DNA from: a virus | DNA: 54,646 nt | Virus record (IMG/VR): IMGVR_UViG_3300045988_087663 | Coordinates: 1 to 54,646 of that record | Direction: 5' to 3' (one strand) | In this document: in pieces, positions 1-54,646 of the stretch | How the letters are laid out: each line of letters opens with the position of its first letter | Position numbering within the stretch: the stretch's first letter is position 1 | Program-made: the position numbers and the translations under genes | Notes under the pieces: model-generated | Told to the model about the DNA's origin: nothing | Database searches by the model: none | What the model saw: the letters and a program-made list of their open reading frames with translations, nothing else

Positions 1-97
1 ATTTTTTTTTGAAAAAGTTTACATAAAACTGTTTACATTTCCATTTTTATGTGTTACAATATACTTACAAATTAAGAAATACATAAAACAAGATACA
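1..97. repeat. Direct terminal repeat, identical to 54550-54646 (assembly closure overlap or terminal redundancy)
   Basis: Both window ends read A-T9-GAAAAAGTTTACATAAAACTGTTTACATTTCC...AACAAGATACA over 97 nt. Confidence 0.95.
32..60 (+). promoter_or_regulatory. Sigma-A-type promoter of the repeated cassette family (TTTACA-17 nt-TGtTACAAT)
   Basis: -35 TTTACA 32-37, 17-nt spacer, extended -10 TGTTACAAT 52-60. Same ...TTTTTATGTGTTACAAT core as 7593, 11276, 14463, 17963, 22986. Confidence 0.75.
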
Positions 98-123
98 TAA
101 AGAAAGGTTAAAAGGTGATTGAT

Positions 124-435
124 ATGTTAGAAAGAAATAAGAGCTATGAAATGAAAGAGTGGTTCGCCGCTAAAGTTGGAAAAGAGAATAACTTTTCTTT
201 AATGGATGGATGGTTAGTTGCCATCATGAAAGAAACAGAAAAAGCAGTATATGCAATGGTTCATATATCTGGTAGTCATAGAAAATGTATGTGGGTTCCA
301 AAATCTTGTTTAGAAGAATATGAGATTGGAAATGATGGATTTTGCAATCATTATGAAACCGTAATTGAGCCGGATTATGCAAAATGCTGTGAGATTTTCC
401 AGGATCATTGTTTCATGTATGATCTGTATAACTAA
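124..435 (+). CDS. Hypothetical early protein
   Basis: ORF-track ORF 115..435. ATG 124 lies 5 nt after AAAGGTGA (GTG 115 is an alternative). Leader and RBS are shared with the genes at 7678 and 28859. Confidence 0.7.
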   Translation: MLERNKSYEMKEWFAAKVGKENNFSLMDGWLVAIMKETEKAVYAMVHISGSHRKCMWVPKSCLEEYEIGNDGFCNHYETVIEPDYAKCCEIFQDHCFMYDLYN

Positions 436-463
436 TGTATACATAACGAAAGGAGGTGGATAT

Positions 464-562
464 ATGTTAGATTTAGAAGTTATTTTAGGCGGAAATTTAT
501 TTATGACAACCTGTTTACTTTTGGTTGCCGTAAAAATTTACAACAAAATTAAAAAGGAGTAA
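464..562 (+). CDS. Small hydrophobic peptide (32 aa, one predicted TM segment)
   Basis: ATG 464 preceded by AAAGGAGGTGG. MLDLEVILGGNLFMTTCLLLVAVKIYNKIKKE. Double stop TAATAA. Confidence 0.5.
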   Translation: MLDLEVILGGNLFMTTCLLLVAVKIYNKIKKE

Positions 563-566
563 TAAG

Positions 567-890
567 ATGGAGAAGTTTTCAACGAGCAGAACAGCGCAAA
601 TCTTGGATGTGTCTACTAATACACTGAAAAGATGGTATAAGTGGTACAATGATGCTACTTATCAAAAGCCCCCCTTATTAACACTTCCAAAGCCAGAACT
701 AAATGAATTTGGTACAATGTTTTTCACAATGAATCAGATTCAGGAGTTAGCGCAGTTTAAGAAAGATCTGCACGGAAAATATAGAGGATGTATGGCTGAG
801 TTTAACGCTGTATATCAGTGGGGCAGAAGAGGCACAAAGATATTAAGCGTTGGTAAGCAGTACAATAAAAAGGAGAATAATAATGAGTAG
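567..890 (+). CDS. Helix-turn-helix DNA-binding protein (MerR/excisionase-like N-terminus)
   Basis: N-terminus FSTSRTAQILDVSTNTLKRWYKW resembles MerR/Xis-type HTH. RBS AAAAGGAG upstream. Confidence 0.5.
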   Translation: MEKFSTSRTAQILDVSTNTLKRWYKWYNDATYQKPPLLTLPKPELNEFGTMFFTMNQIQELAQFKKDLHGKYRGCMAEFNAVYQWGRRGTKILSVGKQYNKKENNNE

Positions 891-1287
891 AAGAGATGGA
901 AATCCTGGATTTGATTTGTCTAAAGTTATAGACGAATACAAAGAATCAAAGGATAAGGAAAATGCTCTAAAGAAGGCTAATACAGCTATGAATGAAAGTA
1001 TCAAGAATTATATGTCAGAAAATGGCATGGATGAAGCAAGTTCAGATATGTACACAGCTGTACTATCCAATACAACAAAAGAAAGTCTAAATGAGGAACT
1101 TGCCATTGAGATTATCAAGGAAAACTTGGGTGGTGCGTTGTTGAATTCTGTTATTAAACAAAAAGAGTATATTGACGAAGACGCTTTAGAAAAGTTGGTG
1201 TATAATGGAGACTTTGATATCTCTAAACTAGAAAAAGCAAAGATAACCAAAGTAACAACAACATTAAGAATCAAAAAGAAAAATTAA
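883..1287 (+). CDS. Hypothetical protein (helical, charged)
   Basis: ATG 883 after AAAAGGAG, in frame with track ORF 850..1287. Confidence 0.6.
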   Translation: MSRRDGNPGFDLSKVIDEYKESKDKENALKKANTAMNESIKNYMSENGMDEASSDMYTAVLSNTTKESLNEELAIEIIKENLGGALLNSVIKQKEYIDEDALEKLVYNGDFDISKLEKAKITKVTTTLRIKKKN

Positions 1288-1301
1288 AGGAGGATTATAT
1301 T

Positions 1302-1874
1302 ATGACAAAATGTAAATGGGCAGGAGACCAAAATGACGAGTATTGCAAAAACTGTGATGGTGTTACAATGGAGGTAGATGGCAATTCGATTTCTTGCACA
1401 GAATGTGCAGGATATGAAGCTGGTACAGAAGAGGTAGATTCTACCAAGGATATGGATGAACCAGTTCAGGATAAAGTAGAAGAATCATTGCCAATTGAAG
1501 AAACAAAGAATGAGGCACCGGAGAACAACGAAAAACCTATCGAGAAGCCATCAAAAAGCGACAAGCCTAACAACAATACACCTAAGGAAGAAAAACCGCT
1601 TAAATCAAAAAATAACAAGGCTACAAAGGTAAAAGAAGAAAAGAAAGCTGTTGAGAAAACAGCTAAAGATGAAAATGGACAAGTAAAAGTCGTTTCCATG
1701 CGTTATACATCAGGGGCCACCATTAAGAAAAATGACAACTACTTCAAATTTGTAGCAGAGGAAGAATGGGATGTATCACAGGTTGATAATGTAGAGGATG
1801 TGAGAGAACAGCTCTGGGTGAAGTTGAATGGAGAAGTAGATAAGCAGATTGAAGAATTGCAGAACATGAATTAA
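1302..1874 (+). CDS. Hypothetical protein with N-terminal Cys4 zinc-ribbon-like motif and a Lys/Glu-rich linker
   Basis: CKWAG..CKNCDG..CTECAG at the N-terminus. RBS AAAGGAGG upstream. Confidence 0.6.
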   Translation: MTKCKWAGDQNDEYCKNCDGVTMEVDGNSISCTECAGYEAGTEEVDSTKDMDEPVQDKVEESLPIEETKNEAPENNEKPIEKPSKSDKPNNNTPKEEKPLKSKNNKATKVKEEKKAVEKTAKDENGQVKVVSMRYTSGATIKKNDNYFKFVAEEEWDVSQVDNVEDVREQLWVKLNGEVDKQIEELQNMN

Positions 1875-1883
1875 AATTTTGTA

Positions 1884-1912
1884 TTGTAATTTGATTTATA
1901 TTGTGTTATAAT
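1884..1912 (+). promoter_or_regulatory. Sigma-A-type promoter (TTGTAA-17-TGtTATAAT)
   Basis: -35 TTGTAA 1884-1889, 17-nt spacer, TGTTATAAT 1904-1912. Variant of the repeated cassette core. Confidence 0.6.
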
Positions 1913-1915
1913 AAA

Positions 1916-2058
1916 GTTGCGAGTTGGATAAAAGATAATTTAATATATAACAAAAATATCCTTGTTATAAATAGGTGTACCTTTTCGTACACAACCAACT
2001 TTTTTATTCAACTCGCAACTGATTAAAAAAGAAAGGTACATCTATTTATATCAAGGAT
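1916..2058 (+). promoter_or_regulatory. Two interleaved long inverted repeats in the leader of the initiator-like gene (candidate origin, operator or RNA switch)
   Basis: A 1916-1934 pairs with A' 1999-2019 (one G.U position). B 1958-1984 pairs with B' 2032-2058 (25/27). Order is A-B-A'-B'. Local hairpin GTGTAC/GTACAC at about 1975-1993. Confidence 0.6.
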
Positions 2059-2082
2059 TTTTTAATTGAAAGGAGTATTATT

Positions 2083-2895
2083 TTGTCAGTCATAAGGGTA
2101 GAAAAAACAAAGAATTATACAGTTATGAGCAACTATCATTTAAAAGAAAGAAATATGTCTTTAAAAGCTAAAGGACTATTATCTTTGATGTTATCTTTAC
2201 CTGATAATTGGGATTATTCGATCGCAGGGCTAGTTGCAATCTGTAAAGAAAATGAGACAGCTATAAAGTCAACATTAAAAGAGTTGAAAGAGTTTGGTTA
2301 TGTCCGCATTGAAAAAATAATGCCGGATAAGACAGAATCCGGACGGATTGAATATGTTTACAATATTTTTGAAAAACCGAAACAAGAGGGTAAAAAACAA
2401 GGTGTAGAAAATCTACCCCTAGAAAATCAACCACTAGAAAATCAAGTACAATTAAATACTAAACAATCAAATACTAATAAAACAAATACTAAAGAAAAGA
2501 AAAAAAATAATACAAAAAAAGATTTTTCAGATATGATTCTAAAGATATGTTTAGAAAATGATATAGAAGATGATGTTAGTATAGAACTTATAGAGAATTT
2601 TTTAACTGAAATGAAAATAAAAACAAAAGGAGCAATAGAAGCAAATATAGCAAAAGTAGCAGGTAAATCTAAATCAATTATAGAGAAGTGTATCAAGACA
2701 AGCTATGAAAGAAATTATAAATACATCACACCGCCGGAATGGTTACAGAACAAGAACAATTCTTATAATGGAACCAGTAAATGCTCAAAAGAATTGGCTT
2801 GGAGAACACATGAAGAAATGGAAGAGTCAGAAAAGAAAAGACAAGAATTTTTTGAAAAAGTAAGAAACAATGATCCATCAATACATCATTTTTAA
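2083..2895 (+). CDS. Replication initiator / replisome-organizer-like winged-helix protein
   Basis: TTG start after AAAGGAG. N-terminus VEKTKNYTVMSNYHLKERNMSLKAKGLLSLMLSLPDNWDYSIAGL is typical of Firmicutes phage/plasmid initiator HTH domains. Sits upstream of the loader and helicase. Confidence 0.6.
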   Translation: MSVIRVEKTKNYTVMSNYHLKERNMSLKAKGLLSLMLSLPDNWDYSIAGLVAICKENETAIKSTLKELKEFGYVRIEKIMPDKTESGRIEYVYNIFEKPKQEGKKQGVENLPLENQPLENQVQLNTKQSNTNKTNTKEKKKNNTKKDFSDMILKICLENDIEDDVSIELIENFLTEMKIKTKGAIEANIAKVAGKSKSIIEKCIKTSYERNYKYITPPEWLQNKNNSYNGTSKCSKELAWRTHEEMEESEKKRQEFFEKVRNNDPSIHHF

Positions 2896-2908
2896 AGGAG
2901 GAATAAAA

Positions 2909-3268
2909 ATGGCATATAAAGGAGCATATAAGGCTAAAGATGAAAAGTATCTGAAAGAATTGGTTCTGGGTTGTATAACTGATGAACCTACAAGACTCAG
3001 TTCCACTAAAATAGCAGATTACCTTGGCATAAGTGCAAGAGACGTTCGTCTACTAGTGCAGAAGTTAAGAGATGACGGCTACCCAATATGTGCTACACCA
3101 GAGCAAGGATACTGGATGGCAAGAACAAGCTTGGATATGAATGATACAATGAGTAAGCTAAAATCACACATCGAGAATAGCATAGATACCTATAATTCAC
3201 TTGTGGAAAGTCAAAATGAATTAAAACGAAAGGAAGGAAATAATGAATATACAGAGTTGCTGGTATAA
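2909..3268 (+). CDS. Winged-helix DNA-binding protein
   Basis: ATG 2909 after AAAGGAGG. LSSTKIADYLGISARDVRLLVQKLRDDGYPI resembles HTH_11/DeoR-type wHTH. Confidence 0.5.
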   Translation: MAYKGAYKAKDEKYLKELVLGCITDEPTRLSSTKIADYLGISARDVRLLVQKLRDDGYPICATPEQGYWMARTSLDMNDTMSKLKSHIENSIDTYNSLVESQNELKRKEGNNEYTELLV

Positions 3269-3905
3269 GAGAATATGTACGGAACAATGCTCAGAAAACT
3301 GCATAAGGTATAAGCTGATGTATTCATTATTCAAGCAATCTAATCTTCCGGAAGCTTTGTGGGATTATAAAGAGCTTGTATGTCATGAAAAAGATTTACA
3401 GGTTTATAAGAAACTACAAGCAAAATCAGATAATATTTTGAATTTTATTGCAAATGGCAATAATTTATACATTTACTCAGAAAACTGCGGAAATGGCAAG
3501 ACTACATGGGCTATTAGATTGATGTATTCCTACTTCGATAAGATATGGCATAAGAGTTGTTTTGATTGCAAGGCGTTGTTTGTCAGCGTTCCTAAATTTT
3601 TGTATAATTGTAAGCGTTCTATTTCACAAGACGTAAAAGGCTTTGAAGAATTATGTAATCTTATAAGCGAGGTAGATTTGGTTATATGGGATGATATAGG
3701 AGAAATGAAAGCAAGTGACTATGAGCATCAAATATTATTTCAGTATATTGATGACAGAATCAATTCAAAGAAAAGCAACATATATACAAGCAATAAGAAC
3801 AAAGAACAGCTTGAAGATGTATTGGGTGTAAGACTTGCAAGCCGGATTTATAATTGTTCTGAGTGTATAGAATTTTTAGAAGAAGATAAGAGAGGTAAAT
3901 ACTGA
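3243..3905 (+). CDS. DnaC/IstB-like AAA+ helicase loader
   Basis: Walker A SENCGNGKTT, Walker B DLVIWDDIGE. Directly upstream of and overlapping the DnaB-like gene. Confidence 0.7.
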   Translation: MNIQSCWYKRICTEQCSENCIRYKLMYSLFKQSNLPEALWDYKELVCHEKDLQVYKKLQAKSDNILNFIANGNNLYIYSENCGNGKTTWAIRLMYSYFDKIWHKSCFDCKALFVSVPKFLYNCKRSISQDVKGFEELCNLISEVDLVIWDDIGEMKASDYEHQILFQYIDDRINSKKSNIYTSNKNKEQLEDVLGVRLASRIYNCSECIEFLEEDKRGKY

Positions 3906-5176
3906 TGGTAGAATTACAGATTTTGAACCGAGTGCTAAAAGACAAAAATACTTCTCTTTTAGATTTGAATGACATAACAAGAGATTATTTCAATCAATAT
4001 CAAGAAGAATATGACTACATAATGGAACACAAGCAAGAATATGGAAATGTTCCAGATTTGGAAACATTCCTAGCAAAGTTCCAGGATTTTGATGTAGTCA
4101 ATGTATCTGAAAGCACTGAATATCTTGTAAATACTTTTAGAGAAGAATATCTATATTCCCAGTCGGTTCCAGTGCTCACAAAGATGGCGGAACTATTACA
4201 GACAGACGCCTATTCAGCAGTAGACTATCTTAAATCAAAATTGCCGGAATTAAAAATTGATGGAGCAGTAAAAGGTACTGACATTATATCACAAGCAAAG
4301 GAAAGGCTTGAAGAGTGGAAAGAAACAAAAGATAATCAAGATACACACTTTATAGCAAGCGGATTTGAAGAGATAGATACAGATCTGGGAGGATGGCATA
4401 AAGGGGAGGAGCTTGTAGTTTTATTTGCACGAACAGGACAAGGAAAATCTTGGGTGCTTATTAAAATGTTAGAACACGCATGGAAAGTATATCATGCAAG
4501 AGTAGGACTTTTAGAGCCGGAAATGTCAGCAAGTAAAACAGGATATAGATTTGATACAGTACATCAACATATATCATCAAAAGCACTGTATAAAGGTGAA
4601 GATGTGCAGGGCTATGAAAAGTATATAAATAAGTTAGCTGACGATGGTACTCCATTCTATGTTGCACACCCTAAAGATTTTCAAAAGAAAGTAACAGTTT
4701 CAAAATTGAAAAGCTGGTGTGAATCAAATAAATTGGATATTCTTGCAATAGATGGTATCTCTTATCTGCATGATGAACGAGGAAAAAGAGGAGATAATAA
4801 AACAACACAGTTGACGAACATATCTGAAGATTTAATGCAGTTGAGTATTGACTTAAAAATACCTGTGTTAGTAGTTGTGCAGTCAAATAGAGAGTGTGTA
4901 CAAAATGAAGATTTACAATTAGACAATATTAGGGATTCTGATGGAATTGCTTATAACGCATCAATCGTTCTTTCAATTCAGCAAAAAGAAGAAGGCTTGC
5001 AAATACAGGATGTGAAAGCAAGAAATTCAAAAGTTGGAATTAAATGGGTTTATGCCTGGGATACAGATAAAGGTACTTTTGACTATATCCCTAACCCGAA
5101 AAAAGGAAAAGAAGACGATGAAAAAAGCGAAGATTTAAGGCGTAGATATCATGATAGAGAAAGTGAGGAATATTAA
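3905..5176 (+). CDS. dnaB: Replicative DNA helicase (DnaB family)
   Basis: 423 aa. Walker A ARTGQGKSW, RecA-like C-terminal domain, N-terminal DnaB-like helical domain. Confidence 0.8.
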   Translation: MVELQILNRVLKDKNTSLLDLNDITRDYFNQYQEEYDYIMEHKQEYGNVPDLETFLAKFQDFDVVNVSESTEYLVNTFREEYLYSQSVPVLTKMAELLQTDAYSAVDYLKSKLPELKIDGAVKGTDIISQAKERLEEWKETKDNQDTHFIASGFEEIDTDLGGWHKGEELVVLFARTGQGKSWVLIKMLEHAWKVYHARVGLLEPEMSASKTGYRFDTVHQHISSKALYKGEDVQGYEKYINKLADDGTPFYVAHPKDFQKKVTVSKLKSWCESNKLDILAIDGISYLHDERGKRGDNKTTQLTNISEDLMQLSIDLKIPVLVVVQSNRECVQNEDLQLDNIRDSDGIAYNASIVLSIQQKEEGLQIQDVKARNSKVGIKWVYAWDTDKGTFDYIPNPKKGKEDDEKSEDLRRRYHDRESEEY

Positions 5177-5177
5177 A

Positions 5178-5468
5178 ATGATTTTTGTAATTGATAAGCT
5201 GAAATATGATACAGATAAAATGGAATTGATTTCTGAAAAATGTAAATATGCTTACACTTGGGTATTAACATTAACAAATACAAAAATGAGCAGTTATGGA
5301 AAAGATGTTAAATTGTGGAAAAGTAAAAAAGGAAATTGGTTATTGACATATCGTACAGAATATTATTTAAAAGGAGTTAAACTACTTGAAGAAGATGTTA
5401 AAAAGTTATTGCTGAAATATGATTTACAAAAGTATGAAGAATTATTTGGAGAGCTTGAGGAGGCATAA
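5178..5468 (+). CDS. Hypothetical protein
   Basis: ATG 5178 after GTGAGGA, which lies in the dnaB 3' end. In frame with track ORF 5151..5468. Confidence 0.6.
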   Translation: MIFVIDKLKYDTDKMELISEKCKYAYTWVLTLTNTKMSSYGKDVKLWKSKKGNWLLTYRTEYYLKGVKLLEEDVKKLLLKYDLQKYEELFGELEEA

Positions 5469-5493
5469 GTCTTGATAAAATTACAAGATATTA

Positions 5494-6531
5494 TTGGCAA
5501 AGAAAGTGAGGAATATTAAATTGGATTTACTAGAATTATTAAATCAAGAACCACCAATAATCCCAAAAAATTCTACAGTTTTGGATAATTTTGTAAAAGC
5601 GTATTCAATTATAAATAAACCGCAATACAAAACTATTTTATGTTTAATTTCCGGTGGTAGTGATAGTGATGTTATGATGGATATTATATACAAAGTAGAT
5701 GTGAATAAGAAAGTAACCTATGTATGGTTTGATACAGGATTGGAATATGAAGCTACAAAAAGGCATATTGAGTATCTAGAAAAGAAATATGATGTAAAAA
5801 TCATGAGAGAGAGAGCTATTAAGCCTATTCCTTTAACTTGTAAAGAGTATGGTCAGCCATTTATATCTAAATATGTTTCGGAACTTTTAGATAGGTTGCA
5901 GAAAAAAGATTTCGATTTCAAAGATTATAATTATGATTATATGTTAGATAATTACGGTAAATTGTTAGCGTCTTGGTGGTGTAACAAGCACGAAAGTAAT
6001 CAGTTCAATATTGATCGAAATCTTTATTTGAAAGAATTCTTAATAGATAATCCACCAGCATTTAAGATATCAAGTAAATGTTGTGATTACGCTAAAAAGA
6101 ATGTGTCAAAAAAACTAATTAAAAAATATAATATTGATTTGATGATTGTGGGTGTACGAAAAGCTGAGGGTGGGATAAGAGCGACAGCCTATGAAAATTG
6201 TTTTTCCGAAGAATTACACGGAGCCGCACAATATAGACCTCTCTGGTGGTACAATAATGATGATAAGAAAGATTTTGAAGATTATTGTGGAATAGTTCAT
6301 AGTGATTGCTATAAAAAGTATGGATTTCCTAGAACTGGTTGCTGTTGTTGCCCTTATGGGTGGGTGCACAATAAACTATTACACGAATTAGAACAGACAA
6401 AGAAATATGAACCAAAATTATATAAAGCAGTAAATAATGTATTCAAAGATAGTTATGAATACACAAGACAATATTTACAGTTTAGAAAAGAAATGAAAGA
6501 CAAAGAAAAAGGAAGGAAGAGATTGTTTTGA
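5494..6531 (+). CDS. PAPS reductase / DndC-like PP-loop ATP pyrophosphatase family protein with C-terminal Cys cluster and ..RKRLF tail
   Basis: PP-loop SGGSDS, VWFDTGLEYEAT, CCCCPYG cluster. Start is TTG 5494 or, better supported by GTGAGGA, TTG 5521. Confidence 0.7.
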   Translation: MAKKVRNIKLDLLELLNQEPPIIPKNSTVLDNFVKAYSIINKPQYKTILCLISGGSDSDVMMDIIYKVDVNKKVTYVWFDTGLEYEATKRHIEYLEKKYDVKIMRERAIKPIPLTCKEYGQPFISKYVSELLDRLQKKDFDFKDYNYDYMLDNYGKLLASWWCNKHESNQFNIDRNLYLKEFLIDNPPAFKISSKCCDYAKKNVSKKLIKKYNIDLMIVGVRKAEGGIRATAYENCFSEELHGAAQYRPLWWYNNDDKKDFEDYCGIVHSDCYKKYGFPRTGCCCCPYGWVHNKLLHELEQTKKYEPKLYKAVNNVFKDSYEYTRQYLQFRKEMKDKEKGRKRLF

Positions 6532-7574
6532 TAAAACTACAAGATACAATTATACAAACTGATACTCAATCTGTCCTGGATAGGCTTAAATTTGACTTAG
6601 CCCAGCATGGAGTTGATAGATTTCATCAATTTAGACGAAATGGCGATAATATCCAAACTTCATGTCCTTTCCACAAGAATGGACAAGAACGAAAGCCATC
6701 CTTTGGTGTAAATGGGGAAATTGATAAATGCCATTGTTTTGCCTGCGGCTGGAGTGGAACGATTGAGGAAATGATATCTGAATTATATGGATATCAAGAT
6801 GAAGGTAAATTTGGAAAAAGATGGCTAATAAAAAGATTCAATACAGTAGAAATTGAAACAAGACCAAATATAATGGAGGGATTTAATGGAAGGAAAATCA
6901 ATTTATCCAGAGGAATTTATAAAGGCATTGAAACAACATCAAAAGGAAAATCCAGAGAAATGGGAAAAGCTGGACAAGGAAATGAATATGAAAAGAACAG
7001 AGACTTGGAAGAAGGAGATAAAACAGTTATTACAGAAGAAGAATTAGATAAATATAGATATATTCATCCATACATGTATTCTAGAGGCCTTACAGATGAA
7101 ATTATAGAAAGGTTTGATATAGGTTATGACAGAGAGCGAAAAGAAATTACATTCCCAGTTAGAGACATTGAAGGAAGATGTGTGTTTGTTGCAGGAAGAA
7201 GTACGGAGAGGAAGTTTTTCCGACTACCACAAGGACTTAATAAGCCACTATATCAGGGATATAGATTTGTCGATGGAAGCTATAAGATTTGTTATGTCAC
7301 TGAATCATTCTTAAATTGTTTAACTTGTTGGAAATATGATAAGCCTGCTATGGCTATGATAGGTACTGGAAATAAAAAGCAGTATGAAATACTCAATAGA
7401 TTACCAGTTAGAACTTATATACTAGCATTTGACCCAGATGAAGCAGGAAGAAAAGCAACAGAAAGATTCAAGAAAAATGTACATGGAAAAATTATAAAAG
7501 AACTTGTATATACAGATAATCGTGATATAAATGATCTGCAAGAAGAATTTCTGAATTGCAAAATTATTTTTTGA
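6528..7574 (+). CDS. dnaG: DNA primase (CHC2 zinc finger + Toprim)
   Basis: CPFHKNGQERKPSFGV...CHCFACGWSG zinc-binding domain. Toprim-like YVTESFLNC...AFDPDEAGR. Confidence 0.8.
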   Translation: MIKLQDTIIQTDTQSVLDRLKFDLAQHGVDRFHQFRRNGDNIQTSCPFHKNGQERKPSFGVNGEIDKCHCFACGWSGTIEEMISELYGYQDEGKFGKRWLIKRFNTVEIETRPNIMEGFNGRKINLSRGIYKGIETTSKGKSREMGKAGQGNEYEKNRDLEEGDKTVITEEELDKYRYIHPYMYSRGLTDEIIERFDIGYDRERKEITFPVRDIEGRCVFVAGRSTERKFFRLPQGLNKPLYQGYRFVDGSYKICYVTESFLNCLTCWKYDKPAMAMIGTGNKKQYEILNRLPVRTYILAFDPDEAGRKATERFKKNVHGKIIKELVYTDNRDINDLQEEFLNCKIIF

Positions 7575-7592
7575 AAAATTTATAAAAATCAC

Positions 7593-7621
7593 TTGCATTT
7601 TACCTTTTTATGTGTTACAAT
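7593..7621 (+). promoter_or_regulatory. Repeated-cassette promoter (TTGCAT-17-TGtTACAAT)
   Basis: -35 7593-7598, -10 TACAAT 7616-7621. T6GA5 tract 7567-7578 upstream. GTTAATAGATAACA 7630-7643 downstream. Confidence 0.75.
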
Positions 7622-7677
7622 ATATACAAGTTAATAGATAACAAACAAACACATAGAAAGGTAAAAAAGTGATTGAT

Positions 7678-7868
7678 ATGACAAAAATGATTATTGATAA
7701 TAAAGCAACCGCACAGAAAAATATGAGTGTTATGATATTGATAGAAACGAGTATCCAACTGTTGAGGATTTGAAATCATTGGTAGAAGATTGTATGAATG
7801 ATGAAGTTTATTTGATTAGAGTATATGAAAATGAAACAGAGTTATTCACAATCAGAAATGAGAAGTAA
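7678..7868 (+). pseudogene. Small ORF with a frame break at an A5 run (31-aa ORF 7678..7773, with a coding-like -1 frame continuing to 7868)
   Basis: Conserved leader and RBS as at 124 and 28859. The -1 frame reads ..YECYDIDRNEYPTVEDLKSLVEDCMNDEVYLIRVYENETELFTIRNEK and has no start codon of its own until late. Confidence 0.35.
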
Positions 7869-7907
7869 AAAACAATGTGAAGCGATAACACATATAAACA
7901 CTAATAT

Positions 7908-7979
7908 AGCCCTATAGCCAAAAGGTAAGGCACAGGACTTTGACTCCTGCATTTACCGGTTCGACTCCAACTAGGGCTG
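7908..7979 (+). tRNA. tRNA-Gln(UUG)-like gene with a degenerate T-stem
   Basis: Acceptor AGCCCTA/TAGGGCT. Anticodon stem CAGGA/TCCTG with loop CTTTGAC (anticodon TTG 7940-7942). T-loop TTCGACT, but the T-stem ACCGG/CCAAC has only 2 Watson-Crick pairs. Confidence 0.5.
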
Positions 7980-8076
7980 TTATACCCTGGCAGACAAAAA
8001 GAAAAAAGCTCCTAGATATAGAAAATGCGGTGATTGGGGTATGAGACAGGAATAAAGCTGGGAATACTGTCACAAT

Positions 8077-8150
8077 GGAAGATTAGCTCAGCAGGTGAGA
8101 GCATCCGGCTCATAACCGGACGGTCATAGGTTCAAATCCTATATCTTCCA
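8077..8150 (+). tRNA. tRNA with CAU anticodon (Met, or Ile2 if lysidinylated)
   Basis: Acceptor GGAAGAT/ATCTTCC, D-stem GCTC/GAGC, anticodon stem TCCGG/CCGGA with loop CTCATAA (CAT 8111-8113), T-arm ATAGG-TTCAAAT-CCTAT. No encoded CCA. Confidence 0.85.
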
Positions 8151-8211
8151 CTCATAGAATATAGCTTCTGTGAAAAACTAAAACAACTAAAAAAGAAAGG
8201 AAAAAAGAATT

Positions 8212-8892
8212 ATGGGAAGAATTAACTATGAAGATGTAGATAAGTATGGAAACAATTCAGATACGGAATTTCTGAAGCTGGAAAATGATGGAGACTGTGC
8301 TACAGTGCAAATCATGGCACATGATATGGAGGACATTGACATTTTTAATTGTCATGAGGTGCAGGTCGGCTATTATGACAATGGTAATGCAAAAACAAGA
8401 CCAGTATCTTGTTTGAGAAACTATGATGATCCTTTGGATGTTTGCCCCCTTTGTGAAGCAGGGATGAAACAAAAAGTGGTAATGATGCTGGCTATGGTCG
8501 ATCAGGAAGATGGAAAGATCAAAATTTGGAATCGAGGAAAGACTTTTATCCCAAAGGTTAAGAATCTGATTAACCGTTGGGGAGATATGACGGAGCGTCC
8601 AGTGGATATTATAAGAAACGGCAGAAAAGGGGATAAAAAAACAACTTACAATATTCAGATTTCACCGGAAGAACCGATTGATATTAGCCAGTACGAAAAG
8701 CCGGAATTTTTAGGTGGGTATATCATGGATAAGACGGCGGATGAAATGCAGGAATATCTTGATACAGGATGTTTTCCTGATGCAGATAATAACGATAATG
8801 AAGATAATACACAAGTAAGACGCAGAAACACGGAACCACTTCCATCAAGAAGAGGAGCAAGCAGAGCAACAAGCAGACGAGCTGGTATGTAG
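8212..8892 (+). CDS. Putative ssDNA-binding protein (T4 gp32-like zinc site)
   Basis: H-x18-C-x10-C-x2-C (NCHEV..VSCLRNYDDPLDVCPLCEAG) resembles the gp32 His/Cys3 site. Immediately upstream of the polymerase. Confidence 0.45.
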   Translation: MGRINYEDVDKYGNNSDTEFLKLENDGDCATVQIMAHDMEDIDIFNCHEVQVGYYDNGNAKTRPVSCLRNYDDPLDVCPLCEAGMKQKVVMMLAMVDQEDGKIKIWNRGKTFIPKVKNLINRWGDMTERPVDIIRNGRKGDKKTTYNIQISPEEPIDISQYEKPEFLGGYIMDKTADEMQEYLDTGCFPDADNNDNEDNTQVRRRNTEPLPSRRGASRATSRRAGM

Positions 8893-8901
8893 GAGGATTA
8901 T

Positions 8902-11256
8902 ATGGCATTATCATTTGCAAGACCAAAAAGCAATGATAAGAATATAATCAAAAAATCCAAAACAGTAACAACAAGAACAAGTATTAAGAGCGGCGGAAAT
9001 AATCTAGCCGCTCAAATACAATCTATAGTTGCTATTGCTAATCAAAAATTAGCAGTACATAAGGATGATTATATTCTTATCAGAGAGCCCGACCAACTAT
9101 ATGAATATATGAAAGAAATGAAGCGAGTTGGGGAGGGTGCCTTAGATACAGAAACAACAGGATTAAATCCGTTACTTGTAGATATAGTTGGAGGCTGTAT
9201 TTATACACCAGGACAAAAAGCGGCATATATTCCAATCAATCATAAATCGTATATCACAGGTGTACGAACAAAGGAACAGATGGATGAGGAAACTGTTTCA
9301 AAGATTATGAAAGAGTTCTACAAGGATATTAGATGGATTTTTCATAATGCAAAATATGATATCCGGGTATGTAGAAAGACACTTGGAATTGATTTCAAGC
9401 CTTATTGGGATACAATGTTAGCGGCATACTGTATAGACGAAGAAGAAAGTCACAGACTGAAAGATTTGCACCTTAAATACTGCAATAGCAAAGATACAGA
9501 ATCTTTGACATTTGATACATTATTTAATGGTGTTACTTTCGATATGATACCAATATCCACAGCATATTTGTATGCGGCAGGTGACGCCATAAAGACATAT
9601 GAATTATATGAGTACCAAAAAACATTATTAAATAGAAGGGTTTTATCCGGCCCTTATAATGTGTTTTGGAATATTGAAATGCCACTTATTCCAGTTGTAG
9701 CAGATATGGAAGATAGAGGAGTATGTCTTGATTTTGATGTATGTAAAAATCTACATGAAAAATATCATAAGATAAGAGAAGAAAGACAAAAGCAAGCTGA
9801 TGAAGCCTTGGCAATGTATAAAGATGAAATTGATAATTATAGAATGGGTTCAACTTATGCTAATACTTACCCAGACGGTTCAACTGAATATTCAAATTCA
9901 CAAACAAGCAAGGGTAAAAAATGGGGACATACAAAAGTATTCAGTAACGCCAGTAAGCTATCTGACCCTATATCATTATCAAGTCCAACTCAGCTTGCAA
10001 TATTATTCTATGATATTTTAGGATTGGAAAGTCCGGATAAAAAAGCACCTAGAGGAACTGGTGAGGATATTTTAAAACACTTTGCACAAGGGAAAGAAAA
10101 GAATCTATGCGAAGCTATTTTAGGAATGAGAAATGTTGATAAGCTTCTTGGAACATATATTGACAAAATGCCTGATATAGCTCTTAAAGATGGAAGGGTT
10201 CATGCAAGTTATAATCAATATGGTGCAAAAACTGGTAGATTTAGTTCTCAGGACCCGAACCTACAGAATATCCCCTCGCACAACAAAGAGATTAGACAGA
10301 TGTTCAAAGCTCAAGATGGGTATGTACTTATAGGGTCTGATTTTAGCCAGCAGGAGCCAATGGTAACCGCTCATTTATCTGATGATAAAAAAATGCAAGA
10401 AGCATTTATAAATGGCAAGGATATATATGCAACAATTGCCGCACTTGCATTTCATAAAAAATATGAAGAGTGTAAAGAGTTTCGAGAAGATGGTACAGTA
10501 AACCCGGAGGGTAAGGAAAGAAGAACACAAGCTAAAAGCATAGTTCTTGGAATTTTGTATGGAAGACAAATCCCATCTATTGCGGAACAGCTTGGAGTAT
10601 CTACTAAGGAAGCACAAGCCATATATGATAAGGTTATAGCTTCATTCCCAGCACTTGGAAAGTTTATTGAAGATTCACAAGAAATGGCAAGAACTGAAGG
10701 ATATGTAACTACTGCATGGGGTAGACGTAGACACTTGAAAGATATGCAGTTAGAACGATATGAATTTTCCTATAGCGGAAAAGTAACTAACTTCGACCCT
10801 CTGGCATTTGGAAGTGAAGTATCAACAGAAGTTCCAAAAAAAGTAAAGGACAATTATATCAAACAGCTTGATAAGGCGTTTGGCTGGAAAAAGAAAAACG
10901 ATATAATTCAAAAAGCTTTATCAGAAGGAATTAAAATCAAAGACAATGGAGGATTTATAGCACAGGCGGAAAGACAATGCGTAAATGCTAGAGTTCAAGG
11001 TTCAGCGGCAGATATAACAAAGCTTGCTATGATTGCTATAAATAATGATGAAAGAATGAAAGAGCTTGATTTCCATTTGCTTATACAAGTACATGACGAG
11101 GTAATAGGAGAATGTCCTATTGAAAATGCAAAGGAAGCAGGAGAAAGACTTTCATATCTTATGAGAACAGCACCTAGTCATTTGATTAAACTTCCGTTCA
11201 AGTGTGATGTTGATTTCATGAAAAATTGGTATGGTGAAGAAGTTGAAATAAATTAA
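8902..11256 (+). CDS. polA: Family A DNA polymerase with 3'-5' exonuclease domain
   Basis: ExoI DTETTGL. Motif A SDFSQQEP, motif B RRTQAKSIVLGILYG, motif C IQVHDEVI. Confidence 0.9.
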   Translation: MALSFARPKSNDKNIIKKSKTVTTRTSIKSGGNNLAAQIQSIVAIANQKLAVHKDDYILIREPDQLYEYMKEMKRVGEGALDTETTGLNPLLVDIVGGCIYTPGQKAAYIPINHKSYITGVRTKEQMDEETVSKIMKEFYKDIRWIFHNAKYDIRVCRKTLGIDFKPYWDTMLAAYCIDEEESHRLKDLHLKYCNSKDTESLTFDTLFNGVTFDMIPISTAYLYAAGDAIKTYELYEYQKTLLNRRVLSGPYNVFWNIEMPLIPVVADMEDRGVCLDFDVCKNLHEKYHKIREERQKQADEALAMYKDEIDNYRMGSTYANTYPDGSTEYSNSQTSKGKKWGHTKVFSNASKLSDPISLSSPTQLAILFYDILGLESPDKKAPRGTGEDILKHFAQGKEKNLCEAILGMRNVDKLLGTYIDKMPDIALKDGRVHASYNQYGAKTGRFSSQDPNLQNIPSHNKEIRQMFKAQDGYVLIGSDFSQQEPMVTAHLSDDKKMQEAFINGKDIYATIAALAFHKKYEECKEFREDGTVNPEGKERRTQAKSIVLGILYGRQIPSIAEQLGVSTKEAQAIYDKVIASFPALGKFIEDSQEMARTEGYVTTAWGRRRHLKDMQLERYEFSYSGKVTNFDPLAFGSEVSTEVPKKVKDNYIKQLDKAFGWKKKNDIIQKALSEGIKIKDNGGFIAQAERQCVNARVQGSAADITKLAMIAINNDERMKELDFHLLIQVHDEVIGECPIENAKEAGERLSYLMRTAPSHLIKLPFKCDVDFMKNWYGEEVEIN

Positions 11257-11275
11257 GAAAATTTGAAATTTCCTA

Positions 11276-11304
11276 TTGCAATCTTCCTTTTTATGTGTTA
11301 CAAT
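11276..11304 (+). promoter_or_regulatory. Repeated-cassette promoter (TTGCAA-17-TGtTACAAT)
   Basis: -35 11276-11281, -10 11299-11304. GTTAAAGATAACAG 11313-11326 lies 9 nt downstream. Confidence 0.75.
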
Positions 11305-11351
11305 ACAAATATGTTAAAGATAACAGATACATAAAAAGGAGGATACATATT

Positions 11352-11714
11352 ATGAGCATAGAAAAATTAGAATCAATGAAGGGTTCAGAGTTAATTGCAT
11401 ACGCTGACAAGTTAGGAGTGAAGGTAAACTGTAACAAGGAAAGAACTGGATTAAAAGAATCAAAGGCAAAGGCTATTGATAAGATTGTAGCTTTTGAAAA
11501 AGAACATCCCACTAAAAAGGAAACGTCAAAAAAAGAAAATATTAAACATACCTTTATTCTTCCGGATTGTTTTATAAGTAATAGTAAATATTATGATAGT
11601 GTAAACTGTTATAAAATTAAAAAGATAAAAAGACTGTGGCTGAAATTTATCCACAAAGAAAGTCAATATGTGTTTATGTCAGAAAAGAAACTGACACAAC
11701 AGGATATAATGTAG
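11352..11714 (+). CDS. Hypothetical protein with Rho-N/SAP-like N-terminal motif
   Basis: ATG 11352 after AAAGGAGG. LESMKGSELIAYADKLGVKV resembles Rho N-terminal/SAP helix-extended-helix. Confidence 0.5.
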   Translation: MSIEKLESMKGSELIAYADKLGVKVNCNKERTGLKESKAKAIDKIVAFEKEHPTKKETSKKENIKHTFILPDCFISNSKYYDSVNCYKIKKIKRLWLKFIHKESQYVFMSEKKLTQQDIM

Positions 11715-11795
11715 TAAAGAATGATTATAAATATTATTTACCTGTTAAAGTAACCATTCCATATGAAGATATTAAAAGATTGGAGGAGCTTATCT

Positions 11796-12539
11796 ATGAG
11801 CGTTAATAATATATCAAAAATAATGCAATATGTGGAGCCCATTGCGAGGGCTCCAGTAGTTATTGATGGTACGGTATATGATAATCAAGCAGTATCTATA
11901 AAATTGAACAAGAATTTTTTACTATCGGACAGTTGTGATATGTGCGGAAAGTGTTGTATAAATGAAGCCAATATATTCACAAAATCTGAAATGAAGAACA
12001 TTATAGATATTGATTATGTCGAATATGAAAAATGGAACCTTGATACCTCTGTACCTGAATTACTAAAAAATGAAATACAAGAAATCATTGTAAATATAAA
12101 CGGAAATAATATTCCTATATATAAGGTGAGCAAAAAACATAACTATAAAGATATTCCAGATAGAGGTAATTTAGATAGATGTAGATGGTTGGTTCAGAAA
12201 TCTGAAACATTATTTGTGTGTGGGATTCACCCTGTGGTTAGTATAACTTGTGATATGCCTCATTTAAGATTTTTCTTTAATAGAAAAACTAAACATCTTT
12301 CATTAGGAGTTGCAGAATATGGTAGAAACTGGGCATTAAAATGTCCAGCAAAATTTGACAAAACAAGGGTAGATTTTAAGTTATCGAAGTTATACCATTT
12401 ACAAAGAGTATGTGACGATTTAAAAATAGACACAAGACTTCCAGAAATAATATCATATATAAAGAAAATGACACCAAATAATTATATGTCGATGTTGGAT
12501 GTAGATATACTTAATACAAGTAGTAGGAGGTTATTTTAA
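11796..12539 (+). CDS. YkgJ-like CxxCxxCC cysteine-cluster (Zn/Fe-chelating) protein with ..SRRLF tail
   Basis: CDMCGKCC motif plus downstream Cys/His residues. ATG 11796 lies 9 nt after GGAGG. Stop overlaps the dpdA start (TAATG). Confidence 0.6.
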   Translation: MSVNNISKIMQYVEPIARAPVVIDGTVYDNQAVSIKLNKNFLLSDSCDMCGKCCINEANIFTKSEMKNIIDIDYVEYEKWNLDTSVPELLKNEIQEIIVNINGNNIPIYKVSKKHNYKDIPDRGNLDRCRWLVQKSETLFVCGIHPVVSITCDMPHLRFFFNRKTKHLSLGVAEYGRNWALKCPAKFDKTRVDFKLSKLYHLQRVCDDLKIDTRLPEIISYIKKMTPNNYMSMLDVDILNTSSRRLF

Positions 12540-13459
12540 TGTCATTCGATTTATATTTTGCATCAAGCGGAAACAAAGATATGGAGCTATTGTTGGAAAA
12601 AAAGCATTGTAACCGATTATTCACACAGCTTGAAAAATCATCTATAAAGAGATGTATTGAAATGAAAACGAGAAGGAATCCATCAAAGTTATTTATAGAT
12701 TCAGGTGCATTTACATCATGGACAAAAGGAATATCAGTTGATGTGGACAGTTATATTGATTATATAAATAATCTTGACGATAAAATAACAATATGTGCTC
12801 AGGTAGATTGTATTCCGGGTACATTTGGTAGAGTAAGAACACAAAAAGAAATTGAAGAATCTCCTATTAAAAGTTGGGAAAATTATCTGTATATGAAAGA
12901 CAAATTAAAATCGAGGGATAAATTGATTCCTATATTTCATCAAGAGGAAAGTTTTGAACATTTGAAAAAAATGCTTGAATATAGACATTTAGACGGAAAA
13001 CCAATTGCATATATAGGAATATCACCTAGTAATGATAGGTCACAAGCGGATAAGGAAGATTTTATTGCAAGAAGTTTTTATATCATAAAACATAGCTCAA
13101 ACCCAAATGTAAAAACTCATGCGTTTGGTATGACAAACCTATCCATATTAGAGAGGTACCCTTATACATCTGCTGACAGTACATCATGGAAAATGTCCGC
13201 GGCATTTGGTAGCATAATGACAAGATTCGGAACAATAGTAATAAGTTCTGAACAGCTTAAAGATAAAAAACATATTGAATATATGCCCTCAACTGTTAAG
13301 GAGTATGTGAAGTCGGAATGCTTGAAATATGGGATTGATTATGATATGTTATACACTGATTTTGGTACAAGAGCAAAATTTAATATAAATTATCTCAAGG
13401 ACTGGGCAGATAATTATGAGTATAAGCCTGTTACAGTTCATAAGAGATCACTATTTTAA
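12539..13459 (+). CDS. dpdA: DpdA-like DNA (7-deazaguanine) transglycosylase, TGT superfamily, with ..KRSLF tail
   Basis: LFIDSGAFTSW (compare TGT DSGGFQ catalytic Asp motif). HAFGMTNLSILERYPYTSADSTSW (compare TGT G-x-D-M-F-D region). Adjacent to yhhQ. Confidence 0.7.
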   Translation: MSFDLYFASSGNKDMELLLEKKHCNRLFTQLEKSSIKRCIEMKTRRNPSKLFIDSGAFTSWTKGISVDVDSYIDYINNLDDKITICAQVDCIPGTFGRVRTQKEIEESPIKSWENYLYMKDKLKSRDKLIPIFHQEESFEHLKKMLEYRHLDGKPIAYIGISPSNDRSQADKEDFIARSFYIIKHSSNPNVKTHAFGMTNLSILERYPYTSADSTSWKMSAAFGSIMTRFGTIVISSEQLKDKKHIEYMPSTVKEYVKSECLKYGIDYDMLYTDFGTRAKFNINYLKDWADNYEYKPVTVHKRSLF

Positions 13460-13467
13460 ATTGGTTA

Positions 13468-13506
13468 TAAGGTGCTGTTTTGTAAGCTTCTGACACCCAG
13501 CACCTT
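13468..13506 (+). promoter_or_regulatory. Hairpin followed by an A-rich tail and SD, upstream of yhhQ (candidate regulatory RNA)
   Basis: Stem AAGGTGCTG 13469-13477 / CAGCACCTT 13498-13506 with a 20-nt loop ending ..CUGACACC. A-rich tail runs to AAAGGAG 13527-13533. Confidence 0.4.
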
Positions 13507-13542
13507 TATAATAAATATTAAAAATAAAGGAGTGTTGTAAAA

Positions 13543-14178
13543 ATGAACAACAAAAAAGTATCAAGTATCTTATTAACCCTATGCGTGGTATTTGTATCAT
13601 GTATTATTATGAGTAATGTCTTGGCAAATGAAACTTTACAAGTGTATAAGTGGAGTTTAGATGCGGGCATATTTTTATTTCCAATAACCTATATATTATC
13701 CGATATTTTTTCAGAAGTATATGGTTACAAATGGTCAAGACGTGTCACATGGATGGCAGTAACATTGAATTTAATATTTTCATTGCTTATAATCTTGGCT
13801 TGTAAATTACCTCACCCTATTTGGTTTGATGGTTCGCATTTTGAATTAGCACTATGTGGTTCTTTTAGAATTGTTCTTGCAAGTGCTATTTCTTATCAGT
13901 TCGGAGATTTGATAAACGATATTATATTTAAGAATATGAAAAGAAATCATTCAGATTCAAAGGGATTTATCATGCGAGCTATATTATCATCATTAGGGGG
14001 GGAATGTGTAGATTCGGCACTATTTGTTATGATAGCATTTTTAGGGACAATGCCATTTTCTGAAATTTTCCCTATGATTATGATGAATATTATCTGTAAA
14101 ACCGGTTATGAAGTTATGATTTGCCCATTGACAAATATAATAATGAAAAAAATTAAAAAATTAGAGGATGCCAAATGA
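13543..14178 (+). CDS. yhhQ: Queuosine-precursor (preQ0/preQ1) transporter, YhhQ/VUT family
   Basis: Polytopic membrane protein. FPITYILSDIFSEVYGYKWSRRV and SYQFGDLINDIIF match YhhQ-family hallmarks. Confidence 0.75.
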   Translation: MNNKKVSSILLTLCVVFVSCIIMSNVLANETLQVYKWSLDAGIFLFPITYILSDIFSEVYGYKWSRRVTWMAVTLNLIFSLLIILACKLPHPIWFDGSHFELALCGSFRIVLASAISYQFGDLINDIIFKNMKRNHSDSKGFIMRAILSSLGGECVDSALFVMIAFLGTMPFSEIFPMIMMNIICKTGYEVMICPLTNIIMKKIKKLEDAK

Positions 14179-14462
14179 TAAAGATTTATATATCTGGTAA
14201 AATAACAGGAACAACAGATTATATACAGAGATTTGAGAGAGCAGAAAAAGCTCTCTCAAATTATATAGTAATCAACCCGGCTAAAGTAAACGCACAACTT
14301 CCGGTGGAAACAACATGGAAAGAATATATGCAGATGTCAATGACAATGCTTAAAATGTGCAATGCTATTTATATGCTGAAAGGTTGGGAAGATAGTAAAG
14401 GAGCAAGATCAGAATATAATTATGCAGTAGAAAATAATTATAAAATAATTTTTGAAAAGTAG
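14175..14462 (+). CDS. DUF4406 / nucleoside 2-deoxyribosyltransferase-like protein
   Basis: MIKIYISGKITG...VINPAK...WKEYMQMSMTMLKMCNAIYMLKGWEDSKGARSEY matches the DUF4406 pattern. ATGA overlap with yhhQ. Confidence 0.6.
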   Translation: MIKIYISGKITGTTDYIQRFERAEKALSNYIVINPAKVNAQLPVETTWKEYMQMSMTMLKMCNAIYMLKGWEDSKGARSEYNYAVENNYKIIFEK

Positions 14463-14491
14463 TTTACATTTTGTTTTTTATGTGTTACAAT
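14463..14491 (+). promoter_or_regulatory. Repeated-cassette promoter (TTTACA-17-TGtTACAAT)
   Basis: -35 14463-14468, -10 14486-14491. Begins directly after the stop of the preceding gene. Confidence 0.7.
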
Positions 14492-14522
14492 ATAAGAGAA
14501 ATAAACAGAAAGGAGAAAGACA

Positions 14523-15899
14523 TTGAATTATGATGAATTTCTAAAAACAAAAATAGAGCAATTCAAGCCATGCGGTTTTGATTGTGAACCTTCAAACGAA
14601 AATCTATTTGATTTTCAAAGAGCTATTGTAAAGATAGCACTTAAAAGAGGGAAATCTGCACTGTTTCTTGACACTGGACTGGGAAAAACTATATGCCAGT
14701 TATCATGGGCAGATGAAGTGTATAAGCACACTGGAAAGAATGTACTTATACTTGCCCCACTTGCTGTATCAGTTCAGACAAAAAGAGAGGGGGAAAAGTT
14801 CGGTATTGATGTAAATATTTGTAGAACGCAGAAAGATGTAAAAGACGGAATAAACATTACTAACTATGAAATGTTAGAACATTTTAATGCTGATGAATTT
14901 ATAGGAATTGTACTTGATGAAAGCTCAATACTAAAATCATTTTCCGGAAAGACTACAAAAGCATTGATTGAAAAGTTTAGAAAAACAGAATATAAACTTG
15001 CTTGTTCTGCCACTCCTGCTCCAAATGATTATGAAGAATTGGGTAATCACTCTGAATTTTTAGGAGTAATGACAAGAACAGAAATGCTTGCTACTTATTT
15101 TGTGCATGATGGTGGAAACACAAGTAAATGGAGATTGAAAGGTCACGCAGAAGAACAATTCTGGCATTGGGTATCAAGCTGGGCAAGCGTAATGAAAACT
15201 CCAGAAGATATAGGTTATAATGGAGATAAATATAAATTGCCTGCCTTGAATGTGCAAGTTGTAAAAGTAGCTGGAGAAACAAAGAGAGGAAAGCTGATTC
15301 CTAGTGTTGTAACAGATTTACAAGACAGAAGAGAAGCAAGAAAAGAAAGTCTTAATAAAAGAGTATCAAAGTGTGCAGAACTTATAAAATCTCACAATAT
15401 GGAAAATTGCTTGATTTGGTGTGATTTTAATGACGAAGGAAACGCACTTGAAAAAGCAATTCCAAACGCTGTGCAAGTTGCCGGTTCAGATACAAACGAA
15501 AATAAAGAAAAATCATTATTAGGATTTTCAACCGGTGATATAAAGTTTCTTGTAAGTAAGCCTAAAATTGCCGGATTTGGTATGAACTGGCAGAATTGTA
15601 ACAATATCATTTTCTGTGGCATATCAGATAGTTATGAAAAATACTATCAAGCTATAAGAAGATGTTACAGGTTCGGGCAGACAAAAGAAGTAAATGTATA
15701 CATTGTTATAAGTACAAGAGAATTGCCGGTTTATAACAATATACTTGAAAAAGGCAGACTTGCTGATGAAATGAATAAAAAAATGGTTGAAATTGCATCC
15801 AAGTATCTTGAAGATGAAATAAAGAACACAACAAGAATGGCGGATGAATATGATGCAGAAATAAAAATGAAACTACCAGAATGGGAGGAAATGAAATGA
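14523..15899 (+). CDS. SNF2/DEAD-like superfamily 2 helicase
   Basis: Motif I DTGLGKT, motif II LDESS, motif III SATPAPN, motif VI QAIRRCYRFGQ. TTG start 7 nt after AGGAG. Confidence 0.75.
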   Translation: MNYDEFLKTKIEQFKPCGFDCEPSNENLFDFQRAIVKIALKRGKSALFLDTGLGKTICQLSWADEVYKHTGKNVLILAPLAVSVQTKREGEKFGIDVNICRTQKDVKDGINITNYEMLEHFNADEFIGIVLDESSILKSFSGKTTKALIEKFRKTEYKLACSATPAPNDYEELGNHSEFLGVMTRTEMLATYFVHDGGNTSKWRLKGHAEEQFWHWVSSWASVMKTPEDIGYNGDKYKLPALNVQVVKVAGETKRGKLIPSVVTDLQDRREARKESLNKRVSKCAELIKSHNMENCLIWCDFNDEGNALEKAIPNAVQVAGSDTNENKEKSLLGFSTGDIKFLVSKPKIAGFGMNWQNCNNIIFCGISDSYEKYYQAIRRCYRFGQTKEVNVYIVISTRELPVYNNILEKGRLADEMNKKMVEIASKYLEDEIKNTTRMADEYDAEIKMKLPEWEEMK

Positions 15900-16792
15900 A
15901 AGGACAAAGTGCAGTAAATGTTGAAAATCAGTTAATCACAGATAAATATGCTTTATATAATGGTGATAGCTGTGAGATTATGAAAGGAATACCTGATAAT
16001 AGTATTCACTTTTCTATATTCTCTCCGCCTTTTGCAAGTCTTTATACCTACTCAAACAGTGATAGAGATTTGGGAAATTGTAGGACAACAACAGAATTTT
16101 ATGAACATTTCAAGTTCATAGTTTCTGAATTGTATAGAATTACAATGCCTGGAAGATTAGTAAGTTTTCATTGTATGAATTTGCCAACAAGCAAGGAAAG
16201 AGATGGTTTTATAGGCATTGAAGATTTTAGAGGATTGTTGATTAAGTTATTTCAGGATAGTGGATTTATTTATCACTCAGAAGTTTGCATTTGGAAAGAC
16301 CCAGTAATCGCAATGCAGAGAACAAAGGCACTTGGCTTATTGCATAAGCAGTTGAAAAAAGATAGTTGTATGAGCAGACAAGGTATTCCAGATTATCTTG
16401 TAACAATGAGAAAGCCAGGAGATAACCCAGAAAGATGTGAGCATACAAATGAAACATTCCCAGTCAGCAAATGGCAGAATTATGCAAGTCCAGTATGGAT
16501 GGATATAAATCCTAGTGATACTTTGCAAGCGAGAAGTGCAAGAGAAGAAAAGGACGAAAAGCATATATGCCCTTTACAGTTGCCAGTTATAGAAAGAGCT
16601 ATAGAGTTGTGGACTAACCCGAATGATATAGTATTTACTCCATTTTTAGGAATTGGCTCAGAATGTTATAAGGCAATAGAAATGGGCAGACGAGCAATGG
16701 GAATTGAACTCAAAAAGAGTTATTATGAGCAGGCTTGTAAAAATGTAGCAAGTGTGCCATTTAACAGTCGTTATAAAAAAGGATTATTTTAA
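15896..16792 (+). CDS. DNA N4/N6 methyltransferase (beta class) with ..YKKGLF tail
   Basis: Motif IV SPPF precedes the AdoMet motif FTPFLGIGSE. ATGA overlap with the helicase stop. GGAGG 7 nt upstream of ATG 15896. Confidence 0.8.
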   Translation: MKGQSAVNVENQLITDKYALYNGDSCEIMKGIPDNSIHFSIFSPPFASLYTYSNSDRDLGNCRTTTEFYEHFKFIVSELYRITMPGRLVSFHCMNLPTSKERDGFIGIEDFRGLLIKLFQDSGFIYHSEVCIWKDPVIAMQRTKALGLLHKQLKKDSCMSRQGIPDYLVTMRKPGDNPERCEHTNETFPVSKWQNYASPVWMDINPSDTLQARSAREEKDEKHICPLQLPVIERAIELWTNPNDIVFTPFLGIGSECYKAIEMGRRAMGIELKKSYYEQACKNVASVPFNSRYKKGLF

Positions 16793-16804
16793 GGAGGAAA
16801 CAAA

Positions 16805-17899
16805 ATGAAAGTAGTAACAAGCAGAATGAAAGATGCAGTAAACAAAGCAATCAAAGGAGCAGGATTTAATAATCTTATTCCTATTACATCAATGATAGGT
16901 ATTAAATTATCAGATGGAAAGTTACGGTTGCTTACAACGGACATGACAAATACACTTTGTATTATCATTGACAAGGTCTCCGGCGTGGATATGGATATCA
17001 CGGTTGATGCTGACAAGTTCGGAAAGTTGATTTCAAAGATCACTTCCGAGGACATTGAATTATTGGTTATTGACGATGTTTTATCAATCAAAGCCAACGG
17101 AAATTATAAGATTCCATTGATTTCAGACGAAGACGGACTTATTTCATTCCCAGATATTAAGCCATTAGATGATAAGAATGTGCAGTGTTCAACCAAACTT
17201 TCAAGTGTTATGCAGGCTTATAATATCAATAAATCAGCACTTGCAAAAACACTTGAGAATCCGTCTTTAACAGGTTATTATTGTGGAGATACTGTTATTA
17301 GTACGGATGCAAATGTCATTACATTCAATGGGTTTAAGATGTTTGATAATGAAGAACCTATTCTTATTTCCGCTCAACAGATGCAGTTATTAACATTGAA
17401 TACAAAGGAGGATATTGAAGTTTATATTGGAAAAACAGGTATTCAGTTCGTGACAGAAGATGTTGTGATTGATGGAGCATTGATGGAAGGAATTGAAGAT
17501 TTCCCAGCTAATGAAGTAAACGCTTATCTTGATGAAGCATTTACATCTTCTTGCAAAGTACCAAAAGATTTACTTCTTTCCGTACTTGATAGACTTGCAT
17601 TATTCATTGAACCGTATGACAAGAACGGAGCATATTTCACATTCGGAAGAAAGGGAATCAATATTCACAGTAAAAAGGATGCTTCAACAGAGACTATCAA
17701 CTATGTGGAAAGTAAGAACTTTGCACCATTTGTATGCTGTGTAGATATTCCAATGTTGAAGGAACAGTTGCAGGCTAATCCGGACGATACGGTGAAGATT
17801 TGCTATGGAAATGAAAATGCGTTGAAGATTGAAAGCGGAAAAGTGACACAGGTTATAGCATTGCTTGAAGATGAAGAACTTGACAATATGACAGAATAA
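16805..17899 (+). CDS. dnaN: DnaN-like sliding clamp (beta-clamp family)
   Basis: 364 aa. LRLLTTDMTNTL, VISTDANVITF, GALMEGIEDFP and LLSVLDRLALF are spaced as in the three DnaN domains. Confidence 0.65.
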   Translation: MKVVTSRMKDAVNKAIKGAGFNNLIPITSMIGIKLSDGKLRLLTTDMTNTLCIIIDKVSGVDMDITVDADKFGKLISKITSEDIELLVIDDVLSIKANGNYKIPLISDEDGLISFPDIKPLDDKNVQCSTKLSSVMQAYNINKSALAKTLENPSLTGYYCGDTVISTDANVITFNGFKMFDNEEPILISAQQMQLLTLNTKEDIEVYIGKTGIQFVTEDVVIDGALMEGIEDFPANEVNAYLDEAFTSSCKVPKDLLLSVLDRLALFIEPYDKNGAYFTFGRKGINIHSKKDASTETINYVESKNFAPFVCCVDIPMLKEQLQANPDDTVKICYGNENALKIESGKVTQVIALLEDEELDNMTE

Positions 17900-17907
17900 T
17901 TATGAGT

Positions 17908-17942
17908 ATGCACCTTATATAAATATAGGGTGCATATTTTTT
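17908..17942 (+). terminator. Rho-independent terminator
   Basis: 13-bp stem ATGCACCTTATAT / ATATAGGGTGCAT, 3-nt loop, T6 tail. Confidence 0.8.
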
Positions 17943-17962
17943 GAAAAATTTCAAAAAATCAC

Positions 17963-17991
17963 TTGCATTTTATATTTTTATGTGTTACAAT
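17963..17991 (+). promoter_or_regulatory. Repeated-cassette promoter (TTGCAT-17-TGtTACAAT)
   Basis: -35 17963-17968, -10 17986-17991. T6GA5 tract 17937-17948. Confidence 0.75.
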
Positions 17992-18022
17992 ACAATTACA
18001 TTAAAGAAAGGAGAAAAAGTAA

Positions 18023-18445
18023 ATGGTTGTATGGAAATTCAATAATCTATACAAGGCGGATGCCGAAAAAGTATCGAAAGAGATTGAAAGTATATCAAAT
18101 GCAACACCATCAAGAATACTTGAATATGCAAGAAATGAGAACAGCGAATTGCATAAATGCTTTGAATGGGATGATACAGTAGCGGCGGAAAAGTATAGAT
18201 TGCAACAAGCAAGAAATATTGTTTGTAATCTTGTATATCAAGAAGAAAAGAAAGAAGAACCAACAAAATTAAGAGTATTCTATAACCAATCTTCAACAAA
18301 TACTTATCAACCTACTAGAGTGTTAGTAAGGAATGAAGATAGTTACAAGGAACTTTTAATGCAGGCAAAATCAGAGTTGAGAGCATTTAAGAATAAATAT
18401 AAAATGCTTACAGAATTGGAAGATATTTTCAATTTAATTGACTAA
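18023..18445 (+). CDS. Hypothetical protein
   Basis: ATG 18023 after AAAGGAG. 140 aa. FEWDDTVAAEKYRLQQARNIV motif, family not recognised. Confidence 0.6.
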   Translation: MVVWKFNNLYKADAEKVSKEIESISNATPSRILEYARNENSELHKCFEWDDTVAAEKYRLQQARNIVCNLVYQEEKKEEPTKLRVFYNQSSTNTYQPTRVLVRNEDSYKELLMQAKSELRAFKNKYKMLTELEDIFNLID

Positions 18446-18450
18446 TCATA

Positions 18451-18572
18451 ATGAGTTATACATTCAAATATCTGCATTGCAGATAAGACAGAAAAGAATA
18501 GCATGAGACATAATAGGACATGAAAAAACATTACAAAACAACACAATGCAGATATTTGAGTGTATAACTCAT
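18451..18572. repeat. Long imperfect inverted repeat unit 1 (29-nt arms)
   Basis: 18451-18479 ATGAGTTATACATTCAAATATCTGCATTG is the reverse complement of 18544-18572 except for one position. Inner palindrome TCTGCA-T-TGCAGA. Confidence 0.85.
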
Positions 18573-18626
18573 ACAACAAAACAGGACAAAATAATAAAGC
18601 AAAGAAAACTATAGCATATTACATTA

Positions 18627-18755
18627 CATTGATATCTTTAACATCTACTTTATAAGTAGATAACACAATATAAAACAAAATAGGATAGGGCATGACATTA
18701 CATCACAGAACATCACAAGACAATATTTATAAAGTAGATATTAAAGGTATCAATG
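18627..18755. repeat. Long imperfect inverted repeat unit 2 (27-nt arms)
   Basis: 18627-18653 vs 18729-18755, 25/27 complementary. Inner palindrome ATCTACTT-TA-AAGTAGAT. Loops of both units share ATAGGA..CATGA..CATTACA. Confidence 0.85.
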
Positions 18756-18781
18756 TTATATATTAAAGGAGGACAAATAAC

Positions 18782-19405
18782 ATGAAAACAGAAACTATTG
18801 AAATTAAGAGAATTGATGTAAAGCAGGTAACAGTTAAGATTGTGGGTGATGGAGATTTAATTCTTAACAAAATGAATGATGTTTCTACAAGACATCTTAC
18901 AGACCAGAGAAAAAACAAGGCAAAAGATATGGAAGTGCCTAACGAGTGGGAGCAGATTATTACAGCTATGCATTGGAGAGACGGAAAGCCAACAGATTTT
19001 AGTGAGCAGGGATTGATTGATGCTTTAAAGAATAATGCTCCGTGTATCACAGCATTTGGATTAAAGAAGTCATTTGGTGAGGCAGTTGTGAGAAATGAAA
19101 TTGATAAGTTTAAAACAAAATTTGACCCGTCAGTCAATATTATTGCAAAGGGAAATTTGGTTCCAATTAAGTTCACAGAACATTATATTGATGAAAAACT
19201 TATGTCACCTATGAGAGGAAAGCCTGTACTTGTAAGAATGAATAGATTTAGTGGATGGAGTGCAGAGTTTACAATTCAGTTCACAGAAAATGTATATTCA
19301 TTAGAACAGATTATCAACATTATCAACCTTGCAGGATTCGGGCTTGGAATTGGTAGCGGAAGAACTAGCGGATATGGAAGATATCATGTTGAAGAGGTAA
19401 GATAA
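18782..19405 (+). CDS. Hypothetical protein with a C-terminal RAMP/Cas6-like glycine-rich loop
   Basis: ..SLEQIINIINLAGFGLGIGSGRTSGYGRYHVEEVR. GIG-x5-GYG fits GhG-x5-GhG. TAATG overlap with the Cas4-like nuclease. Confidence 0.4.
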   Translation: MKTETIEIKRIDVKQVTVKIVGDGDLILNKMNDVSTRHLTDQRKNKAKDMEVPNEWEQIITAMHWRDGKPTDFSEQGLIDALKNNAPCITAFGLKKSFGEAVVRNEIDKFKTKFDPSVNIIAKGNLVPIKFTEHYIDEKLMSPMRGKPVLVRMNRFSGWSAEFTIQFTENVYSLEQIINIINLAGFGLGIGSGRTSGYGRYHVEEVR

Positions 19406-20202
19406 TGAGTAGAAGATTATTAAACTTAATCAATAACAATCAGCCACAACTTCCTGCAAATAAGAAGTTTCTGGCGGATGTAATGAGTTGTATTGAAAGA
19501 ACAGAGCAAGAAAGAAGAAGAAAAGGAAGTAATTATTATAAGCCTTCTTCCTTGCATTGTATGAGGAATATGTATTTTACTCGTACAAAAGCCCCACAAG
19601 ACCCGGAAGTATCCGAGTACAATTCAACAGGAATGGCAGATACTGGGACAGACCGACACGAAAGAATACAAAATGTACTTTTGCATATGCAGGAGATGGG
19701 CTATGATTGGAAATATCTCGATGTTGCTGAATATGTGAAGCAGAAACAGAAGTTCGGTAAATGTCGAAATTTAATAATAAAAGGTACACAAGGAGCGGAA
19801 ACGCATCTTATAGATACTGCATTGAATCTATCTTTTAGATGTGATGGCATTATCCGTAGATTGTCTACAAATGAGGATTATCTGTTTGAGTTCAAGAATG
19901 TTGTTTCATTCAAATATAACCAGTTGAATGACCATTGTTTAGAACAGCATCACAATCAGGTAATCTGCTACTGTACTGCGTTGGATTTGGACAAGGCTTT
20001 TGTGACGTATGAAAACCGTGATATCTGTACGTTAGAAGTACCTGAGATTTTCCATGTAACAAAGGATATGAAAGATTGGCTTGTTGGTTATATAAGCGAG
20101 TGTGAAGGTTATGTGGAAAGAATGATTGCACCGCCAAAAACGGAAGATACAAAGAACTGTCGGTGGTGCAGATACAAAAATATATGTAGAAAGGTTGGAT
20201 AA
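19405..20202 (+). CDS. Cas4/RecB-like PD-(D/E)XK nuclease with 4-Cys Fe-S cluster signature
   Basis: N-terminal Cys (SSLHC). LFEFKNV (E-x-K), QVICY (QxxxY), C-terminal CRWCRYKNIC (C-x2-C-x5-C). Confidence 0.75.
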   Translation: MSRRLLNLINNNQPQLPANKKFLADVMSCIERTEQERRRKGSNYYKPSSLHCMRNMYFTRTKAPQDPEVSEYNSTGMADTGTDRHERIQNVLLHMQEMGYDWKYLDVAEYVKQKQKFGKCRNLIIKGTQGAETHLIDTALNLSFRCDGIIRRLSTNEDYLFEFKNVVSFKYNQLNDHCLEQHHNQVICYCTALDLDKAFVTYENRDICTLEVPEIFHVTKDMKDWLVGYISECEGYVERMIAPPKTEDTKNCRWCRYKNICRKVG

Positions 20203-20204
20203 AA

Positions 20205-20468
20205 ATGAGTAATTATGTTTTATTCGATGTACAAGACATGGATGTAGATTCAGAATTAAATAATCTTGTAGAAATAGGGGGCTCTTACTGTCATGAACCA
20301 TACTTAATAATGTCAAAGATGACATTTAAGCTCATTAGAATGCTATCTAAAGGATATGATGCTAAAGATAATTCATGGGTATATAGCGGAGATTCGAGCT
20401 GGGTACCCTATGAATTTCAAATCGCAATTGATAAAAGAATACCTTTTGGGGAGGTGAAAGTTAAATAA
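20205..20468 (+). CDS. Hypothetical protein
   Basis: 87-aa ORF tightly packed between the nuclease and the resolvase. Confidence 0.55.
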   Translation: MSNYVLFDVQDMDVDSELNNLVEIGGSYCHEPYLIMSKMTFKLIRMLSKGYDAKDNSWVYSGDSSWVPYEFQIAIDKRIPFGEVKVK

Positions 20469-20932
20469 TGATATATATAGGAATTGACCCGGGAAAAAAT
20501 GGTGGGATTGCTTTCATGTGTGATAACAATAATAGTAATAAAACATATCCATACTCTGATGATGTTTTAATAAACAATCTTGGATTTATATATGCACAAG
20601 ATTTGCAGGATGATGTGATATGCTATCTAGAACACGTTCACGCAATGCCTAAGCAGGGAGTATCAAGCACTTTCAATTTTGGAATGAATTTTGGTTTTAT
20701 TCAAGGCGTGTTAAAAGCATATGGCATTCCCTATGAGCTTGTTACACCGCAGAAGTGGAAGAAAGAATTTTCCTGCACGTCCGACAAAAATACATCCATT
20801 GAAGTATGCAAGAGATTATTTCCTAGTGTTAATTTAAAAGCAACGGAAAGATGCAGAAAAGACCATGACGGAATGGCGGAAGCGTTGTTGATAGCAGAAT
20901 ACGGAAGAAGACATTATGGAAGGAGTTTATAA
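20468..20932 (+). CDS. RuvC-like Holliday junction resolvase
   Basis: MIYIGIDPGKNGGIAF (catalytic Asp). YLEHVHAMPKQGVSSTFNFG. DHDGMAEALLIAEYG. Confidence 0.75.
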   Translation: MIYIGIDPGKNGGIAFMCDNNNSNKTYPYSDDVLINNLGFIYAQDLQDDVICYLEHVHAMPKQGVSSTFNFGMNFGFIQGVLKAYGIPYELVTPQKWKKEFSCTSDKNTSIEVCKRLFPSVNLKATERCRKDHDGMAEALLIAEYGRRHYGRSL

Positions 20933-20934
20933 TT

Positions 20935-21630
20935 ATGAGTAGACGGTTTAAGGTAAAAAATTGTTGTGAGAATTGCGTGTATGCCACGAATTACACCGGT
21001 TATGATGATTTTACTTGTGGCAGTTGTGGTTCTATGATACGTGCAGAAAGATTTGATTGCAAGGATTTTAAGCCTTCATATTCAGCAGAACATAAAGCAG
21101 AAGAGGAAGCACTTAAAAAAGATATAACTGGTAATGTGATTGAAGAGGTTGAATCTTCCGGAACTAATGTAAAAGAAATTTCGGATAAACTTGTTTTATC
21201 TTATTGCAAAGATTTGGATGAAATTATGTCAGTTATTTCCGAAAACCTTAGGGATAGCGGAAGTATGACAGATACGGAGTTGGAGTATTATATTATGGAT
21301 TTGGCAAATACTTTATATTTTGTCGGAACAGCACAAGAGGACTTAGGAATAAAAGAAGATATTTGTAAATCAATTCGACAACGTGTATACTCAAAAGCAA
21401 GGGATGAGGCTTTGGGTAAAACTGTTGCAGATAGGACAGCACAAGCAGAATTAGCAGTGCAAGGAGAGACTTTGGTTCTTTCCATTTATTCCCGGACATA
21501 TAAGAAAGTAAAGTTGCGTATGGAGGCAGGGTATGAAATGTTGAACAGTTTGAAGAAAGTGATGAACAAGAGAATTGCAGAAATGGAACTTTCTAACAGT
21601 AGATATATAAATAATAGTAAAGGAGACTAA
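20935..21630 (+). CDS. Hypothetical protein with N-terminal Cys-rich motif
   Basis: CCENC..CGSCG at the N-terminus, helical C-terminal part. Confidence 0.55.
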   Translation: MSRRFKVKNCCENCVYATNYTGYDDFTCGSCGSMIRAERFDCKDFKPSYSAEHKAEEEALKKDITGNVIEEVESSGTNVKEISDKLVLSYCKDLDEIMSVISENLRDSGSMTDTELEYYIMDLANTLYFVGTAQEDLGIKEDICKSIRQRVYSKARDEALGKTVADRTAQAELAVQGETLVLSIYSRTYKKVKLRMEAGYEMLNSLKKVMNKRIAEMELSNSRYINNSKGD

Positions 21631-21631
21631 T

Positions 21632-21910
21632 ATGGAAAATATATGTAAAAATTGTGAAAATTGTATTGCAAGTAATATGTGCGAAGCTGTTGTGAGTGGT
21701 TGTGATGAAACTATAGATTATGCAAACACAATTTATAATAAGGCTATTGACGATTTACGTAATGAATTAAAAACTCATTACACAGAATACAATATTGATA
21801 GCGTCTTAAGAGATACAGATTATTACTCTTATACAACAGCCTGCAATTATCTTGAAGATTATATTGATGAAATAACAGAGAAGTTGAAGAAAGGTGGAGA
21901 AGATGAGTAA
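21632..21910 (+). CDS. Hypothetical Cys-rich protein
   Basis: CKNCENC..C..C N-terminus, 92 aa. Confidence 0.55.
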   Translation: MENICKNCENCIASNMCEAVVSGCDETIDYANTIYNKAIDDLRNELKTHYTEYNIDSVLRDTDYYSYTTACNYLEDYIDEITEKLKKGGEDE

Positions 21911-22922
21911 TCTTGATTTAATTATAAAAGACCTAAATAAGAAAATGAAAGTAGGAAATATTCAGCTAGGCGTTGATTTTCAAGAAGTACAGAAGATTCC
22001 ATTTTCATCTTGTAGATTAAACTATATGACATATGGTGGAATCCCAGTTGGAAGAATAGCAGAATTTTATGGAGCAGACGGGAGTGGTAAAACAACTACC
22101 GCTATTGATGTAGCAGGAAATGCCCAAAAAATGTTTCCGGATAAAAAAGTGTTATTTGTAGATATTGAACACACTTTTGATTCTTGCTGGGCCACTAAAC
22201 TGGGCTTGAACTGCGATGACATTATATATCTTGACCCAGATAGTATGGGGGCGGAAGAAGTATTTAATATGATGATTGAGCTTATAGAAAGTGGAGAAAT
22301 AAGTCTATGCATATTAGATAGTATAGGTGCTATGGTATCAATGCAGGCAAACGAAAAGCAGATAGGGGAAAGAACTTATGGCGGAGTAAGTATGGCATTG
22401 ACTGAATTTAGCAAGAAAATAACCCCAATTCTTGCAAGAACACAAACTGCTTTTATTGGAATAAATCAAGTCCGAGATGATATGAATAGTATGTATGGGG
22501 GAACAACAACGACAGGTGGAAGAGCGTGGCGGCATAGTTGTAGTACAAGGCTTGAATTTAGAAAAGGAAACTACATTGATGAAAAAGGCAATAATCTTTC
22601 AAGGGCTTGTGAGAATCCGGCAGGAAATATAGTAAATGTAGCATTGGTAAAATCTAAAGTTTGCCGACCAGATAGAAAAGTAGGTTTTTACACTTTGAAA
22701 TATTTGGAAGGAATTGATTATGTATCAGACGCAGTAGACGTAGCAATCAAGATGGGATTGGTTGTGCAAGGTGGAGCATGGTTCTCTTTAGTTGATATTG
22801 AAACAGGTGAAATATTAAGCAAGTATCAAGGTAAATCAAAGTTAGTTGAGTACCTAAAGGAAAATGATAACTATACAAATTTCTATTCAAAATTGGAGAA
22901 ATTATTAAATGAAGAATCTTAG
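21903..22922 (+). CDS. recA: RecA-family recombinase
   Basis: Walker A GADGSGKTT, LFVDIEHTFD, Walker B-like ISLCILDSIGAM. ATG 21903 (track ORF starts at GTG 21894). Confidence 0.8.
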   Translation: MSNLDLIIKDLNKKMKVGNIQLGVDFQEVQKIPFSSCRLNYMTYGGIPVGRIAEFYGADGSGKTTTAIDVAGNAQKMFPDKKVLFVDIEHTFDSCWATKLGLNCDDIIYLDPDSMGAEEVFNMMIELIESGEISLCILDSIGAMVSMQANEKQIGERTYGGVSMALTEFSKKITPILARTQTAFIGINQVRDDMNSMYGGTTTTGGRAWRHSCSTRLEFRKGNYIDEKGNNLSRACENPAGNIVNVALVKSKVCRPDRKVGFYTLKYLEGIDYVSDAVDVAIKMGLVVQGGAWFSLVDIETGEILSKYQGKSKLVEYLKENDNYTNFYSKLEKLLNEES

Positions 22923-22931
22923 TTATCAACA

Positions 22932-22966
22932 AGTTATCCACATTAAATTGTGGATAACTTTTTTTG
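22932..22966 (+). terminator. Rho-independent terminator whose stem is an inverted pair of perfect DnaA-box sequences
   Basis: AGTTATCCACA-TTAAAT-TGTGGATAACT followed by T7. TTATCAACA 22923-22931 lies just upstream. Confidence 0.8.
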
Positions 22967-22985
22967 TTTATTTTTCAAAAATCAC

Positions 22986-23014
22986 TTGCATTTCATCTTT
23001 TTATGTGTTACAAT
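22986..23014 (+). promoter_or_regulatory. Repeated-cassette promoter (TTGCAT-17-TGtTACAAT)
   Basis: -35 22986-22991, -10 23009-23014. GTTAAAGATAACAG 23023-23036. Confidence 0.75.
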
Positions 23015-23060
23015 ATATACAAGTTAAAGATAACAGTTACAAAATAAGGAGGAAAAAGAT

Positions 23061-23258
23061 ATGACAAAAACATTTGCTTACACATTTACAAGAGTTAATG
23101 GAGAGGATGTAACACTTAAAAAAAGAGTTACTGATAAAATGGAAGAATATGATTTTCGTAAAAAAGGTTATGCTGTTAATTATTTCAATGAAGTATTAAG
23201 AACTAAATATGGATATCATAAAAGCATTGTAACAGCTTGTAGGATTGCAGAGATTTAG
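23061..23258 (+). CDS. Hypothetical protein
   Basis: ATG after AAGGAGG, 65 aa. Confidence 0.6.
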   Translation: MTKTFAYTFTRVNGEDVTLKKRVTDKMEEYDFRKKGYAVNYFNEVLRTKYGYHKSIVTACRIAEI

Positions 23259-23273
23259 TAAGGAGTTTTTATA

Positions 23274-23648
23274 ATGAAAGAAATATTTAAACAAATACAT
23301 AGATATAAAGAACAAGATTTTGAAGAGGGTAAACCGTTTGAGTTTACCCTCGATGGAAAAAGAAAAGAAGATAATACTGATTGGATATTTCCACCGGTTA
23401 AAAAAATGGAAATTGGCAAGGTTTATTCCATTTTTGTAAAACAATATATGACAGAACCATCAACACCTAACTTTGACTTTCAGGATAAATGGAATAATGG
23501 AGTTCCTATGCCACAATGCAAAATGGAAGGAGAGGTTATAAAAGAAACAAGGGGGATGTATTATATGGAATTGAAAGCAGATGATATAACATGGACTGGT
23601 TGGGTTATAAAATCAGCAATAAAAGAATGGAAGGAGTTTCAATTATGA
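23274..23648 (+). CDS. Hypothetical protein
   Basis: 124-aa ORF. RBS AAGGAG upstream. Confidence 0.6.
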   Translation: MKEIFKQIHRYKEQDFEEGKPFEFTLDGKRKEDNTDWIFPPVKKMEIGKVYSIFVKQYMTEPSTPNFDFQDKWNNGVPMPQCKMEGEVIKETRGMYYMELKADDITWTGWVIKSAIKEWKEFQL

Positions 23649-23833
23649 AATTGGTAAAAGGAAAGAAATATGAAGTGATAAAGGACTTGTTTGGCGGTGT
23701 ACGTCCGGGGGAAATAGTGGTAGCATTGGGGGAAGAAAGTGTATCTTATTTTGTTGAACTGTCACATTATAAAAAAGAGTATTTGACTTGGATGAATACT
23801 TTGCTCAAAACATTCGTCTATTACCATTATTAG
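23645..23833 (+). CDS. Hypothetical protein. Possible upstream part of a -1 frameshifted gene
   Basis: ATGA overlap with the previous stop. A6 run at 23771-23776. The -1 frame is open from 23773 into ORF 23788..24099. Confidence 0.45.
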   Translation: MKLVKGKKYEVIKDLFGGVRPGEIVVALGEESVSYFVELSHYKKEYLTWMNTLLKTFVYYHY

Positions 23834-24099
23834 ACTATGAAGTCAAAGAGGTGGATGGCGAGGATTATACCGAATCCTGCTTTTACAAAAAAGGAAGTAG
23901 AGAGTGGTGTGAATACATGATTCTTTCTAAATTGAAAGAGATACGTGATATTGTCAACGAGTATAATCCTAATGCTAAATATTTATCTGCGACTGTGTGT
24001 AATGACAGGATATTTTTTAACAATGACTACTGGGAAGACAATGTGCCAAAGTTGGATATGGATTTTTTTGATTATGAAGAAAAGAGGCAAAAAAGATGA
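23788..24099 (+). CDS. Hypothetical protein (TTG start or frameshift continuation)
   Basis: 103-aa ORF in the -1 frame relative to 23645..23833. Only a weak RBS for TTG 23788. Confidence 0.45.
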   Translation: MDEYFAQNIRLLPLLDYEVKEVDGEDYTESCFYKKGSREWCEYMILSKLKEIRDIVNEYNPNAKYLSATVCNDRIFFNNDYWEDNVPKLDMDFFDYEEKRQKR

Positions 24100-24437
24100 G
24101 TACAAGATATTTTTCAGACAAACAAGAAAAACATATTGCAAAAGTAACCGGAGGAAGAGTACAAAGCAACTCAGGTGGAACAAAATTCGGAGGAGGGGAT
24201 GTTCATACAGATAAATTCTTTATAGAAGCAAAGACACCAACAAAAGCACGAGCATCATTCACGATTAAAAAAGAATGGATAAATAAGATGCAAGAACAAG
24301 CTTATGAACAAGGAAAAGAAGAATCTGTATTAGCTTTTAGATTTGACCCAGACACGGATAATGACTTGTATATATTAAGTCAAAGGCAGTTTCTGGAGTA
24401 TCTCGATTTTAAGGAGGGTAAAAATGGAATGTCCTAA
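24096..24437 (+). CDS. PD-(D/E)XK-type endonuclease (Hjc/RecU-like resolvase candidate)
   Basis: GGDVHTDKFFIEAKT gives D..E-x-K. 113 aa. ATGA overlap upstream. Confidence 0.45.
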   Translation: MSTRYFSDKQEKHIAKVTGGRVQSNSGGTKFGGGDVHTDKFFIEAKTPTKARASFTIKKEWINKMQEQAYEQGKEESVLAFRFDPDTDNDLYILSQRQFLEYLDFKEGKNGMS

Positions 24438-24627
24438 GTGTGGTTCTAAATATTCAAATGTTATTAACAGTCGAAAAATTGAATTAAATGTTTTTCGTAC
24501 CAGGTTATGTAAAAATTGCAAAGAAAGATTTTATACAGAAGAGACAGTTATTTCAAATGAGGAAGCCAGATATTATATGGCGTACCTGTCAAGAAAATAT
24601 AGATCATCTAAAAAGGAGGAAAAATGA
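24424..24627 (+). CDS. NrdR-like zinc-ribbon protein lacking the ATP-cone
   Basis: MECPKCGSKYSNVINSRK...FRTRLCKNCKERFYTEE parallels the NrdR N-terminus (C-P-x-C..V-I-D-S-R..R-R-x-C-x2-C-x2-R-F-T-T-x-E). Only 67 aa. Confidence 0.55.
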   Translation: MECPKCGSKYSNVINSRKIELNVFRTRLCKNCKERFYTEETVISNEEARYYMAYLSRKYRSSKKEEK

Positions 24628-24872
24628 TGTATATACTAATTTTTTATTTTTTAATGACTTTTATATCCGCAGTTGTTGGAACATTTGTTGACTACAAGTT
24701 AAATTTTAAGAGAAATGAAACATTGGCTGAATTTTTTAATTGTGATTTTAGTGTTTTGCGGGATATTCTTATTTGGCTTGCTTGGCCAATAGTATTGCCT
24801 TGCTTGCTTATTTGGTTTGGAATCCCCGCAATATTCATTTGTTGTGTAAGATTGCTGGATATACTTTTTTAA
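24624..24872 (+). CDS. Small membrane protein (2 predicted TM segments)
   Basis: Hydrophobic 82-aa ORF. ATGA overlap upstream. Confidence 0.55.
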   Translation: MMYILIFYFLMTFISAVVGTFVDYKLNFKRNETLAEFFNCDFSVLRDILIWLAWPIVLPCLLIWFGIPAIFICCVRLLDILF

Positions 24873-24891
24873 TTCATAGGAGGTCAAGAAG

Positions 24892-25917
24892 ATGGCAAAA
24901 GAACCACTGGCAGTAAAATATAGACCAACGTCATTCAATGATATGACTGAACAGAGTGCTATAAAAGACATATTAGAAAATCAGATTAAAACAAAGACAT
25001 TCCAACATGGGTATCTTTTTACCGGACCAGCCGGTACAGGAAAGACAACATCTGCGAGGATTTTCGCAAATATGATAAATGATAGCAAAGGAAATCCTAT
25101 TGAAGTAGATGCGGCAAGTAATAGCGGAGTAGACAATATTAGACAGATTATAGAAGACGCTAAAAGAAAACCACTAGACGCAGAATACAAGATATTCATA
25201 GTAGATGAATGTCATTCTCTTTCAAATGGGGCGTGGCAAGCATTATTAAAGACGCTTGAGGAACCGCCAAAATTTACTATTTTTATTTTCTGCACGACGG
25301 ACCCACAGAAAGTACCTGCTACAATTCTTTCAAGAGTACAGAGATATAACTTTCAGAAAATAAGCAATGAAGGAATCATTGAAAGATTAAACGATATTCT
25401 TGAGAAAGAGGGAAAAGAATCTGAAATTCCTATTAGTTGGTCAGCGGATGCTGTTGAATATATAGCAAAAGTTTCATCAGGTGGTATGAGAGACGCAATA
25501 ACACTGATGGATAAATGCTTATCACTTTCCAATAATTTGAGTTTAAAATATGTATTACAAGCAATAGGTGGTGAAGATTATAGCACATTTATAACATTTT
25601 TATCCGCATTAGAGAAAAAGGAAAAAGAGATTTCAATTAAAGTAGTTGAAGATGTTTATACTTCTGGGAAAGATGTAAAGCAGTTCATGAAAGACCTCTC
25701 AAAGTTTATTTTGGAAGTGGGAAAATATTCCTTGTATAATAACTTTGATTATATTAGCTTACCCAATACATTGGAGAATGAGTTAGAACAGCTTATTGAT
25801 GATAGTTTATTTGATGTTATGGACTTTGTAGTTTCGTTGAATAATCAGATTAAGTGGGAAAATGACCCAAAGACACTAGTTGAATTATCTATTTTGATTT
25901 ACTGTGGAAAGGAGTAA
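24892..25917 (+). CDS. dnaX: Clamp-loader ATPase, DNA polymerase III gamma/tau-like
   Basis: YRPTSFNDM..GYLFTGPAGTGKTT (Walker A), IFIVDECH (Walker B), LLKTLEEPP, ILSRVQRY (SRC motif). Confidence 0.85.
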   Translation: MAKEPLAVKYRPTSFNDMTEQSAIKDILENQIKTKTFQHGYLFTGPAGTGKTTSARIFANMINDSKGNPIEVDAASNSGVDNIRQIIEDAKRKPLDAEYKIFIVDECHSLSNGAWQALLKTLEEPPKFTIFIFCTTDPQKVPATILSRVQRYNFQKISNEGIIERLNDILEKEGKESEIPISWSADAVEYIAKVSSGGMRDAITLMDKCLSLSNNLSLKYVLQAIGGEDYSTFITFLSALEKKEKEISIKVVEDVYTSGKDVKQFMKDLSKFILEVGKYSLYNNFDYISLPNTLENELEQLIDDSLFDVMDFVVSLNNQIKWENDPKTLVELSILIYCGKE

Positions 25918-25921
25918 ATAT

Positions 25922-26716
25922 ATGATTGGTCAGAAAAACAACATAAATAATCTTATTCAGTGGCGTTGTAATAAGTCAGTTCCAAGATTCATTATCATTT
26001 CCGGGGATATTGGTAGTGGAAGATTAACGCTTGCAAAAGTCATTATAAAAATGATAAACGCAAAGGGAATAATCATGGGAAATAGTATTGCGGAAGTCAG
26101 AGAAACAATAGAAAATGCTTACACAATCACAGAACCCGCCTGTTACATCTTTAGAAATACTGATGATATGAAAAACGAAGCAAAAAACGCTCTCTTAAAG
26201 GTAGTTGAAGAACCACCTAATAATGCTTATTTCATTATGACAGTACAAAATATAGATAATATGTTGGGAACAATAAAGAGTAGAGGAACAGTCATAAAGA
26301 TGGATCCTTATACTATTCAAGAAATGCAAAAAGTAACAATGGACGAAACTTTATTAAAATACTGCACTAATATAGGTCTCCTTAATACACCGAAGGAAAA
26401 GATCTTGCAAGCAGAGAAATGTGTGGATGATGTACTAGAAGCATTCAGTACTAAGAGTGGTACTAAATTGTTGAAAGCCACTACACAGTTAGAGGCTAAG
26501 AAGACTGACGAGGATAAGGTAGATTGCTTGATTTTTATGAGGATATTTGAACATAAATTATATGATTCTTATGGGTTCTGTTCTCTTTCCCTTTGTATCA
26601 TAAAAGATATATGCTCATGTAGACAGGAATTGCAAAGAAGTAGCATCAATAAAAAAGCCAGTATTGAATCAATGCTTATTAGAATGCTGGAGACATTGAA
26701 AGGAGAAATAATATGA
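25922..26716 (+). CDS. holB: Clamp-loader delta'-like subunit
   Basis: FIIISGDIGSGRLTLAKVI, ALLKVVEEPPNNAYFIM, TIKSRG. Confidence 0.65.
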   Translation: MIGQKNNINNLIQWRCNKSVPRFIIISGDIGSGRLTLAKVIIKMINAKGIIMGNSIAEVRETIENAYTITEPACYIFRNTDDMKNEAKNALLKVVEEPPNNAYFIMTVQNIDNMLGTIKSRGTVIKMDPYTIQEMQKVTMDETLLKYCTNIGLLNTPKEKILQAEKCVDDVLEAFSTKSGTKLLKATTQLEAKKTDEDKVDCLIFMRIFEHKLYDSYGFCSLSLCIIKDICSCRQELQRSSINKKASIESMLIRMLETLKGEII

Positions 26717-27426
26717 TTAAATTAGAACATACAGTTTTACCTTCATCAAATCAAATGCAATTTGTTATTGAAGGTATGAGAAATCCTATGAATAGTTGGG
26801 ATAAGAGTGATAGTGTTAAATGCTATGCTAACGAAAAATGTCAATGTATATGTAATGAAAATAAAATTGGGTTATGTGTGGGTGATAACGACCGCTCCCT
26901 CATGAATAGCTTAGCCAAAGCAGGCACAGACCATAGAAAATTTATGAGAATGATGCCCGTTTATGTGAGAATAACTGCACCTTTATATTGGTGGAAAGAA
27001 GCAGACACATATAAAATTGGTACTGTTGCGAACTCTTGTTCAACTATGCACAAGATTCAGGAGAAGGAGTTTACGTTGGAGGATTTTTCAACGGAACACT
27101 TAAAAACAGGAGCAATCATATGTCTAAACGATATAATTGATGAATTAAATAAAAATAGAGATAGATTTAATAATTTTGATAGTTTAGGTTATGACAATAA
27201 TATTTATGAACCGGAACGTAAAGAAGAAATAAAGAAATATATTTGGTGGCAGATGATTCAACTTCTTCCGAGCAGTTACAATCAGACTCGTAATGTAATG
27301 ATGAATTATGAGGTGCTGGCGAATATTTATAAGTCTCGTAAGAACCATAAGTTAGATGAATGGAGAGAATTTTGCGGATGGATTGAAAATTTACCTTATT
27401 CTGACTTAATCATAATGGAGGATTAA
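26713..27426 (+). CDS. Divergent ThyX-fold-like protein (RHR signature not conserved)
   Basis: DRSLMNSLAKAGTDHRKFMRMMPVYVRITAPLYWWKEADTYKIGTVANSCSTMH aligns by eye to ThyX [51 protein letters not shown], but RHR is replaced by DTY. Confidence 0.35.
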   Translation: MIKLEHTVLPSSNQMQFVIEGMRNPMNSWDKSDSVKCYANEKCQCICNENKIGLCVGDNDRSLMNSLAKAGTDHRKFMRMMPVYVRITAPLYWWKEADTYKIGTVANSCSTMHKIQEKEFTLEDFSTEHLKTGAIICLNDIIDELNKNRDRFNNFDSLGYDNNIYEPERKEEIKKYIWWQMIQLLPSSYNQTRNVMMNYEVLANIYKSRKNHKLDEWREFCGWIENLPYSDLIIMED

Positions 27427-27428
27427 AA

Positions 27429-27791
27429 ATGCAAAGATTTCCTAGATGCTGGGATAAAATCACTTGTATAAATTTTCTTCAAAGGAAAATTATTATAAAT
27501 TCCATAGCTTATTATGAATTGGATGCCCCAGTTATTTCCGATAAACAATATGATGAATTGTGCCATCAGTTGGTTAGTCTACAAAAAACTGTAGATATTT
27601 CAAACACTCAATATGGTTATTGTTTTCAAGATTTCGACGGAAGCACCGGGTTTGATTTGTATGGCCGACTAAATGAGTACGATAAGACTTATTTGAAACA
27701 TATTGCTGAGATAGGTTTACGAAGTTACAAGTCAGAAACCAATCCTCCAACTAAAAAAGTAAAGAAGAAAAAGAAAGGGGGCTTATTCTGA
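27429..27791 (+). CDS. Stand-alone NAD-dependent-ligase domain Ia-like protein with poly-Lys ..KKGGLF tail
   Basis: NSIAYYELDAPVISDKQYDELCHQLVSLQ parallels LigA [30 protein letters not shown]. No adenylation KxDG domain. Confidence 0.5.
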   Translation: MQRFPRCWDKITCINFLQRKIIINSIAYYELDAPVISDKQYDELCHQLVSLQKTVDISNTQYGYCFQDFDGSTGFDLYGRLNEYDKTYLKHIAEIGLRSYKSETNPPTKKVKKKKKGGLF

Positions 27792-28750
27792 TGGAATTAG
27801 CACAGCTTATGACAAGAATTTCAAGTGGTTCTATTCCTCATTTTTTAATCCTATTTGGAGAGGAACAAACTATTTTGGGCATTTATATCCAACATATAGC
27901 TCAAGCCGTAGAAGGTAAAATTATACCAGCTCAAAAGGTTTCCAATGCTGTTAAACAGGTTGGCAAAAAAAGTCTTGACAAATCAAGAAAAATATACACG
28001 ATCACAGATGATCCTGATTTTATAAAAAACGAGGAAATCTGGAAAATAGTAAAGTCTTATTTTAAGAAAGATTATGTGATACTGAGATACCACTCTTTAG
28101 ATAAACGCTCGGCTTTTTTTAAGAAAAACAAAGAAAATATCGTTGAATTTTCACATTTATCTGATGAAGTCTTAAAACAATACATCTATAGAGATTTACC
28201 AGATTTAAGTGATGAAAATGCAAGTAAGTTGATTAGCTATTGCAATAATGATTATGGAAGAATTTTGATGGAAATTGATAAAATATGGCAGGCTCAATCC
28301 AGTAGACTATCTAATTTTAACATAAATTTAGATTCCAATGATTGTTTTGAGGAATTAGATAAGCAAGGTTTATTTCATAAAGAAATCGGAGATATTACTT
28401 TTGAGCTGACAGATGCTGTATTAGGAGGCTATCCTGAAAAAGCTATACAGAAGCTGGATGAGGCAAAACGAAAAGGTGAGCCAGCCATGATGATAGCATC
28501 TATTCTTTATAAAGGTTTCCGGAATTTATTGGCTTATCAAGGGCTTGGAAATAATAAGAAAGGCGCAATGGAAAGAACTGGTTTAACAAAAGGAGAACTA
28601 TGGGGTTGCAATAAAAACATGGGAGGATATAGTCTATCAGAATTACGAAGAAATATGCTTTTTTGTCAAAAAGTAGAAGCTAGTATAAAGATGGGAAAAG
28701 TGGATGAAGATATAGCTTTGGATTATTTAGTATTGACCTGCTTGAAATAA
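27791..28750 (+). CDS. holA: Clamp-loader delta-like subunit
   Basis: 319 aa. N-terminus IPHFLILFGEEQTILGIYIQHI resembles HolA (..YLL.G.E..L). Last gene of the loader operon. Confidence 0.55.
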   Translation: MELAQLMTRISSGSIPHFLILFGEEQTILGIYIQHIAQAVEGKIIPAQKVSNAVKQVGKKSLDKSRKIYTITDDPDFIKNEEIWKIVKSYFKKDYVILRYHSLDKRSAFFKKNKENIVEFSHLSDEVLKQYIYRDLPDLSDENASKLISYCNNDYGRILMEIDKIWQAQSSRLSNFNINLDSNDCFEELDKQGLFHKEIGDITFELTDAVLGGYPEKAIQKLDEAKRKGEPAMMIASILYKGFRNLLAYQGLGNNKKGAMERTGLTKGELWGCNKNMGGYSLSELRRNMLFCQKVEASIKMGKVDEDIALDYLVLTCLK

Positions 28751-28764
28751 AAGCAGGTTTTTTA
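28736..28764 (+). terminator. Rho-independent terminator overlapping the holA-like stop codon
   Basis: ACCTGCTT-GAAATAA-AAGCAGGT followed by T6. Confidence 0.75.
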
Positions 28765-28775
28765 CATAAAAATAC

Positions 28776-28804
28776 TTGACAAAATAAGTTTTATGTATTA
28801 CAAT
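28776..28804 (+). promoter_or_regulatory. Promoter, variant cassette (TTGACA-17-TGtATTACAAT)
   Basis: -35 TTGACA 28776-28781, -10 TACAAT 28799-28804. Near-identical to the promoter at 52131. Confidence 0.8.
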
Positions 28805-28858
28805 ATAAACATAATAAAACAAAGAAAACAATAAAGAAAGGTTAAAAAGGTGATTTTT

Positions 28859-29104
28859 ATGAGAAACTATAAAGGATATTACATTGACGGAGTACACTTC
28901 AAATGCGAGAGTGATGTTGATTCTTTTATCCGTGACAGAGCGGTTAAAAGTTTTAAGCAGGCTATGCTTATCTTTTATAAAGATAGCACGCTGGAAGCAT
29001 CTATCTACTGTGATAAAAGAGCGGATGTGTTGCGTGGTTTAGGTTTCACACCAGAGCAGATTGAAGATATTGAGTTAGATGTTCTTTACTCAATGGAAAG
29101 TTAG
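28859..29104 (+). CDS. Hypothetical protein
   Basis: ATG 28859 after AAAAGGTGA. Leader shared with 124 and 7678. Confidence 0.6.
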   Translation: MRNYKGYYIDGVHFKCESDVDSFIRDRAVKSFKQAMLIFYKDSTLEASIYCDKRADVLRGLGFTPEQIEDIELDVLYSMES

Positions 29105-29115
29105 GAGGTGGATAT

Positions 29116-29628
29116 ATGCTTACATCAGAACAAAAGAAAATAGTTGAGGATAATCACAACCTCATATATTTTTACATAAACAAAAATAACTTGGATGAGA
29201 CTGAATATTATGACCTATTAGCGTTATCTTTATGTAAAGCAGCAAAAAAGTTTGATCCAAGCAAAGGTAAATTTTCCACTTTTGCAATGCATTGTTTTAA
29301 GATGGATCATTTGATTGAGATAAGAAATAAGAAAGCGACAAAAAGAGACGCACTTGTGATAAGCTTGTCCAGTGAGACTTGTCCTGACAGTGAAAATAGA
29401 AGAACGGAATTGTATGACATTATACCAGGTGACAGAGATGTGTTTGATAAAATGATACTTCTTGACATACCAAAGCTACTGGATGATGACAGGCTTGTTC
29501 AATTATGTAAACTGTCTTATCTGGGGTATGGTCAACAGGAAATAGCAGATATGGTTGGAGTTAGTTAAAGTTTAGTTTCAAGACAGTTAAAAATTGCAAA
29601 AAAGATATTGAAGGAGCATTGTATATGA
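29116..29628 (+). CDS. Sigma-70 family factor (regions 2 and 4) interrupted by an in-frame TAA at 29566-29568
   Basis: Region 2 FDPSKGKFSTFAMHCF. Region 4 YLGYGQQEIADMVGVS-TAA-SLVSRQLKIAKKILKEH. The extended frame ends in an ATGA overlap with mazF. Confidence 0.7.
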
Positions 29629-29960
29629 TTAAAAGAGGAGAAGTATATTGGGTTGATTTTGCAGAAGTATTTCCAACTGGGAATCACTACCAAAGAGGGA
29701 TAAGACCGGCTATCATTATTAGCAATGATTATAACAATACATATTGTGAAAATGTCAATATTATCCCATTAACCACAAGGGTTAAAAAATTGCCGGCTCA
29801 TGCGGACATTGTTTTCAAAGGAAGAATCAATAATGCGTTGTGTGAACAGATAACAACGATAGACAAGAGATACCTGAAGGGTTGGTGTGGAAATGTTTCA
29901 AAAGCAGAACTCAAAAAAATAGAAAGCTGTATTTTATGTCAGTTAGGAATGAGGAAATAA
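29625..29960 (+). CDS. mazF: MazF/PemK-family endoribonuclease toxin
   Basis: IKRGEVYWVDF..GNHYQRGIRPAIIISND..NIIPLTT..CEQITTIDKRYL. ATG 29625 lies 8 nt after AAGGAG. Confidence 0.8.
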   Translation: MIKRGEVYWVDFAEVFPTGNHYQRGIRPAIIISNDYNNTYCENVNIIPLTTRVKKLPAHADIVFKGRINNALCEQITTIDKRYLKGWCGNVSKAELKKIESCILCQLGMRK

Positions 29961-29961
29961 C

Positions 29962-30120
29962 ATGGAGAATAATCGAAAACAAACAGTATGCAAAAGATGC
30001 GGAAGGAAATTAAAGAATCCTCAAGCAATAGAATTGGGAATGGGAGCGGTGTGCTGGAAGAAGTATCAGCAAGAAAACAACCATAAAAAGTTATGGAAGG
30101 AGAATTATGAAAATGAATGA
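29962..30120 (+). CDS. DUF6011-like small zinc-ribbon protein
   Basis: VCKRCGRKLKNPQAIELGMGAVCWKK fits C-x2-C-G-R-x-L-x2-P-x-(A/S)-x3-G-x-G-x2-C. Confidence 0.55.
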   Translation: MENNRKQTVCKRCGRKLKNPQAIELGMGAVCWKKYQQENNHKKLWKENYENE

Positions 30121-30253
30121 TTTTATGAAAAAAATTCTTGAAGTGTATGAAAATGAATATGGGAAAGGCGCTAAAATGGAAGACGGAGAAACACAGGTTT
30201 TTGAATTACAGGACTGCACGATCATAGTCAGATTAAGATATGGAGATCTGTAA
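30107..30253 (+). CDS. Hypothetical small protein. The frame stays coding-like past its TAA to 30322
   Basis: ATG 30107 (or 30113) after GGAAGGAG. ..RLRYGDL-TAA-VEVLGDKPIKCDFASGMFSEED-TGA. Confidence 0.45.
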   Translation: MKMNDFMKKILEVYENEYGKGAKMEDGETQVFELQDCTIIVRLRYGDL

Positions 30254-30353
30254 GTAGAAGTCCTTGGAGACAAGCCTATCAAATGTGATTTTGCATCCGG
30301 TATGTTTAGTGAGGAGGATTGATGTTGAATGACTAGAGAAAGGAAAATAGTTT

Positions 30354-30521
30354 ATGAAAATACCATGTGTAAGAGATTGTAAGAATAGAAGTGTAGATTG
30401 TCATTGCACTTGTGAAAAGTATAAAGAGTATAAGGAGGAGATTGAAAAAGCAAATAAGAAAAAGCGTTTGGATAGGCAAATAAATAAATACTTCATGCAA
30501 ACATATTATAGCAAAAAGTAG
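30354..30521 (+). CDS. Small Cys-rich protein
   Basis: MKIPCVRDCKNRSVDCHCTCEKY.., 55 aa, ends inside the terminator stem. Confidence 0.5.
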   Translation: MKIPCVRDCKNRSVDCHCTCEKYKEYKEEIEKANKKKRLDRQINKYFMQTYYSKK

Positions 30522-30546
30522 GTAGGTATTCTACCTACTTTTTTAT
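30513..30546. terminator. Rho-independent terminator (A-run/T-run flanked, potentially bidirectional)
   Basis: AAAAAGTAGGTAG-GTATT-CTACCTACTTTTT. Confidence 0.8.
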
Positions 30547-30548
30547 TG

Positions 30549-30577
30549 TTTACATTTGATTAAAAATATTGTATAAT
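30549..30577 (+). promoter_or_regulatory. Sigma-A-type promoter (TTTACA-17-TATAAT) ahead of the packaging module
   Basis: -35 30549-30554, -10 TATAAT 30572-30577. Confidence 0.65.
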
Positions 30578-30619
30578 TGTACAAAAAACAATAAAATAAA
30601 AAAGGAGGCGGGGAAAGTA

Positions 30620-30844
30620 GTGGCAGATATGTCTAAAATAATGTTTAAATTACAAACAGCATTAAAACAAAAAGGAGTAATAGTATGCATAAATACAAAT
30701 CAATTTTATTCTAAAGAACAAGATAGATTTATTAAAATGTATATAGTAAAACATAATAATAAGGAGGTTATAAAAACAGCCTCACAAATCAAAGTAATAA
30801 ACACATTAAATGAATTTTGGCAGGAGGTAAAAAATAATGAGTAA
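30620..30844 (+). CDS. Hypothetical protein
   Basis: GTG 30620 lies 11 nt after AAGGAGG (ATG 30629 is an alternative). Confidence 0.5.
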   Translation: MADMSKIMFKLQTALKQKGVIVCINTNQFYSKEQDRFIKMYIVKHNNKEVIKTASQIKVINTLNEFWQEVKNNE

Positions 30845-31298
30845 AGAAACAAGCAAAGAAAAAGAAGCAAAGAAGTATTTGAACCAAAGACAAGCAAGAT
30901 TTGTACAAGAGTATATGAAAACAAATAACATCACACAGTCTGCAATCAAAGCAGGATATAGTCCTAAAACAGCTCATGTACAAGGTTGTAACCTACTAAA
31001 AAACATTAAAATCGTCAATTATATAGACGCAATAAACGAAAGACTGGAATCGGAAAAGATTGCAGATATTCAGGAAGTGATGGAGTATCTTACTTCTGTG
31101 ATGAGGGGTGAAAAGAAAGATCAGTTTGATATTGATGCTTCATTAAGTGATAGAACAAGAGCGGCTGGAGAACTTGCGAAGCGTTTGGATGTAAGGGCCA
31201 AAAGTATTCAAGTGGAATGTGCTGTCAATATTATAGACGATATTCCTGATTCAGAGGATATTGAGATAGAGGATGATTTAGATGAGAAAAGTAATTAA
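30837..31298 (+). CDS. terS: Terminase small subunit (P27/Terminase_2-like)
   Basis: LNQRQARFVQEYMKTNNITQSAIKAGYSPKTAHVQGCNLLKN is the typical N-terminal HTH of this family. Confidence 0.8.
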   Translation: MSKETSKEKEAKKYLNQRQARFVQEYMKTNNITQSAIKAGYSPKTAHVQGCNLLKNIKIVNYIDAINERLESEKIADIQEVMEYLTSVMRGEKKDQFDIDASLSDRTRAAGELAKRLDVRAKSIQVECAVNIIDDIPDSEDIEIEDDLDEKSN

Positions 31299-32547
31299 AG
31301 GTAGACCACTTTCCAAATGTATTGGAAAAGCATTTTATAGTGTGCATAAGGATATACAATCTGGAAGACATACCTATTATGATTTGACTGGCGGGCGTGG
31401 TTCATTGAAATCTTCCTTTGTGTCTATAGAAATAATTTATAATATGATGAAAAAGGAAAATGCTAAAAAACACGCAGTCATTTATAGAAAAGTTGGAGAT
31501 ACATTAGAGACTTCTGTATTTTCACAGATCGAATGGGCCGTTGATATTTTAGGTGTAAATCATCTATGGAAACTAACTAAATCACCAATGAGAGCCGAAT
31601 ATCTGCCAACCGGACAAAAGATCATATTCAAAGGATTAGACAAAGCCGCTAAGTCAAAGTCAATCAAAGTACCGTTTGGATATATAGGTTATCTTTGGTT
31701 CGAGGAATTTGACGAATTTGCTGGAGAAGAAGAAATCCGTAAAGTACAGCAATCTGTCATTCGTGGTGGTAATGATTTCGTTGTATTCAAATCAATGAAC
31801 CCGCCAAAGTCCAGACAAAACTGGGCAAATGATTATATAGAGAAAGAGAAGTTGCGAGAAGATACACTTGTATCTCAAACAACCTATCTAACATCCCCTA
31901 TAGAGTGGCTGGGTCAACAGTTCATAGATGATGCTGAATGGCTTAAAATGGTAAATCCAAAAGCATATGAGCATGAATATCTTGGAATACCCGTTGGCAA
32001 TGGTACAGAAGTATTTGACAATCTTGAAATCAGGCAGATAACCGATGCTGAAATAGCAAGCTTTGATAGATTGTATAGAGGTGTAGACTGGGGATGGTTT
32101 CCAGACCCGTTCCATTATGGTTGTATGCACTATGATTCTGCAAGGATGACTTTGTATATCTTTGAAGAATTCCGGACAAACAAAATGAGGAATAGCGAAA
32201 CAGGAAAAATTCTCAAAGATAAATTCAAACTTGGAAGATATGATGTAGTAACTTGTGATAGCGCTGAGAATAAGTCCATAGCAGATTATAGAAGCTATGG
32301 AATAAATGCAAGAGGAGCAGAAAAAGGCCCTGATAGTGTAAGATATGGCATGAAGTGGTTGCAATCTCTTATAAAGATTGTTATAGACCCTGTAAGATGC
32401 CCGGAAACTGCTAAAGAATTTAAGAAATACGAGTATGAATTGGATAAAGATGGCAATCCTACTTCGGTATATCCAGATGCTGATAACCACAGCATTGATA
32501 TGACAAGATACGCAATGGAGAAAGTATGGAAGAGAAGGGGAGCATAA
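31282..32547 (+). CDS. terL: Terminase large subunit (PBSX/XtmB-like)
   Basis: YYDLTGGRGSLKSSF (Walker A-like), LWFEEFDEF (Walker B), C-terminal nuclease region with D..D. Confidence 0.85.
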   Translation: MRKVIKGRPLSKCIGKAFYSVHKDIQSGRHTYYDLTGGRGSLKSSFVSIEIIYNMMKKENAKKHAVIYRKVGDTLETSVFSQIEWAVDILGVNHLWKLTKSPMRAEYLPTGQKIIFKGLDKAAKSKSIKVPFGYIGYLWFEEFDEFAGEEEIRKVQQSVIRGGNDFVVFKSMNPPKSRQNWANDYIEKEKLREDTLVSQTTYLTSPIEWLGQQFIDDAEWLKMVNPKAYEHEYLGIPVGNGTEVFDNLEIRQITDAEIASFDRLYRGVDWGWFPDPFHYGCMHYDSARMTLYIFEEFRTNKMRNSETGKILKDKFKLGRYDVVTCDSAENKSIADYRSYGINARGAEKGPDSVRYGMKWLQSLIKIVIDPVRCPETAKEFKKYEYELDKDGNPTSVYPDADNHSIDMTRYAMEKVWKRRGA

Positions 32548-32564
32548 AAGAAAGGAGATTATAA

Positions 32565-34118
32565 ATGATAAAAAAACTGTTAAACCTCATTTACGAAGCA
32601 ATAGAAAAGATGATTGGATATAAGTCAATCACGGATGCATTTGAACTAAACGATAACACTATATCCGATGAAATGTCGGATGCTTTTGAACTTTGGAAAT
32701 CAATATACAAGGACGAAAGTCCTTGGCTTGATGAGGACAAGGGTATCTATTCTCTAGGATTAGGAAAGCAGATCTGCCAGTCCTTACAGCAACAGACACT
32801 TTCCGAGATGGAAACATCAATTACAGAGCCTGGAGTGGATGATGAAATATCACAAGATCAGTTAGAGAAGGCAAACACAAGAGCTACATTTTTGAACGAA
32901 ATATATCAGAAAAGACTTATAAAGAAATTGCCAAGAGCATTTGAGAAAGCATTAGCACTTGGTGGAATGATTATAAAGCCGTATATGAGCAATGGACAGC
33001 TTTATCTTGATTTTAATTATCAAGGAGAATTCTACCCAATTACTTTTGATGATGAAGAGAACATTATTGACATTGCTTTTTTCGATCAGTTTACATCAGG
33101 AAAATATGTGTACACAAAAGTAGAACGGCAGACATTTTCACAGCAGAAAAATATGATCGTGATAGAAAACAAAGCTTTTAAAGCGCAGATCAATAAAGAC
33201 AATAGTGATGATACAGAACAAGATTTAGGAAAAGAGATACCTTTATCCTCTATTGAAAGATGGTCAGGTATCAGCGAAGAGCCAGTGGTTTTGGAAGATG
33301 TAGAAAAGCCTTTGTATGGTTTTTTCAAAGTTCCACTTGCAAACAACATTGATATGAAAAGCCCTTTGGGTATATCTATTTTTAGCCCTGCCCGCACTTT
33401 GATAAAAAAGGCAGATGAACAGTTCAGCCGCCTTGACTGGGAATATAAGGGAGGACAGCTTGCTATAGATGTAGACCCTACTGCTTTGACTTATACGGAT
33501 GGCTACTTTGGAACAAAAGCAGTAATGGACGATCTGCAAGATAGATTATATCGTCGACTTGATATGGGACAGGACGATACTTATAAGGCTTGGGCTCCTG
33601 GGTTAAGAGACACCAATTATATTCAAGGCCTGAATATTTACACAAATAAAATAGAGGATATGATTGGACTTGCAAGAGGTACACTTTCTCAAGTGGAAGC
33701 GGAAGCAAGAACAGCAACAGAGATCAAGCTGGTTAAGCAAAGAACATATATCACAGTTTCCGAATTACAATCAGCGTTAGAACAATGCCTTTTGGATGTG
33801 GTGTATGCGTTAAATGTGTTTGCAGAGCTGTATAATCTTGCTCCTGCTGGTGAGTACGATACCAATATTGATTGGAAAGACAGCATTTTGACAGATACAG
33901 ATACAGAATTGGAACATAGATTGACACTTCAAACCGCTGGTATTTTAAGCAAAGCAGAGGTTCGTGCATGGTACACAGGAGAATCTATAGAATCAGCACA
34001 GCTGGAGATTGATAAGATGCAAGAACAAGCACAACAGAACATGATGAATGACCTTTTTAGTTCGCCAGGAACTAGTGACAATTCTTTAGAATCTAATCCT
34101 GATCAAAATGAGGAGTGA
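32565..34118 (+). CDS. Portal protein (SPP1 gp6-like)
   Basis: 517 aa, directly after terL. Size and position are typical. Confidence 0.75.
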   Translation: MIKKLLNLIYEAIEKMIGYKSITDAFELNDNTISDEMSDAFELWKSIYKDESPWLDEDKGIYSLGLGKQICQSLQQQTLSEMETSITEPGVDDEISQDQLEKANTRATFLNEIYQKRLIKKLPRAFEKALALGGMIIKPYMSNGQLYLDFNYQGEFYPITFDDEENIIDIAFFDQFTSGKYVYTKVERQTFSQQKNMIVIENKAFKAQINKDNSDDTEQDLGKEIPLSSIERWSGISEEPVVLEDVEKPLYGFFKVPLANNIDMKSPLGISIFSPARTLIKKADEQFSRLDWEYKGGQLAIDVDPTALTYTDGYFGTKAVMDDLQDRLYRRLDMGQDDTYKAWAPGLRDTNYIQGLNIYTNKIEDMIGLARGTLSQVEAEARTATEIKLVKQRTYITVSELQSALEQCLLDVVYALNVFAELYNLAPAGEYDTNIDWKDSILTDTDTELEHRLTLQTAGILSKAEVRAWYTGESIESAQLEIDKMQEQAQQNMMNDLFSSPGTSDNSLESNPDQNEE

Positions 34119-34123
34119 TGTGA

Positions 34124-35227
34124 ATGGCTATAGCAGATGATGAATTAACTAACATTGCTTTTAGAATAGCGGACAGGTTCGAAAAAGTAAATATCTTTTA
34201 TCTTTCAAAAATGGCGGAACAGATAAAAGAAATAGGTAAATTAGATCAGGACAATATGCACAGGTTGGAGCAAATGGCAAAAATGGGTAACAACATTGAG
34301 GAGATCAATCTGTACCTATCAAAACAATCTGGACTAGCCTTACAAGAGATATATAAGCTGTATGATCGTAGTGCAGAAGAAATATATAAGGATGTGGCGT
34401 ATCTATATAAGCATAGAGGAATCACTCAACCTTCTTTTTCAAAGAACATCGCAATACAGAATTATATAGCTTCTGTAAAAAATTTAACTGCAGGAACTTT
34501 TGCTAATATGTCCAATACCACAAATATATCCAACGACTACAGAGATGCTATTGACTTAGCAATAGACACAGTGGCTACAGGAATGGACAGTTATCAAGAA
34601 GTATTGCAAAAAATAGTAGCCGATAAATCTGCCAAAGGTGCCAGGGTTCAGTATTCAAGTGGAAGAACACGAAGATTGGATAGTGCGGCGAGAATGAACA
34701 TTTTAGAAGGAGTTCGTCAAGTCAACTATGGTGTAAGATTAGAAGCAGGCAGACAATATGGTGCGGATGGAGTTGAGATTGATGCTCATGGATTATGTGC
34801 AGAAGACCATTTGCCTTATCAGGGTCTTCAATATAGTCTTTCTAAATATCATAGTATTAACGATTCTTTGAAACGACACTTCGGCACTTGTAACTGTAAG
34901 CATGGAATATCCTATATAGTTCTAGGAATATCTCCTCCAGCATACACACAGAAAGAACTAAAGAGTATGCAGGATTTTTCAAAAGAAAAAATTGAACTGA
35001 ATGGAACTAAAATAACACGATATGAAGCGAGCCAGACAATGAGAAATCTGGAAACTAAAATGAGATATGCACAGGAAAAGATCATGGCTTTGAATAAAGC
35101 TGGGTTTGATACAGAGAAGCAAGAAAAACAGCTGAAAAAGTTAAAACAAGCTTATTTTTATACAGCAAAACAAGCAAATCTACGAAAACAATGGGATAGA
35201 GCAAGTGTTCCTGGGTATAAGCTGTAG
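34124..35227 (+). CDS. Head morphogenesis / minor capsid protein (SPP1 gp7 / MuF-like)
   Basis: 367 aa following the portal gene. Confidence 0.65.
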   Translation: MAIADDELTNIAFRIADRFEKVNIFYLSKMAEQIKEIGKLDQDNMHRLEQMAKMGNNIEEINLYLSKQSGLALQEIYKLYDRSAEEIYKDVAYLYKHRGITQPSFSKNIAIQNYIASVKNLTAGTFANMSNTTNISNDYRDAIDLAIDTVATGMDSYQEVLQKIVADKSAKGARVQYSSGRTRRLDSAARMNILEGVRQVNYGVRLEAGRQYGADGVEIDAHGLCAEDHLPYQGLQYSLSKYHSINDSLKRHFGTCNCKHGISYIVLGISPPAYTQKELKSMQDFSKEKIELNGTKITRYEASQTMRNLETKMRYAQEKIMALNKAGFDTEKQEKQLKKLKQAYFYTAKQANLRKQWDRASVPGYKL

Positions 35228-35248
35228 TTATTAACATTTTATCAACAA

Positions 35249-35286
35249 AGTTATCAACAATTATAGTTGGTAACTTTGTTTTTTGT
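35249..35286 (+). terminator. Rho-independent terminator built from a TTATCAACA-type inverted pair
   Basis: AGTTATCAAC-AATTATA-GTTGGTAACT followed by TTGTTTTTT. Confidence 0.7.
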
Positions 35287-35314
35287 TGTTAGTTATCAAC
35301 AATTTGTGTATAAT
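35286..35314 (+). promoter_or_regulatory. Sigma-A-type promoter (TTGTTA-17-TATAAT) with TTATCAACA in the spacer
   Basis: -35 35286-35291, -10 35309-35314. Confidence 0.55.
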
Positions 35315-35378
35315 TTGTGTGTAAGTTAAGTTATCAACAAGTTATACACAAACTACTAACATTTTCACAAAAAACTAC

Positions 35379-35407
35379 TTTACAAATGTTGATAGTTTGT
35401 GTATAAT
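35379..35407 (+). promoter_or_regulatory. Sigma-A-type promoter (TTTACA-17-TATAAT) with an inverted box in the spacer
   Basis: -35 35379-35384, -10 35402-35407. Followed by 5' hairpin AACCCG-GAAAG-CGGGTT 35427-35443. Confidence 0.6.
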
Positions 35408-35478
35408 ATGTTTATAAGTAATCCACAACCCGGAAAGCGGGTTAAATAAATCATTTTAGATTATAGGAGGAAAGGTAA

Positions 35479-36123
35479 ATGACTAACATTTATGAGATTT
35501 TCAAAAAATTTGGCATAACACTGCCAGAGGACAAAAAAGAAGAATTTGACAAAGTGTTGGCGGAGAATTATAAGACAGTAAATGAAGTCAATAATTTGAA
35601 AACAACGCTGGAGAAAGCCAAGCAGGACGCTGAGACTTACAAGAATAAGTATGATTCCGATATACAGCAGAGGGATGCAGATATAAAAGATTTGCAAACC
35701 AAGCTGAATGCTGCAGGCACAGATTCGGAAAAGTTGAAGAGTTTACAAAAAGACTTTGAAACATTGCAGTCCACTTATGACACAGCTAAAACAGATTATG
35801 AAAAGCAGTTGGCTAAACAAGCCTATGAGTTTGCTGTCCAGAGGAAAGTGTCTGACATAAAGTTTTCATCAAATTCAGCAAAAAAAGCATTTATTGCGGA
35901 TGCATTGAAAGAGGAAATGAAGCTCAAAGATGGTGAATTGCAAGGATTTGACGAATTTTTGGAATCTTATAAAAAGTCAGATGCTGGTGCCTTTGTAACA
36001 GAGAATAAAGATGATCCTAAACCTGATGATACACCGAAGCCACAGTTTGCATCAAAATCAACAGGGAAGGATCCGGAACCACCGCAGAAACCAGAGAAAC
36101 AGGAAAGACCAAGGATTTGGTAA
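35479..36123 (+). CDS. Scaffolding protein (phage GP20-like)
   Basis: MTNIYEIFKKFGITLPEDKKEEFDKVLAENYKT.., coiled-coil, immediately upstream of the capsid gene. Confidence 0.7.
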   Translation: MTNIYEIFKKFGITLPEDKKEEFDKVLAENYKTVNEVNNLKTTLEKAKQDAETYKNKYDSDIQQRDADIKDLQTKLNAAGTDSEKLKSLQKDFETLQSTYDTAKTDYEKQLAKQAYEFAVQRKVSDIKFSSNSAKKAFIADALKEEMKLKDGELQGFDEFLESYKKSDAGAFVTENKDDPKPDDTPKPQFASKSTGKDPEPPQKPEKQERPRIW

Positions 36124-36146
36124 GTATTAAGTAAAGGAGATTAGAA

Positions 36147-37262
36147 ATGGCAAGAATAACATCTTTAAGCGTTCTTTTAGACCCAGATGGCAAAATGCTA
36201 TTAAGCGAAGCATACGATGGAGTCCTTGAGAATGTGCAGAAAGCGACAATTTCAGGACAGATCAAAAATACTGATCTTTCCGGAGACCCAGATGCCGGTA
36301 CTGTAGAAGCAAAGAGATTTGCAAATGCTACATCAAAGAAATACGGCACTGCTCGAACAAACGGAAAAGGCGATAATATCGAGGGTAAGCCAGTAACAGT
36401 TGCTATTGACCAGGATCGAGAGTTTATAGAGGAAATATCTCAGAAAGATATTTCTTTGTTAGGAGTAGACGGTTTGATCGCTAAACGATCTGCAAATCAC
36501 GCTATGCGAATGGCGGCAGAATTAGATTCTGAATTTTTCAAGGAGGGTGTAAAAGAAGGAACACAGTTCACACCGTCCTCCGGAACAACAGCAATCCAGG
36601 ATATTCTGGAAGAGGCTATTGTTACACTGGAAACATTGCAAAATGATTATATCGACGGTGTTGATCGCTCACTGATGTCTATACAGTGTACTCCACAGGT
36701 TTACAGCAAGATCAGAAAGTACCTGGATGAAGAGACCAATAATGCAAATGTAGATACAGCGGCTGAAACATTCCAGACCTATCACGGTGTAAGAATCATG
36801 TCGACTGTAAGACTTCCACAAGGATGTAGCTTTATCCTTCAGGTTGATGGATCTATTGCACAGCCGGTTAAAAGTACACCGTATTCAGCAGAAAAAATCC
36901 CGCTGTCAGAGGATATGGCAGTTGAGCTTTTCTTCTACTATGGTACAAAGGTTGTTACTCCGGAAACAATCTTGTACTATGCACCAGGCGGAGTAATGAC
37001 AGTTACATCCGAAGCAGGAACATCTTCTGGTAAAACAAAGATTTCTGTAGCTCCGGGTAAACTGAACAGCGCAAACACTTATTCTTACAAGGTAGATGAT
37101 TCCGTTGATATTCCTTCTTTGCAATCTACAGTTAGCGGATATACTACCTGGGATGGTTCGTCTGAAATTGAAGCCACTAGCAATAAAGAAATCGTTGTTG
37201 TAGAACTGGATTCTTCCAGCAAAGTTGTTCGTGTAGGTAAGACGAAAGTAACATCTGCATAA
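36147..37262 (+). CDS. Major capsid protein with C-terminal Ig-like extension
   Basis: 371 aa, position after the scaffold gene, strong RBS. The C-terminal 90 aa are Ser/Thr/Val-rich and beta-like. Confidence 0.7.
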   Translation: MARITSLSVLLDPDGKMLLSEAYDGVLENVQKATISGQIKNTDLSGDPDAGTVEAKRFANATSKKYGTARTNGKGDNIEGKPVTVAIDQDREFIEEISQKDISLLGVDGLIAKRSANHAMRMAAELDSEFFKEGVKEGTQFTPSSGTTAIQDILEEAIVTLETLQNDYIDGVDRSLMSIQCTPQVYSKIRKYLDEETNNANVDTAAETFQTYHGVRIMSTVRLPQGCSFILQVDGSIAQPVKSTPYSAEKIPLSEDMAVELFFYYGTKVVTPETILYYAPGGVMTVTSEAGTSSGKTKISVAPGKLNSANTYSYKVDDSVDIPSLQSTVSGYTTWDGSSEIEATSNKEIVVVELDSSSKVVRVGKTKVTSA

Positions 37263-37275
37263 GGAGTGATGGATC

Positions 37276-37452
37276 ATGGAAATACAGTTGCCAACCGGGG
37301 TCATTTTAACAGTGCATAACAAATCCGTAGCACAGCAGTATTTGAAACACGGTGCTACGGAAGTAGTTACAGAACCAGTTAAGAAGACTCCTAAAAAAAG
37401 ATCAGCTAATAAGTCAGCGACTAAGGTTGCCTCCGCCTCAGAAGCTGAGTAA
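37276..37452 (+). CDS. Small hypothetical protein (58 aa, basic C-terminus)
   Basis: ATG 37276 after AAGGAGTG. Not in the ORF track (below the length cutoff). Confidence 0.5.
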   Translation: MEIQLPTGVILTVHNKSVAQQYLKHGATEVVTEPVKKTPKKRSANKSATKVASASEAE

Positions 37453-37461
37453 TGGAAGGGG

Positions 37462-37881
37462 ATGTGTTCTTTGAATTATTTGACATTTGACGAATATCAG
37501 AAGTTGAATGGGAAGTGTACAGAGGATGCATTCCCATTATTACAATTTGAGGTAGAATCTAAGATGGATTATATCACTTCTGGTAATTTGTCAAAATTTA
37601 TAAAAAATATGACAGAAATTCCAGAATCCATTAAAATGACTGAGGCAAAACTTTTAGATATACAATTTGAGGTGAACAATTTAAGCAATTCAGGAGTTGG
37701 AATCACTTCCTATAGCAATGGCATAGAAACATTTGGATATGATACATCTAAAGACTTGGAAAAGTCCGTTTCTGAACGCTTTTGCACGATCATGATGGAG
37801 TATCTATACCCGAAATACCCAGAACTATTCTATAGAGGGAGGTGGGTAAGATTTGAGAGGAAAAATAACGCTTCTGAATAA
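37462..37881 (+). CDS. Head-tail connector/adaptor candidate
   Basis: Position. N-terminus ..NYLTFDEYQKL is typical of gp6-like connectors. TTG 37471 is an alternative start. Confidence 0.5.
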   Translation: MCSLNYLTFDEYQKLNGKCTEDAFPLLQFEVESKMDYITSGNLSKFIKNMTEIPESIKMTEAKLLDIQFEVNNLSNSGVGITSYSNGIETFGYDTSKDLEKSVSERFCTIMMEYLYPKYPELFYRGRWVRFERKNNASE

Positions 37882-38260
37882 GCTGAAAAGAAAAGATTCA
37901 GCCACAAATAGAGATGTATGGTACAAGACAATTTTAAACGATTGCGAATATGCCGTAACAAGCGTCTCAAATGTTTCAGGTACCACCGTATCAATGGGAC
38001 AGCAGTTCACAGTCTTAATCCCATTTACAGGTAAATATATTCCTTATAATGCTTGGAAAGATTTAGCTGATAAATCCGGTGTCTATACTTTAAGCTCTTC
38101 CGATACAATCATATTAGGAGAAGTGAAAGAAGAAGTAACGGATGGTAATGTAGTTACAATAAAAAACCAATATGAGCCGTTTACCTGCGACATTAGAAGT
38201 ATTCAGCAGGTTGATCGTAAGTTATCAGCAAATTTTGAATTCCGAGTAATGGGGGTTTGA
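37853..38260 (+). CDS. Head-closure / head-tail joining candidate
   Basis: TTG start after GAGGGAGGTGGG. Synteny. Confidence 0.45.
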   Translation: MRGKITLLNKLKRKDSATNRDVWYKTILNDCEYAVTSVSNVSGTTVSMGQQFTVLIPFTGKYIPYNAWKDLADKSGVYTLSSSDTIILGEVKEEVTDGNVVTIKNQYEPFTCDIRSIQQVDRKLSANFEFRVMGV

Positions 38261-38264
38261 TATT

Positions 38265-38609
38265 ATGGGTGTTACTATTGAAATAGAACCCGCACCAAAA
38301 ATAGTAAGCCATATACTTGATGATAAGGTTGGCAGATTTTCCGCAGAAACTTGGGGAAATGTTTTTAAGAAATATGTTCCAATGGATTCAGGTCTGTTAA
38401 GCTCAAGCTACACAACAGAACCTTGGAAAGTCAAATATGTGCAACCTTACTCACATTATCAGTGGCAAGGCATAAGCAAGACAGATCGCCTATTAAATTA
38501 TAGCAAGGAACAGCACCCTTTGGCTACAAGTCATTGGGAAGAAAAAGCATTTGCTGAAAACAAAGAAATGGTTGCTAAAGCCATAACAGAGTATATCAGG
38601 AGGAAATAA
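38265..38609 (+). CDS. Head-tail joining (HK97 gp10-like) candidate
   Basis: 114 aa. Synteny only. Confidence 0.45.
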   Translation: MGVTIEIEPAPKIVSHILDDKVGRFSAETWGNVFKKYVPMDSGLLSSSYTTEPWKVKYVQPYSHYQWQGISKTDRLLNYSKEQHPLATSHWEEKAFAENKEMVAKAITEYIRRK

Positions 38610-38610
38610 A

Positions 38611-39045
38611 ATGAATGATATTTATGAAAAGATAGCAGAGTGGTTGCTAAACTGCGAAAATATTGGATCTTATGTCTATTTTAATGTGATCCCATTGGAT
38701 GCAGGTTCCGCTTCTATCAATTCTAATTCCTCCAGCGTCACGATAAACACTTATAATGACGGATCAAAAGAAGTCAGATTATTGTTTTATGTGAATATCG
38801 TGAAAGACTATGACGAAGCTGGCACCAGTGATCTGAACTTTGAAGCAATGTCAATTTTTGATAAAATAATTAAATATGTTGAGGATCAAAATGAATCTGG
38901 ATCATATCCAGAATTAGGGGATAATATCACAGTCAGTGATATTGGTTGTGTGTATAAAGCCCCGGAAGTGTATGTGACAGATGATAATCCTAACATTGCA
39001 AGATATGAGGGACAATTTTATACTGAATATTTAGAAAGGAAGTAA
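38611..39045 (+). CDS. Tail completion candidate
   Basis: 144 aa. Synteny only. Confidence 0.4.
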   Translation: MNDIYEKIAEWLLNCENIGSYVYFNVIPLDAGSASINSNSSSVTINTYNDGSKEVRLLFYVNIVKDYDEAGTSDLNFEAMSIFDKIIKYVEDQNESGSYPELGDNITVSDIGCVYKAPEVYVTDDNPNIARYEGQFYTEYLERK

Positions 39046-39049
39046 TGAT

Positions 39050-39538
39050 ATGTCAGATGCTATGACTAAGTTGACCAGGAATCAGTTTATTCCATTTTTG
39101 GATGTTGATAAAGATTTGACCCTGGCCGCTTGTATATGGAAAAGAATAGACTTTTCCACAATTTTTGAACTTACAATAAACGAGCAGGAAGAGGATATGG
39201 ATTATATCTGCTATGCAAATGCAGTAACAGAGATTAACTCCAACAAACCGGAGCTTCCGCAGGAGATTGCTTGCTATGAAGGAAATGCTGTATATGATTT
39301 CTTGGCAAAAGAACTCTTTGACCTGCCGACTGGATCAGCAACAAAAGTTCCGTTTTTGATGTGTTTTGGTGGAACGGATAAGAGAGCTTGGAGAGGAATT
39401 GCTACACTTACATCAAAAGTATTAAATACTGTAGATGGTAAGATTACATTTTCTCTTAAAATCGGTGGTGATATTGAAAAAGGTACTTACACAATCGAGG
39501 ATGGTGCGCCATCTTTTACAAAGTCGTCTGCCGCATGA
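39050..39538 (+). CDS. Major tail protein candidate
   Basis: 162 aa, upstream of the chaperone-like genes and the tape measure. Confidence 0.5.
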   Translation: MSDAMTKLTRNQFIPFLDVDKDLTLAACIWKRIDFSTIFELTINEQEEDMDYICYANAVTEINSNKPELPQEIACYEGNAVYDFLAKELFDLPTGSATKVPFLMCFGGTDKRAWRGIATLTSKVLNTVDGKITFSLKIGGDIEKGTYTIEDGAPSFTKSSAA

Positions 39539-39603
39539 CTCAACACCTTCTAACAAATCTTTGAGAATGTATTTTAGTAGAAAATAAAAGGAGGCAAAAC
39601 ACA

Positions 39604-39978
39604 ATGAAAGATTATACTTATTACACACAGCAAGGAGATGCGGTTGCTCTTCCAAAATATACAATGGGTATTGCGGAAGAGATTGAGCAAGTAACACTTT
39701 TCTCAGATTCTGATGCAAGATTCCGGGATAAGCTAAAGAGAATGTATACTTTTCTCAGTTCTTTGCTTGGAGAATCAGAACTAGTGGATCTTATCGGGGA
39801 ATTTAAGGATGTGGATCCTAATGATGTGAATATCATGTTTTTAGGAATCGTGGATACTTACAATTCTCCGCTGACAACTTACAGCAATGACAAGATTGCT
39901 TCTAAAATTGATGAAAGTCAATTAAATAAAGTGGCACAGCTTGTCGAATCCACAGAAAAGCTGAAGGCATACAAATAA
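39604..39978 (+). CDS. Tail assembly chaperone candidate
   Basis: 124 aa acidic protein two genes upstream of the tape measure. Confidence 0.5.
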   Translation: MKDYTYYTQQGDAVALPKYTMGIAEEIEQVTLFSDSDARFRDKLKRMYTFLSSLLGESELVDLIGEFKDVDPNDVNIMFLGIVDTYNSPLTTYSNDKIASKIDESQLNKVAQLVESTEKLKAYK

Positions 39979-40541
39979 TGATTGATCTAAGCAGAAAAGG
40001 GCTCCCGGATTCTATAATAGTGTCTGGGAGTTTTGTTGAAATAAAAACAGATTTTAGATTCTGGCTCAATTTTTCGGAAAAAATGTCAGAAGAAGAAATT
40101 TCTATACAGGATCTTTTGGAATGTATACGATTTCCAATAGATTTTGAAATATGTACAAATCATATAGATGAAACAATGGAGCAAATAAAGCAGTTCATTG
40201 CTCCAAAAGAAGTCACACCAGTTGAGCATAATGTGACAGACACTACCAAAGTAATTGATTTTATCAAGGATGGAAGTTACATTTATGCATCATTCATGAG
40301 TTGTTACCATATTGATCTTGTAGATATAGAATATCTGCACTGGCATAAATTTTTGGCTTTATTTAATTCGTTGCCAGATAACTGCATGATAAAAAATATC
40401 ATCTATATGAGGAGTTACAAGAAAGACACAAGATCGGAAGAATCTGTACGAAAAGAATTAAAACGAATATGGTCATTCCCTAAAGAAGTAAGGGATTCAG
40501 AAGAAATGAAAGAAATAAACGATCTTTTTTATAACAGTTAG
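39978..40541 (+). CDS. Gp15-like protein (second chaperone-position gene)
   Basis: 187 aa directly before the tape measure. TAATG overlap. Confidence 0.45.
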   Translation: MIDLSRKGLPDSIIVSGSFVEIKTDFRFWLNFSEKMSEEEISIQDLLECIRFPIDFEICTNHIDETMEQIKQFIAPKEVTPVEHNVTDTTKVIDFIKDGSYIYASFMSCYHIDLVDIEYLHWHKFLALFNSLPDNCMIKNIIYMRSYKKDTRSEESVRKELKRIWSFPKEVRDSEEMKEINDLFYNS

Positions 40542-40552
40542 GAGGTGAAGCA

Positions 40553-43500
40553 ATGTCAGATGGGTCTGTAGTTATTGATACCAGCTTGAACGAAGATGGG
40601 TTAAAATCTGGTCTATCCTCAATGACCAGTACAATAACAAAAGGCGTGAAAGTTGGGGCTAAAGCTGTTACCGCTAGTGTTGCGGCAGTTGGGGCTGGAG
40701 TAGTAGCAGTCGGAAAAAGTGCCGTATCGGCTTTTGCAAGCTATGAGCAGTTAGTTGGAGGTGTTGATACACTTTTCAAGAAATCAAGTAAAAAAGTCCA
40801 AAAATATGCAGATCAAGCATACAAGACGGCACAGCTGTCCGCCAATGATTATATGGAAACAGTCACCTCATTTAGTGCTTCTTTATTACAAGGATTAAAA
40901 GGAGACACCGATAAAGCCGCAGACAAGGCCAACAAAGCTATTATTGATATGTCCGATAATGCTAATAAGATGGGTACAGATATGCGGATGATTCAAAATG
41001 CGTATCAAGGATTTGCAAAGCAAAACTATACAATGCTGGATAATCTGAAGCTTGGCTATGGCGGTACAAAATCGGAGATGGCAAGGCTTGTAGCAGATTC
41101 TGGGGTATTAGGAAATGCGGCAAAAGATTTAACAGCAAAGAATTTAGACCAAAAGGTATCATTCGACCAGATAGTTGACGCTATCCACATCATGCAACAG
41201 CGTCTAGGAATAGCAGGCACATCCGCAAAGGAAGCATCCACAACCATAGAGGGTTCAGTTAATTCAATGAAATCTTCTTGGCAAAATTTGCTGGTGGCGA
41301 TGTCAACAGGAAAAAACTTTGATGAAGTATTCGACCAGTTTATAGCATCTGTTGAAACTGTTATGAAGAATTTAACTCCAGTTATCAGCAGAACACTTGA
41401 TGGCGTGGGAAAGTTAGTTTCTACAGGGCTGAAAGAATTCGTTCCGATGATAACATCATACCTTGTTAAGACTTTTCCAAAACTACTGGACTCCATCATT
41501 GATATAATAAGCACAGTTGGACCAAAAGTTTTTAGGAGCTTGCAAAAATTAGGTTCCGATATGATTGCATACGCAACAAAGATTGGTCCGGAACTAATAT
41601 CATTCATAGATCAAATGATACCGAAAGTGGTTTCTAAAATATCGGAAGTGCTTCAAACGATAGTGAATAATATACCGTCAATTCTTCCATATTTATTGAC
41701 CACATCTGTATCTCTTCTGAAAACTTTGGTTTCCTCTATAGCAAAAGAGATACCGGGAATATTCAAGTCTATCAAATCCTCATCCACTGATATAGTGACT
41801 ATGTTATTTGGTCAAAACATTGGAAAGTCATTTAGCAATATGCTTTCCCAGATAGGAAAAGCTGGTAAATCAATATGGAGCAGTTTAGGAAGGATTCTTC
41901 AAACACTTTGGAAATATATCCTCAACATTTACGATGCTTTGAAACCTGTTATTAGCACCGTTCTTGATTTAGCTAGTAATGTGATACCTTTGATCGCAGA
42001 GGCTTTTGGATTGTTGGCTAATAATATGGAAATAATACTTCCGATAATATCATCAGTTCTTGCTGGATTTTTAGCCTACAAGGCAATTTCCACTATAATA
42101 ACGATCATGAGTACGCTTGTAGCTATAATTCCTACTGTAAAAGCCGCTCTTATGGGATTATGGGCGGTCATGTCGGCGCATCCTATAATGGCTATCATAA
42201 CAGGAATAGTCACATTGACTACAGCAATAGCCGCATTTGTTGCAACATCCTCAGCAGAAAGTGATACAATATCTTCCAACTTTGATAAGATCACAGAAGC
42301 CAATTCAAGATTGACAGAAGAGTTATCCAAGCAAAAAGAAGAAGTGCAAGGACTTTCCGATTCTTATCTGAGCGCCAAGGAACAGGCAGATTCAAGAGTT
42401 TCTCAAATTGATATAGAAACTGACAGGACAAGACAATACTGGTCGGAATTAAAGAATATCACAGATGAAAACGGCAATATTAAGAAAGGCTATGAAGAAA
42501 GAGCGCAATATCTTACTGGGGAATTATCCTCAGCTTTAGGAATAGAATTTGACTGGGATTCCAAAAAGATAACAAATTTATCAGAAATAAATTCCAAAAT
42601 GGATAAGTATATTGCTCAAACAAGACTTAAAAATACAATCGATGCCAAAACATCCGAATATAATGAGGCAAAGAAGAATGAAGTTTCTTTGGCGGTTAAG
42701 CTGACTGAGCAAAGAAAACTTTTAACACAGGCGGAAGAAAATTATAAAAAAGCACAGCAAAAAGTAAAAGAGGCTTTGGACAAAAAGCACGAAGCAGAAA
42801 AAGCGGGTATGAGCCAATCAGAAATAGAGGGTAGGACAAAACAGTGGGAAAAAGCTTTAAAAGCTCAAGGAGATGCCGCTCAAGTGTATATGGATTCAAA
42901 AGATGCCGTACAAGAAACCGAAGCCACTTATGAGAATATGGTGACTACTATTTCTAACTATGAGCAAGCTCTTAATTCAGTCGGCAAATCTACAAAGAAG
43001 ATGAATAAAGCAAGTGAGGATCTTGCCACTGGGCTGAAAAAGCATGGAACTGTATCAGATACAGTGCTGAAGAAACAAGCTGAAAATGCTGTAGCAAATT
43101 ATGATAAATTATATAAAGCTGTTAAAAATGGTGATGCTAATATCAGCAAAAAACAACTTAGTGCCGCTAAAAAACAAGCAAGTCAAGCATTGACAGAGTT
43201 TGGAAAAGCCGGTAAAAATATCGTAAGAGGATTTGTGAATGGTTTGAATGAGGAAAATAGATCCAATGGATTATCAAGTGCCGTTGAATCAATGGTTAAA
43301 GATGCTCTTTCAGCTGGAAACAAAGCCGCAAAAATTAAGTCTCCGTCTAAAATAACGACGGAAAGTGGTAAGTTTTTAGGCCAAGGCTGGGTCGTAGGCT
43401 TCAAAAAAGCCGCCCCTCAAACGCAAATAGTCACAATGGTCAAGCAAGGTATGAGTACGATTCAAGATGCCATGAACACAGAACTAGCAAGCAATATAAG

Positions 43501-43624
43501 AGTGTCGCTTGACACTGGTTTAGGATCTTTGGGTGATACAATGGTAGATTCTTTAGAAAAGGCTGGATTATCGGTGCAGATTGGAGAAAGACAGTTTGGA
43601 AGAATAGTTAGGAGCGTGATGTAA
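40553..43624 (+). CDS. Tape measure protein
   Basis: 1023 aa with a helical N-terminal domain, a central hydrophobic TM-like block and a coiled-coil C-terminal half. Confidence 0.85.
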   Translation: MSDGSVVIDTSLNEDGLKSGLSSMTSTITKGVKVGAKAVTASVAAVGAGVVAVGKSAVSAFASYEQLVGGVDTLFKKSSKKVQKYADQAYKTAQLSANDYMETVTSFSASLLQGLKGDTDKAADKANKAIIDMSDNANKMGTDMRMIQNAYQGFAKQNYTMLDNLKLGYGGTKSEMARLVADSGVLGNAAKDLTAKNLDQKVSFDQIVDAIHIMQQRLGIAGTSAKEASTTIEGSVNSMKSSWQNLLVAMSTGKNFDEVFDQFIASVETVMKNLTPVISRTLDGVGKLVSTGLKEFVPMITSYLVKTFPKLLDSIIDIISTVGPKVFRSLQKLGSDMIAYATKIGPELISFIDQMIPKVVSKISEVLQTIVNNIPSILPYLLTTSVSLLKTLVSSIAKEIPGIFKSIKSSSTDIVTMLFGQNIGKSFSNMLSQIGKAGKSIWSSLGRILQTLWKYILNIYDALKPVISTVLDLASNVIPLIAEAFGLLANNMEIILPIISSVLAGFLAYKAISTIITIMSTLVAIIPTVKAALMGLWAVMSAHPIMAIITGIVTLTTAIAAFVATSSAESDTISSNFDKITEANSRLTEELSKQKEEVQGLSDSYLSAKEQADSRVSQIDIETDRTRQYWSELKNITDENGNIKKGYEERAQYLTGELSSALGIEFDWDSKKITNLSEINSKMDKYIAQTRLKNTIDAKTSEYNEAKKNEVSLAVKLTEQRKLLTQAEENYKKAQQKVKEALDKKHEAEKAGMSQSEIEGRTKQWEKALKAQGDAAQVYMDSKDAVQETEATYENMVTTISNYEQALNSVGKSTKKMNKASEDLATGLKKHGTVSDTVLKKQAENAVANYDKLYKAVKNGDANISKKQLSAAKKQASQALTEFGKAGKNIVRGFVNGLNEENRSNGLSSAVESMVKDALSAGNKAAKIKSPSKITTESGKFLGQGWVVGFKKAAPQTQIVTMVKQGMSTIQDAMNTELASNIRVSLDTGLGSLGDTMVDSLEKAGLSVQIGERQFGRIVRSVM

Positions 43625-44472
43625 TGACAAAAATAGTTTATATAAACCATTTAGGGGAAGAACTCAATCTTTGCAGTGATTCCTACAAGATATTAAGGGA
43701 CACCACCCTATTTGATTACTCCTGGAACTATACACGAAAAAATGACTATGCAAAATATGTCACAGCTTTTAACCGAGAATTTATAGAAAAGACATTCTCT
43801 ATAAGAATTTCAGCAGATTCAAAAAAAAGTTACTATGATTTAATGGATCAAATGAATGAAATATTTGAAAAGGATATTGATGCTGTTTCTCCTGGAAGGT
43901 TGATTGTAGATGAGGATTATTATTTGACTTGTTACATTACTAAAAAGACTACTAGCGTTTGGAAACCTGGAGCATATGTTTTGAAAAACGATTATACAGC
44001 ATTGTGTGAGACTGGGAAATGGGTGCATGAAGTCTCAAGAATCTTTGGATTAGATACGATTGATACAGATTACACATTGGACACAGACTATCCATATGAT
44101 TATCCATATGATTTCAGACCTTCTACAGGAGTAACAAGATTCATTTCTGATTCCTTTATTCCGTTTGACTTTGAACTAACCTTTGAAGGGCCTATTGAGG
44201 TGCCTTATATAATCGTTATGGATCATATGTATAGGGTATATACAAAGCTGGAGCAAAATGAAATTTTGAAAGTAAATTCAGTGAAAAAAACGATTAAAAA
44301 AATAAAAGTGGACGGAGAAGAAGTAAATGAATTTAGCAAAAGAGACAGAGAGAACTACATTTTTGAGAAAATGAAAACTGTAAATGGTTCTTCTCATGTT
44401 TCTTTTCCAAAAGGTTCGAGAATCACACTAAAAGCGTACGCATTAAGAAGTGTTCCAAAATTCAAATATTAA
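43624..44472 (+). CDS. Distal tail protein candidate
   Basis: 282 aa immediately after the tape measure (TAATG overlap). Confidence 0.55.
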   Translation: MTKIVYINHLGEELNLCSDSYKILRDTTLFDYSWNYTRKNDYAKYVTAFNREFIEKTFSIRISADSKKSYYDLMDQMNEIFEKDIDAVSPGRLIVDEDYYLTCYITKKTTSVWKPGAYVLKNDYTALCETGKWVHEVSRIFGLDTIDTDYTLDTDYPYDYPYDFRPSTGVTRFISDSFIPFDFELTFEGPIEVPYIIVMDHMYRVYTKLEQNEILKVNSVKKTIKKIKVDGEEVNEFSKRDRENYIFEKMKTVNGSSHVSFPKGSRITLKAYALRSVPKFKY

Positions 44473-44485
44473 GGTAGGTGATACT

Positions 44486-46411
44486 ATGGATTTTATATAC
44501 TGCAACGAGACCGGCGAAGAATTAGGCGTTTTATCAAATTACACTTTGGACATGGCTTTTGGCTCTTCTGAAAATACTTTTGAAGTAGAGACAGATTCTG
44601 CTAATAATGTATGTAAGGCTGGATATAAGCTATATATTCCTGGCACTGATATAGGAGGTGTCGTTGATTGTGTTTATTCAAACACCAAAAACGGTACCAT
44701 CAAATACGGAGGAAGAACCGCTCATGGCATATTAAATAGCCGATGCTTAGAGCCAGTATATCCATACGCTTACTACGAGATAGCCGGGAATGTGCATGAC
44801 TGTCTTGTAGATATGTTTAGGTACACCGGATTTATTGATACCGTAGAAATTTTAGAAGGTGTAGACTTTCCGATATATTCTAAGGAATATGGCACTCCTG
44901 TATTTAACGCTGTGAATGCTTTACTTTTGGCGAATGGAGCAAAATTGAAAATAGTCTGGAACGAAGGCAAGTTTTCAGTTCAACCAGTTGAGGCATACAA
45001 TTATGCTACCGATGAAGAATTTGATTCTTCCCAGCTGAATTTTGAGATTAAAAAATACACGAATCTTCCGAATCATTTTATTTGTTTAGATAAAGAAAAA
45101 TCTATCTGCATACACCTGTATACAGATGAAAACGGAGGAATACAACCCTATACACTAACAGATAATCCACTACAAGACAGCGACTACATTTTGGACAGAA
45201 GAAGTCAGGTAATTTTTGGTGAAAAGCAATATGACACACTTTTGGAATTGACCGCTTCAGCCACTAACAATTATTTGAAATTGGGTACAAAACCTTATGA
45301 CTGGGATAGCTCTTATAGCAATTATTATAAAGTATCGGATGACTCCAGCGAAGATGATATATCCTACGAACAGCTAAAAAGAAACACAAAAGACTTATAT
45401 ATTTTGACAAAAGGAAAACCCTGGGACTGGGATTGGAATTATGAAAACTACTACACCCAATCTTTTGACACCTCTACAGGGGAATATACTTACTCCGCTG
45501 TCACTAAAGAAGATGGATTAGAGCATGTAAAATTAACATCACAGCCCTATGATTGGCTTATAAGCTATACTAATTATTTGATTCCTGACACAGAAAATCC
45601 AGGATCGTATAAAAATATAGTCCCAATCGTTGAAGATGTTTATACAAAAGTGACTAAGAAACCTAAAAACTGGGGTACAGACTATGAGAATTATTATCTC
45701 AACGATGGCACTGGTGTCAACAAAGATGTAAATGATGAAAACTTAGGTAGAAATCCAAATTACGGGAAAGGCTGGTCAGCTGTATCATCCGAGACAAAAG
45801 ACACTTACGAATTAACTACAAGAAAGCCTTCTGATTGGAGTAAGAATTGGAGAGAATATTACATTAAAATGTCCTCAGCGGGAGGATATGCAAAAGCAGG
45901 TGACTACTGGATTTATAACAAATCTTTGCCTTGGCATAAAAATAAATTTTACAAAAAATCTTCAAAATCCGTAAATCCTAATTTTTCAAAGGTAGGAACT
46001 GTTTACAAAAAAACAACTAATACACCTATACCTAACTTTGCAACCTATAGCAGTAAGATAGGTGTGTACACGACAAGAACCACATCCTCAGCTACTTGGG
46101 AATCTGGAAAAATATACGAGAAAAGAGAAAATGTAGATTTAGGAATGACATTTATTCCAAATTCCTATTACATGAAAGTAGTTGACAATTACGCAGAAAT
46201 GGTGAAAACGGCATTACAACAAATCAAAGAGATATATTCAAAAGATGAACTTTCCATTGACCTTAGTGCTGTCCAACAGACCTATGATCTGAATGATATT
46301 GTAGGAGGAATTGATAACGTCACCGGACTAGTTGTTAATGCACCTATCAGCAAAAAAATTATAACGATTCAAAAAAATATCGTGCAATGTACTTATGAAA
46401 CAAAGAAATAA
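44486..46411 (+). CDS. Tail/baseplate protein (Gp37-like) with five internal degenerate repeats
   Basis: ATG 44486 after AAGGTAGGTG. Repeats of K-P-x-D-W-x3-Y-x-N-Y-Y type between about 45280 and 45865. Confidence 0.55.
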   Translation: MDFIYCNETGEELGVLSNYTLDMAFGSSENTFEVETDSANNVCKAGYKLYIPGTDIGGVVDCVYSNTKNGTIKYGGRTAHGILNSRCLEPVYPYAYYEIAGNVHDCLVDMFRYTGFIDTVEILEGVDFPIYSKEYGTPVFNAVNALLLANGAKLKIVWNEGKFSVQPVEAYNYATDEEFDSSQLNFEIKKYTNLPNHFICLDKEKSICIHLYTDENGGIQPYTLTDNPLQDSDYILDRRSQVIFGEKQYDTLLELTASATNNYLKLGTKPYDWDSSYSNYYKVSDDSSEDDISYEQLKRNTKDLYILTKGKPWDWDWNYENYYTQSFDTSTGEYTYSAVTKEDGLEHVKLTSQPYDWLISYTNYLIPDTENPGSYKNIVPIVEDVYTKVTKKPKNWGTDYENYYLNDGTGVNKDVNDENLGRNPNYGKGWSAVSSETKDTYELTTRKPSDWSKNWREYYIKMSSAGGYAKAGDYWIYNKSLPWHKNKFYKKSSKSVNPNFSKVGTVYKKTTNTPIPNFATYSSKIGVYTTRTTSSATWESGKIYEKRENVDLGMTFIPNSYYMKVVDNYAEMVKTALQQIKEIYSKDELSIDLSAVQQTYDLNDIVGGIDNVTGLVVNAPISKKIITIQKNIVQCTYETKK

Positions 46412-46461
46412 TTGTAAAGAAAGTGTATGTATGTTATTATATATAAGAAAGGAGATATAAT

Positions 46462-47712
46462 ATGGCAGTAAATATCGTTACTGGCTACACAGGTGTAGCT
46501 CATGTGACATCAGATGATGATAGAGCTAAAAACAGCTCAATATTCGGAGCAAAAAAATTCATATTGAATTATGGCAATAGTTTTTCTGCAGAAAAACTAA
46601 ACAATAACCAAATCCGTATAAAAGATGGTATGCTCATCAATCAAGGTACACAGATGGGTATTGAGCCTAACGACTACGAGGATGTAACGATTGAAAATGG
46701 CGTATCTGGAATGACTAGAATAGATTTAATCTGCATGAGATATTCTAAAAATGCTGATAGTGCTAAAGAAAGCGCATCACTGGTTGTTATAAAAGGTACG
46801 GCTGTTTCTCAAGGAGAACCGCCAGTTCCGGAGTATATGAAAGGGAATATTTTAGACGGTGGAGACCTTATAGATGATATGCCGCTGTATAAAGTAAGAA
46901 TTGAATCTTTGAGTATCACAGATATATCAAGTATACCCTATACAGCACCACTTGATATATATACCATTTATGATGTGACCAAAAGTCTAACAGATGAGCT
47001 GGCTAAAAAAATTGCTCAATATGTAGCAGGATCTGTAGCCGGGGTAAAAGGTACAAATAATGAGGAATATAAAACAGGCTTGGTAACATTGTCATTAGAT
47101 GACATTAAAAGAAATGCATCGGAAACATTAGATGGACTTATGACAACTACGCAGTTTAAGAATTTGAAAAATTTAATCTCAACTTCTAAAAGTGCTATCG
47201 GAAAGGATTTTCCAATTAACTACTGTCGTGTTGTTAATTTGACTGCTCCTATAAACGGATCGGGGAATGACTTGTATGCTTTGGGTATTGGGCTAAATAA
47301 TGAAGTGTACACTTATTTTGGAAATAATGGGAGTGTTACTGCTAATTGGGTTAAATTACAAAACAGTGATTTTAAAAGCATTAGCTCATCATTCTCAAGC
47401 CAAAGTCCATCTATTTCTTTGAGTGCTATTGGTTTAGATTCGTTATCGGAACTTATCTTTGTTTTGACATATAACTCTTCTGGTGATACACAAGAAAACA
47501 TATCAGTAACGGTTCCGGCATCTATGTTAGCAAACAAGCCTTCTTATTTTAAAACAAAATTAACAATGGGAGATGCAACAAAAGGACTTTTTGCTAAAAT
47601 AAAAATAACTAGTAATGTTGTCACTTTAGAAGATTTCCCCCTATACAATGGCACAAGCCTATACACAATGTCTAGTGGAAATCAAAGAGTATTAAGTATA
47701 TACTATAGATAA
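46462..47712 (+). CDS. Tail fibre / receptor-binding protein candidate
   Basis: 416 aa, last large tail gene before the lysis genes. Confidence 0.45.
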   Translation: MAVNIVTGYTGVAHVTSDDDRAKNSSIFGAKKFILNYGNSFSAEKLNNNQIRIKDGMLINQGTQMGIEPNDYEDVTIENGVSGMTRIDLICMRYSKNADSAKESASLVVIKGTAVSQGEPPVPEYMKGNILDGGDLIDDMPLYKVRIESLSITDISSIPYTAPLDIYTIYDVTKSLTDELAKKIAQYVAGSVAGVKGTNNEEYKTGLVTLSLDDIKRNASETLDGLMTTTQFKNLKNLISTSKSAIGKDFPINYCRVVNLTAPINGSGNDLYALGIGLNNEVYTYFGNNGSVTANWVKLQNSDFKSISSSFSSQSPSISLSAIGLDSLSELIFVLTYNSSGDTQENISVTVPASMLANKPSYFKTKLTMGDATKGLFAKIKITSNVVTLEDFPLYNGTSLYTMSSGNQRVLSIYYR

Positions 47713-47724
47713 GGAGGTGATGAA

Positions 47725-47952
47725 ATGAAATATATAGAAAGATTAAATCCAGATGGTGTTATTATTGTTAATCAAATAACAGCTTCTGTCAATGATGTAG
47801 ATACTGTTATTGCAGAGGAGCGAGAAGCTTATGGAAACTGGCCATCTGACCGTAAAAGGCTCATTGATAATGAGCCTGAAAATTTAGTAGACGCAATCAT
47901 GATTATTTTTGGTGAGTCACCTACAATCGAGGAGCCAGAAGTAACTGAATAA
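47725..47952 (+). CDS. XkdX-position small protein
   Basis: 75 aa between the fibre and lysis genes. Confidence 0.4.
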   Translation: MKYIERLNPDGVIIVNQITASVNDVDTVIAEEREAYGNWPSDRKRLIDNEPENLVDAIMIIFGESPTIEEPEVTE

Positions 47953-47968
47953 AGAAAGGAGAAATAAT

Positions 47969-48469
47969 ATGACTAACTTATTTGCATGGGCGTCCATCGG
48001 GGAAAATGGAAAAGCCACTGGAGGAAAAAAAGGAGACCAAACGAAGAAAGAAGTAAAGGTAGCCCCTTATTATGAATTTGGACAAACTTGGGTTATTAGA
48101 TTTAGAAGTACATCAAGAGGAAAGAAAGCAGGAAAAGCCGCAAAAGCAATGGCGGAAAATGATAACATTGGATACAATCAGAATGACCGTACATCATTAT
48201 TCAGAGAATGCTGTAAGATAAACTGGAAGATTGACAAGATACACCTTATAGAAAAGTGTAATTGCGATTGCAGTGAATTGGCAGTATGTGCTGTCAATTT
48301 TGCATATGGATATCCGAAACTGGCATCTAATAACACAACATACAGCTTGCCTGATACTTGTAAATCCTTCAGCAAAAATTTCAAAAGAGCGGATAAAGCT
48401 ATTCGGACCAAAAAATTTAAGAAAGGAGACCTTGTTGGTAAAAGAGGTCATGTAATCATCAATGTCTGA
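47969..48469 (+). CDS. Putative endolysin (Cys-peptidase/amidohydrolase-like)
   Basis: ..NDNIGYNQNDRTSL..CNCDCSELAVCAV resembles the Cys-containing peptidoglycan amidohydrolase family. Located next to holin-like genes. Confidence 0.45.
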   Translation: MTNLFAWASIGENGKATGGKKGDQTKKEVKVAPYYEFGQTWVIRFRSTSRGKKAGKAAKAMAENDNIGYNQNDRTSLFRECCKINWKIDKIHLIEKCNCDCSELAVCAVNFAYGYPKLASNNTTYSLPDTCKSFSKNFKRADKAIRTKKFKKGDLVGKRGHVIINV

Positions 48470-48752
48470 GACTGCTATTGCTTTATTATCATCCTTAATA
48501 ACTGGACTACTCTCATTTCTGGGAGTAGTCTATACAACAAGGAAACAACATGATTTTACAATTTCGGAGATAAAAACAGAAGTACAGTTGATAAAAAAAG
48601 ATATAAATTCTTTGGAAGAAAAACAAGACAAACATAACAAAGTAATAGACCGAGTATACAGTTTAGAAACAGTATCACAGGTTTTAGAAGTTCGGCAAAA
48701 AGCTCATGATGAGCAAATAAAAGAATTAGAAGAAAGGATGTCGTTAAAATGA
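48462..48752 (+). CDS. Membrane-anchored coiled-coil protein (lysis accessory candidate)
   Basis: N-terminal TM segment ALLSSLITGLLSFLGVVY followed by a charged helix. Confidence 0.45.
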   Translation: MSETAIALLSSLITGLLSFLGVVYTTRKQHDFTISEIKTEVQLIKKDINSLEEKQDKHNKVIDRVYSLETVSQVLEVRQKAHDEQIKELEERMSLK

Positions 48753-48952
48753 ACATTAGCAACAAAATCTATGACAAGCTGAAATGGATTGCATTATATT
48801 TTCTGCCTGGTTTAGGCACTTTATATTTTGCACTTGCAGGTATCTGGGGACTGCCGTATGGAGAACAAGTAGTCGGCACCATAACCGCTATTGACACATT
48901 TTTAGGAGCTATACTTGGTATATCCTCCAGCACTTATAAAAAGAAGAGGTGA
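48749..48952 (+). CDS. Holin (Dp-1 family-like)
   Basis: KWIALYFLPGLGTLYFALAGIWGLPYGEQVVGTITAIDTFLGAILGIS. Confidence 0.7.
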   Translation: MNISNKIYDKLKWIALYFLPGLGTLYFALAGIWGLPYGEQVVGTITAIDTFLGAILGISSSTYKKKR

Positions 48953-48956
48953 TATA

Positions 48957-49199
48957 ATGGACGAAGACAGTTTGGCGGTAGAATTACTCTCAACTTTGAA
49001 AACTTTGACTAAAAAATTATATGTTGTCATAGTTATTTTAGTAATCCTGCTTTTTGTCACAAATATAGCATGGCTTTATGCTTGGAACTTACCATCAGAG
49101 GATCAGACAAGTACACAATCATATGAGGTAGAATCAAACGACAATGGAAATGCTGTATATAATGAGGAAGGAGGTGTAAATATAAATGGCAAGAATTAG
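48957..49199 (+). CDS. Small membrane protein (second holin/antiholin candidate)
   Basis: ATG 48957 after AAGAGGTGA. TM segment LYVVIVILVILLFVTNIAWLYAW. Confidence 0.5.
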   Translation: MDEDSLAVELLSTLKTLTKKLYVVIVILVILLFVTNIAWLYAWNLPSEDQTSTQSYEVESNDNGNAVYNEEGGVNINGKN

Positions 49200-49275
49200 A
49201 GTAGTTAAAACGACTGTCATTAAAAGAAGAACCAGGAGACCAAGATCAAGGCCAAAACGAGGTAGAAGAAGATGA
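49186..49275 (+). CDS. Arg-rich 29-aa micro-ORF
   Basis: MARIRVVKTTVIKRRTRRPRSRPKRGRRR. ATG lies 9 nt after GGAAGGAGGTG. ATGA overlap with the next gene. Confidence 0.45.
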   Translation: MARIRVVKTTVIKRRTRRPRSRPKRGRRR

Positions 49276-49472
49276 TTATATCAGACTTCACTGCACCAGA
49301 ACTTGAATATTTTAGAGAGAATTGTAATTTTGTAAATCTTGAAAAACAAATCTTCGAACGAAGAGCAGAAGGTATTTCATTACAGCAAATAGCAGAAAAT
49401 CTAAATATATCATACGATTATGCAAGACATTTAAGTAGAAAAGTCAATAAAAAGATTCTAAAAGTTTTGTAA
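49272..49472 (+). CDS. Sigma region 4-like / LuxR-type HTH small regulator
   Basis: EKQIFERRAEGISLQQIAENLNISYDYARHLSRKVNKKI. Confidence 0.55.
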   Translation: MIISDFTAPELEYFRENCNFVNLEKQIFERRAEGISLQQIAENLNISYDYARHLSRKVNKKILKVL

Positions 49473-49476
49473 ACAC

Positions 49477-49518
49477 AAAAACAACACATTCTTTACATTG
49501 AGTATGTGTTGTTTTTTA
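49477..49518 (+). terminator. Rho-independent terminator
   Basis: AAAAACAACACAT-14 nt loop-ATGTGTTGTTTTTT. Confidence 0.75.
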
Positions 49519-49551
49519 TTTATAATTTAATTAAAGAAAGGGGGAACATAC

Positions 49552-49716
49552 ATGGATATTCTAAAAATAATCAATGATGAAAACCTTAAAGATGTTCCCA
49601 TACTTGATATATTAAAAGTAATAAATGCTGTACAAAAGGAGTCAATAAATGAAGAATCCTGTAGAAAGTGTCAGAGGATATATAGCAATAATGAATCAGT
49701 TAAGGAGGGAATTTGA
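49552..49716 (+). CDS. Hypothetical small protein
   Basis: ATG after AAAGGGGGAA. 54 aa. Stop overlaps the next start (TGATG). Confidence 0.5.
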   Translation: MDILKIINDENLKDVPILDILKVINAVQKESINEESCRKCQRIYSNNESVKEGI

Positions 49717-50120
49717 TGTTTCAGAATCCGTACGCATCTTTGATAGGTCAGAATCAATTTTATCAACAACCAGGAATGAACAATCAACAGTTTTTTCAAC
49801 AACAAGAACAGCCTCAAAATCTTATAAGGGTTAATGGATTAGAAGGTGCAAAAGCATATCAAATGTCCGCTAACTCCACTGTAGCATTATTTGATTCTAA
49901 TAATGATCTTATGTATGTTAAATCTACAGATGGGGCAGGATTTCCTAGCATCAGAACATTTACATTTTCCGAATTGCAAGAAGAGCCAAAAGCGGAACAA
50001 AATGTTGATTATATAAGTCGGGAAGAATTTGAAGAGTTTAAAAAGGAGTTGATGAACAATGGCAAGCAGTCTATTCAAAGGTCAAAATCAAACATCACAG
50101 ATAAGTCCTCAAGTAATTAA
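49716..50120 (+). CDS. Hypothetical protein with Q/N-rich N-terminal low-complexity segment
   Basis: MFQNPYASLIGQNQFYQQPGMNNQQFFQQQEQPQN, then a globular part. RBS AAGGAGGG. Confidence 0.6.
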   Translation: MFQNPYASLIGQNQFYQQPGMNNQQFFQQQEQPQNLIRVNGLEGAKAYQMSANSTVALFDSNNDLMYVKSTDGAGFPSIRTFTFSELQEEPKAEQNVDYISREEFEEFKKELMNNGKQSIQRSKSNITDKSSSN

Positions 50121-50271
50121 CCAAGCAAAGGGTATGATGAAGAACATGAATCAGATTAAAGGTATCATGAGTATGTTAAGCGGAAAAGGAATGAATCCGG
50201 AGCAAGCGGTTCGTTCCATATGTAAGGAAAGAGGTATAGATGTAGATTCATTTATGTCTCAACTAAAGTAG
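50059..50271 (+). CDS. Hypothetical small protein (start uncertain)
   Basis: Track ORF. AAGGAG lies 10 nt upstream of ATG 50059. Overlaps the previous gene by 62 nt. Confidence 0.4.
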   Translation: MASSLFKGQNQTSQISPQVINQAKGMMKNMNQIKGIMSMLSGKGMNPEQAVRSICKERGIDVDSFMSQLK

Positions 50272-50316
50272 GAATTTGCAAATTCAAATAAATAAAAATG
50301 AAGGGAGGATACTACT

Positions 50317-50925
50317 ATGACAGATGGAGTATCTTTGGCAGACATTGCCGCAGTTACCGACGATAAAGACGGTATGTTTGGCGGCGCAGGCGGCGGAATG
50401 TGGATTTTCGCTCTTTTAATCCTTTTGCTTATTGGCGGAGGTGGTTTCTTTGGTGGAAACAGAAATGTAAACGGAGAACCTGTTACAGAAGCAGGACTTT
50501 GTAACGCAATGAATTTCAACAACCTGGAAAATGCAGTTGGCAGACTGAATGATAATCTTCAGCATGACTACCAGGGATTACAGAATGGTATCTGTAATTT
50601 AGGTTATGAAACACTTCGTAACTTTAACACAGTTCAGCAACAGGTTGCTGATTGTTGTTGCACAACACAGAGATCGATTGATGGCGTGAACTACAATGGT
50701 GCTATCAATACCGCCGCTATCAACGCCAACACAACGGCACAGACACAGAAGATTCTGGACGCTATGGCACAGAATAAGATCGAGAGCTTGCAGGCACAGG
50801 TAAATCAGCTTCAGCTTCAGTCAGCTATGTGCGGTGTAGTTCGTTACCCAAATGCGACTACTTATACAAGTGGTGTAAGTCCATTTTGGAATCAGTCTTG
50901 TTGCAACAACGGATGTAACATCTAA
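50317..50925 (+). CDS. Gly-rich, Cys-rich single-pass membrane protein
   Basis: GGAGGGMWIFALLILLLIGGGGFFGG TM segment. CCC and CC..C clusters. Coiled QAQVNQLQLQ. Confidence 0.6.
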   Translation: MTDGVSLADIAAVTDDKDGMFGGAGGGMWIFALLILLLIGGGGFFGGNRNVNGEPVTEAGLCNAMNFNNLENAVGRLNDNLQHDYQGLQNGICNLGYETLRNFNTVQQQVADCCCTTQRSIDGVNYNGAINTAAINANTTAQTQKILDAMAQNKIESLQAQVNQLQLQSAMCGVVRYPNATTYTSGVSPFWNQSCCNNGCNI

Positions 50926-50951
50926 GTCATTCAGACAAGGTTTTAAGTATT

Positions 50952-50985
50952 AGAGGAATGCCTTGTCTGGTATTCCTCTTTTTTA
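50952..50985 (+). terminator. Rho-independent terminator with an overlapping alternative hairpin
   Basis: AGAGGAATGCC-TTGTCT-GGTATTCCTCT + T-run. Competing stem CAGACAAGG 50932-50940 / CCTTGTCTG 50961-50969. Confidence 0.7.
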
Positions 50986-51004
50986 TTAGAAAGGAGATAA
51001 TAAT

Positions 51005-51424
51005 ATGAGTTGTAAATCCGGAATTTATGTGGTTAATACTACAACAGGAACATCTATTGGTATTGGAGGTACTTATGTACCATCTACAGTAATTAGACGA
51101 TATGGAAAATATTGCCAGCTCGGTGGAAATGGTGTATCAATCGGTAATTGTGCCGGGGGAGCTGGTTACTATGATGTAGATGCTTCTGTATCTGTTGCCG
51201 CTACTGCTGTAGGAAATGTGACAGCAACATTATACAAAGATGGAGCACCAGTGCAAGGAGCTACAGCCAGTGCAACCGCAACAGCAATCGGTGATATTGT
51301 AACACTTCCTATATCCGCACTTGTAAGATTAAACTGCGATTGTGATACTGCTAACCTCACCGTCGTTATTGGTGGTCAGGCGGTAACCTCTCAAAACCTT
51401 GCATTTGTAGTTGAGAAAATTTAA
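51005..51424 (+). CDS. BclA C-terminal / C1q-TNF-like jelly-roll domain protein candidate
   Basis: 139 aa, beta-rich, GYYDVDASVSVAATAVGNVTATLYKDG..VTLPISALVRLNCDC..LTVV pattern as in exosporium BclA-C-like domains. Confidence 0.4.
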   Translation: MSCKSGIYVVNTTTGTSIGIGGTYVPSTVIRRYGKYCQLGGNGVSIGNCAGGAGYYDVDASVSVAATAVGNVTATLYKDGAPVQGATASATATAIGDIVTLPISALVRLNCDCDTANLTVVIGGQAVTSQNLAFVVEKI

Positions 51425-51437
51425 GGAGTTGATTATA

Positions 51438-51737
51438 ATGACCAAAATAAAGAAGTTAGCCGAACATATTATGGAAGAAGTGGAAGGTGCTAAAGAATAT
51501 GCCGAAAAGTATGTTGAATGCAAATCAAAAGGCGATATGCAATGGGCGAATCGTTATAAGGAAATGGCAAATGATGAATTGAAACACGCTGGATATTTGC
51601 ATGATAAGGCTGTGCAGGATATTGAAGAAATTTCCAAGGTTTATAAACCAACAGAAGAAATGGAAGAAAAGTGGGAAAAATGCCATAAGAAATTTGTGGA
51701 AAAAACCGCTTGGATAAAGCAGATGCTTACGCTATAG
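51438..51737 (+). CDS. Ferritin-like four-helix candidate
   Basis: EEVEGAKEYAE ... ANDELKHAGYLHD (E..E / E-x2-H pattern). ATG 51438 lies 9 nt after AAGGAG. Confidence 0.35.
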   Translation: MTKIKKLAEHIMEEVEGAKEYAEKYVECKSKGDMQWANRYKEMANDELKHAGYLHDKAVQDIEEISKVYKPTEEMEEKWEKCHKKFVEKTAWIKQMLTL

Positions 51738-51747
51738 GAGTGATTAT

Positions 51748-52083
51748 ATGACATTTCAAGAAAGCATTCCAATAGCAAAAGAGCTGGCGGAAAATGAATT
51801 GAAAAAGCACTTTGATGTTGATGCATTCTTAATCTTGGCACTTGTAGATAAAATGAATATTGACCTTGTTCCGGAAAGTAATGTTGATGAAACAATAGCT
51901 GATATACAAGGTTTATTCGTTAAATATATGGAACAAAGAAATTCTCAAAATCTGGAGACACTTCTTTCTACCATTTATAAAATGCTTTCCGAACTGTATA
52001 TGACTTGTGACTCAGAAGAAAAGAAAATATTCAAAAAACACTTAGGATCTTTGCAAAATATAGTGAAGCCAAACATCATATAA
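51748..52083 (+). CDS. Hypothetical protein
   Basis: 111-aa ORF. Terminator overlaps its stop. Confidence 0.55.
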   Translation: MTFQESIPIAKELAENELKKHFDVDAFLILALVDKMNIDLVPESNVDETIADIQGLFVKYMEQRNSQNLETLLSTIYKMLSELYMTCDSEEKKIFKKHLGSLQNIVKPNII

Positions 52084-52110
52084 GAGGGAATTATTTCCCT
52101 CTTATTTTTA
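52082..52110 (+). terminator. Rho-independent terminator
   Basis: AAGAGGGAA-TTAT-TTCCCTCTT followed by ATTTTTAT. Confidence 0.75.
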
Positions 52111-52130
52111 TGTAACATACATAAAAACAC

Positions 52131-52159
52131 TTGACAAATATAGTTTTATGTATTACAAT
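52131..52159 (+). promoter_or_regulatory. Promoter, variant cassette (TTGACA-17-TGtATTACAAT)
   Basis: -35 52131-52136, -10 52154-52159. ACATAAAAACAC upstream as at 28776. Confidence 0.8.
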
Positions 52160-52193
52160 ATACATATAGTAAAACAAAGAAAGGATGATTGTT

Positions 52194-52457
52194 ATGACAA
52201 ATACAGCAATTATATTAGGGTATATGCAACTTCATAATATGGACCCGGAGAAAACCATATTACATACATATGCGCAGTGGAAAAAATTAGGGTATCAGGT
52301 CAAAAAGGGAGAAAAATCAAAACATAAAATATCAGTGTGGAAAAGATCCATAAAGAAAGTCAAAAAAGATGATGGAGAAAAAGAAGAAGTGGACACAGGC
52401 AGATATTTCTTGAAAGAATCTGCATTTTTCACACAAGATCAAGTCGAAAAAATTTAA
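52194..52457 (+). CDS. ArdC N-terminal (DUF1738)-like ssDNA-binding domain protein
   Basis: HTYAQWKKLGYQVKKGEKSKHKISVW resembles the ..F..W..LG..VKKGEK.. core. First gene after an early promoter. Confidence 0.4.
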   Translation: MTNTAIILGYMQLHNMDPEKTILHTYAQWKKLGYQVKKGEKSKHKISVWKRSIKKVKKDDGEKEEVDTGRYFLKESAFFTQDQVEKI

Positions 52458-52475
52458 TGATAGGAGGAATATATA

Positions 52476-52787
52476 ATGGTATATTCAGTCACATTACAAA
52501 AAGACATGGAAAAATGGTGGAAATCTTTAGATAATGTTATGACAGTTGCAGAAAGTTTAGATGATATAAAAATAGGCGATTGCACATTTAGACCTTGGGG
52601 AGATAAACATCATTATACTATGAAAACTAAATGCACATCAACTTATTTAAGAACTTTCCAGAGTACGGAACCAGTTGAAAACATAAAAGGAGAAATCGTA
52701 TATCCAATATTAGATGTGTATATTGATATTTGTAAAGGAAGAAAATATACATCTTATAAAAAAGTTAGATGTCATTGTTCTTGTTAA
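52476..52787 (+). CDS. Hypothetical protein
   Basis: 103-aa ORF after TAGGAGG. Confidence 0.55.
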   Translation: MVYSVTLQKDMEKWWKSLDNVMTVAESLDDIKIGDCTFRPWGDKHHYTMKTKCTSTYLRTFQSTEPVENIKGEIVYPILDVYIDICKGRKYTSYKKVRCHCSC

Positions 52788-52803
52788 AAAAGGAGGAAAT
52801 ACA

Positions 52804-54519
52804 ATGATTAGAATACATATCGGAGAGCCTGAAAAGCTCTCCAACAACATTTTAGTAAAAAAGAGTGCTTTTGTATCTTTCGATTATAACCCGGATATTG
52901 TTTCATTTATCAAACAAATGGGAACAAGAGTTTACAATGCAGATAATCATACTTGGGAAATGCCAATAAACAATATCATTTCTCTTTGCAACAAATTTGA
53001 AAATGAAGAAATCAAAATTGATGGTATTTATGAAGATTTGCATAAGCAGGAATTTGAGATAGATATTCCAAAAGACTTTGAATTTAAGACAAAACCATTT
53101 GCACATCAGATTGACGGTGTAAGATTTGGATTAAATAAAAAGAAGTTTCTTTTATGTGATGACCAAGGGCTGGGGAAAACAAAGCAGATTATAGATTTTG
53201 TTGGTTGCCTTGAAAAAACAGATACAATAAATAAAGTGCTTATCGTGTGTGGTGTAAACTCCCTAAAATATAATTGGCAATCAGAAATTAGTATTCATTC
53301 AGACGAAAAAGGATGGGTACTTGGTACAAGGTTTAGAAAGACTACTGGGAAGGCTTATGAAGGTTCAACAAAAGATAAACTTGAAGATTTAGACAATCTC
53401 CCGGATTGCAGATATATTATTACTAATATTGAAACATTAAGAGCAGGAGCTGAAAAGATAAGCAAAAGCAAATATCATTTCCCTATTGCGGAAAAATTAC
53501 AAGAACTTTGCAAAAATGGAACAATATCAGTTATAGCATTTGATGAATGTCATCGCTCAAAAGAACCTACTTCCTTACAGAGTAGAGCAATGATAAATGT
53601 ACAAGCTAAATATATGGTTGCTATGAGTGGTACGCCACTAATGAACAATCCACTTGATTTATATTTCCCTATGAAGTGGTTGGGATATGAGAATCATAGC
53701 TTTTATCAGTTCAAGCAACATTACTGTACATTAGGCGGCTGGGGCGGTTCACAGGTTGTAGGTTATAAGAATTTAGAAGAAATAAGGACAATGATGGATA
53801 ACATTATGCTTAGAAGATTAAAGACAGAAGTCCTTGATTTACCGGAAAAGATTAGAAAGATTGAATATGTTGATATGACTCCAAAGCAGGCACAAATTTA
53901 TAAAGAAGTGTATAATGGAGTTATGTCAGAGTTACAAAAGATTAAATTCTCAAATAACCCACTTTCTATGATGATTAGATTGAGACAAGCTACTGGATGG
54001 ACAGGTATCATATCAAATACAGTGCAAGAATCGGCAAAGATGGAAAGAATGATTGAACTTGTAAATGAGATTGTTGCAAGTGGTCAAAAAGCTATCATTT
54101 TTAGTAATTGGGAATCAATGACAGAAGTTGCAAAAGATAAATTGAAATCACATAATCCAGCTTATATCACGGGAGCAACGAAAGCAGACGAACGAATGAA
54201 AGAGGTTGAAAGATTTCAAAATGATAGTAAATGCAAAGTAATTATAGGAACTATTGGAGCAATGGGAACAGGTCTCACATTAACCGCCGCACAGAATGTT
54301 ATCTTTTTAGACAGCCCTTGGAATATGGCATTAAAAGCACAAGCAGAAGATAGGGCTCACAGAATCGGAACAAAAGGAACAGTGAATATAATCACTCTCG
54401 TTTGCAAAAATACGATTGATGAAAGAATTGAGGAACTGGTCGAAAAGAAAGGACAGATTGCGGATGCGTTAGTTGATGGAAAGATTAGTATTGAGGATAT
54501 CAACTATTTGCTTTCATAA
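52804..54519 (+). CDS. SNF2-family helicase
   Basis: ATG 52804 after AAAGGAGG. DDQGLGKT (I), FDECHRSK (II), SGTPLMN (III), AEDRAHRIGT (VI). Confidence 0.85.
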   Translation: MIRIHIGEPEKLSNNILVKKSAFVSFDYNPDIVSFIKQMGTRVYNADNHTWEMPINNIISLCNKFENEEIKIDGIYEDLHKQEFEIDIPKDFEFKTKPFAHQIDGVRFGLNKKKFLLCDDQGLGKTKQIIDFVGCLEKTDTINKVLIVCGVNSLKYNWQSEISIHSDEKGWVLGTRFRKTTGKAYEGSTKDKLEDLDNLPDCRYIITNIETLRAGAEKISKSKYHFPIAEKLQELCKNGTISVIAFDECHRSKEPTSLQSRAMINVQAKYMVAMSGTPLMNNPLDLYFPMKWLGYENHSFYQFKQHYCTLGGWGGSQVVGYKNLEEIRTMMDNIMLRRLKTEVLDLPEKIRKIEYVDMTPKQAQIYKEVYNGVMSELQKIKFSNNPLSMMIRLRQATGWTGIISNTVQESAKMERMIELVNEIVASGQKAIIFSNWESMTEVAKDKLKSHNPAYITGATKADERMKEVERFQNDSKCKVIIGTIGAMGTGLTLTAAQNVIFLDSPWNMALKAQAEDRAHRIGTKGTVNIITLVCKNTIDERIEELVEKKGQIADALVDGKISIEDINYLLS

Positions 54520-54523
54520 TAAT

Positions 54524-54559
54524 ATTCCAGCACCATTTTAGGTGTTGGAATTTTTTTTT
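54524..54559 (+). terminator. Rho-independent terminator
   Basis: ATTCCAGCACC-ATTTTA-GGTGTTGGAAT followed by T9. The tail is the first bases of the terminal repeat. Confidence 0.8.
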
Positions 54560-54646
54560 GAAAAAGTTTACATAAAACTGTTTACATTTCCATTTTTATG
54601 TGTTACAATATACTTACAAATTAAGAAATACATAAAACAAGATACA
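54550..54646. repeat. Second copy of the 97-nt terminal repeat (contains the promoter equivalent to 32-60)
   Basis: Identical to nt 1-97. Confidence 0.95.

Follow-up and report, generated by a model that had tools for sequence, protein, structure and literature searches.

Several genes for DNA or nucleotide enzymes in the window, the 54,646-nt stretch of viral DNA that was analysed (IMG/VR record IMGVR_UViG_3300045988_087663), encode proteins ending in Leu-Phe (LF) behind basic residues, and the same DNA encodes a sliding clamp. This raises the question of what recognizes these C-termini. In a first-pass annotation, made from the letters alone, the clamp was suggested as a moving platform that recruits the enzymes to newly replicated DNA.

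Leu-Phe tails and replication genes of the window

The five ORFs singled out in the first-pass annotation were all present on the plus strand with the endings listed in Table 1. Their end coordinates stood, but the longest ORFs of two of the genes begin slightly upstream, at 11763 and 15881. The earlier count of exactly five LF endings was one too low: LF terminates six of the 85 window ORFs, and basic residues precede it in five of the six, all of which encode DNA or nucleotide enzymes. Given the LF dipeptide frequency in the window's own proteome (0.0029), 0.25 terminal LF were expected (binomial P 2.4e-7), and the terminal pattern basic-basic-x-LF was seen four times against 0.015 expected (P 2e-9). 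Since both values lie far above the expectation from the window proteome, a chance origin of terminal LF is excluded. LF was the most frequent C-terminal dipeptide in the window and 48 related contigs (74/1305 ORFs), and families with the basic tail accounted for 67 of these 74 endings. Inspection of the ORF C-termini revealed no tail on the structural and core replisome proteins of the window, as had been annotated.

Table 1. Tail-bearing genes, replication genes and neighboring genes of the window
Product	Position	Strand	C-terminal end	Matches
PAPS-reductase-like protein (PP-loop ATPase)	5494..6531	+	..GRKRLF	Pfam PAPS_reduct E 5e-14; phrog_424 E 6e-31
Family A DNA polymerase	8902..11256	+	..EEVEIN, without tail	phrog_17 E 1e-143
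DpdM-like CxxCxxCC (YkgJ/DUF3109) protein	11763/11796..12539	+	..SSRRLF	Pfam CxxCxxCC E 2e-4
DpdA, DNA guanine transglycosylase (7-deazaguanine insertion)	12539..13459	+	..HKRSLF	phrog_887 E 2e-51
Vut_1/YhhQ-type transporter	13543..14178	+	without tail	Pfam Vut_1 E 5e-38
SNF2-type helicase, 5' of the methyltransferase gene	14523..15899	+	..PEWEEMK, without tail	Pfam Helicase_C, SNF2-rel_dom
N6/N4 DNA methyltransferase (MTase)	15881/15896..16792	+	..YKKGLF	Pfam N6_N4_Mtase E 7e-17; phrog_67 E 1e-40
DnaN-type sliding clamp, 364 aa (proposed docking platform)	16805..17899	+		phrog_947 E 6e-34
Sixth LF-ending ORF, non-enzyme	24624-24872		..LLDILF, hydrophobic, without basic residues	
Clamp-loader gamma/tau-like ATPase	24892..25917	+		phrog_5846 E 8e-89
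Clamp-loader delta'-like subunit	25904..26716	+		phrog_5846 E 1e-29
Conserved protein in clamp-loader operon	26713..27426	+		phrog_6721 E 4e-78
Stand-alone LigA domain-Ia-like (Nlig-Ia) protein, Lys-rich linker	27429..27791	+	..KKGGLF	Pfam Nlig-Ia E 5e-19
Clamp-loader delta (HolA) subunit	27791..28750	+		NCBIfam TIGR01128 holA; phrog_20214 E 2e-43

Pfam, phrog and NCBIfam matches bore out the identities assigned to the tailed proteins, the clamp and the loader. In BLASTP the DpdM-like protein matched DpdM of Cellulophaga phage phiSM (E 2e-8), which ends in ..NQVNLF; DpdM is a preQ1 methyltransferase (PMC10516641), and the window protein is a candidate for this activity. DpdA shares 43% identity with DpdA of phage Dp-1, and the transporter, which probably takes up preQ0/preQ1, occupies the place next to DpdA that a Vut_1 membrane protein takes in phage MS1. 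The annotation of a full clamp loader was upheld by two phrog_5846 matches and a holA score of 87.8 bits (NCBIfam cut-off 80), while Pfam and NCBIfam searches with the conserved protein of the loader operon gave no match. The assignment of the clamp was confirmed by its family profile, which matched solved bacterial beta clamps over the full length (E 2.5e-17).

Conservation of the tails at the protein level

The tails picked out in the window were found to recur in orthologues: in related contigs they were present on 24 of 27 DpdA proteins, 15 of 16 MTases (KKGLF, MKKLF or RKKLF) and 10 of 11 Nlig-Ia proteins (GGLF or RRLF). Ninety of the best 120 DpdA database matches end in LF and others in SLI, SLL, SLW or KLIDF. 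After clustering at 50% identity, 86 of 150 DpdA representatives ended in LF and 39 carried a variant, either a terminal LW, LI or LL (25) or LF at most four residues from the end (14). The DpdA tail persists to ~25-35% identity in phages of Firmicutes, Proteobacteria and Cyanobacteria, and in DpdA-QueF fusions K[KR][ST]L[IF] is retained in the inter-domain linker. Remote orthologues of the DpdM-like protein have KKKLFEIRR or RRKLFTVE close to the C-terminus. The PAPS-reductase-like and Nlig-Ia proteins are weaker members of the set; their tails are conserved only inside the window phage family. GRK[KR]LF was found on the former in four sequences of this family (at least 74% identity) and in none of nine homologues at 39-58% identity, and no tail is present on the Nlig-Ia counterpart gp16 of Dp-1 or on the majority of Nlig-Ia homologues from other phages.

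Unrelated DNA-modifying families have acquired the tail by convergence as well. Among relatives it was observed on a C5 DNA methylase (YRKKLF), a SAM MTase adjoining DpdA (KSKKLF), DUF6884 proteins (MKRRLF, QRKLF), an ArcS-like DUF5591 protein (KHKKLF), a second N6_N4 MTase family (RQKHLF) and a TAGT-like glycosyltransferase; the ParB-like protein of phiSM ends in SVNLF. It is restricted to enzymes acting on DNA and spares the makers of the free base, as FolE, QueC, QueD, QueE and QueF had no tail wherever present in eight phages (Dp-1, Flasso, CAjan, Iggy, RHEph04, BcepGomr, Yong-L2-223 and phiSM). In phage Ab26, which has a clamp and no annotated modification enzyme, none of the 32 annotated proteins examined (~60% of genes) ends in LF.

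Within the tails Leu is encoded by six codons and Phe by two, all three stop codons are used, and the 3' flank holds an overlapping ATG, a post-stop Shine-Dalgarno sequence or TTGACA resembling a promoter. Because Leu, Phe and stop codons as well as the downstream context all vary, the tail is constrained at the protein level. This bears on the idea that it has no protein partner and serves as a basic appendage for DNA binding or solubility, arises as a by-product of nucleotide signals at gene ends (a Shine-Dalgarno sequence and AT-rich spacer translated as R/K/G, then L-F) or reflects chance at low GC content. The RR of the DpdM-like protein is encoded by AGGAGG, which doubles as the Shine-Dalgarno sequence of the overlapping dpdA, and the GG of the Nlig-Ia protein by GGAGGA, which doubles as that of the overlapping next gene; this coincidence in the residues before LF was counted against clamp binding. 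Codons for Lys, Leu and Phe are moreover frequent at 34% GC. However, L-F stays constant while codons and downstream context change, and the tails of DpdA, the MTases and the SAM MTase precede promoters or post-stop Shine-Dalgarno sites, that of the clamp gene lying 3' of the MTase stop and outside the tail. The tail is also retained in phages of 40-60% GC (CAjan, Iggy, RHEph04), numerous tightly packed window genes lack an LF ending, and the enrichment stands at P ~2e-7 against the composition of the window proteome. As tail codons and downstream context vary, an origin without a partner is largely refuted and we regard it as highly improbable.

The sliding clamp as candidate partner

The established consensus for beta-clamp binding is QL[SD]LF. 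Many tails are Q-x-x-L-F, the canonical bacterial beta-clamp-binding pentapeptide; matches to the motif include QRRLF in Dp-1, QNRLF in MS1, QGKLF in Flasso, QMELF in a Stenotrophomonas phage, QELF in Iggy, QVSLF in R5C and many KQxKLF. The window tails lack the canonical Q and the Leu at position 2, which was counted against clamp binding; position 2 tolerates change, as in Qx[DE][LM]F of Mu MuC/Mor (bioRxiv 10.1101/2025.01.04.631326).

A clamp gene lies 0-3 genes 3' of dpdA in Dp-1, MS1, Flasso, CAjan, the Stenotrophomonas phage, Vibrio R31B, Iggy, RHEph04, BcepGomr and Yong-L2-223, and in a Synechococcus phage dpdA is just 5' of one; these phages are very diverse. In the window the MTase stop codon is 12 nt 5' of the clamp start. 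Tail and downstream DnaN-type clamp were found together in 57 of 78 IMG/VR DpdA loci, often 12-15 nt apart; 11 of the 12 loci with a tail and no clamp end less than 4 kb downstream. DpdA of the mycobacteriophages Bipper, Nadezda and Knocker has no tail, and no clamp gene was present in the few-kb flanks examined. The co-occurrence of tail and clamp holds, but it is partly phylogenetic, since a single DpdA subfamily is inherited together with a single replication module, and three mycobacteriophages make a small negative set.

The C-terminus of the window clamp is acidic and conserved (..VIALLEDEELDNMTE). Acidic clamp C-termini (ALLEDEELD.., ALQEPEE) go with basic tails and E. coli-like ends (G.IG[MEQ][RK][LV]) with ..ELF or ..RLF tails; the correlation between both charges is modest (Spearman rho -0.38, P 0.014, n=41, uncorrected for relatedness). 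In the clamp, T167-D168 align to TD in T-D-[GS]-H-R, the pocket motif of the host clamp, and P234 is almost invariant. The host-type pocket is only partly conserved, because TDANVI replaces the host motif, which was counted against docking. An AlphaFold model of the clamp alone had a pLDDT of 42, too low for the fold to be confirmed or the cleft inspected.

The tails could bind a clamp that is the host DnaN, or both host and phage clamps. The canonical Q-x-x-L-F of many DpdA tails would fit this, as would DpdA of Dinoroseobacter phage R5C, which ends in AQVSLF and is encoded more than 4 kb from any clamp gene, and four jumbo-size contigs in which the motif is sub-terminal and the surrounding 10 kb contain no clamp; CAjan DpdA expressed alone in E. 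coli reportedly modifies DNA. Docking on host DnaN nevertheless appears unlikely given the tight linkage of dpdA and MTase genes to clamp genes (often 12-15 nt), the departure of the basic window-family tails from the host-type QLxLF, the acidic, family-specific C-terminus of the phage clamp, the anticorrelation of tail and clamp C-terminal charge and the tailless mycobacteriophage DpdAs, whose hosts have DnaN.

Alternatively, the tail may be read by a protease adaptor as a ClpX-type C-terminal degron, which would time enzyme turnover, by another phage hub (SNF2 helicase, polymerase or SSB) or as a capsid-packaging signal. Basic-then-hydrophobic C-termini resemble known degrons such as RRKKAI of MuA, related replisome proteins use other tails (helicase and SSB, for example, end in acidic residues plus F), and the family A polymerase, whose C-terminus NWYGE.. 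is kept in orthologues, yielded no clamp-binding motif; this absence was counted against the clamp. Yet the basic character is not general, as Proteobacterial phages with VMELF, QMELF or IQELF keep L-F and the clamp linkage, and a C-terminal degron does not fit because the motif is also internal in the DpdA-QueF linker. Across phyla, the clamp gene is the sole consistent neighbor of tailed dpdA. We therefore give a reader other than a clamp only a slim chance.

Probable clamp-tethered DNA modification and known clamp systems

Taken together, it is likely that the tails are clamp-binding motifs and that DNA modification is clamp-tethered, both in this gut phage and in numerous further phages. 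The [KR][KR]-x-L-F tails would be short linear motifs, a basic variant of the Q-L-[SD]-L-F pentapeptide at the end of flexible extensions of 10-40 residues. The phage loader, with its gamma/tau-, delta'- and delta-like subunits, would place the DnaN-type clamp at phage forks, where it travels along, or remains behind on, new duplex DNA. By docking their tails into its hydrophobic cleft, DpdA (exchanging G for 7-deazaguanine), the DpdM-like preQ1 methyltransferase and the N6/N4 methyltransferase would be carried along this DNA, as may the C5 methylase, SAM methyltransferase, ArcS-like, DUF6884 and glycosyltransferase proteins of relatives.

The T4 clamp gp45 binds C-terminal tails, those of gp33 and gp55, in late transcription. 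In Mu, the N-terminal Qx[DE][LM]F of MuC/Mor binds the host clamp (bioRxiv 10.1101/2025.01.04.631326). In both, terminal clamp peptides on non-polymerase phage proteins tie a process to replication; these clients are transcription factors rather than DNA-modification enzymes, and they use gp45 or the host clamp instead of a phage DnaN-type clamp. A review (PMC9690074) traces the bacterial motif to Dalrymple et al. 2001 and names Pol II, Pol IV, alpha, delta, Hda, MutS and MutL as beta clients with QL[SD]LF/QLxLxL. The proposed phage system shares with this one the terminal L-F motif on a flexible extension, often as Q-x-x-L-F, and a DnaN-type clamp with dedicated loader and one docking site for many enzymes ('tool-belt'). 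Bacterial clients, however, are polymerases, repair and regulatory proteins, whereas the candidates here are a base-exchange transglycosylase, methyltransferases and amidotransferase-like proteins; in the window family Lys/Arg replace Q and Leu-2, the clamp is phage-encoded with an acidic C-terminal extension, and the docking is putative. In eukaryotes, the PIP box of Dnmt1 couples maintenance methylation to replication through PCNA (PMC9690074). As in the phage proposal, a clamp-binding peptide brings a DNA methyltransferase to new DNA, but the likeness is one of analogy, not homology: PCNA is trimeric, the PIP box is QxxLxxFF, the domain of life is another and a single enzyme is recruited, while the phage proposal concerns a suite including base exchange.

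Phage 7-deazaguanine systems comprise DpdA1-4, DpdM, ArcS and QueF, and no C-terminal motif, clamp or processivity factor is mentioned for DpdA in their descriptions (PMC6884629, PMC10516641, PMC10484667). The window resembles them in its DpdA, DpdM-like protein and precursor transporter, which follow the arrangement of Dp-1 and MS1, and in base exchange after replication. In the bacterial Dpd system DpdA works with the ParB-like ATPase DpdB, to which the clamp may be roughly analogous as a DNA-tracking helper. No description of a link between DNA-modifying enzymes and a replication clamp was found in the literature searched, and docking of enzyme tails on the phage's own clamp probably represents a new class of clients for a known mechanism. 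If so, tethering would speed up modification, render it processive and limit it to replicating phage DNA, ahead of cutting by host nucleases.

The dpdA locus and its genome

The window is a complete phage genome of 54,646 bases with 34% GC and nearly all genes on the + strand. Its two ends (1-97 and 54550-54646) share ~97 identical bases, indicating a circular assembly of the complete genome. Its left third holds a replication and nucleotide module whose layout matches that of Streptococcus phage Dp-1. Close relatives are dozens of IMG/VR contigs of 45-58 kb. Among cultured phages, a DNA-level search returned no close relative and similarity at the level of the helicase only; homologues came from protein-level searches. 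Database members of the clamp cluster are mostly metagenome or sequencing-run assemblies, one of them labelled as a Eubacterium ventriosum MAG.

Features of the window, with the frequency of C-terminal Leu-Phe (LF) in the tailed families
Feature	Start or range	LF endings in family
DnaD-like initiator	2083	
DnaC-like loader	3243	
DnaB-like helicase	3905	
PAPS-reductase-like protein	5494	2/2
DnaG-like primase	6528-7574	
SSB	8212-8892	
Family A polymerase	8902	
CxxCxxCC protein	11763	2/5
DpdA	12539	24/27
Vut_1/YhhQ-type transporter	13543-14178	
DUF4406	14175	
SNF2 helicase	14523	
N6/N4 methyltransferase	15881	15/16
DnaN-type clamp	16805-17899	
Cas4-like nuclease	19405	
RecU	20468	
UvsX-like recombinase	21894	
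82-aa hydrophobic ORF	24624-24872	
Clamp-loader operon, five genes including Nlig-Ia protein	24892-28750	10/11 (Nlig-Ia)
Conserved 237-residue protein	26713-27426	
Sigma factor	29116	

The window DpdA matches phrog_887 and shares 43% identity over its full length with DpdA of Dp-1, which, like those of CAjan and Iggy, is an experimentally linked phage DpdA used here for comparison. Eight residues (D54, S55, D90, H134, H194, S211, D213 and S214) are invariant in a 12-sequence alignment. The protein, from a phage known as metagenomic sequence only, is DpdA1-like and a predicted DNA 7-deazaguanine transglycosylase. The gene overlapping the dpdA start encodes the CxxCxxCC protein (Pfam CxxCxxCC at 22.3 bits, cut-off 23), which is 23% identical over 193 residues to CEPG_00054 (BLASTP, E 2e-8), the DpdM of Cellulophaga phage phiSM that was assigned as a preQ1 methyltransferase (PMC10516641). 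As this homology is weak, we infer a DpdM-like function for the window protein, a putative preQ1 methyltransferase of the YkgJ/DUF3109/CxxCxxCC type; a wider IMG/VR scan for DpdM-like orthologues gave one extra locus only.

Although dpdA and the DpdM-like gene are present, FolE, QueD, QueE and QueC were not found among the annotated window ORFs. The Vut_1/YhhQ-type transporter gene follows dpdA, an arrangement also seen in phage MS1. A transporter gene combined with biosynthesis genes that were not seen suggests that the phage salvages preQ0 or preQ1 made by its host or community. The conserved 237-residue protein of the clamp-loader operon, encoded between the delta'-like and Nlig-Ia genes, matched phrog_6721 (E 4e-78) and had no match in Pfam or NCBIfam.

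Occurrence and conservation of the L-F tail

Terminal LF occurs in 6 of the 85 window ORFs (P = 2.4e-7 against the proteome's own LF frequency of 0.0029), and basic-basic-x-LF was found at the terminus four times in the window proteome, where 0.015 matches were expected (P = 2e-9). The first-pass annotation had counted exactly five ORFs with terminal LF. The five endings it reported are exact, but a sixth ORF also ends in LF: its 82-aa product (..CCVRLLDILF) is hydrophobic, lacks basic residues and a family match, is conserved in the related contig L037 and probably represents a small membrane peptide with no relation to the tailed proteins. The accompanying statement that structural, lysis and core replisome proteins lack the tail was borne out among the window ORFs.

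Across 48 contigs taken around clamp homologues of 45-96% identity, together with the window, LF was the most frequent C-terminal dipeptide (74 of 1305 ORFs), and families with basic tails accounted for 67 of the 74 endings. In the three CxxCxxCC proteins with a non-terminal LF, the motif lies just before the end (KKKLFEIRR or RRKLFTVE). Conservation in orthologues, proposed earlier as a check, was found for DpdA and the methyltransferase, which keep the tail while flanking residues drift; the PAPS-reductase-like and Nlig-Ia proteins keep it within the phage family but not beyond. The PAPS-reductase-like tail is confined to the family of the window phage and absent from nine homologues at 39-58% identity, and the Nlig-Ia tail is likewise family-specific, Dp-1 gp16 ending in ..ERLLRK.

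DpdA proteins at 29-40% identity retain the tail behind diverged residues (..FSYRKRLF, ..TMFRKKLF, ..HITVKRRKLF). LF terminates 90 of the 120 best DpdA database matches, the remainder ending mostly in SLI, SLL, SLW, HLV or KLIDF; among 150 representatives obtained by clustering at 50% identity, 86 end in LF, 25 in LW, LI or LL, and 14 carry LF at most four residues from the end. In DpdA-QueF fusions, K[KR][ST]L[IF] is kept in the inter-domain linker. A tail kept amid drifting flanks and retained in a fusion linker behaves as expected of a short linear motif. These natural fusions have 517-536 aa (P0035, P0068, P0070, P0087, P0090, P0094, P0109, P0112 and P0113; loci L066, L068 and L070), and in their loci a clamp gene lies ~2.4 kb downstream. 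The tails are located outside the catalytic domains, at the terminus or in a flexible linker: the Pfam methyltransferase domain stops at residue 285 of 303, the Nlig-Ia domain at 78 of 120 with a Lys-rich stretch following, and the PAPS-reductase-like core near 335 of 345, while in DpdA a variable segment of ~12 residues precedes the tail.

The tail could also be a by-product of ribosome-binding sites or gene spacing. AGGAGG, which specifies Arg-Arg in the CxxCxxCC gene, also provides the ribosome-binding site for the overlapping gene that follows, before TTATTTTAATG (window 12519-12541), and the Gly-Gly codons of the Nlig-Ia gene, GGGGGC or GGAGGA, likewise form the Shine-Dalgarno sequence of the next, overlapping gene, before TTATTCTGATG (window 27771-27793); for the DpdM-like and Nlig-Ia tails, the nucleotide signal is a partial contributor. 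As a general cause this explanation was rejected, since codons and downstream context vary. Six codons for the penultimate Leu (TTA, CTT, CTA, TTG, CTC and CTG), two for Phe (TTT and TTC) and all three stops occur across the window and its related contigs; the 3' context is an overlapping ATG, a post-stop Shine-Dalgarno sequence (methyltransferase to clamp) or a promoter-like TTGACA. The tail is a protein-level feature.

In relatives, the tail is also found on families missing from the window: a C5 cytosine DNA methylase (..YRKKLF), a SAM methyltransferase adjoining DpdA (..KSKKLF), a second N6/N4 methylase family (..RQKHLF), DUF6884 proteins (13 of 15 in DpdA-centred and 4 of 4 in clamp-centred loci), a TET-associated-glycosyltransferase-like protein with a weak Pfam match below cut-off, and a protein with DUF5591, the core domain of viral ArcS (PMC10516641). 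Wherever Dp-1, Flasso, CAjan, Iggy, RHEph04, BcepGomr, Synechococcus phage Yong-L2-223 or phiSM encode the enzymes of free-base synthesis (FolE, QueD, QueE, QueC and QueF), these lack the tail. The DpdA3 of phiSM (L154, NC_020860.1 25000-44557) has no tail; its DpdM ends in ..NQVNLF and the neighboring ParB-like CEPG_00052 in ..TSVNLF. A partner subunit may supply the tail. Pseudomonas phage Ab26 (L157, NC_024381.1) has a clamp and no annotated DNA-modification enzyme, and LF is absent from the C-termini of the 32 annotated proteins examined (~60% of its genes). The Ab26 polymerase ends in ..AALSFF, resembling a clamp-binding motif, and the clamp in ..YEDDIPF, an SSB-like C-terminal tail. In one related contig (L027), an insertion upstream of the polymerase region encodes an HNH_3 endonuclease (2661-3413, 250 aa) that ends in ..NNRSGKLF; this may be coincidence, or a homing endonuclease may share the docking site.

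The clamp as candidate partner

The product of 16805-17899 had been called a DnaN-like clamp and a full clamp loader (gamma/tau, delta', delta) had been proposed; profile searches uphold both. A profile of 11 phage clamps matched the three-domain bacterial beta clamps 3t0p, 7evp, 2avt and 4tr6 in the PDB over residues 1-351 (E 2.5e-17 to 5e-16), i.e. with full-length homology, and the window clamp itself matched phrog_947 (E 6e-34), its single-sequence Pfam and NCBIfam matches lying below cut-offs. The loader genes gave two matches to phrog_5846 and a HolA match (TIGR01128) above the NCBIfam cut-off. In the alignment, clamp residues T167-D168 correspond to T-D in T-D-[GS]-H-R, a motif of the host clamps, and an F-P that hardly varies (P234) falls on the F/Y-P that precedes, in solved clamps, a segment lining the peptide pocket. 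An AlphaFold2 model of the clamp (pLDDT 42, pTM 0.30) contained repeated beta-alpha-beta units, a secondary structure that is unreliable; the model is unusable because the shallow alignment comprised only near-identical homologues (at least 82% identical).

A gene for a clamp or processivity factor follows dpdA, zero to three genes downstream, in Firmicutes, Proteobacteria and Cyanobacteria phages, and in the Bacteroidetes phage phiSM the DnaN-type clamp gene CEPG_00047 closes the same modification cluster five genes downstream. In the window, 12 nt separate the methyltransferase stop from the clamp start. Of 78 IMG/VR loci built around DpdA homologues of 35-55% identity, 57 had the tail and a downstream DnaN-type clamp, often spaced by 12-15 nt or ~100 nt; 12 had the tail and no clamp, the sequence ending less than 4 kb downstream in 11 of them; three were QueF fusions with a clamp present; and four, on large contigs, showed the motif in a sub-terminal position and lacked a clamp within 10 kb. 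Part of the association is inherited and did not evolve independently. In mycobacteriophages Bipper, Nadezda and Knocker (L061, L155, L156), DpdA has no tail and the few kb of flank examined contain no clamp gene. ParB-like genes adjoin these dpdA genes, an arrangement that recalls DpdA/DpdB of bacteria and may be another way to engage DNA. The Dp-1 host-phage interactome paper has no interaction entry for the DpdA or DnaN ORFs.

The clamp-binding consensus QL[SD]LF docks in the clamp's hydrophobic cleft (PMC9690074), and its position 2 is tolerant, as seen for MuC/Mor of phage Mu (bioRxiv 10.1101/2025.01.04.631326). Clamp domains II and III border this cleft, and QLxLxL is an alternative form of the motif. 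The window tails KRSLF, KKGLF, RKRLF, SRRLF and KGGLF keep L4 and F5, with K, R or S in place of Q1 and without L2. Canonical pentapeptides occur on tails of other phages: QRRLF in Dp-1, QNRLF in MS1, QGKLF in Flasso, QMELF in a Stenotrophomonas phage, QVSLF in R5C, QVNLF in phiSM, and KQxKLF in many representatives.

The charge of the tails pairs with that of the clamps. Conserved acidic clamp C-termini of the window and Dp-1 types (..VIALLEDEELD.., ..ALQEPEE) go with basic tails; as we read the alignment, this acidic stretch takes the place of ..VVMPMRL in E. coli beta. Clamps of Proteobacterial phages have E. coli-like ends (..GAIIGMRL, ..GVLIGERV), and the tails there are ..QELF or ..MELF. 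Tail charge and clamp C-terminal charge were negatively correlated (Spearman rho -0.38, P 0.014, n = 41 unique pairs, kinship ignored). An HMM of CAjan-type clamps had zero matches in Firmicute-type loci, indicating that these two groups of clamps have diverged too far to be covered by a single model.

The convergence of the tails on the canonical pentapeptide, the gene linkage and the charge complementarity point to the clamp as the partner, and the tails are probably clamp-binding motifs. The host clamp could instead be the partner, or an additional one.

A motif search of the family A polymerase found no clamp-binding motif. It has two conserved xxLF sites, QLAILF and FDTLF (residue 204). 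QLAILF, considered as a clamp motif, is probably part of the fold, as it resembles a conserved family A polymerase motif.

Further replisome proteins carry terminal peptides. The window primase ends in ..CKIIF; its orthologues (L001-L048, L064-L139) keep a hydrophobic-aromatic C-terminus (KITF, EVVF, PQYF, KEFF), and primases of other DpdA/clamp phages end in NLQELF or F[ND]DLVL, which could be a further contact to clamp or helicase. In related phages (L064-L139), DnaB-like helicases end in an acidic stretch and F (EGVEAF, GTDVF, EDMF) and SSBs in RGGRF, DDEF or SDVF. These helicase and SSB tails differ in class from the L-F tail and are reminiscent of T7 gp4 and gp2.5. Several terminal peptides seem to wire these replisomes.

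Implications for phage DNA modification

Clamp docking through a terminal peptide is a well-known class of mechanism. In the 2022 clamp review, the sole DNA-modifying client is eukaryotic Dnmt1 with PCNA (PMC9690074). Full-text literature searches, with most subscription journals outside their coverage, found no link of DpdA to a sliding clamp or processivity factor, no clamp-binding phage DNA methyltransferase and no link between hypermodification and sliding clamps; the main 7-deazaguanine phage papers (PMC6884629, PMC10516641, PMC10484667) mention neither C-terminus nor clamp. What appears to be new is the candidate class of clients, namely DNA-modification enzymes of phages, base-exchange transglycosylases among them, together with the seemingly private, basic variant of the code.

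We put forward, tentatively and as the less favored case, that phage DnaN-type clamps might be 'epigenetic tool-belts', on which a private, charge-tuned clamp-binding code would recruit swappable DNA-modification enzymes to phage forks and not to host clamps. In this code, basic tails would match an acidic C-terminus of the clamp, and the recruited activities would comprise base exchange, N6, N4 and C5 methylation, preQ1 methylation, amidation and glycosylation.

If this holds, hypermodification would be processive, co-replicative and limited to phage DNA, which would provide a mechanism for post-replicative modification that matches the pace of replication and is specific for phage DNA, points left open by the 7-deazaguanine literature. 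It may also largely explain, as one main reason, the retention of a clamp and loader by phages whose family A or B polymerases are clamp-independent, and would extend the beta-clamp clients of bacteria and phages to DNA-modifying enzymes. Insertion efficiencies range from <0.1% to 100%, and some DpdAs are poorly active in heterologous hosts (PMC10516641); co-expression of the cognate clamp and loader might rescue DpdA3 or DpdA4 activity in E. coli. A C-terminal Q/K/R-x-x-L-F in a clamp-encoding phage would be a cheap marker, flagging DUF6884, PAPS-reductase-like, Nlig-Ia and ParB-like proteins as DNA-acting partners of the modification machinery. The L-F tail would then predict from sequence alone which enzymes act on DNA and which on free precursors, and would settle, for instance, the question of DNA as substrate for DpdM, ArcS-like, DUF6884 and PAPS-reductase-like proteins. 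Finally, peptides blocking the cleft might remove the protection of phage DNA.

Follow-up and report, generated by a model that had tools for sequence, protein, structure and literature searches.

The locus described here raises the question of how a phage that encodes a predicted DNA guanine transglycosylase, and none of the genes for making a 7-deazaguanine base, may obtain that base and use it. The window, by which we mean the whole stretch of 54,646 nucleotides that was analyzed, derives from a metagenome, and since its first 97 bases are identical to its last 97 (a terminal overlap) it represents a complete phage genome of about 54.5 kb. Our main reading, to which we give a probability of roughly 0.7, is that one operon of this phage serves to import a queuosine-precursor base, insert it in the phage DNA and tailor it there, in a phage without its own synthesis of the base and under riboswitch-like control. 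Protein families, the absence of synthesis genes, a conserved gene order and a conserved covarying RNA were observed directly; the base carried and inserted would be preQ1, or preQ0 by way of the host QueF. The features of the locus are the following.

11276..11304, plus strand: operon promoter (TTGCAA, 17 nt, extended -10 TGTTACAAT)
11352..11806, plus strand: first operon gene, no assigned function, in two frames in the window (11352-11714 and 11636-11806)
11796..12539, plus strand: ORF1, dpdM-like gene, 247 aa, YkgJ-type Cys-cluster protein (hhalign to DpdM; phrog_21666)
12539..13459, plus strand: ORF2, dpdA gene, 306 aa, predicted DNA guanine transglycosylase of the Dp-1/Flasso subfamily (phrog_887, TGT fold)
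13469..13532, plus strand: preQ1-I-like riboswitch candidate (own covariance model, P1 covariation)
13469-13477 and 13498-13506, plus strand: 5' and 3' strands of P1
13478-13497, plus strand: loop; it opens with UUUUGUAA, contains the anti-SD CUUCU (13487-13491) and ends at C13497, next to the 3' strand of P1
13507-13528, plus strand: A-rich tail, followed by SD GGAG at 13529-13532
13543..14178, plus strand: ORF3, yhhQ gene, 211 aa, predicted preQ0/preQ1 (queuosine-precursor) transporter, Vut_1 / COG1738 (PF02592, TIGR00697)
14175..14462, plus strand: ORF4, DUF4406 gene, 95 aa, PHROGs annotation nucleoside 2-deoxyribosyltransferase (PF14359, phrog_355)
14463..14491, plus strand: next conserved promoter copy (15-mer at 14477-14491), directly after ORF4

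An earlier note, made from the sequence alone, had described ORF1 to ORF4, and all four were found where it had placed them, on the plus strand and with the motifs it had listed. Its start for ORF1 was also borne out: an automatic listing gives 11763-12539, while the homologs are about 247 aa long and a GGAGG lies 8 nt before the ATG at 11796, which is therefore the true start. The description of the four ORFs as translationally coupled is correct for two pairs, ORF1 and ORF2 overlapping in TAATG (from the coordinates) and ORF3 and ORF4 in ATGA (read in the sequence), but it is overstated for the whole set because a structured gap of 83 nt separates ORF2 from ORF3. A fifth ORF that the earlier note lacked extends from 11352 to 11714, and on to 11806 in the other frame, between the promoter and ORF1. 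The frame break coincides with a run of five A (11619-11623), which has six A in the near-identical contig L003. Most related loci are without this first gene, which thus is not among the conserved genes of the module.

The promoter proposed at 11276..11304 is real. Exact copies of its 15-mer, TTTATGTGTTACAAT, which lies at 11290-11304 within the operon promoter, occupy six distinct intergenic positions, every one of them on the plus strand (46, 7607, 11290, 14477, 17977 and 23000), and copies with one mismatch are present at 28790 and 52145. A generic promoter scan alone did not rise above chance (38 found vs 33.8 expected). With the copy at 14463..14491 the operon ends and a SNF2-helicase / DNA-methylase unit begins; because this copy lies directly 3' of ORF4, the operon genes form one promoter-to-promoter unit.

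ORF2 was assigned to phage DpdA from sequence and fold, and exchange of guanine in DNA is predicted for it. Its place in the TGT/DpdA superfamily, as suggested in the earlier note, is supported by phrog_887 (E 1.7e-51) and by the TGT fold. Full-length identity is 45.3% to the Flasso DpdA and 42.8% to the Dp-1 DpdA (gp7) over 100% of the query. In a Foldseek search of the PDB with an AF2 model (pLDDT 91.4), the best 50 matches listed were all TGT, QTRT1 or ArcTGT. Their E-values span about 1e-7 to 1e-5 at a query TM-score of about 0.6, and the probability is 1.0 at E about 1e-7. The motifs IDSGAF (D54-F58) and SADSTSW (S211-W217) show no or almost no variation in 39 homologs, and D54, D90 and D213 are invariant. 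In a comparison aimed at the catalytic aspartates of TGT (the Asp of DSGGFQ and the nucleophile), hhalign to E. coli Tgt pairs LFIDSGAF with ILTDSGGFQ in a match that is not significant (E 0.11). Neither the Pfam and NCBIfam TGT models (at E <= 1) nor the PDB sequences (single-sequence and profile searches) matched ORF2, so that only the fold and PHROGs reveal a link to TGT. Homologs of ORF2 include DpdA-QueF fusions with about 50% identity, which ties this DpdA subfamily to preQ1, and dPreQ1 has been reported at 1.7% of G in Dp-1 DNA (PMC6884629). The TGT fold, and the name queuine tRNA-ribosyltransferase given to it in some public records, would also fit an enzyme which acts on tRNA and lets the phage manipulate host queuosine and translation. 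This is highly improbable given that the closest characterized relative comes from a phage with dPreQ1 DNA, that dpdA lies inside a block of replication and anti-restriction genes beside the gene for DpdM, for which DNA is the proposed substrate, and that the two tRNAs of the phage (Gln and Met) have no GUN anticodon.

The earlier note had recognized no genes for preQ0/preQ1 synthesis, in agreement with our Pfam scan of the concatenated ORFs outside the structural block and with custom HMMs, which found no folE, queC, queD, queE, queF or queT in the six-frame translation of the complete genome. The best custom-HMM match (E 0.004) is a PP-loop match to a PAPS-reductase-like ORF. The base must therefore come from import or from the host. 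The lack of queF in the window is in itself a point against the proposed pathway.

ORF3 belongs to the YhhQ family, as had been suggested, with scores above the cutoffs of PF02592 (E 5e-38 over the full profile, 131.2 bits vs 27.2) and TIGR00697 (83.9 bits vs 50.95); it contains PITYILSDIFSEVYGY. With NF008406, the equivalog model of the E. coli-type preQ0/preQ1 transporter, it scores 50.8 bits, under the cutoff of 252, so that the substrate of E. coli YhhQ is not transferable to ORF3 by this model. Its predicted transport of preQ0 or preQ1 has indirect support in the linkage of the gene to dpdA and queF and in the preQ1-I-like leader before it; about 25 related loci have a yhhQ gene close to dpdA. 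In related phages (L007), queC-queD-queE-folE occupies the same slot adjoining dpdA, which shows that transporter and de novo cassette are alternatives; some relatives have both.

The claim of the earlier note that the phage imports the base instead of synthesizing it thus agrees with the transporter family and with the missing synthesis genes, but supply by the host is an alternative source. Import by DpdA-only phages is not a new idea: such phages have been proposed to use host preQ0 or uptake, and YhhQ was noted in some phages (Hutinet et al. 2019, PMC6884629), while phage CAjan has yhhQ within its dpdA cluster (PMC7544227). Deletion of yhhQ in CAjan had no effect and left modification at the wild-type level (PMC7544227), because synthesis supplied the base, and a host pathway could likewise make YhhQ auxiliary in the window phage. 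Host queCDEF could then be the main source of preQ0/preQ1, with YhhQ only topping up the pool or recapturing leaked base, and a riboswitch-like element that would turn yhhQ off at high intracellular base fits this as well. We hold this alternative as possible though doubtful. A transporter with its own regulatory RNA is kept beside dpdA in about 25 divergent loci, with no de novo genes in the sampled flanks, which argues that uptake matters, and transporter and cassette alternate in one slot in relatives even if some carry both. Import by YhhQ remains our preferred reading.

The gap of 83 nt between dpdA and yhhQ, on which the earlier note was silent, contains a conserved, covarying RNA with the architecture of preQ1-I, which may bind a ligand and regulate the genes that follow. 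Our own covariance model scored 30.7 bits on the window (E 5e-4 to 9e-4), and in about 1.25 Mb of loci all 36 of its matches (26 at E <= 0.1 and 10 at E <= 0.05) were just upstream of yhhQ or queF. In an alignment of 24 distinct sequences, which is fitted to the model, 98.6% of P1 cells are paired, double-change cells number 42 vs 8.1 in shuffles, and five of the six P1 pairs have compensatory changes. The P1 covariation score was 0.882 vs 0.177 in shuffles, none of 500 shuffles scored as high, and slid controls reached at most 0.152. While the sequence of P1 varies freely, the UU, the GUAA, the C ahead of the stem, the closing G-C pair and the A-rich tail do not change. The element is present whatever the upstream gene and in some cases twice in one phage; in Dp-1 it is in the 5' UTR of the que-dpdA operon (L002 77-124). 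All instances found are in phage contigs or in phage-like contigs binned into MAGs.

Among the hallmarks of preQ1-I (listed in PMC11625349), we found UU following the 5' strand of P1, a C immediately preceding its 3' strand, the A-rich tail (L3), an anti-SD in the loop and a 3' tail that pairs with this loop across the SD. Every sequence is compatible with P2, with an A-U for U-A swap in L027 (1522-1576), and since the SD is fixed P2 offers no covariation test. At gathering score, Rfam gave no match in the window or 10 loci; at E <= 10 its PreQ1 model had none on the window or Dp-1 elements, and a weak match was found only on the short version in L008 (12.3 bits vs gathering 39).

One possibility is that this RNA is not a ligand sensor and represents only a hairpin that covers the SD, a site of processing or a stabilizer shared by descent. 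Such a role would be in line with the lack of an Rfam family at threshold, a fold z-score of only -1.84 in the window, a P2 without covariation and pair counts that come from a model-fitted alignment. Yet the RNA precedes two unrelated types of genes, yhhQ and queF, sometimes twice per phage, its P1 is free in sequence while key positions are fixed, and in primary sequence it is similar to the PreQ1 consensus of Rfam. We therefore regard a non-sensor role as rather unlikely and favor a preQ1-I-like riboswitch.

The earlier note had counted ORF1 and the DUF4406 protein as two undescribed partners of this module, and neither fits that description. ORF1, which does contain the CDMCGKCC reported in that note, is by sequence comparison a divergent member of the DpdM family, and DpdM has been described as a YkgJ-like dPreQ1 methyltransferase (Cui et al. 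2023, PMC10516641). Alignment by hhalign to the experimentally validated DpdM of Vibrio phage VH7D gave 99.3% with E 8.2e-21 over 216 columns, and to phiSM DpdM 97.7% with E 2.2e-12; blastp gave E 2e-8, and the only PHROG match of ORF1, phrog_21666, is the family of VH7D DpdM. C47, C50, C53, C129, C142, C152, C183, H145 and H156 are invariant and C54 nearly so. ORF1 thus has the eight cysteines for two metal sites of DpdM, N-terminal cluster included; the first seven (C47-C152) pair with cysteines of phiSM DpdM and C183 is just past the alignment end. PF03692 scores are marginal for all three proteins (22.4 bits for ORF1, 25.7 for phiSM DpdM and 16.4 for VH7D DpdM). The AF2 model of ORF1 (pLDDT 88.8) had three matches in BFVD and none in a structure search of the PDB, and tblastn of ORF1 in 50,697 phage records gave no significant match.

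Gene context points the same way. ORF1 is directly upstream of dpdA, as is phiSM dpdM, and about 30 related loci have a relative of ORF1 beside dpdA, yhhQ or queF; in 24 IMG/VR loci and others, homologs occur in the order PolA-ORF1-DpdA-YhhQ-DnaN or beside queF-queCDE-folE. No ORF1 homolog was found in L007, where the de novo cassette is without queF. Points against the proposed role are that ORF1 is also missing from the closely related L005 (92% DpdA identity) and that the DpdM activity measured in E. coli was low (PMC10516641). ORF1 is encoded with dpdA and a source of preQ1, which in the window is yhhQ and not queF. We predict that it tailors dPreQ1, most likely as an N-methyltransferase giving mdPreQ1. 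A family member could instead carry out another tailoring of dPreQ1 or preQ1, or serve DpdA as a metal-dependent accessory factor. ORF1 shares only about 22% identity with validated DpdMs, and its first Cys spacing is CxxC, shorter than in the published motif; tandem paralogs in some phages (L027 and L031) suggest diversified chemistry, a short-chain dehydrogenase is often beside the module in relatives, and the DpdM publication leaves mechanism and methyl donor unresolved (PMC10516641). However, the homology is full-length, all metal ligands are kept, and ORF1 co-occurs with queF or yhhQ as would be expected for an enzyme acting on preQ1, which makes a different reaction unlikely and methylation the reading that we retain.

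ORF4 is a full-length DUF4406 protein (PF14359, E 8.5e-26, 90.6 bits vs cutoff 22; phrog_355, E 1e-28). The nucleoside 2-deoxyribosyltransferase fold family is associated with cleavage of N-glycosidic bonds, and with the phrog_355 annotation this could indicate a protein that frees 7-deazaguanine bases from nucleosides or nucleotides for the pathway. Since its start overlaps the yhhQ stop, ORF4 would be behind the same riboswitch-like leader, and the yhhQ-DUF4406 arrangement is kept in L003 and L005. A dedicated role is nevertheless distinctly unlikely: DUF4406 occurs in 375 phage records from many taxa and unrelated phages, with annotations that include MazG-like pyrophosphatase and dCMP deaminase. 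It is present only in the close relatives L003, L004, L015 and L005, elsewhere in the locus in L029, and absent from the ORF1, dpdA or yhhQ neighborhoods of all more divergent loci. The new accessory factor of the earlier note is thus probably a general nucleotide-metabolism gene.

Taken together, YhhQ would import free base from the medium, either preQ1 or preQ0 which host QueF then reduces. DpdA would swap guanine for preQ1 in double-stranded phage DNA after replication, and the DpdM-like protein would act on the aminomethyl group that dPreQ1 carries in DNA, with N-methylation to mdPreQ1 as the most likely reaction. The modified DNA would resist restriction enzymes. When base is plentiful, the pseudoknot in the yhhQ leader would hide the SD and lower translation of yhhQ and the coupled DUF4406 gene. 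By analogy with Mycobacterium phage Orion, a DpdA-only phage in which no modification was detected (PMC6884629), the DNA of this phage could also be unmodified. Two features lie beyond the earlier note, the RNA before yhhQ, missed by Rfam, and a basic C-terminal "LF" tail. This tail ends DpdA (...HKRSLF), the DpdM-like protein (...SSRRLF) and three other DNA enzymes, and is possibly a clamp-docking motif.

Among known systems, the DpdA-only phages (group 3 of Hutinet et al. 2019, PMC6884629) share with the window a DpdA, the lack of preQ0 synthesis genes and a proposed reliance on host or uptake; their modification is absent or trace, and no set of dedicated transporter, tailoring enzyme and regulatory RNA was described for them. 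Escherichia phage CAjan (folE-queD-queE-queC-yhhQ-dpdA, dPreQ0; Kot et al. 2020, PMC7544227) also has a YhhQ gene within its dpdA cluster. Unlike the window, it has a full preQ0 pathway, a dispensable yhhQ and a DpdA that inserts preQ0, and no DpdM is among the assigned genes of the cluster. ORF1 resembles DpdM (Cui et al. 2023, PMC10516641) in full-length homology, eight-Cys two-metal pattern, marginal PF03692 score, lack of a PDB match of the model and position upstream of dpdA (phiSM), and differs in its low identity, CxxCxxCC in place of the published CxxxCxxCC, basic LF tail and pairing with a transporter instead of queF. The RNA is like preQ1-I (RF00522, types I-III) in its short P1, UU, pre-stem C, A-rich tail, 3' end-loop pairing over the SD and position upstream of yhhQ or queF, whereas an insert (UGACA or UUUGAAAC, for example) lengthens its loop by 4-8 nt, its tail is longer, it lacks the C that type I conserves in the tail, and it scores far under Rfam gathering. 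Streptococcus phage Dp-1 (queF-queC-queD-queE-folE-queT-dpdA, dPreQ1 in DNA; Hutinet et al. 2019, PMC6884629) makes preQ1 with five biosynthesis genes, has QueT for YhhQ and no DpdM, whereas the window has no biosynthesis genes, YhhQ and an added DpdM-like gene. Both phages share the DpdA subfamily (43% identity) with a C-terminal xxLF tail, the replication order DnaN, Cas4-like nuclease, RecA and clamp loader, a transporter gene adjoining dpdA and a riboswitch-like RNA in the operon leader.

The DNA from 11796 to 14462 had been read in an earlier note as a salvage-only 7-deazaguanine DNA modification module with two undescribed partners, and its four ORFs are indeed present there. All genes of the window lie on the + strand, and the elements of this operon are as follows.

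11276-11304, + strand: promoter
11796-12539, + strand: ORF1, Cys-cluster protein, DpdM-like
12539-13459, + strand: ORF2, DpdA
13469-13532, + strand: RNA element in the dpdA-yhhQ gap, with P1 stem, loop, A-rich tail and Shine-Dalgarno sequence
13543-14178, + strand: ORF3, YhhQ transporter
14175-14462, + strand: ORF4, DUF4406 protein

The coordinates bear out the TAATG overlap of ORF1 with ORF2 and the ATGA overlap of ORF3 with ORF4, while ORF2 and ORF3 are spaced by 83 nt. The start of ORF1 was placed at 11796 because homologs are about 247 aa long and a GGAGG lies 8 nt before that ATG. The proposed promoter holds the 15-mer TTTATGTGTTACAAT, which is repeated in other gaps between ORFs, exactly at six + strand sites in all (46, 7607, 11290, 14477, 17977 and 23000) and with one mismatch at 28790 and 52145, also on the + strand between ORFs. 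TTTATGTGTTACAAT is an extended -10 promoter core that splits the replication/early region into transcription units. Since its next copy (14477-14491) directly follows ORF4, the unit runs from promoter to promoter. The first small gene of the operon, from 11352, appears in the window as two frames (11352-11714 and 11636-11806) and is broken at an A5 run at 11619-11623; the near-identical contig L003 has A6, and the difference reflects a sequencing error in the homopolymer or else a true frameshift. Directly after the operon come a SNF2-type helicase gene and, overlapping it, one for an N6/N4 DNA methylase (14523-16792).

ORF2 matches phrog_887, annotated as queuine tRNA-ribosyltransferase, with an E-value of 1.7e-51, and over its full length shares 45% identity with the DpdA of Bacillus phage Flasso and 43% with that of Streptococcus phage Dp-1. 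No TGT match was obtained against Pfam or NCBIfam, phmmer and profile searches against PDB sequences returned noise only, and hhalign against E. coli Tgt set IDSGAF opposite DSGGFQ in a weak, non-significant match of 20 columns. Because sequence searches gave no link between DpdA and TGT, a fold comparison was required: the AlphaFold model (pLDDT 91.4) has tRNA-guanine transglycosylases as all 50 of the PDB matches listed. Family match, phage homologs and fold together place ORF2 within the TGT/DpdA superfamily, as had been proposed. Among the homologs, several at about 50% identity are fusions of DpdA with QueF, and dPreQ1 makes up 1.7% of G in Dp-1 DNA (PMC6884629); these two facts tie the DpdA subfamily of ORF2 to preQ1, not preQ0. 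The fusions, 517-536 aa long (P0095, P0128 and similar proteins), keep an xxL[FI] motif in the linker.

ORF3 is a full-length Vut_1 / TIGR00697 queuosine-precursor transporter, which confirms it as a YhhQ family member, and it lies outside the E. coli-type YhhQ equivalog. The claim that the phage has no synthesis genes also stands over the complete genome. No FolE, QueD, QueE, QueC or QueF turned up when the ORFs outside the structural block were scanned with Pfam, and HMMs built from the Que proteins of related loci, run against the whole genome in six frames, gave only a PP-loop echo in a PAPS-reductase-like ORF. We rejected this ORF as a hidden QueC, since the similarity is weak, confined to the PP-loop (E 0.004), and the protein is a clear PAPS_reduct / phrog_424 member. 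Located at 5494-6531 between the helicase and primase genes, it carries a PP-loop SGGSDS, a CCCC cluster and the PF01507 domain; its absence from the otherwise 95-98% identical contig L015 marks it as a variable insert, and a role as a further DNA-modifying enzyme is speculative. The salvage idea itself is already published and not new with this locus: DpdA-only phages were proposed to use host supply or uptake, with phage YhhQ homologs mentioned (Hutinet et al. 2019, PMC6884629). In phage CAjan, yhhQ lies inside the modification cluster and is dispensable there.

The Cys-cluster partner is not undescribed, since ORF1 belongs to DpdM, a family described in 2023. DpdM proteins are YkgJ-like, with an N-terminal Cys cluster, two predicted metal sites and no known methylase fold; Vibrio phage VH7D DpdM was shown to convert dPreQ1 to mdPreQ1, and dpdM adjoins dpdA in Cellulophaga phage phiSM (Cui et al. 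2023, PMC10516641). In phiSM, dpdM is directly upstream of dpdA, as is ORF1 in the window. By hhalign, the ORF1 family profile matches VH7D DpdM over 216 columns (99.3%, E 8.2e-21) and phiSM DpdM at 97.7% (E 2.2e-12; pairwise blastp E 2e-8), with seven conserved Cys, one His and a GRxWA motif in register. The sole PHROG match of ORF1 is phrog_21666, the VH7D DpdM family, and matches to PF03692 are equally marginal for the known DpdMs and ORF1. Three viral predicted structures match the ORF1 model (pLDDT 88.8) significantly, and two of them are exactly as long as phiSM DpdM (217 aa) and VH7D DpdM (304 aa); the model had no significant match among PDB structures, and the profile found nothing among PDB sequences. 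The family, described so far from a few marine phages, thereby comes to hold several hundred sequence clusters. The members whose context was examined are all on phage contigs, and some of these contigs carry gut or rumen sample labels; our scan of bacterial genomes found no relatives of ORF1.

A full-length DUF4406 protein is encoded by ORF4, and its PDB search returned no match. The suggestion that it is a new accessory factor does not hold up as far as a conserved partnership is concerned: DUF4406 follows yhhQ only in close relatives of the window and is located elsewhere in the related locus L029, and it occurs in 375 phage records from Vibrio, Mycobacterium, Pseudomonas, Arthrobacter and other hosts. 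Annotations under these matches include MazG-like pyrophosphatase and dCMP deaminase. We read DUF4406 as a general nucleotide-metabolism gene that is in this operon by chance.

Gene neighbourhoods were compared in 24 IMG/VR loci with ORF1 relatives, seven with DpdA relatives and contigs reached via protein look-ups, annotated by blast and HMMs built for the purpose. The most frequent order is PolA-ORF1-DpdA-YhhQ-(short-chain dehydrogenase)-DnaN, with ORF1 identity there of only 33-39%. An ORF1 relative adjoins queF-queC-queD-queE-folE in L022, L023, L027 and L038, and L037 has the order ORF1-DpdA-queF-yhhQ. In L007, queC-queD-queE-folE without queF fills the slot after dpdA and ORF1 is lacking; the close relative L005 has no ORF1 either. 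L011 is an exception, with ORF1 beside two DNA methylases and no dpdA in view. Dp-1 and Flasso have queF and no ORF1, which in Dp-1 fits the unmethylated dPreQ1 measured there; candidate ORF1 or ORF4 homologs beside dpdA in these two phages were rejected. This pattern points to ORF1 as a frequent but optional tailoring module that travels with preQ1 supply.

Some further features of these neighbourhoods were observed. Many relatives have a short-chain dehydrogenase gene (adh_short, FabG-like phrog_3142) directly after yhhQ, behind the RNA element (L013 7261-7905, L019, L021-L030, L022, L050, L065, L076). In L022 such a gene directly follows ORF1, and the gene is absent from the window; its product is a candidate for a further tailoring or salvage enzyme. 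Tandem DpdM-like paralogs occur in L027 (7219-8798) and L031 (7219-8795). A 250-aa ORF splits the PolA gene in L003 (3705-4457) and also in L015 (5672-6424), and in L005 a GIY-YIG homing endonuclease look-alike, recognized by eye (4643-5362), follows PolA where ORF1 would be. Mobile endonuclease genes appear to reshuffle the PolA/ORF1 region in close relatives.

The 83-nt gap between dpdA and yhhQ holds a structured element with these parts.

Stem: 9 bp, AAGGUGCUG paired with CAGCACCUU
Loop: 20 nt, UUUUGUAAGCUUCUGACACC
After the stem: an A-rich tail and the Shine-Dalgarno sequence

Every divergent locus shows this layout before yhhQ, regardless of the upstream gene. The stem sequence varies freely, the loop always starts with UU(UU)GUAA, and it always contains an anti-SD (UCCUUU or CUUCU) and a final C just before the 3' strand. 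Since MAFFT gave alignments of the element that lacked a consistent structure, six sequences with few gaps served as the seed for a covariance model. Across 560 kb of loci this model picked out 26 elements at E <= 0.1, and in 694 kb from IMG/VR it gave 10 matches at E <= 0.05, one on a contig counted before; a loose DNA pattern scan of IMG/VR yielded mostly chance matches, with a real element in only 10 of the 80 loci scanned. Every covariance-model match is directly upstream of yhhQ or queF. Some phages have two elements, the first ahead of yhhQ plus the short-chain dehydrogenase gene and the second ahead of queF-queC-queD-queE-folE, and the copy in cultured Dp-1 (L002 77-124) sits downstream of the annotated -10 box and upstream of the queF start codon. 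Other copies include those at L006 6994-7048, L013 6545-6596, L027 719-777 and 1522-1576, L037 1418-1470 and, twice, in L065.

Among 24 distinct sequences, stem pairing is 98.6% vs 64.4% in shuffles, double-change cells number 42 vs 8.1, and the covariation score is 0.882 vs 0.177 (0 of 500 shuffles as high; slid controls <= 0.152). The alignment behind these counts was fitted by the covariance model, a procedure that favours the structure, but compensatory changes of the same kind are visible in the raw sequences. The closing G-C pair is retained in 23 of the 24. Judged by sequence, the features are those by which preQ1-I riboswitches are recognised; members of that class are known to control queCDEF, queT and yhhQ (PMC11625349). 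No known Rfam riboswitch was found in the gap: Rfam 15 reports nothing for the element at gathering score, and at E <= 10 there is no PreQ1 match on the window or Dp-1 elements. Compared with the Rfam PreQ1 consensus, P1-UUCGuAAaCcUC-P1'-AUAAAAAACUAAGG, the phage element shows two main differences, an insert of 4-8 nt ahead of the pre-stem C and a longer tail. A full-text literature search found no paper on a preQ1 riboswitch in a phage, which does not by itself prove novelty.

Should the RNA sense preQ1, with preQ0 the less certain ligand, YhhQ would be supported as the carrier of that base, and the phage would throttle uptake by feedback. This would be a riboswitch controlling a DNA-modification pathway in a virus, and since the variant is missed by current Rfam models, similar elements may be under-annotated.

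A second shared feature is found at the C-termini of the encoded proteins. LF ends occur in 6 of 83 ORFs against 0.24 expected, and five of these are DNA enzymes with basic tails.

5494-6531, + strand: PAPS-reductase-like protein, GRKRLF
11796-12539, + strand: ORF1, SSRRLF
12539-13459, + strand: DpdA, HKRSLF
15881-16792, + strand: N6/N4 DNA methylase, YKKGLF
27429-27791, + strand: ligase-N-terminal-like protein, KKGGLF

Of about 110 DpdA homologs under 400 aa in length, 90 have an LF end and most of the others an LI, LW or LL end; DpdA ends in QRRLF in Dp-1 and QGKLF in Flasso. The tail recurs in the ORF1 family and in methylases, and it is disordered in the DpdA and ORF1 models. The pattern resembles QxxLF, the bacterial clamp-binding pentapeptide, and the phage encodes its own DnaN (16805-17899); its PolA has no LF tail. 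By this resemblance, the LF tail may be a sliding-clamp docking motif; if it is, base exchange after replication would have a means of keeping up with the replication process. We found no interaction data for a DpdA-clamp contact, and a 2016 paper on Dp-1 contains no relevant entry. In related loci, DnaB-like helicases end in acidic [DE]VF (17 of 19) and primases in ExF or IIF; in this phage group, such ends resemble a further, second type of conserved docking tail at the C-terminus.

The ends of the window (1-97 and 54550-54646) are identical over exactly 97 bp, indicating a complete genome of about 54.5 kb that was circularly assembled or is terminally redundant. The Pfam scan identified a replication block of DnaB, primase, PolA, DnaN, Cas4-like nuclease, RecA and clamp loader, plus a small-terminase gene. 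An ORF at 52185-52457 has the N-terminal domain of ArdC (anti-restriction), and a PemK/MazF-like toxin ORF lies at 29619-29960; together with the helicase and methylase genes after the operon, they give the phage several genes of the anti-restriction or conflict type. Between the primase gene and the ORF at 8212-8892 are tRNA-Gln(UUG) (7907-7980) and tRNA-Met(CAU) (8077-8151), neither a queuosine substrate since neither has a GUN anticodon. The lineage is without a cultured close relative, and blastn of the operon against 50,697 phage records gave no match. The DpdA scan reached five MAG-bin contigs labelled Prevotella, Mollicutes, Lachnospiraceae, Bacteroidales and Clostridia, labels too mixed to name a host.

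Overall, the earlier interpretation is sustained for DpdA, YhhQ and the missing synthesis genes and fails for ORF1 as undescribed and DUF4406 as a conserved partner. The most interesting content lies outside it: the preQ1-I-like RNA missed by Rfam, and a shared tail with a possible role in bringing modifying enzymes to the replisome. We give roughly a one-in-three chance (about 35%) to two further readings: that the RNA is an undescribed preQ1-I subtype of phages, cultured Dp-1 among them, and that the [KR]xxLF tails of DpdA, DpdM and other DNA-modifying enzymes dock on the clamp. If the first is true, a virus meters uptake or synthesis of the base for its DNA hypermodification; if the second is true, hypermodification is coupled to the replication fork. 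According to PMC10484667, 7-deazaguanine modifications shield phage DNA from restriction enzymes, and dPreQ0 also from Cas9 in vitro. With this locus, the old guess that scavenged precursor sustains DpdA-only phages becomes directly testable, with the prediction that the modification level, and hence restriction resistance, follows the environmental supply of preQ0/preQ1. With a kit of transporter, inserting enzyme, tailoring enzyme and candidate sensor and zero biosynthesis genes, the locus is predicted to be a transporter-fed variant of the known phage 7-deazaguanine systems, with mdPreQ1 as its predicted product.

What the first reader, a model, noticed from the sequence alone, without database searches (positions are those of the whole stretch)
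18782..20202. RAMP-like protein translationally coupled to a Cas4-like Fe-S nuclease, with no CRISPR context
Seen in sequence. The 207-aa ORF ends with a helix (SLEQIINIINLAG), then FGLGIGSGRTSGYGRY, then a short strand. GIG-SGRTS-GYG matches the GhG-x5-GhG glycine-rich loop placed between the last helix and the last strand of Cas6/RAMP RRM folds.

Its stop overlaps (TAATG) a 265-aa PD-(D/E)XK nuclease with SSLHC...CRWCRYKNIC, EFK and QVICY, which is a Cas4/AddB-type signature.

No cas1/cas2 genes or repeat array exist in the genome.

Inference. One possibility is an unusual recombination pair (exonuclease plus a new partner replacing RecT/Erf). The other is a RAMP-type RNA/DNA-processing enzyme, possibly acting on the adjacent hairpin region.
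Basis: partly seen in the sequence, partly recalled or inferred. Interest (0 to 1): 0.65.

Follow-up and report, generated by a model that had tools for sequence, protein, structure and literature searches.

The report
Phage VIPR guide-RNA system, variant repeat code
The "RAMP-like" gene is a phage Vipr protein, part of a recently described CRISPR-like RNA-guided system. Its real partners are the upstream 140-aa gene and the "hairpin" region, which is an array of 5-base-repeat guides, and one of those guides is hard-wired against the DNA polymerase gene of rival phages. The Cas4-like nuclease is probably just a neighbour.

Summary
ORF 18782..19405 has a RAMP (Cas7-like) fold with a glycine loop, and its stop overlaps a Cas4-type nuclease gene. 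There is no CRISPR array in the window.

A profile of the 207-aa protein's family matches the solved SUSP1 Vipr protein (E=1e-14), so this is a VIPR system (Viral Interference Programmable Repeat, 2026 preprints).

The conserved module is ORF140 (18023..18445), the intergenic array (18446..18781) and vipr. The Cas4-like gene follows vipr only in near-identical phages. Elsewhere it belongs to a clamp–Cas4–resolvase–UvsX backbone.

The array holds three tracts of 5-nt units, A-Y-A-N-N. Two are hypervariable cassettes inside long inverted repeats. One (T2) is invariant. Read with the published "NN, skip 1" code, T2 spells codon positions 1–2 of QKGKIAELAL, motif B of a family A DNA polymerase. 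It hits ≥120 viral contigs and ≥120 Bacillota genomes, against 1 hit with a skip-2 control and none in this phage.

The fixed motif is A-Y-A, not the published GGY. All four residues that read the two G's in SUSP1 Vipr are replaced.

Verdict: a new variant of a known kind. No RNA expression, binding or silencing was tested.

The parts
18023..18445 (+). ORF140: the conserved accessory (vap-like) gene of the module. 140 aa, mostly helical, function unknown.
   Evidence: A homolog flanks vipr in 35 of 38 related loci. The order is ORF140-array-vipr in close clades and vipr-array-ORF140 in distant ones. It hits phrog_15946 (unknown function) at 3e-16. The family has 3842 homologs. There is no Pfam hit, no PDB sequence hit and no fold match. 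It is not similar to the SUSP-type vap, Moogle gp44 (hhalign probability 0.3%).
18446..18781 (+). vrRNA-like array: an alpha unit, the constant T2 tract and a beta unit, followed by the Shine-Dalgarno sequence of vipr.
   Evidence: This is the only place in the window, on either strand, that matches any published vrRNA repeat pattern. A.A.. pentamer runs reach 12 units, against a maximum of 8 in shuffles. Across 22 unique relatives the scaffolds are conserved and the tracts hypervariable. No Rfam family matches.
18451..18572 (+). Alpha unit: inverted-repeat arms 18451-18479 and 18544-18572 enclosing guide tract T1.
   Evidence: The arms are 29 nt and 97% complementary, with a 64-nt loop. The single non-Watson-Crick pair is U.G on the + strand. 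The predicted fold is a long stem with the tract in the loop.
18483..18547 (+). Guide tract T1: 13 units of A-Y-A-N-N, hypervariable between phages.
   Evidence: 12 of 13 units are in phase. The sequence differs among phages with identical Vipr protein, and related cassettes occur in L049 and L055. No target was found.
18571..18620 (+). Guide tract T2: 10 code units, invariant in the clade. The dinucleotides CA AA GG AA AT GC GA CT GC TT correspond to codon positions 1-2 of QKGKIAELAL.
   Evidence: It is part of the 12-unit exact run 18571-18630. The skip-1 pattern hits >=120 IMG/VR contigs and >=120 bacterial genomes, all but one in PolA motif B. The skip-2 control gives 1 hit. The code positions are conserved in 27 loci, with only CT/TT changes at Leu codons.
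18617..18765 (+). Beta unit: inverted-repeat arms 18617-18658 and 18724-18765 enclosing guide tract T3.
   Evidence: The arms are 42 nt and 86% complementary, with a 65-nt loop. A triplet in the stem covaries: GAT/ATC in 21 units and ACC/GGT in 15.
18660..18726 (+). Guide tract T3: 13 units of A-Y-A-N-N, hypervariable.
   Evidence: 12 of 13 units are in phase. It contains the YNNNG x7 match when read on the minus strand. The number of beta units varies from 1 to 2 between phages. No convincing target was found.
18782..19405 (+). vipr: a minimal RAMP (Cas7-like RRM, thumb and G-loop), predicted to be the guide-binding filament subunit.
   Evidence: The family profile matches PDB 36pp SUSP1 Vipr at E=1e-14 over residues 3-188. 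Foldseek hits are all Cas7-type RAMPs. The positions that read the two G's are N29, S192, M153 and G193, where SUSP1 has H17, D177, R138 and W178. R194 (= R179) is kept.
19405..20202 (+). Cas4-like PD-(D/E)XK/Fe-S exonuclease. It is a neighbour from the replication and recombination backbone and is probably not part of the system.
   Evidence: The motifs are present and it hits phrog_1706 at 8e-35. It has no homolog in the 38 first-set vipr loci. Homologs in Dp-1 and phiCTP1 lie between the DnaN clamp and the Holliday-junction resolvase.

Best explanation
This is a phage-encoded VIPR system. The module is ORF140 (18023..18445), a guide array (18446..18781) and vipr (18782..19405).

Proposed mechanism:
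- The array is transcribed, most likely on the coding strand.
- It yields three guide RNAs built from 5-nt units. Each unit has a fixed A-Y-A trinucleotide followed by two free 'code' bases.
- One Vipr protomer is predicted to bind each unit. It sequesters the fixed trinucleotide and presents the two code bases.
- The resulting filament reads double-stranded DNA as NN-skip-NN-skip. In coding DNA this means the first two bases of consecutive codons.
- Binding blocks expression of the target.

Two guides (T1, T3) are exchangeable, hypervariable cassettes held in the loops of long stems. The third (T2) is fixed in the lineage and is addressed to the motif B coding segment (QKGKIAELAL) of a family A DNA polymerase. 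Many other phages and prophages of gut Bacillota carry that polymerase, and this phage's own polymerase lacks the site. The system is therefore a weapon of inter-phage competition.

The overlapping Cas4-like gene belongs to the clamp-Cas4-resolvase-UvsX replication and recombination backbone, into which the cassette was inserted.

Shown here: homology and fold of Vipr; periodicity, hypervariability and scaffolds of the array; co-occurrence of ORF140; the T2-to-PolA match and its controls; co-variation of the fixed motif with the base-reading residues.

Inferred: transcription, RNA strand and processing, RNP formation, DNA binding and silencing.
For: Protein:
- The family profile (69 diverse members) hits the solved SUSP1 Vipr chain at E=1e-14 over nearly its full length.
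- The AlphaFold model matches only Cas7-type RAMPs.
- The family has 584 clusters at 50% identity.

Canonical relatives:
- Members at about 30% identity carry textbook (YNNGG)n arrays on the coding strand between vipr and the ORF140 homolog.

Array in the window and its clade:
- It holds the only hit in the window to published vrRNA patterns.
- Runs of A.A.. units reach 12, against a maximum of 8 in 200 window shuffles and 2000 local shuffles.
- Logo of 48 unique guides (557 units): A 0.89, C/T 0.88, A 0.99, then two positions at 1.82 and 1.94 bits. In-phase units are 88.5%, against 44% in shuffled guides.
- Guides have 9-15 units.
- Guides differ between phages with identical Vipr protein, and cassettes are shuffled between contigs.
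- Stems covary.

Code:
- T2 read with skip 1 gives >=120 viral contigs and >=120 Bacillota genomes. 239 of these 240 hits fall in the QKGK(I/M)AEL.. motif B segment of PF00476/phrog_17 polymerases, with every wobble variant represented.
- The skip-2 control gives 1 hit. Two variable guides of equal information content give 1-2 chance hits each.
- T2 code bases are invariant in 27 loci, apart from CT/TT changes at Leu codons.
- The phage's own PolA has motif B RRTQAKSIVLGILYG. The best self match is 15/20, and there are zero target sites in any vipr locus.

Protein-RNA co-variation:
- The SUSP1 residues that read G1 and G2 (H17, D177, R138, W178; paper) are H/E/R/W in all 8 proteins with GGY arrays.
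- They are N/S/M or L/G in all 8 proteins with A-Y-A arrays.
- All 19 family representatives at >=34% identity share the non-GG class.

Strand:
- G.U pairs on plus versus minus: 14 to 0 in clade B stems and 3 to 0 in intermediate relatives.
- The window beta stem has a U.G pair on the plus strand.

Cas4:
Against: - No expression, processing, binding or silencing data exist for this clade.
- No target was found for the window's two variable guides or for 48 guides tested against 2 Mb of gut (pro)phage DNA.
- The fixed motif is not GGY, so the published structural mechanism is transferred by analogy.
- The strand is not settled in clade A itself. A recurrent C.A site in the beta stem would be G.U on the minus strand. 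Minus-strand folds are more stable because of composition. The minus-strand reading T-R-T-N-N is closer to GGY and to the preprint's 'YNNNG' class.
- A generic period-5 Fourier scan did not flag the region.
- T2 is not enclosed by its own inverted repeat, so how it would be excised is unclear.
- In near-identical phages the Cas4-like gene is always overlapped with vipr, and other exonucleases (DUF3799, YqaJ) lie downstream of vipr in two further lineages. A functional link to a nuclease is therefore not excluded.
Confidence: 0.8

Rival explanations
1. Nuclease-armed VIPR. In this phage lineage the translationally coupled Cas4-like exonuclease has been recruited as the effector or accessory of Vipr, as the predicted nucleases are in published VIPR types III-V. 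Targets would then be degraded rather than only silenced.
For: The stop and start codons overlap, and the arrangement is kept in all 97-98% relatives that reach downstream. The preprint reports VIPR types with nuclease or helicase vaps. PD-(D/E)XK or YqaJ exonucleases lie within about 0.2-0.6 kb downstream of vipr in two other lineages.
Against: No Cas4-like homolog occurs in the 38 loci spanning 30-91% Vipr identity. The same gene in Dp-1 and phiCTP1 sits between the clamp and the resolvase, without any Vipr, and overlaps the preceding gene there too. Within the species, Cas4 is more diverged (85-94%) than Vipr (97%). The preprint associates nuclease-bearing types with cellular defence islands, not lytic-phage replication modules.
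Confidence: 0.13
2. Cas6-like processing enzyme. The RAMP is an endoribonuclease that cuts the adjacent stem-loops, rather than a guide-presenting filament subunit.
For: There is a RAMP fold with a G-loop, a weak PADLOC Cas6 hit (E=0.03) and long conserved stems flanking each variable tract. How the guides are excised is unknown.
Against: All structural neighbours are Cas7-type backbone subunits, not Cas6. The protein is homologous over its full length to SUSP1 Vipr, which polymerises one protomer per repeat. The 5-nt periodicity with 9-15 units per tract fits a filament, not a single cleavage site.
Confidence: 0.05
3. The intergenic region is a DNA-level element, such as a replication origin, iterons or an operator array, in the replication module, and the T2-to-PolA match is coincidental.
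For: The region is AT-rich (A 49%) with palindromes and inverted repeats, and it lies among replication genes.
Against: Only two of every five positions vary, and they vary freely between phages with identical proteins. The region occupies the same place as canonical vrRNA arrays in relatives. G.U asymmetry in the stems points to RNA. A coincidental perfect 18-20-base gapped match to a motif present in >=240 sequences, with a negative skip-2 control, is very unlikely.
Confidence: 0.02

Closest known systems
VIPR type II (Escherichia phage SUSP1 / P. fulva prophage). bioRxiv 10.64898/2026.04.26.720920 and 10.64898/2026.04.26.720927; PDB 36pp.
   Same: Both are phage-encoded. Both use a minimal single-RRM RAMP of about 200 aa, here homologous by profile (E=1e-14). 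Both have a small accessory gene and guide RNAs encoded in flanking intergenic DNA. Guides are made of 9-16 tandem 5-nt units with a fixed trinucleotide and two free bases. The 1-nt-skip code aligns skipped bases with codon wobble positions. Targets are in competing mobile elements, and there is no self-targeting.
   Different: The fixed motif is A-Y-A instead of GGY, and all four G-reading residues are replaced (N/S/M/G where SUSP1 has H/D/R/W). Variable guides sit in the loops of 29-42-bp inverted repeats instead of preceding a 3' pseudoknot tail. The accessory protein is unrelated to the SUSP-type vap (hhalign probability 0.3%). The module includes an invariant guide against a polymerase motif. 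The gene order is vap-array-vipr.
Canonical-GGY VIPR loci of the same protein family in gut (pro)phages (clade C here; e.g. L008, L028).
   Same: They share the Vipr family (about 30% identity) and the ORF140-family accessory gene (31-40% identity). The array lies between the two genes, on the coding strand.
   Different: Their arrays are (YNNGG)n with GGCAGGYA-type delimiters and no long inverted repeats. The gene order is vipr-array-vap. Their proteins keep the H/E/R/W G-reading residues.
Class 1 CRISPR backbone RAMPs (Cas7 family: Csm3, Cmr4, type VII Cas7).
   Same: They share the fold (Foldseek E about 1e-5 to 1e-6, TM about 0.5) and the G-loop between the last helix and last strand. They bind one protomer per fixed-length RNA segment, with periodic base flipping.
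   Different: Here there is no CRISPR array, no Cas5/Cas6/large subunit and no adaptation genes. The register is 5 nt with three flipped bases, instead of 6 nt with one. The protein is a single-RRM minimal protein.
Phage Cas4-like/RecB-like exonucleases (Streptococcus phage Dp-1 gp11, Clostridium phage phiCTP1 gp54; phrog_1706).
   Same: The 265-aa ORF is 33-38% identical to these, has the same PD-(D/E)XK plus 4-Cys motifs, and has the same downstream neighbours (Holliday-junction resolvase, UvsX-like recombinase).
   Different: In the window a VIPR cassette is inserted between the clamp gene and this gene, so the gene now overlaps vipr instead of dnaN.

Membership tests
VIPR system | Vipr protein: a minimal RAMP (RRM core, thumb, G-loop) homologous to described Vipr proteins. 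| tested here: met
   The family profile hits PDB 36pp SUSP1 Vipr at E=1e-14, covering chain residues 3-188. A single-sequence search gives E=0.014. Foldseek returns only Cas7-type RAMPs.
VIPR system | Minimal non-CRISPR locus: vipr plus one accessory gene (vap), mostly in phages. | tested here: met
   An ORF140 homolog is adjacent in 35 of 38 loci. The context is a phage replication module. There is no CRISPR array. Whether ORF140 equals one of the published vap1-6 could not be checked, because the figures and data tables are not held. It is not the SUSP-type vap.
VIPR system | Intergenic tandem 5-nt repeats in which a fixed trinucleotide alternates with a hypervariable dinucleotide, 9-16 units per RNA. 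| tested here: met
   Runs exceed all shuffles. The logo has positions 1-3 fixed and positions 4-5 at about 1.9 bits. Guides have 9-15 units. Code bases are hypervariable among phages with identical Vipr.
VIPR system | The fixed motif is GGY, or one of the published variants NNNGG, YNNNG or NNNNG. | tested here: not met
   On the favoured (+) strand the motif is A-Y-A. Only on the minus strand does 61% of units fit YNNNG. The GG-reading residues are replaced.
VIPR system | A conserved structured 3' tail (a pseudoknot in the SUSP1 clade) caps each guide. | tested here: inconclusive
   Conserved scaffolds exist, but they are long inverted repeats enclosing the guide, together with a small 5' palindromic hairpin. 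No pseudoknot analysis was possible.
VIPR system | Guides specify DNA targets by the 1-nt-skip rule, in competing mobile elements and not in the phage itself. | tested here: met
   T2 gives >=120 plus >=120 hits in PolA motif B with skip 1, against 1 hit with skip 2. There is no self site. No targets were found for the variable guides.
VIPR system | vrRNAs are expressed, co-purify with Vipr, and the RNP binds or silences DNA. | not testable with these tools
   This needs small-RNA sequencing, pull-down and reporter assays.
CRISPR-Cas (Cas5/6/7 RAMP as part of an effector) | Association with a CRISPR repeat-spacer array and other cas genes. | tested here: not met
   The window has no array. The neighbours are replication and recombination genes. 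cas1/cas2 were not profile-searched over all ORFs.
Cas4 (TIGR00372 / PF01930) | PD-(D/E)XK motifs plus a 4-Cys Fe-S cluster, and a score above the curated cut-off. | tested here: inconclusive
   All motifs are present. The scores are below the cut-offs: 21.5 against 65 bits, and 15.2 against 22.7 bits. It is best called a Cas4-like phage exonuclease (phrog_1706, 8e-35).
Single-strand annealing proteins (RecT/Erf/Rad52-like) as partner of the exonuclease | An SSAP fold or SSAP profile match for the 207-aa ORF. | tested here: not met
   No SSAP family appears in the Pfam, PHROG or NCBIfam searches. The fold is RAMP.

The most novel reading that the evidence does not exclude
This clade is a previously uncharacterised VIPR subtype in which the repeat 'handle' has been re-specified from GGY to A-Y-A by replacing the four base-reading residues. 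That would make it a natural orthogonal RAMP-RNA recognition code.

In this subtype the guides are delivered as exchangeable cassettes in stem-loops. The phage also carries a germline-fixed guide that reads a conserved protein motif (polymerase motif B) at the level of codon positions 1-2. Such a guide is insensitive to synonymous escape mutations and would disable the replication of a very broad set of rival (pro)phages.
Probability: 0.45. Interest if true: 0.8.

Novelty: new variant of a known kind. Interest (0 to 1): 0.66.

Why it matters
VIPR was described only in 2026, as a possible ancestor of CRISPR effectors and as a new logic for programmable DNA recognition.

If the reading here is right, this locus adds three things:
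- The protein-handle recognition can be rewired in nature (GGY to A-Y-A, with four coordinated residue changes). This gives a direct route to orthogonal engineered systems and a test of the structural model.
- A guide can be aimed at an amino-acid motif rather than a nucleotide sequence, because the skipped base coincides with the wobble position. One fixed guide would then cover hundreds of diverged polymerase genes, with no synonymous escape.
- The system is abundant in pig and human gut phages of Clostridia, where phage-phage conflict is largely unexplored.

It also corrects a tempting but wrong 'RAMP + Cas4' pairing.

Tried and rejected
- **Generic period-5 Fourier power over the window.** It did not flag the array, because A-rich code positions dilute the signal. 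I replaced it with motif-run statistics.
- **Self-targeting.** All 48 guides tested against the window under skip 0-3 give the same result as permuted controls. T2 matches its own genome at background level.
- **Targets of the variable guides.** Nine-unit cores of T1 and T3 in IMG/VR give 1-2 hits that do not extend. All guides against 2 Mb of (pro)phage loci show no signal. A degenerate pattern for two related beta guides gives 1 hit at 8/12 units.
- **Metagenome scan with T3.** One contig (L309) matches 25 of 26 code bases. It is not phage-like and the match lies in a 50-aa frame, so I judged it unconvincing.
- **ORF140 function.** No Pfam, PDB or fold match, and no similarity to the SUSP-type vap.
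- **Minimum free energy comparison of strands.** It is confounded by composition in clade A and in L314.
- **Reaching intermediate clades in IMG/VR.** This failed. Two were obtained through the look-up of encoding contigs instead.
- **Rfam.** Nothing matched.
- **GenBank phages.** No relative of this phage.
- **Recombination-pair and Cas6-processing readings.** Rejected on fold, homology and gene-neighbourhood evidence.
Full report
**1. Observation**

The two ORFs are exactly as described: 18782..19405 (207 aa) and 19405..20202 (265 aa), with the stop and start codons overlapping in ATAATG.

The glycine-rich C-terminus (GFGLGIGSGRTSGYGRYHV) is a real RAMP G-loop.
- Pfam RAMPs hits aa 128-201 at E=8.8e-4, just under its gathering score.
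- The AlphaFold model built on a 57-sequence alignment has pLDDT 81 and pTM 0.79.
- That model finds only Cas7-type RAMP subunits in the PDB: Cmr4 6s6b_I at 2.8e-6, many Csm3 chains, and type VII Cas7, all at probability 1.0.

The second ORF carries all Cas4/AddB-type motifs (C52, D147..E162xK164, Q185xxxY, C252xxCx5C261). It matches phrog_1706 at 8e-35, but it scores far below the curated Cas4 cut-offs.

There is no CRISPR-type array in the window.

**2. Identity of the 207-aa protein**

A sequence search of the PDB gave a weak hit to 'SUSP1 Vipr protein' (36pp, E=0.014). This led to two 2026 bioRxiv preprints describing VIPR (Viral Interference Programmable Repeat) systems. According to those papers:
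- A minimal phage-encoded RAMP (Vipr) polymerises one protomer per 5-nt repeat on 'vrRNAs'.
- The vrRNAs consist of alternating GGY and NN segments.
- The complex binds double-stranded DNA using only the NN bases, skipping one target base between them.
- The targets lie in competing mobile elements.

The window protein has 2450 homologs in the 5.8-billion-protein set and 584 clusters at 50% identity. None of the listed homologs carries a name beyond "hypothetical protein". A profile of 69 diverse members matches the SUSP1 Vipr chain at E=1e-14 over residues 3-188. Membership of the Vipr protein family is therefore established by sequence, and the RAMP fold by structure prediction.

**3. What travels with it**

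I collected 60 related loci and searched them with the window's proteins.

- The Cas4-like gene has no homolog in any of the first 38 loci, which span 30-91% Vipr identity.
- A homolog of the upstream 140-aa ORF (18023..18445) is present in 35 of those 38. The three exceptions are short or truncated loci.
- The order is ORF140-intergenic-vipr in the close clades (A, >=88% identity; B, about 70%).
- The order is vipr-intergenic-ORF140 in the distant clade (C, about 30%).
- Only phages with 97-98% identical Vipr, from pig and human gut metagenomes, keep the overlapping Cas4-like gene. There it is more diverged (85-94%) than Vipr.

In Streptococcus phage Dp-1 and Clostridium phage phiCTP1 the Cas4-like homolog (33-38% identity) lies between the DnaN clamp and a Holliday-junction resolvase, with a UvsX-like recombinase downstream in Dp-1. 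In Dp-1 it overlaps the stop codon of dnaN.

The window has the same backbone: clamp 16805..17899, Cas4-like gene, resolvase 20468..20932, RecA/UvsX 21894..22922. The ORF140-array-vipr cassette is inserted between the clamp and the Cas4-like gene. In 88-93% relatives the cassette sits elsewhere, between the primase and the tRNAs/PolA. So the translational coupling is best explained by the insertion point. It does not indicate a functional pair.

**4. The 'hairpin region' is a guide array**

*Statistics.*
- In the whole window, on both strands, the only match to any published vrRNA repeat pattern is YNNNG x7 at 18691..18725 on the minus strand, immediately upstream of vipr. A run of 7 was never reached in 200 dinucleotide shuffles.
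- On the plus strand the region contains runs of A.A.. pentamers of 12, 8 and 6+6 units. The maximum was 8 in 200 window shuffles and in 2000 local shuffles.

*Scaffolds.*
- Two long inverted repeats each enclose one tract in a 64-65-nt loop: 29-nt arms at 97% complementarity and 42-nt arms at 86%.

*Comparison of 22 unique arrays from clade A.*
- There is a conserved alpha scaffold, an invariant middle tract (T2) and one or two beta scaffolds.
- Within the scaffolds the guide tracts differ completely, even between phages whose Vipr proteins are identical.
- The same cassettes recur in different combinations.

*Logo over 48 unique guides, 557 units.*

| Position | Content |
|---|---|
| 1 | A 0.89 |
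| 2 | C 0.61, T 0.27 |
| 3 | A 0.99 |
| 4 | 1.82 bits of entropy |
| 5 | 1.94 bits of entropy |

- 88.5% of units are in phase, against 44% in shuffled guides.
- Tracts have 9-15 units, as in published vrRNAs.

*Stem covariation.*
- A triplet in the beta stem is GAT/ATC in 21 units and ACC/GGT in 15, with one recombinant mismatch.

*Relatives.*
- Clade C relatives carry textbook (YNNGG)n arrays in the equivalent position on the coding strand.
- A 51%-identity relative has x-C-A-N-N units between GC-rich stems.

**5. Protein and RNA motif change together**

The structural preprint assigns the contacts as follows:
- G1 of GGY is read by H17 and D177.
- G2 is read by R138 and W178.
- Y3 sits in a pocket that includes R179.

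In a MAFFT alignment:
- These positions are H/E/R/W in all eight clade C proteins with GGY arrays.
- They are N/S/M or L/G in all eight clade A and B proteins with A-Y-A arrays.
- The arginine is invariant throughout.

Across 69 family representatives, all 19 with >=34% identity to the window protein belong to the non-GG class. This co-variation is the strongest internal evidence that the A-Y-A tracts are the cognate RNA of this Vipr.

**6. Which strand**

| Evidence | Favours |
|---|---|
| G.U pairs in clade B stems: 14 if the plus strand is RNA, none if the minus strand is | plus |
| G.U pairs in two intermediate relatives: 3 on plus, 0 on minus | plus |
| Clade B plus-strand folds are 21-30 kcal/mol more stable | plus |
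| The window's own beta stem has a U.G wobble on the plus strand | plus |
| Canonical arrays of the family are on the coding strand | plus |
| A recurrent C.A site in clade A beta stems would be G.U on the minus strand | minus |
| The minus-strand reading (U-R-U-N-N) is chemically closer to GGY and to the preprint's 'YNNNG' class | minus |

I favour the plus strand at roughly 80%.

**7. Does the code work? The invariant tract T2**

*Searches.* I read the tracts with the published rule: code dinucleotides separated by one free base. I used nine units, which is 18 specified bases.
- The window's T3 and T1 guides hit 2 and 1 IMG/VR contigs. These hits do not extend over the rest of the guide, so they are chance matches.

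*What T2 matches.*
- All 120 hits are in one reading frame and encode QKGKIAELA; 115 read QKGKIAELALGY.
- Synonymous third positions of every kind are present. The commonest exact 26-mer occurs only 4 times.
- The ORFs are family A DNA polymerases of about 650-680 aa (PF00476 at 3e-24; phrog_17 at 1.8e-148). The site is motif B.

*Controls and wider distribution.*
- The same dinucleotides with a 2-nt skip give a single hit.
- A 10-unit pattern hits at least 120 bacterial genomes. These are overwhelmingly gut Clostridia and other Bacillota, and 119 of 120 are at RQKGK(I/M)AELALG.

*Self is spared.*
- The phage's own PolA (8902..11256) has motif B RRTQAKSIVLGILYG.
- The best T2 match in its genome is 15/20, which is background.
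- No vipr-bearing locus contains the site.

*Selection on the code bases.* Within 27 clade A loci, T2 varies only at fixed-motif positions 1-2. The exceptions are CT/TT changes at two leucine codons (unit 10 in the window, unit 8 in L041). These preserve the amino-acid-level match. That is the signature of selection on the code bases.

I conclude that T2 is a lineage-fixed guide aimed at the polymerase gene of rival (pro)phages, and that the skip-1 code holds for this A-Y-A variant.

**8. What remains open**

- No targets were found for the variable guides.
- ORF140 is a mostly helical protein with no recognisable fold or family.
- How the guides are excised is unknown. RNase III cleavage of the long stems is a guess.
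- Whether binding silences, blocks replication or recruits a nuclease is unknown.
- Whether the Cas4-like gene has been co-opted in this lineage is unknown. Exonucleases of two other families lie downstream of vipr in two further lineages.
- I could not see the preprint's figures or data tables, so I cannot exclude that this clade is already within one of its seven types. Its text mentions neither A-rich motifs, inverted-repeat scaffolds nor polymerase targets.

**9. Verdict**

The feature is a member of the recently described VIPR kind, but a distinct variant. It has a re-specified fixed motif with matching residue changes, stem-loop-embedded exchangeable guides, a different accessory protein, and a hard-wired anti-polymerase guide. 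All functional steps are inferred from sequence and from the published SUSP1 system.

Noticed in passing
window 19405..20202; L311 2358-3134; L314 2397-3328: Recombination-type exonucleases of three different families lie just downstream of vipr in three lineages: Cas4-like, DUF3799 and YqaJ. This could mean the VIPR cassette tends to sit at the head of the recombination module. It could also hint at a functional link with a nuclease.
   Followed up: partly
L044-L046, about 660-880 in each locus: Some near-identical phages carry an extra 62-aa HTH_17 (excisionase-like DNA-binding) ORF between ORF140 and the array.
   Followed up: no
window 7907..7980 and 8077..8151; L001, L002 and L005 about 4650-4950: The window encodes tRNA-Gln and tRNA-Met upstream of PolA. 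In 88-91% relatives, tRNA-like sequences directly follow vipr.
   Followed up: partly
window 18617..18765 and the beta units of L010, L040-L058: When two beta units are present, each has its own stem 'zip code' (ACC/GGT for the first, GAT/ATC for the second). This would favour pairing within a unit over pairing between units. L048 is a recombinant with mismatched arms.
   Followed up: yes
L309 2064..2102 (metagenome contig JFJP01057063.1): The window's T3 guide matches 25 of 26 code bases under the skip-1 rule. The contig does not look phage-like and the match lies in a 50-aa frame. It is probably chance, but I did not resolve it.
   Followed up: partly
L010 and L041 beta guides: Two related guides share the code series CC-?T-GC-AC-GA (P-L-A-T-E) and differ by TT versus CT at the leucine position. 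They then diverge as homologous protein segments would, which suggests guides track diverging coding targets.
   Followed up: partly
window 35303..35326 and 35396..35419: A two-copy 24-nt direct repeat (TTTGTGTATAATTTGTGTGTAAGT, 88% identity) spaced 93 nt apart lies in an intergenic stretch before the ORF at 35479. It is possibly a promoter or operator duplication.
   Followed up: no
L066 about 1994-4934: One of the targeted polymerase genes is 980 aa. It appears to carry an intein-like or homing-endonuclease-like insertion upstream of motif B.
   Followed up: no
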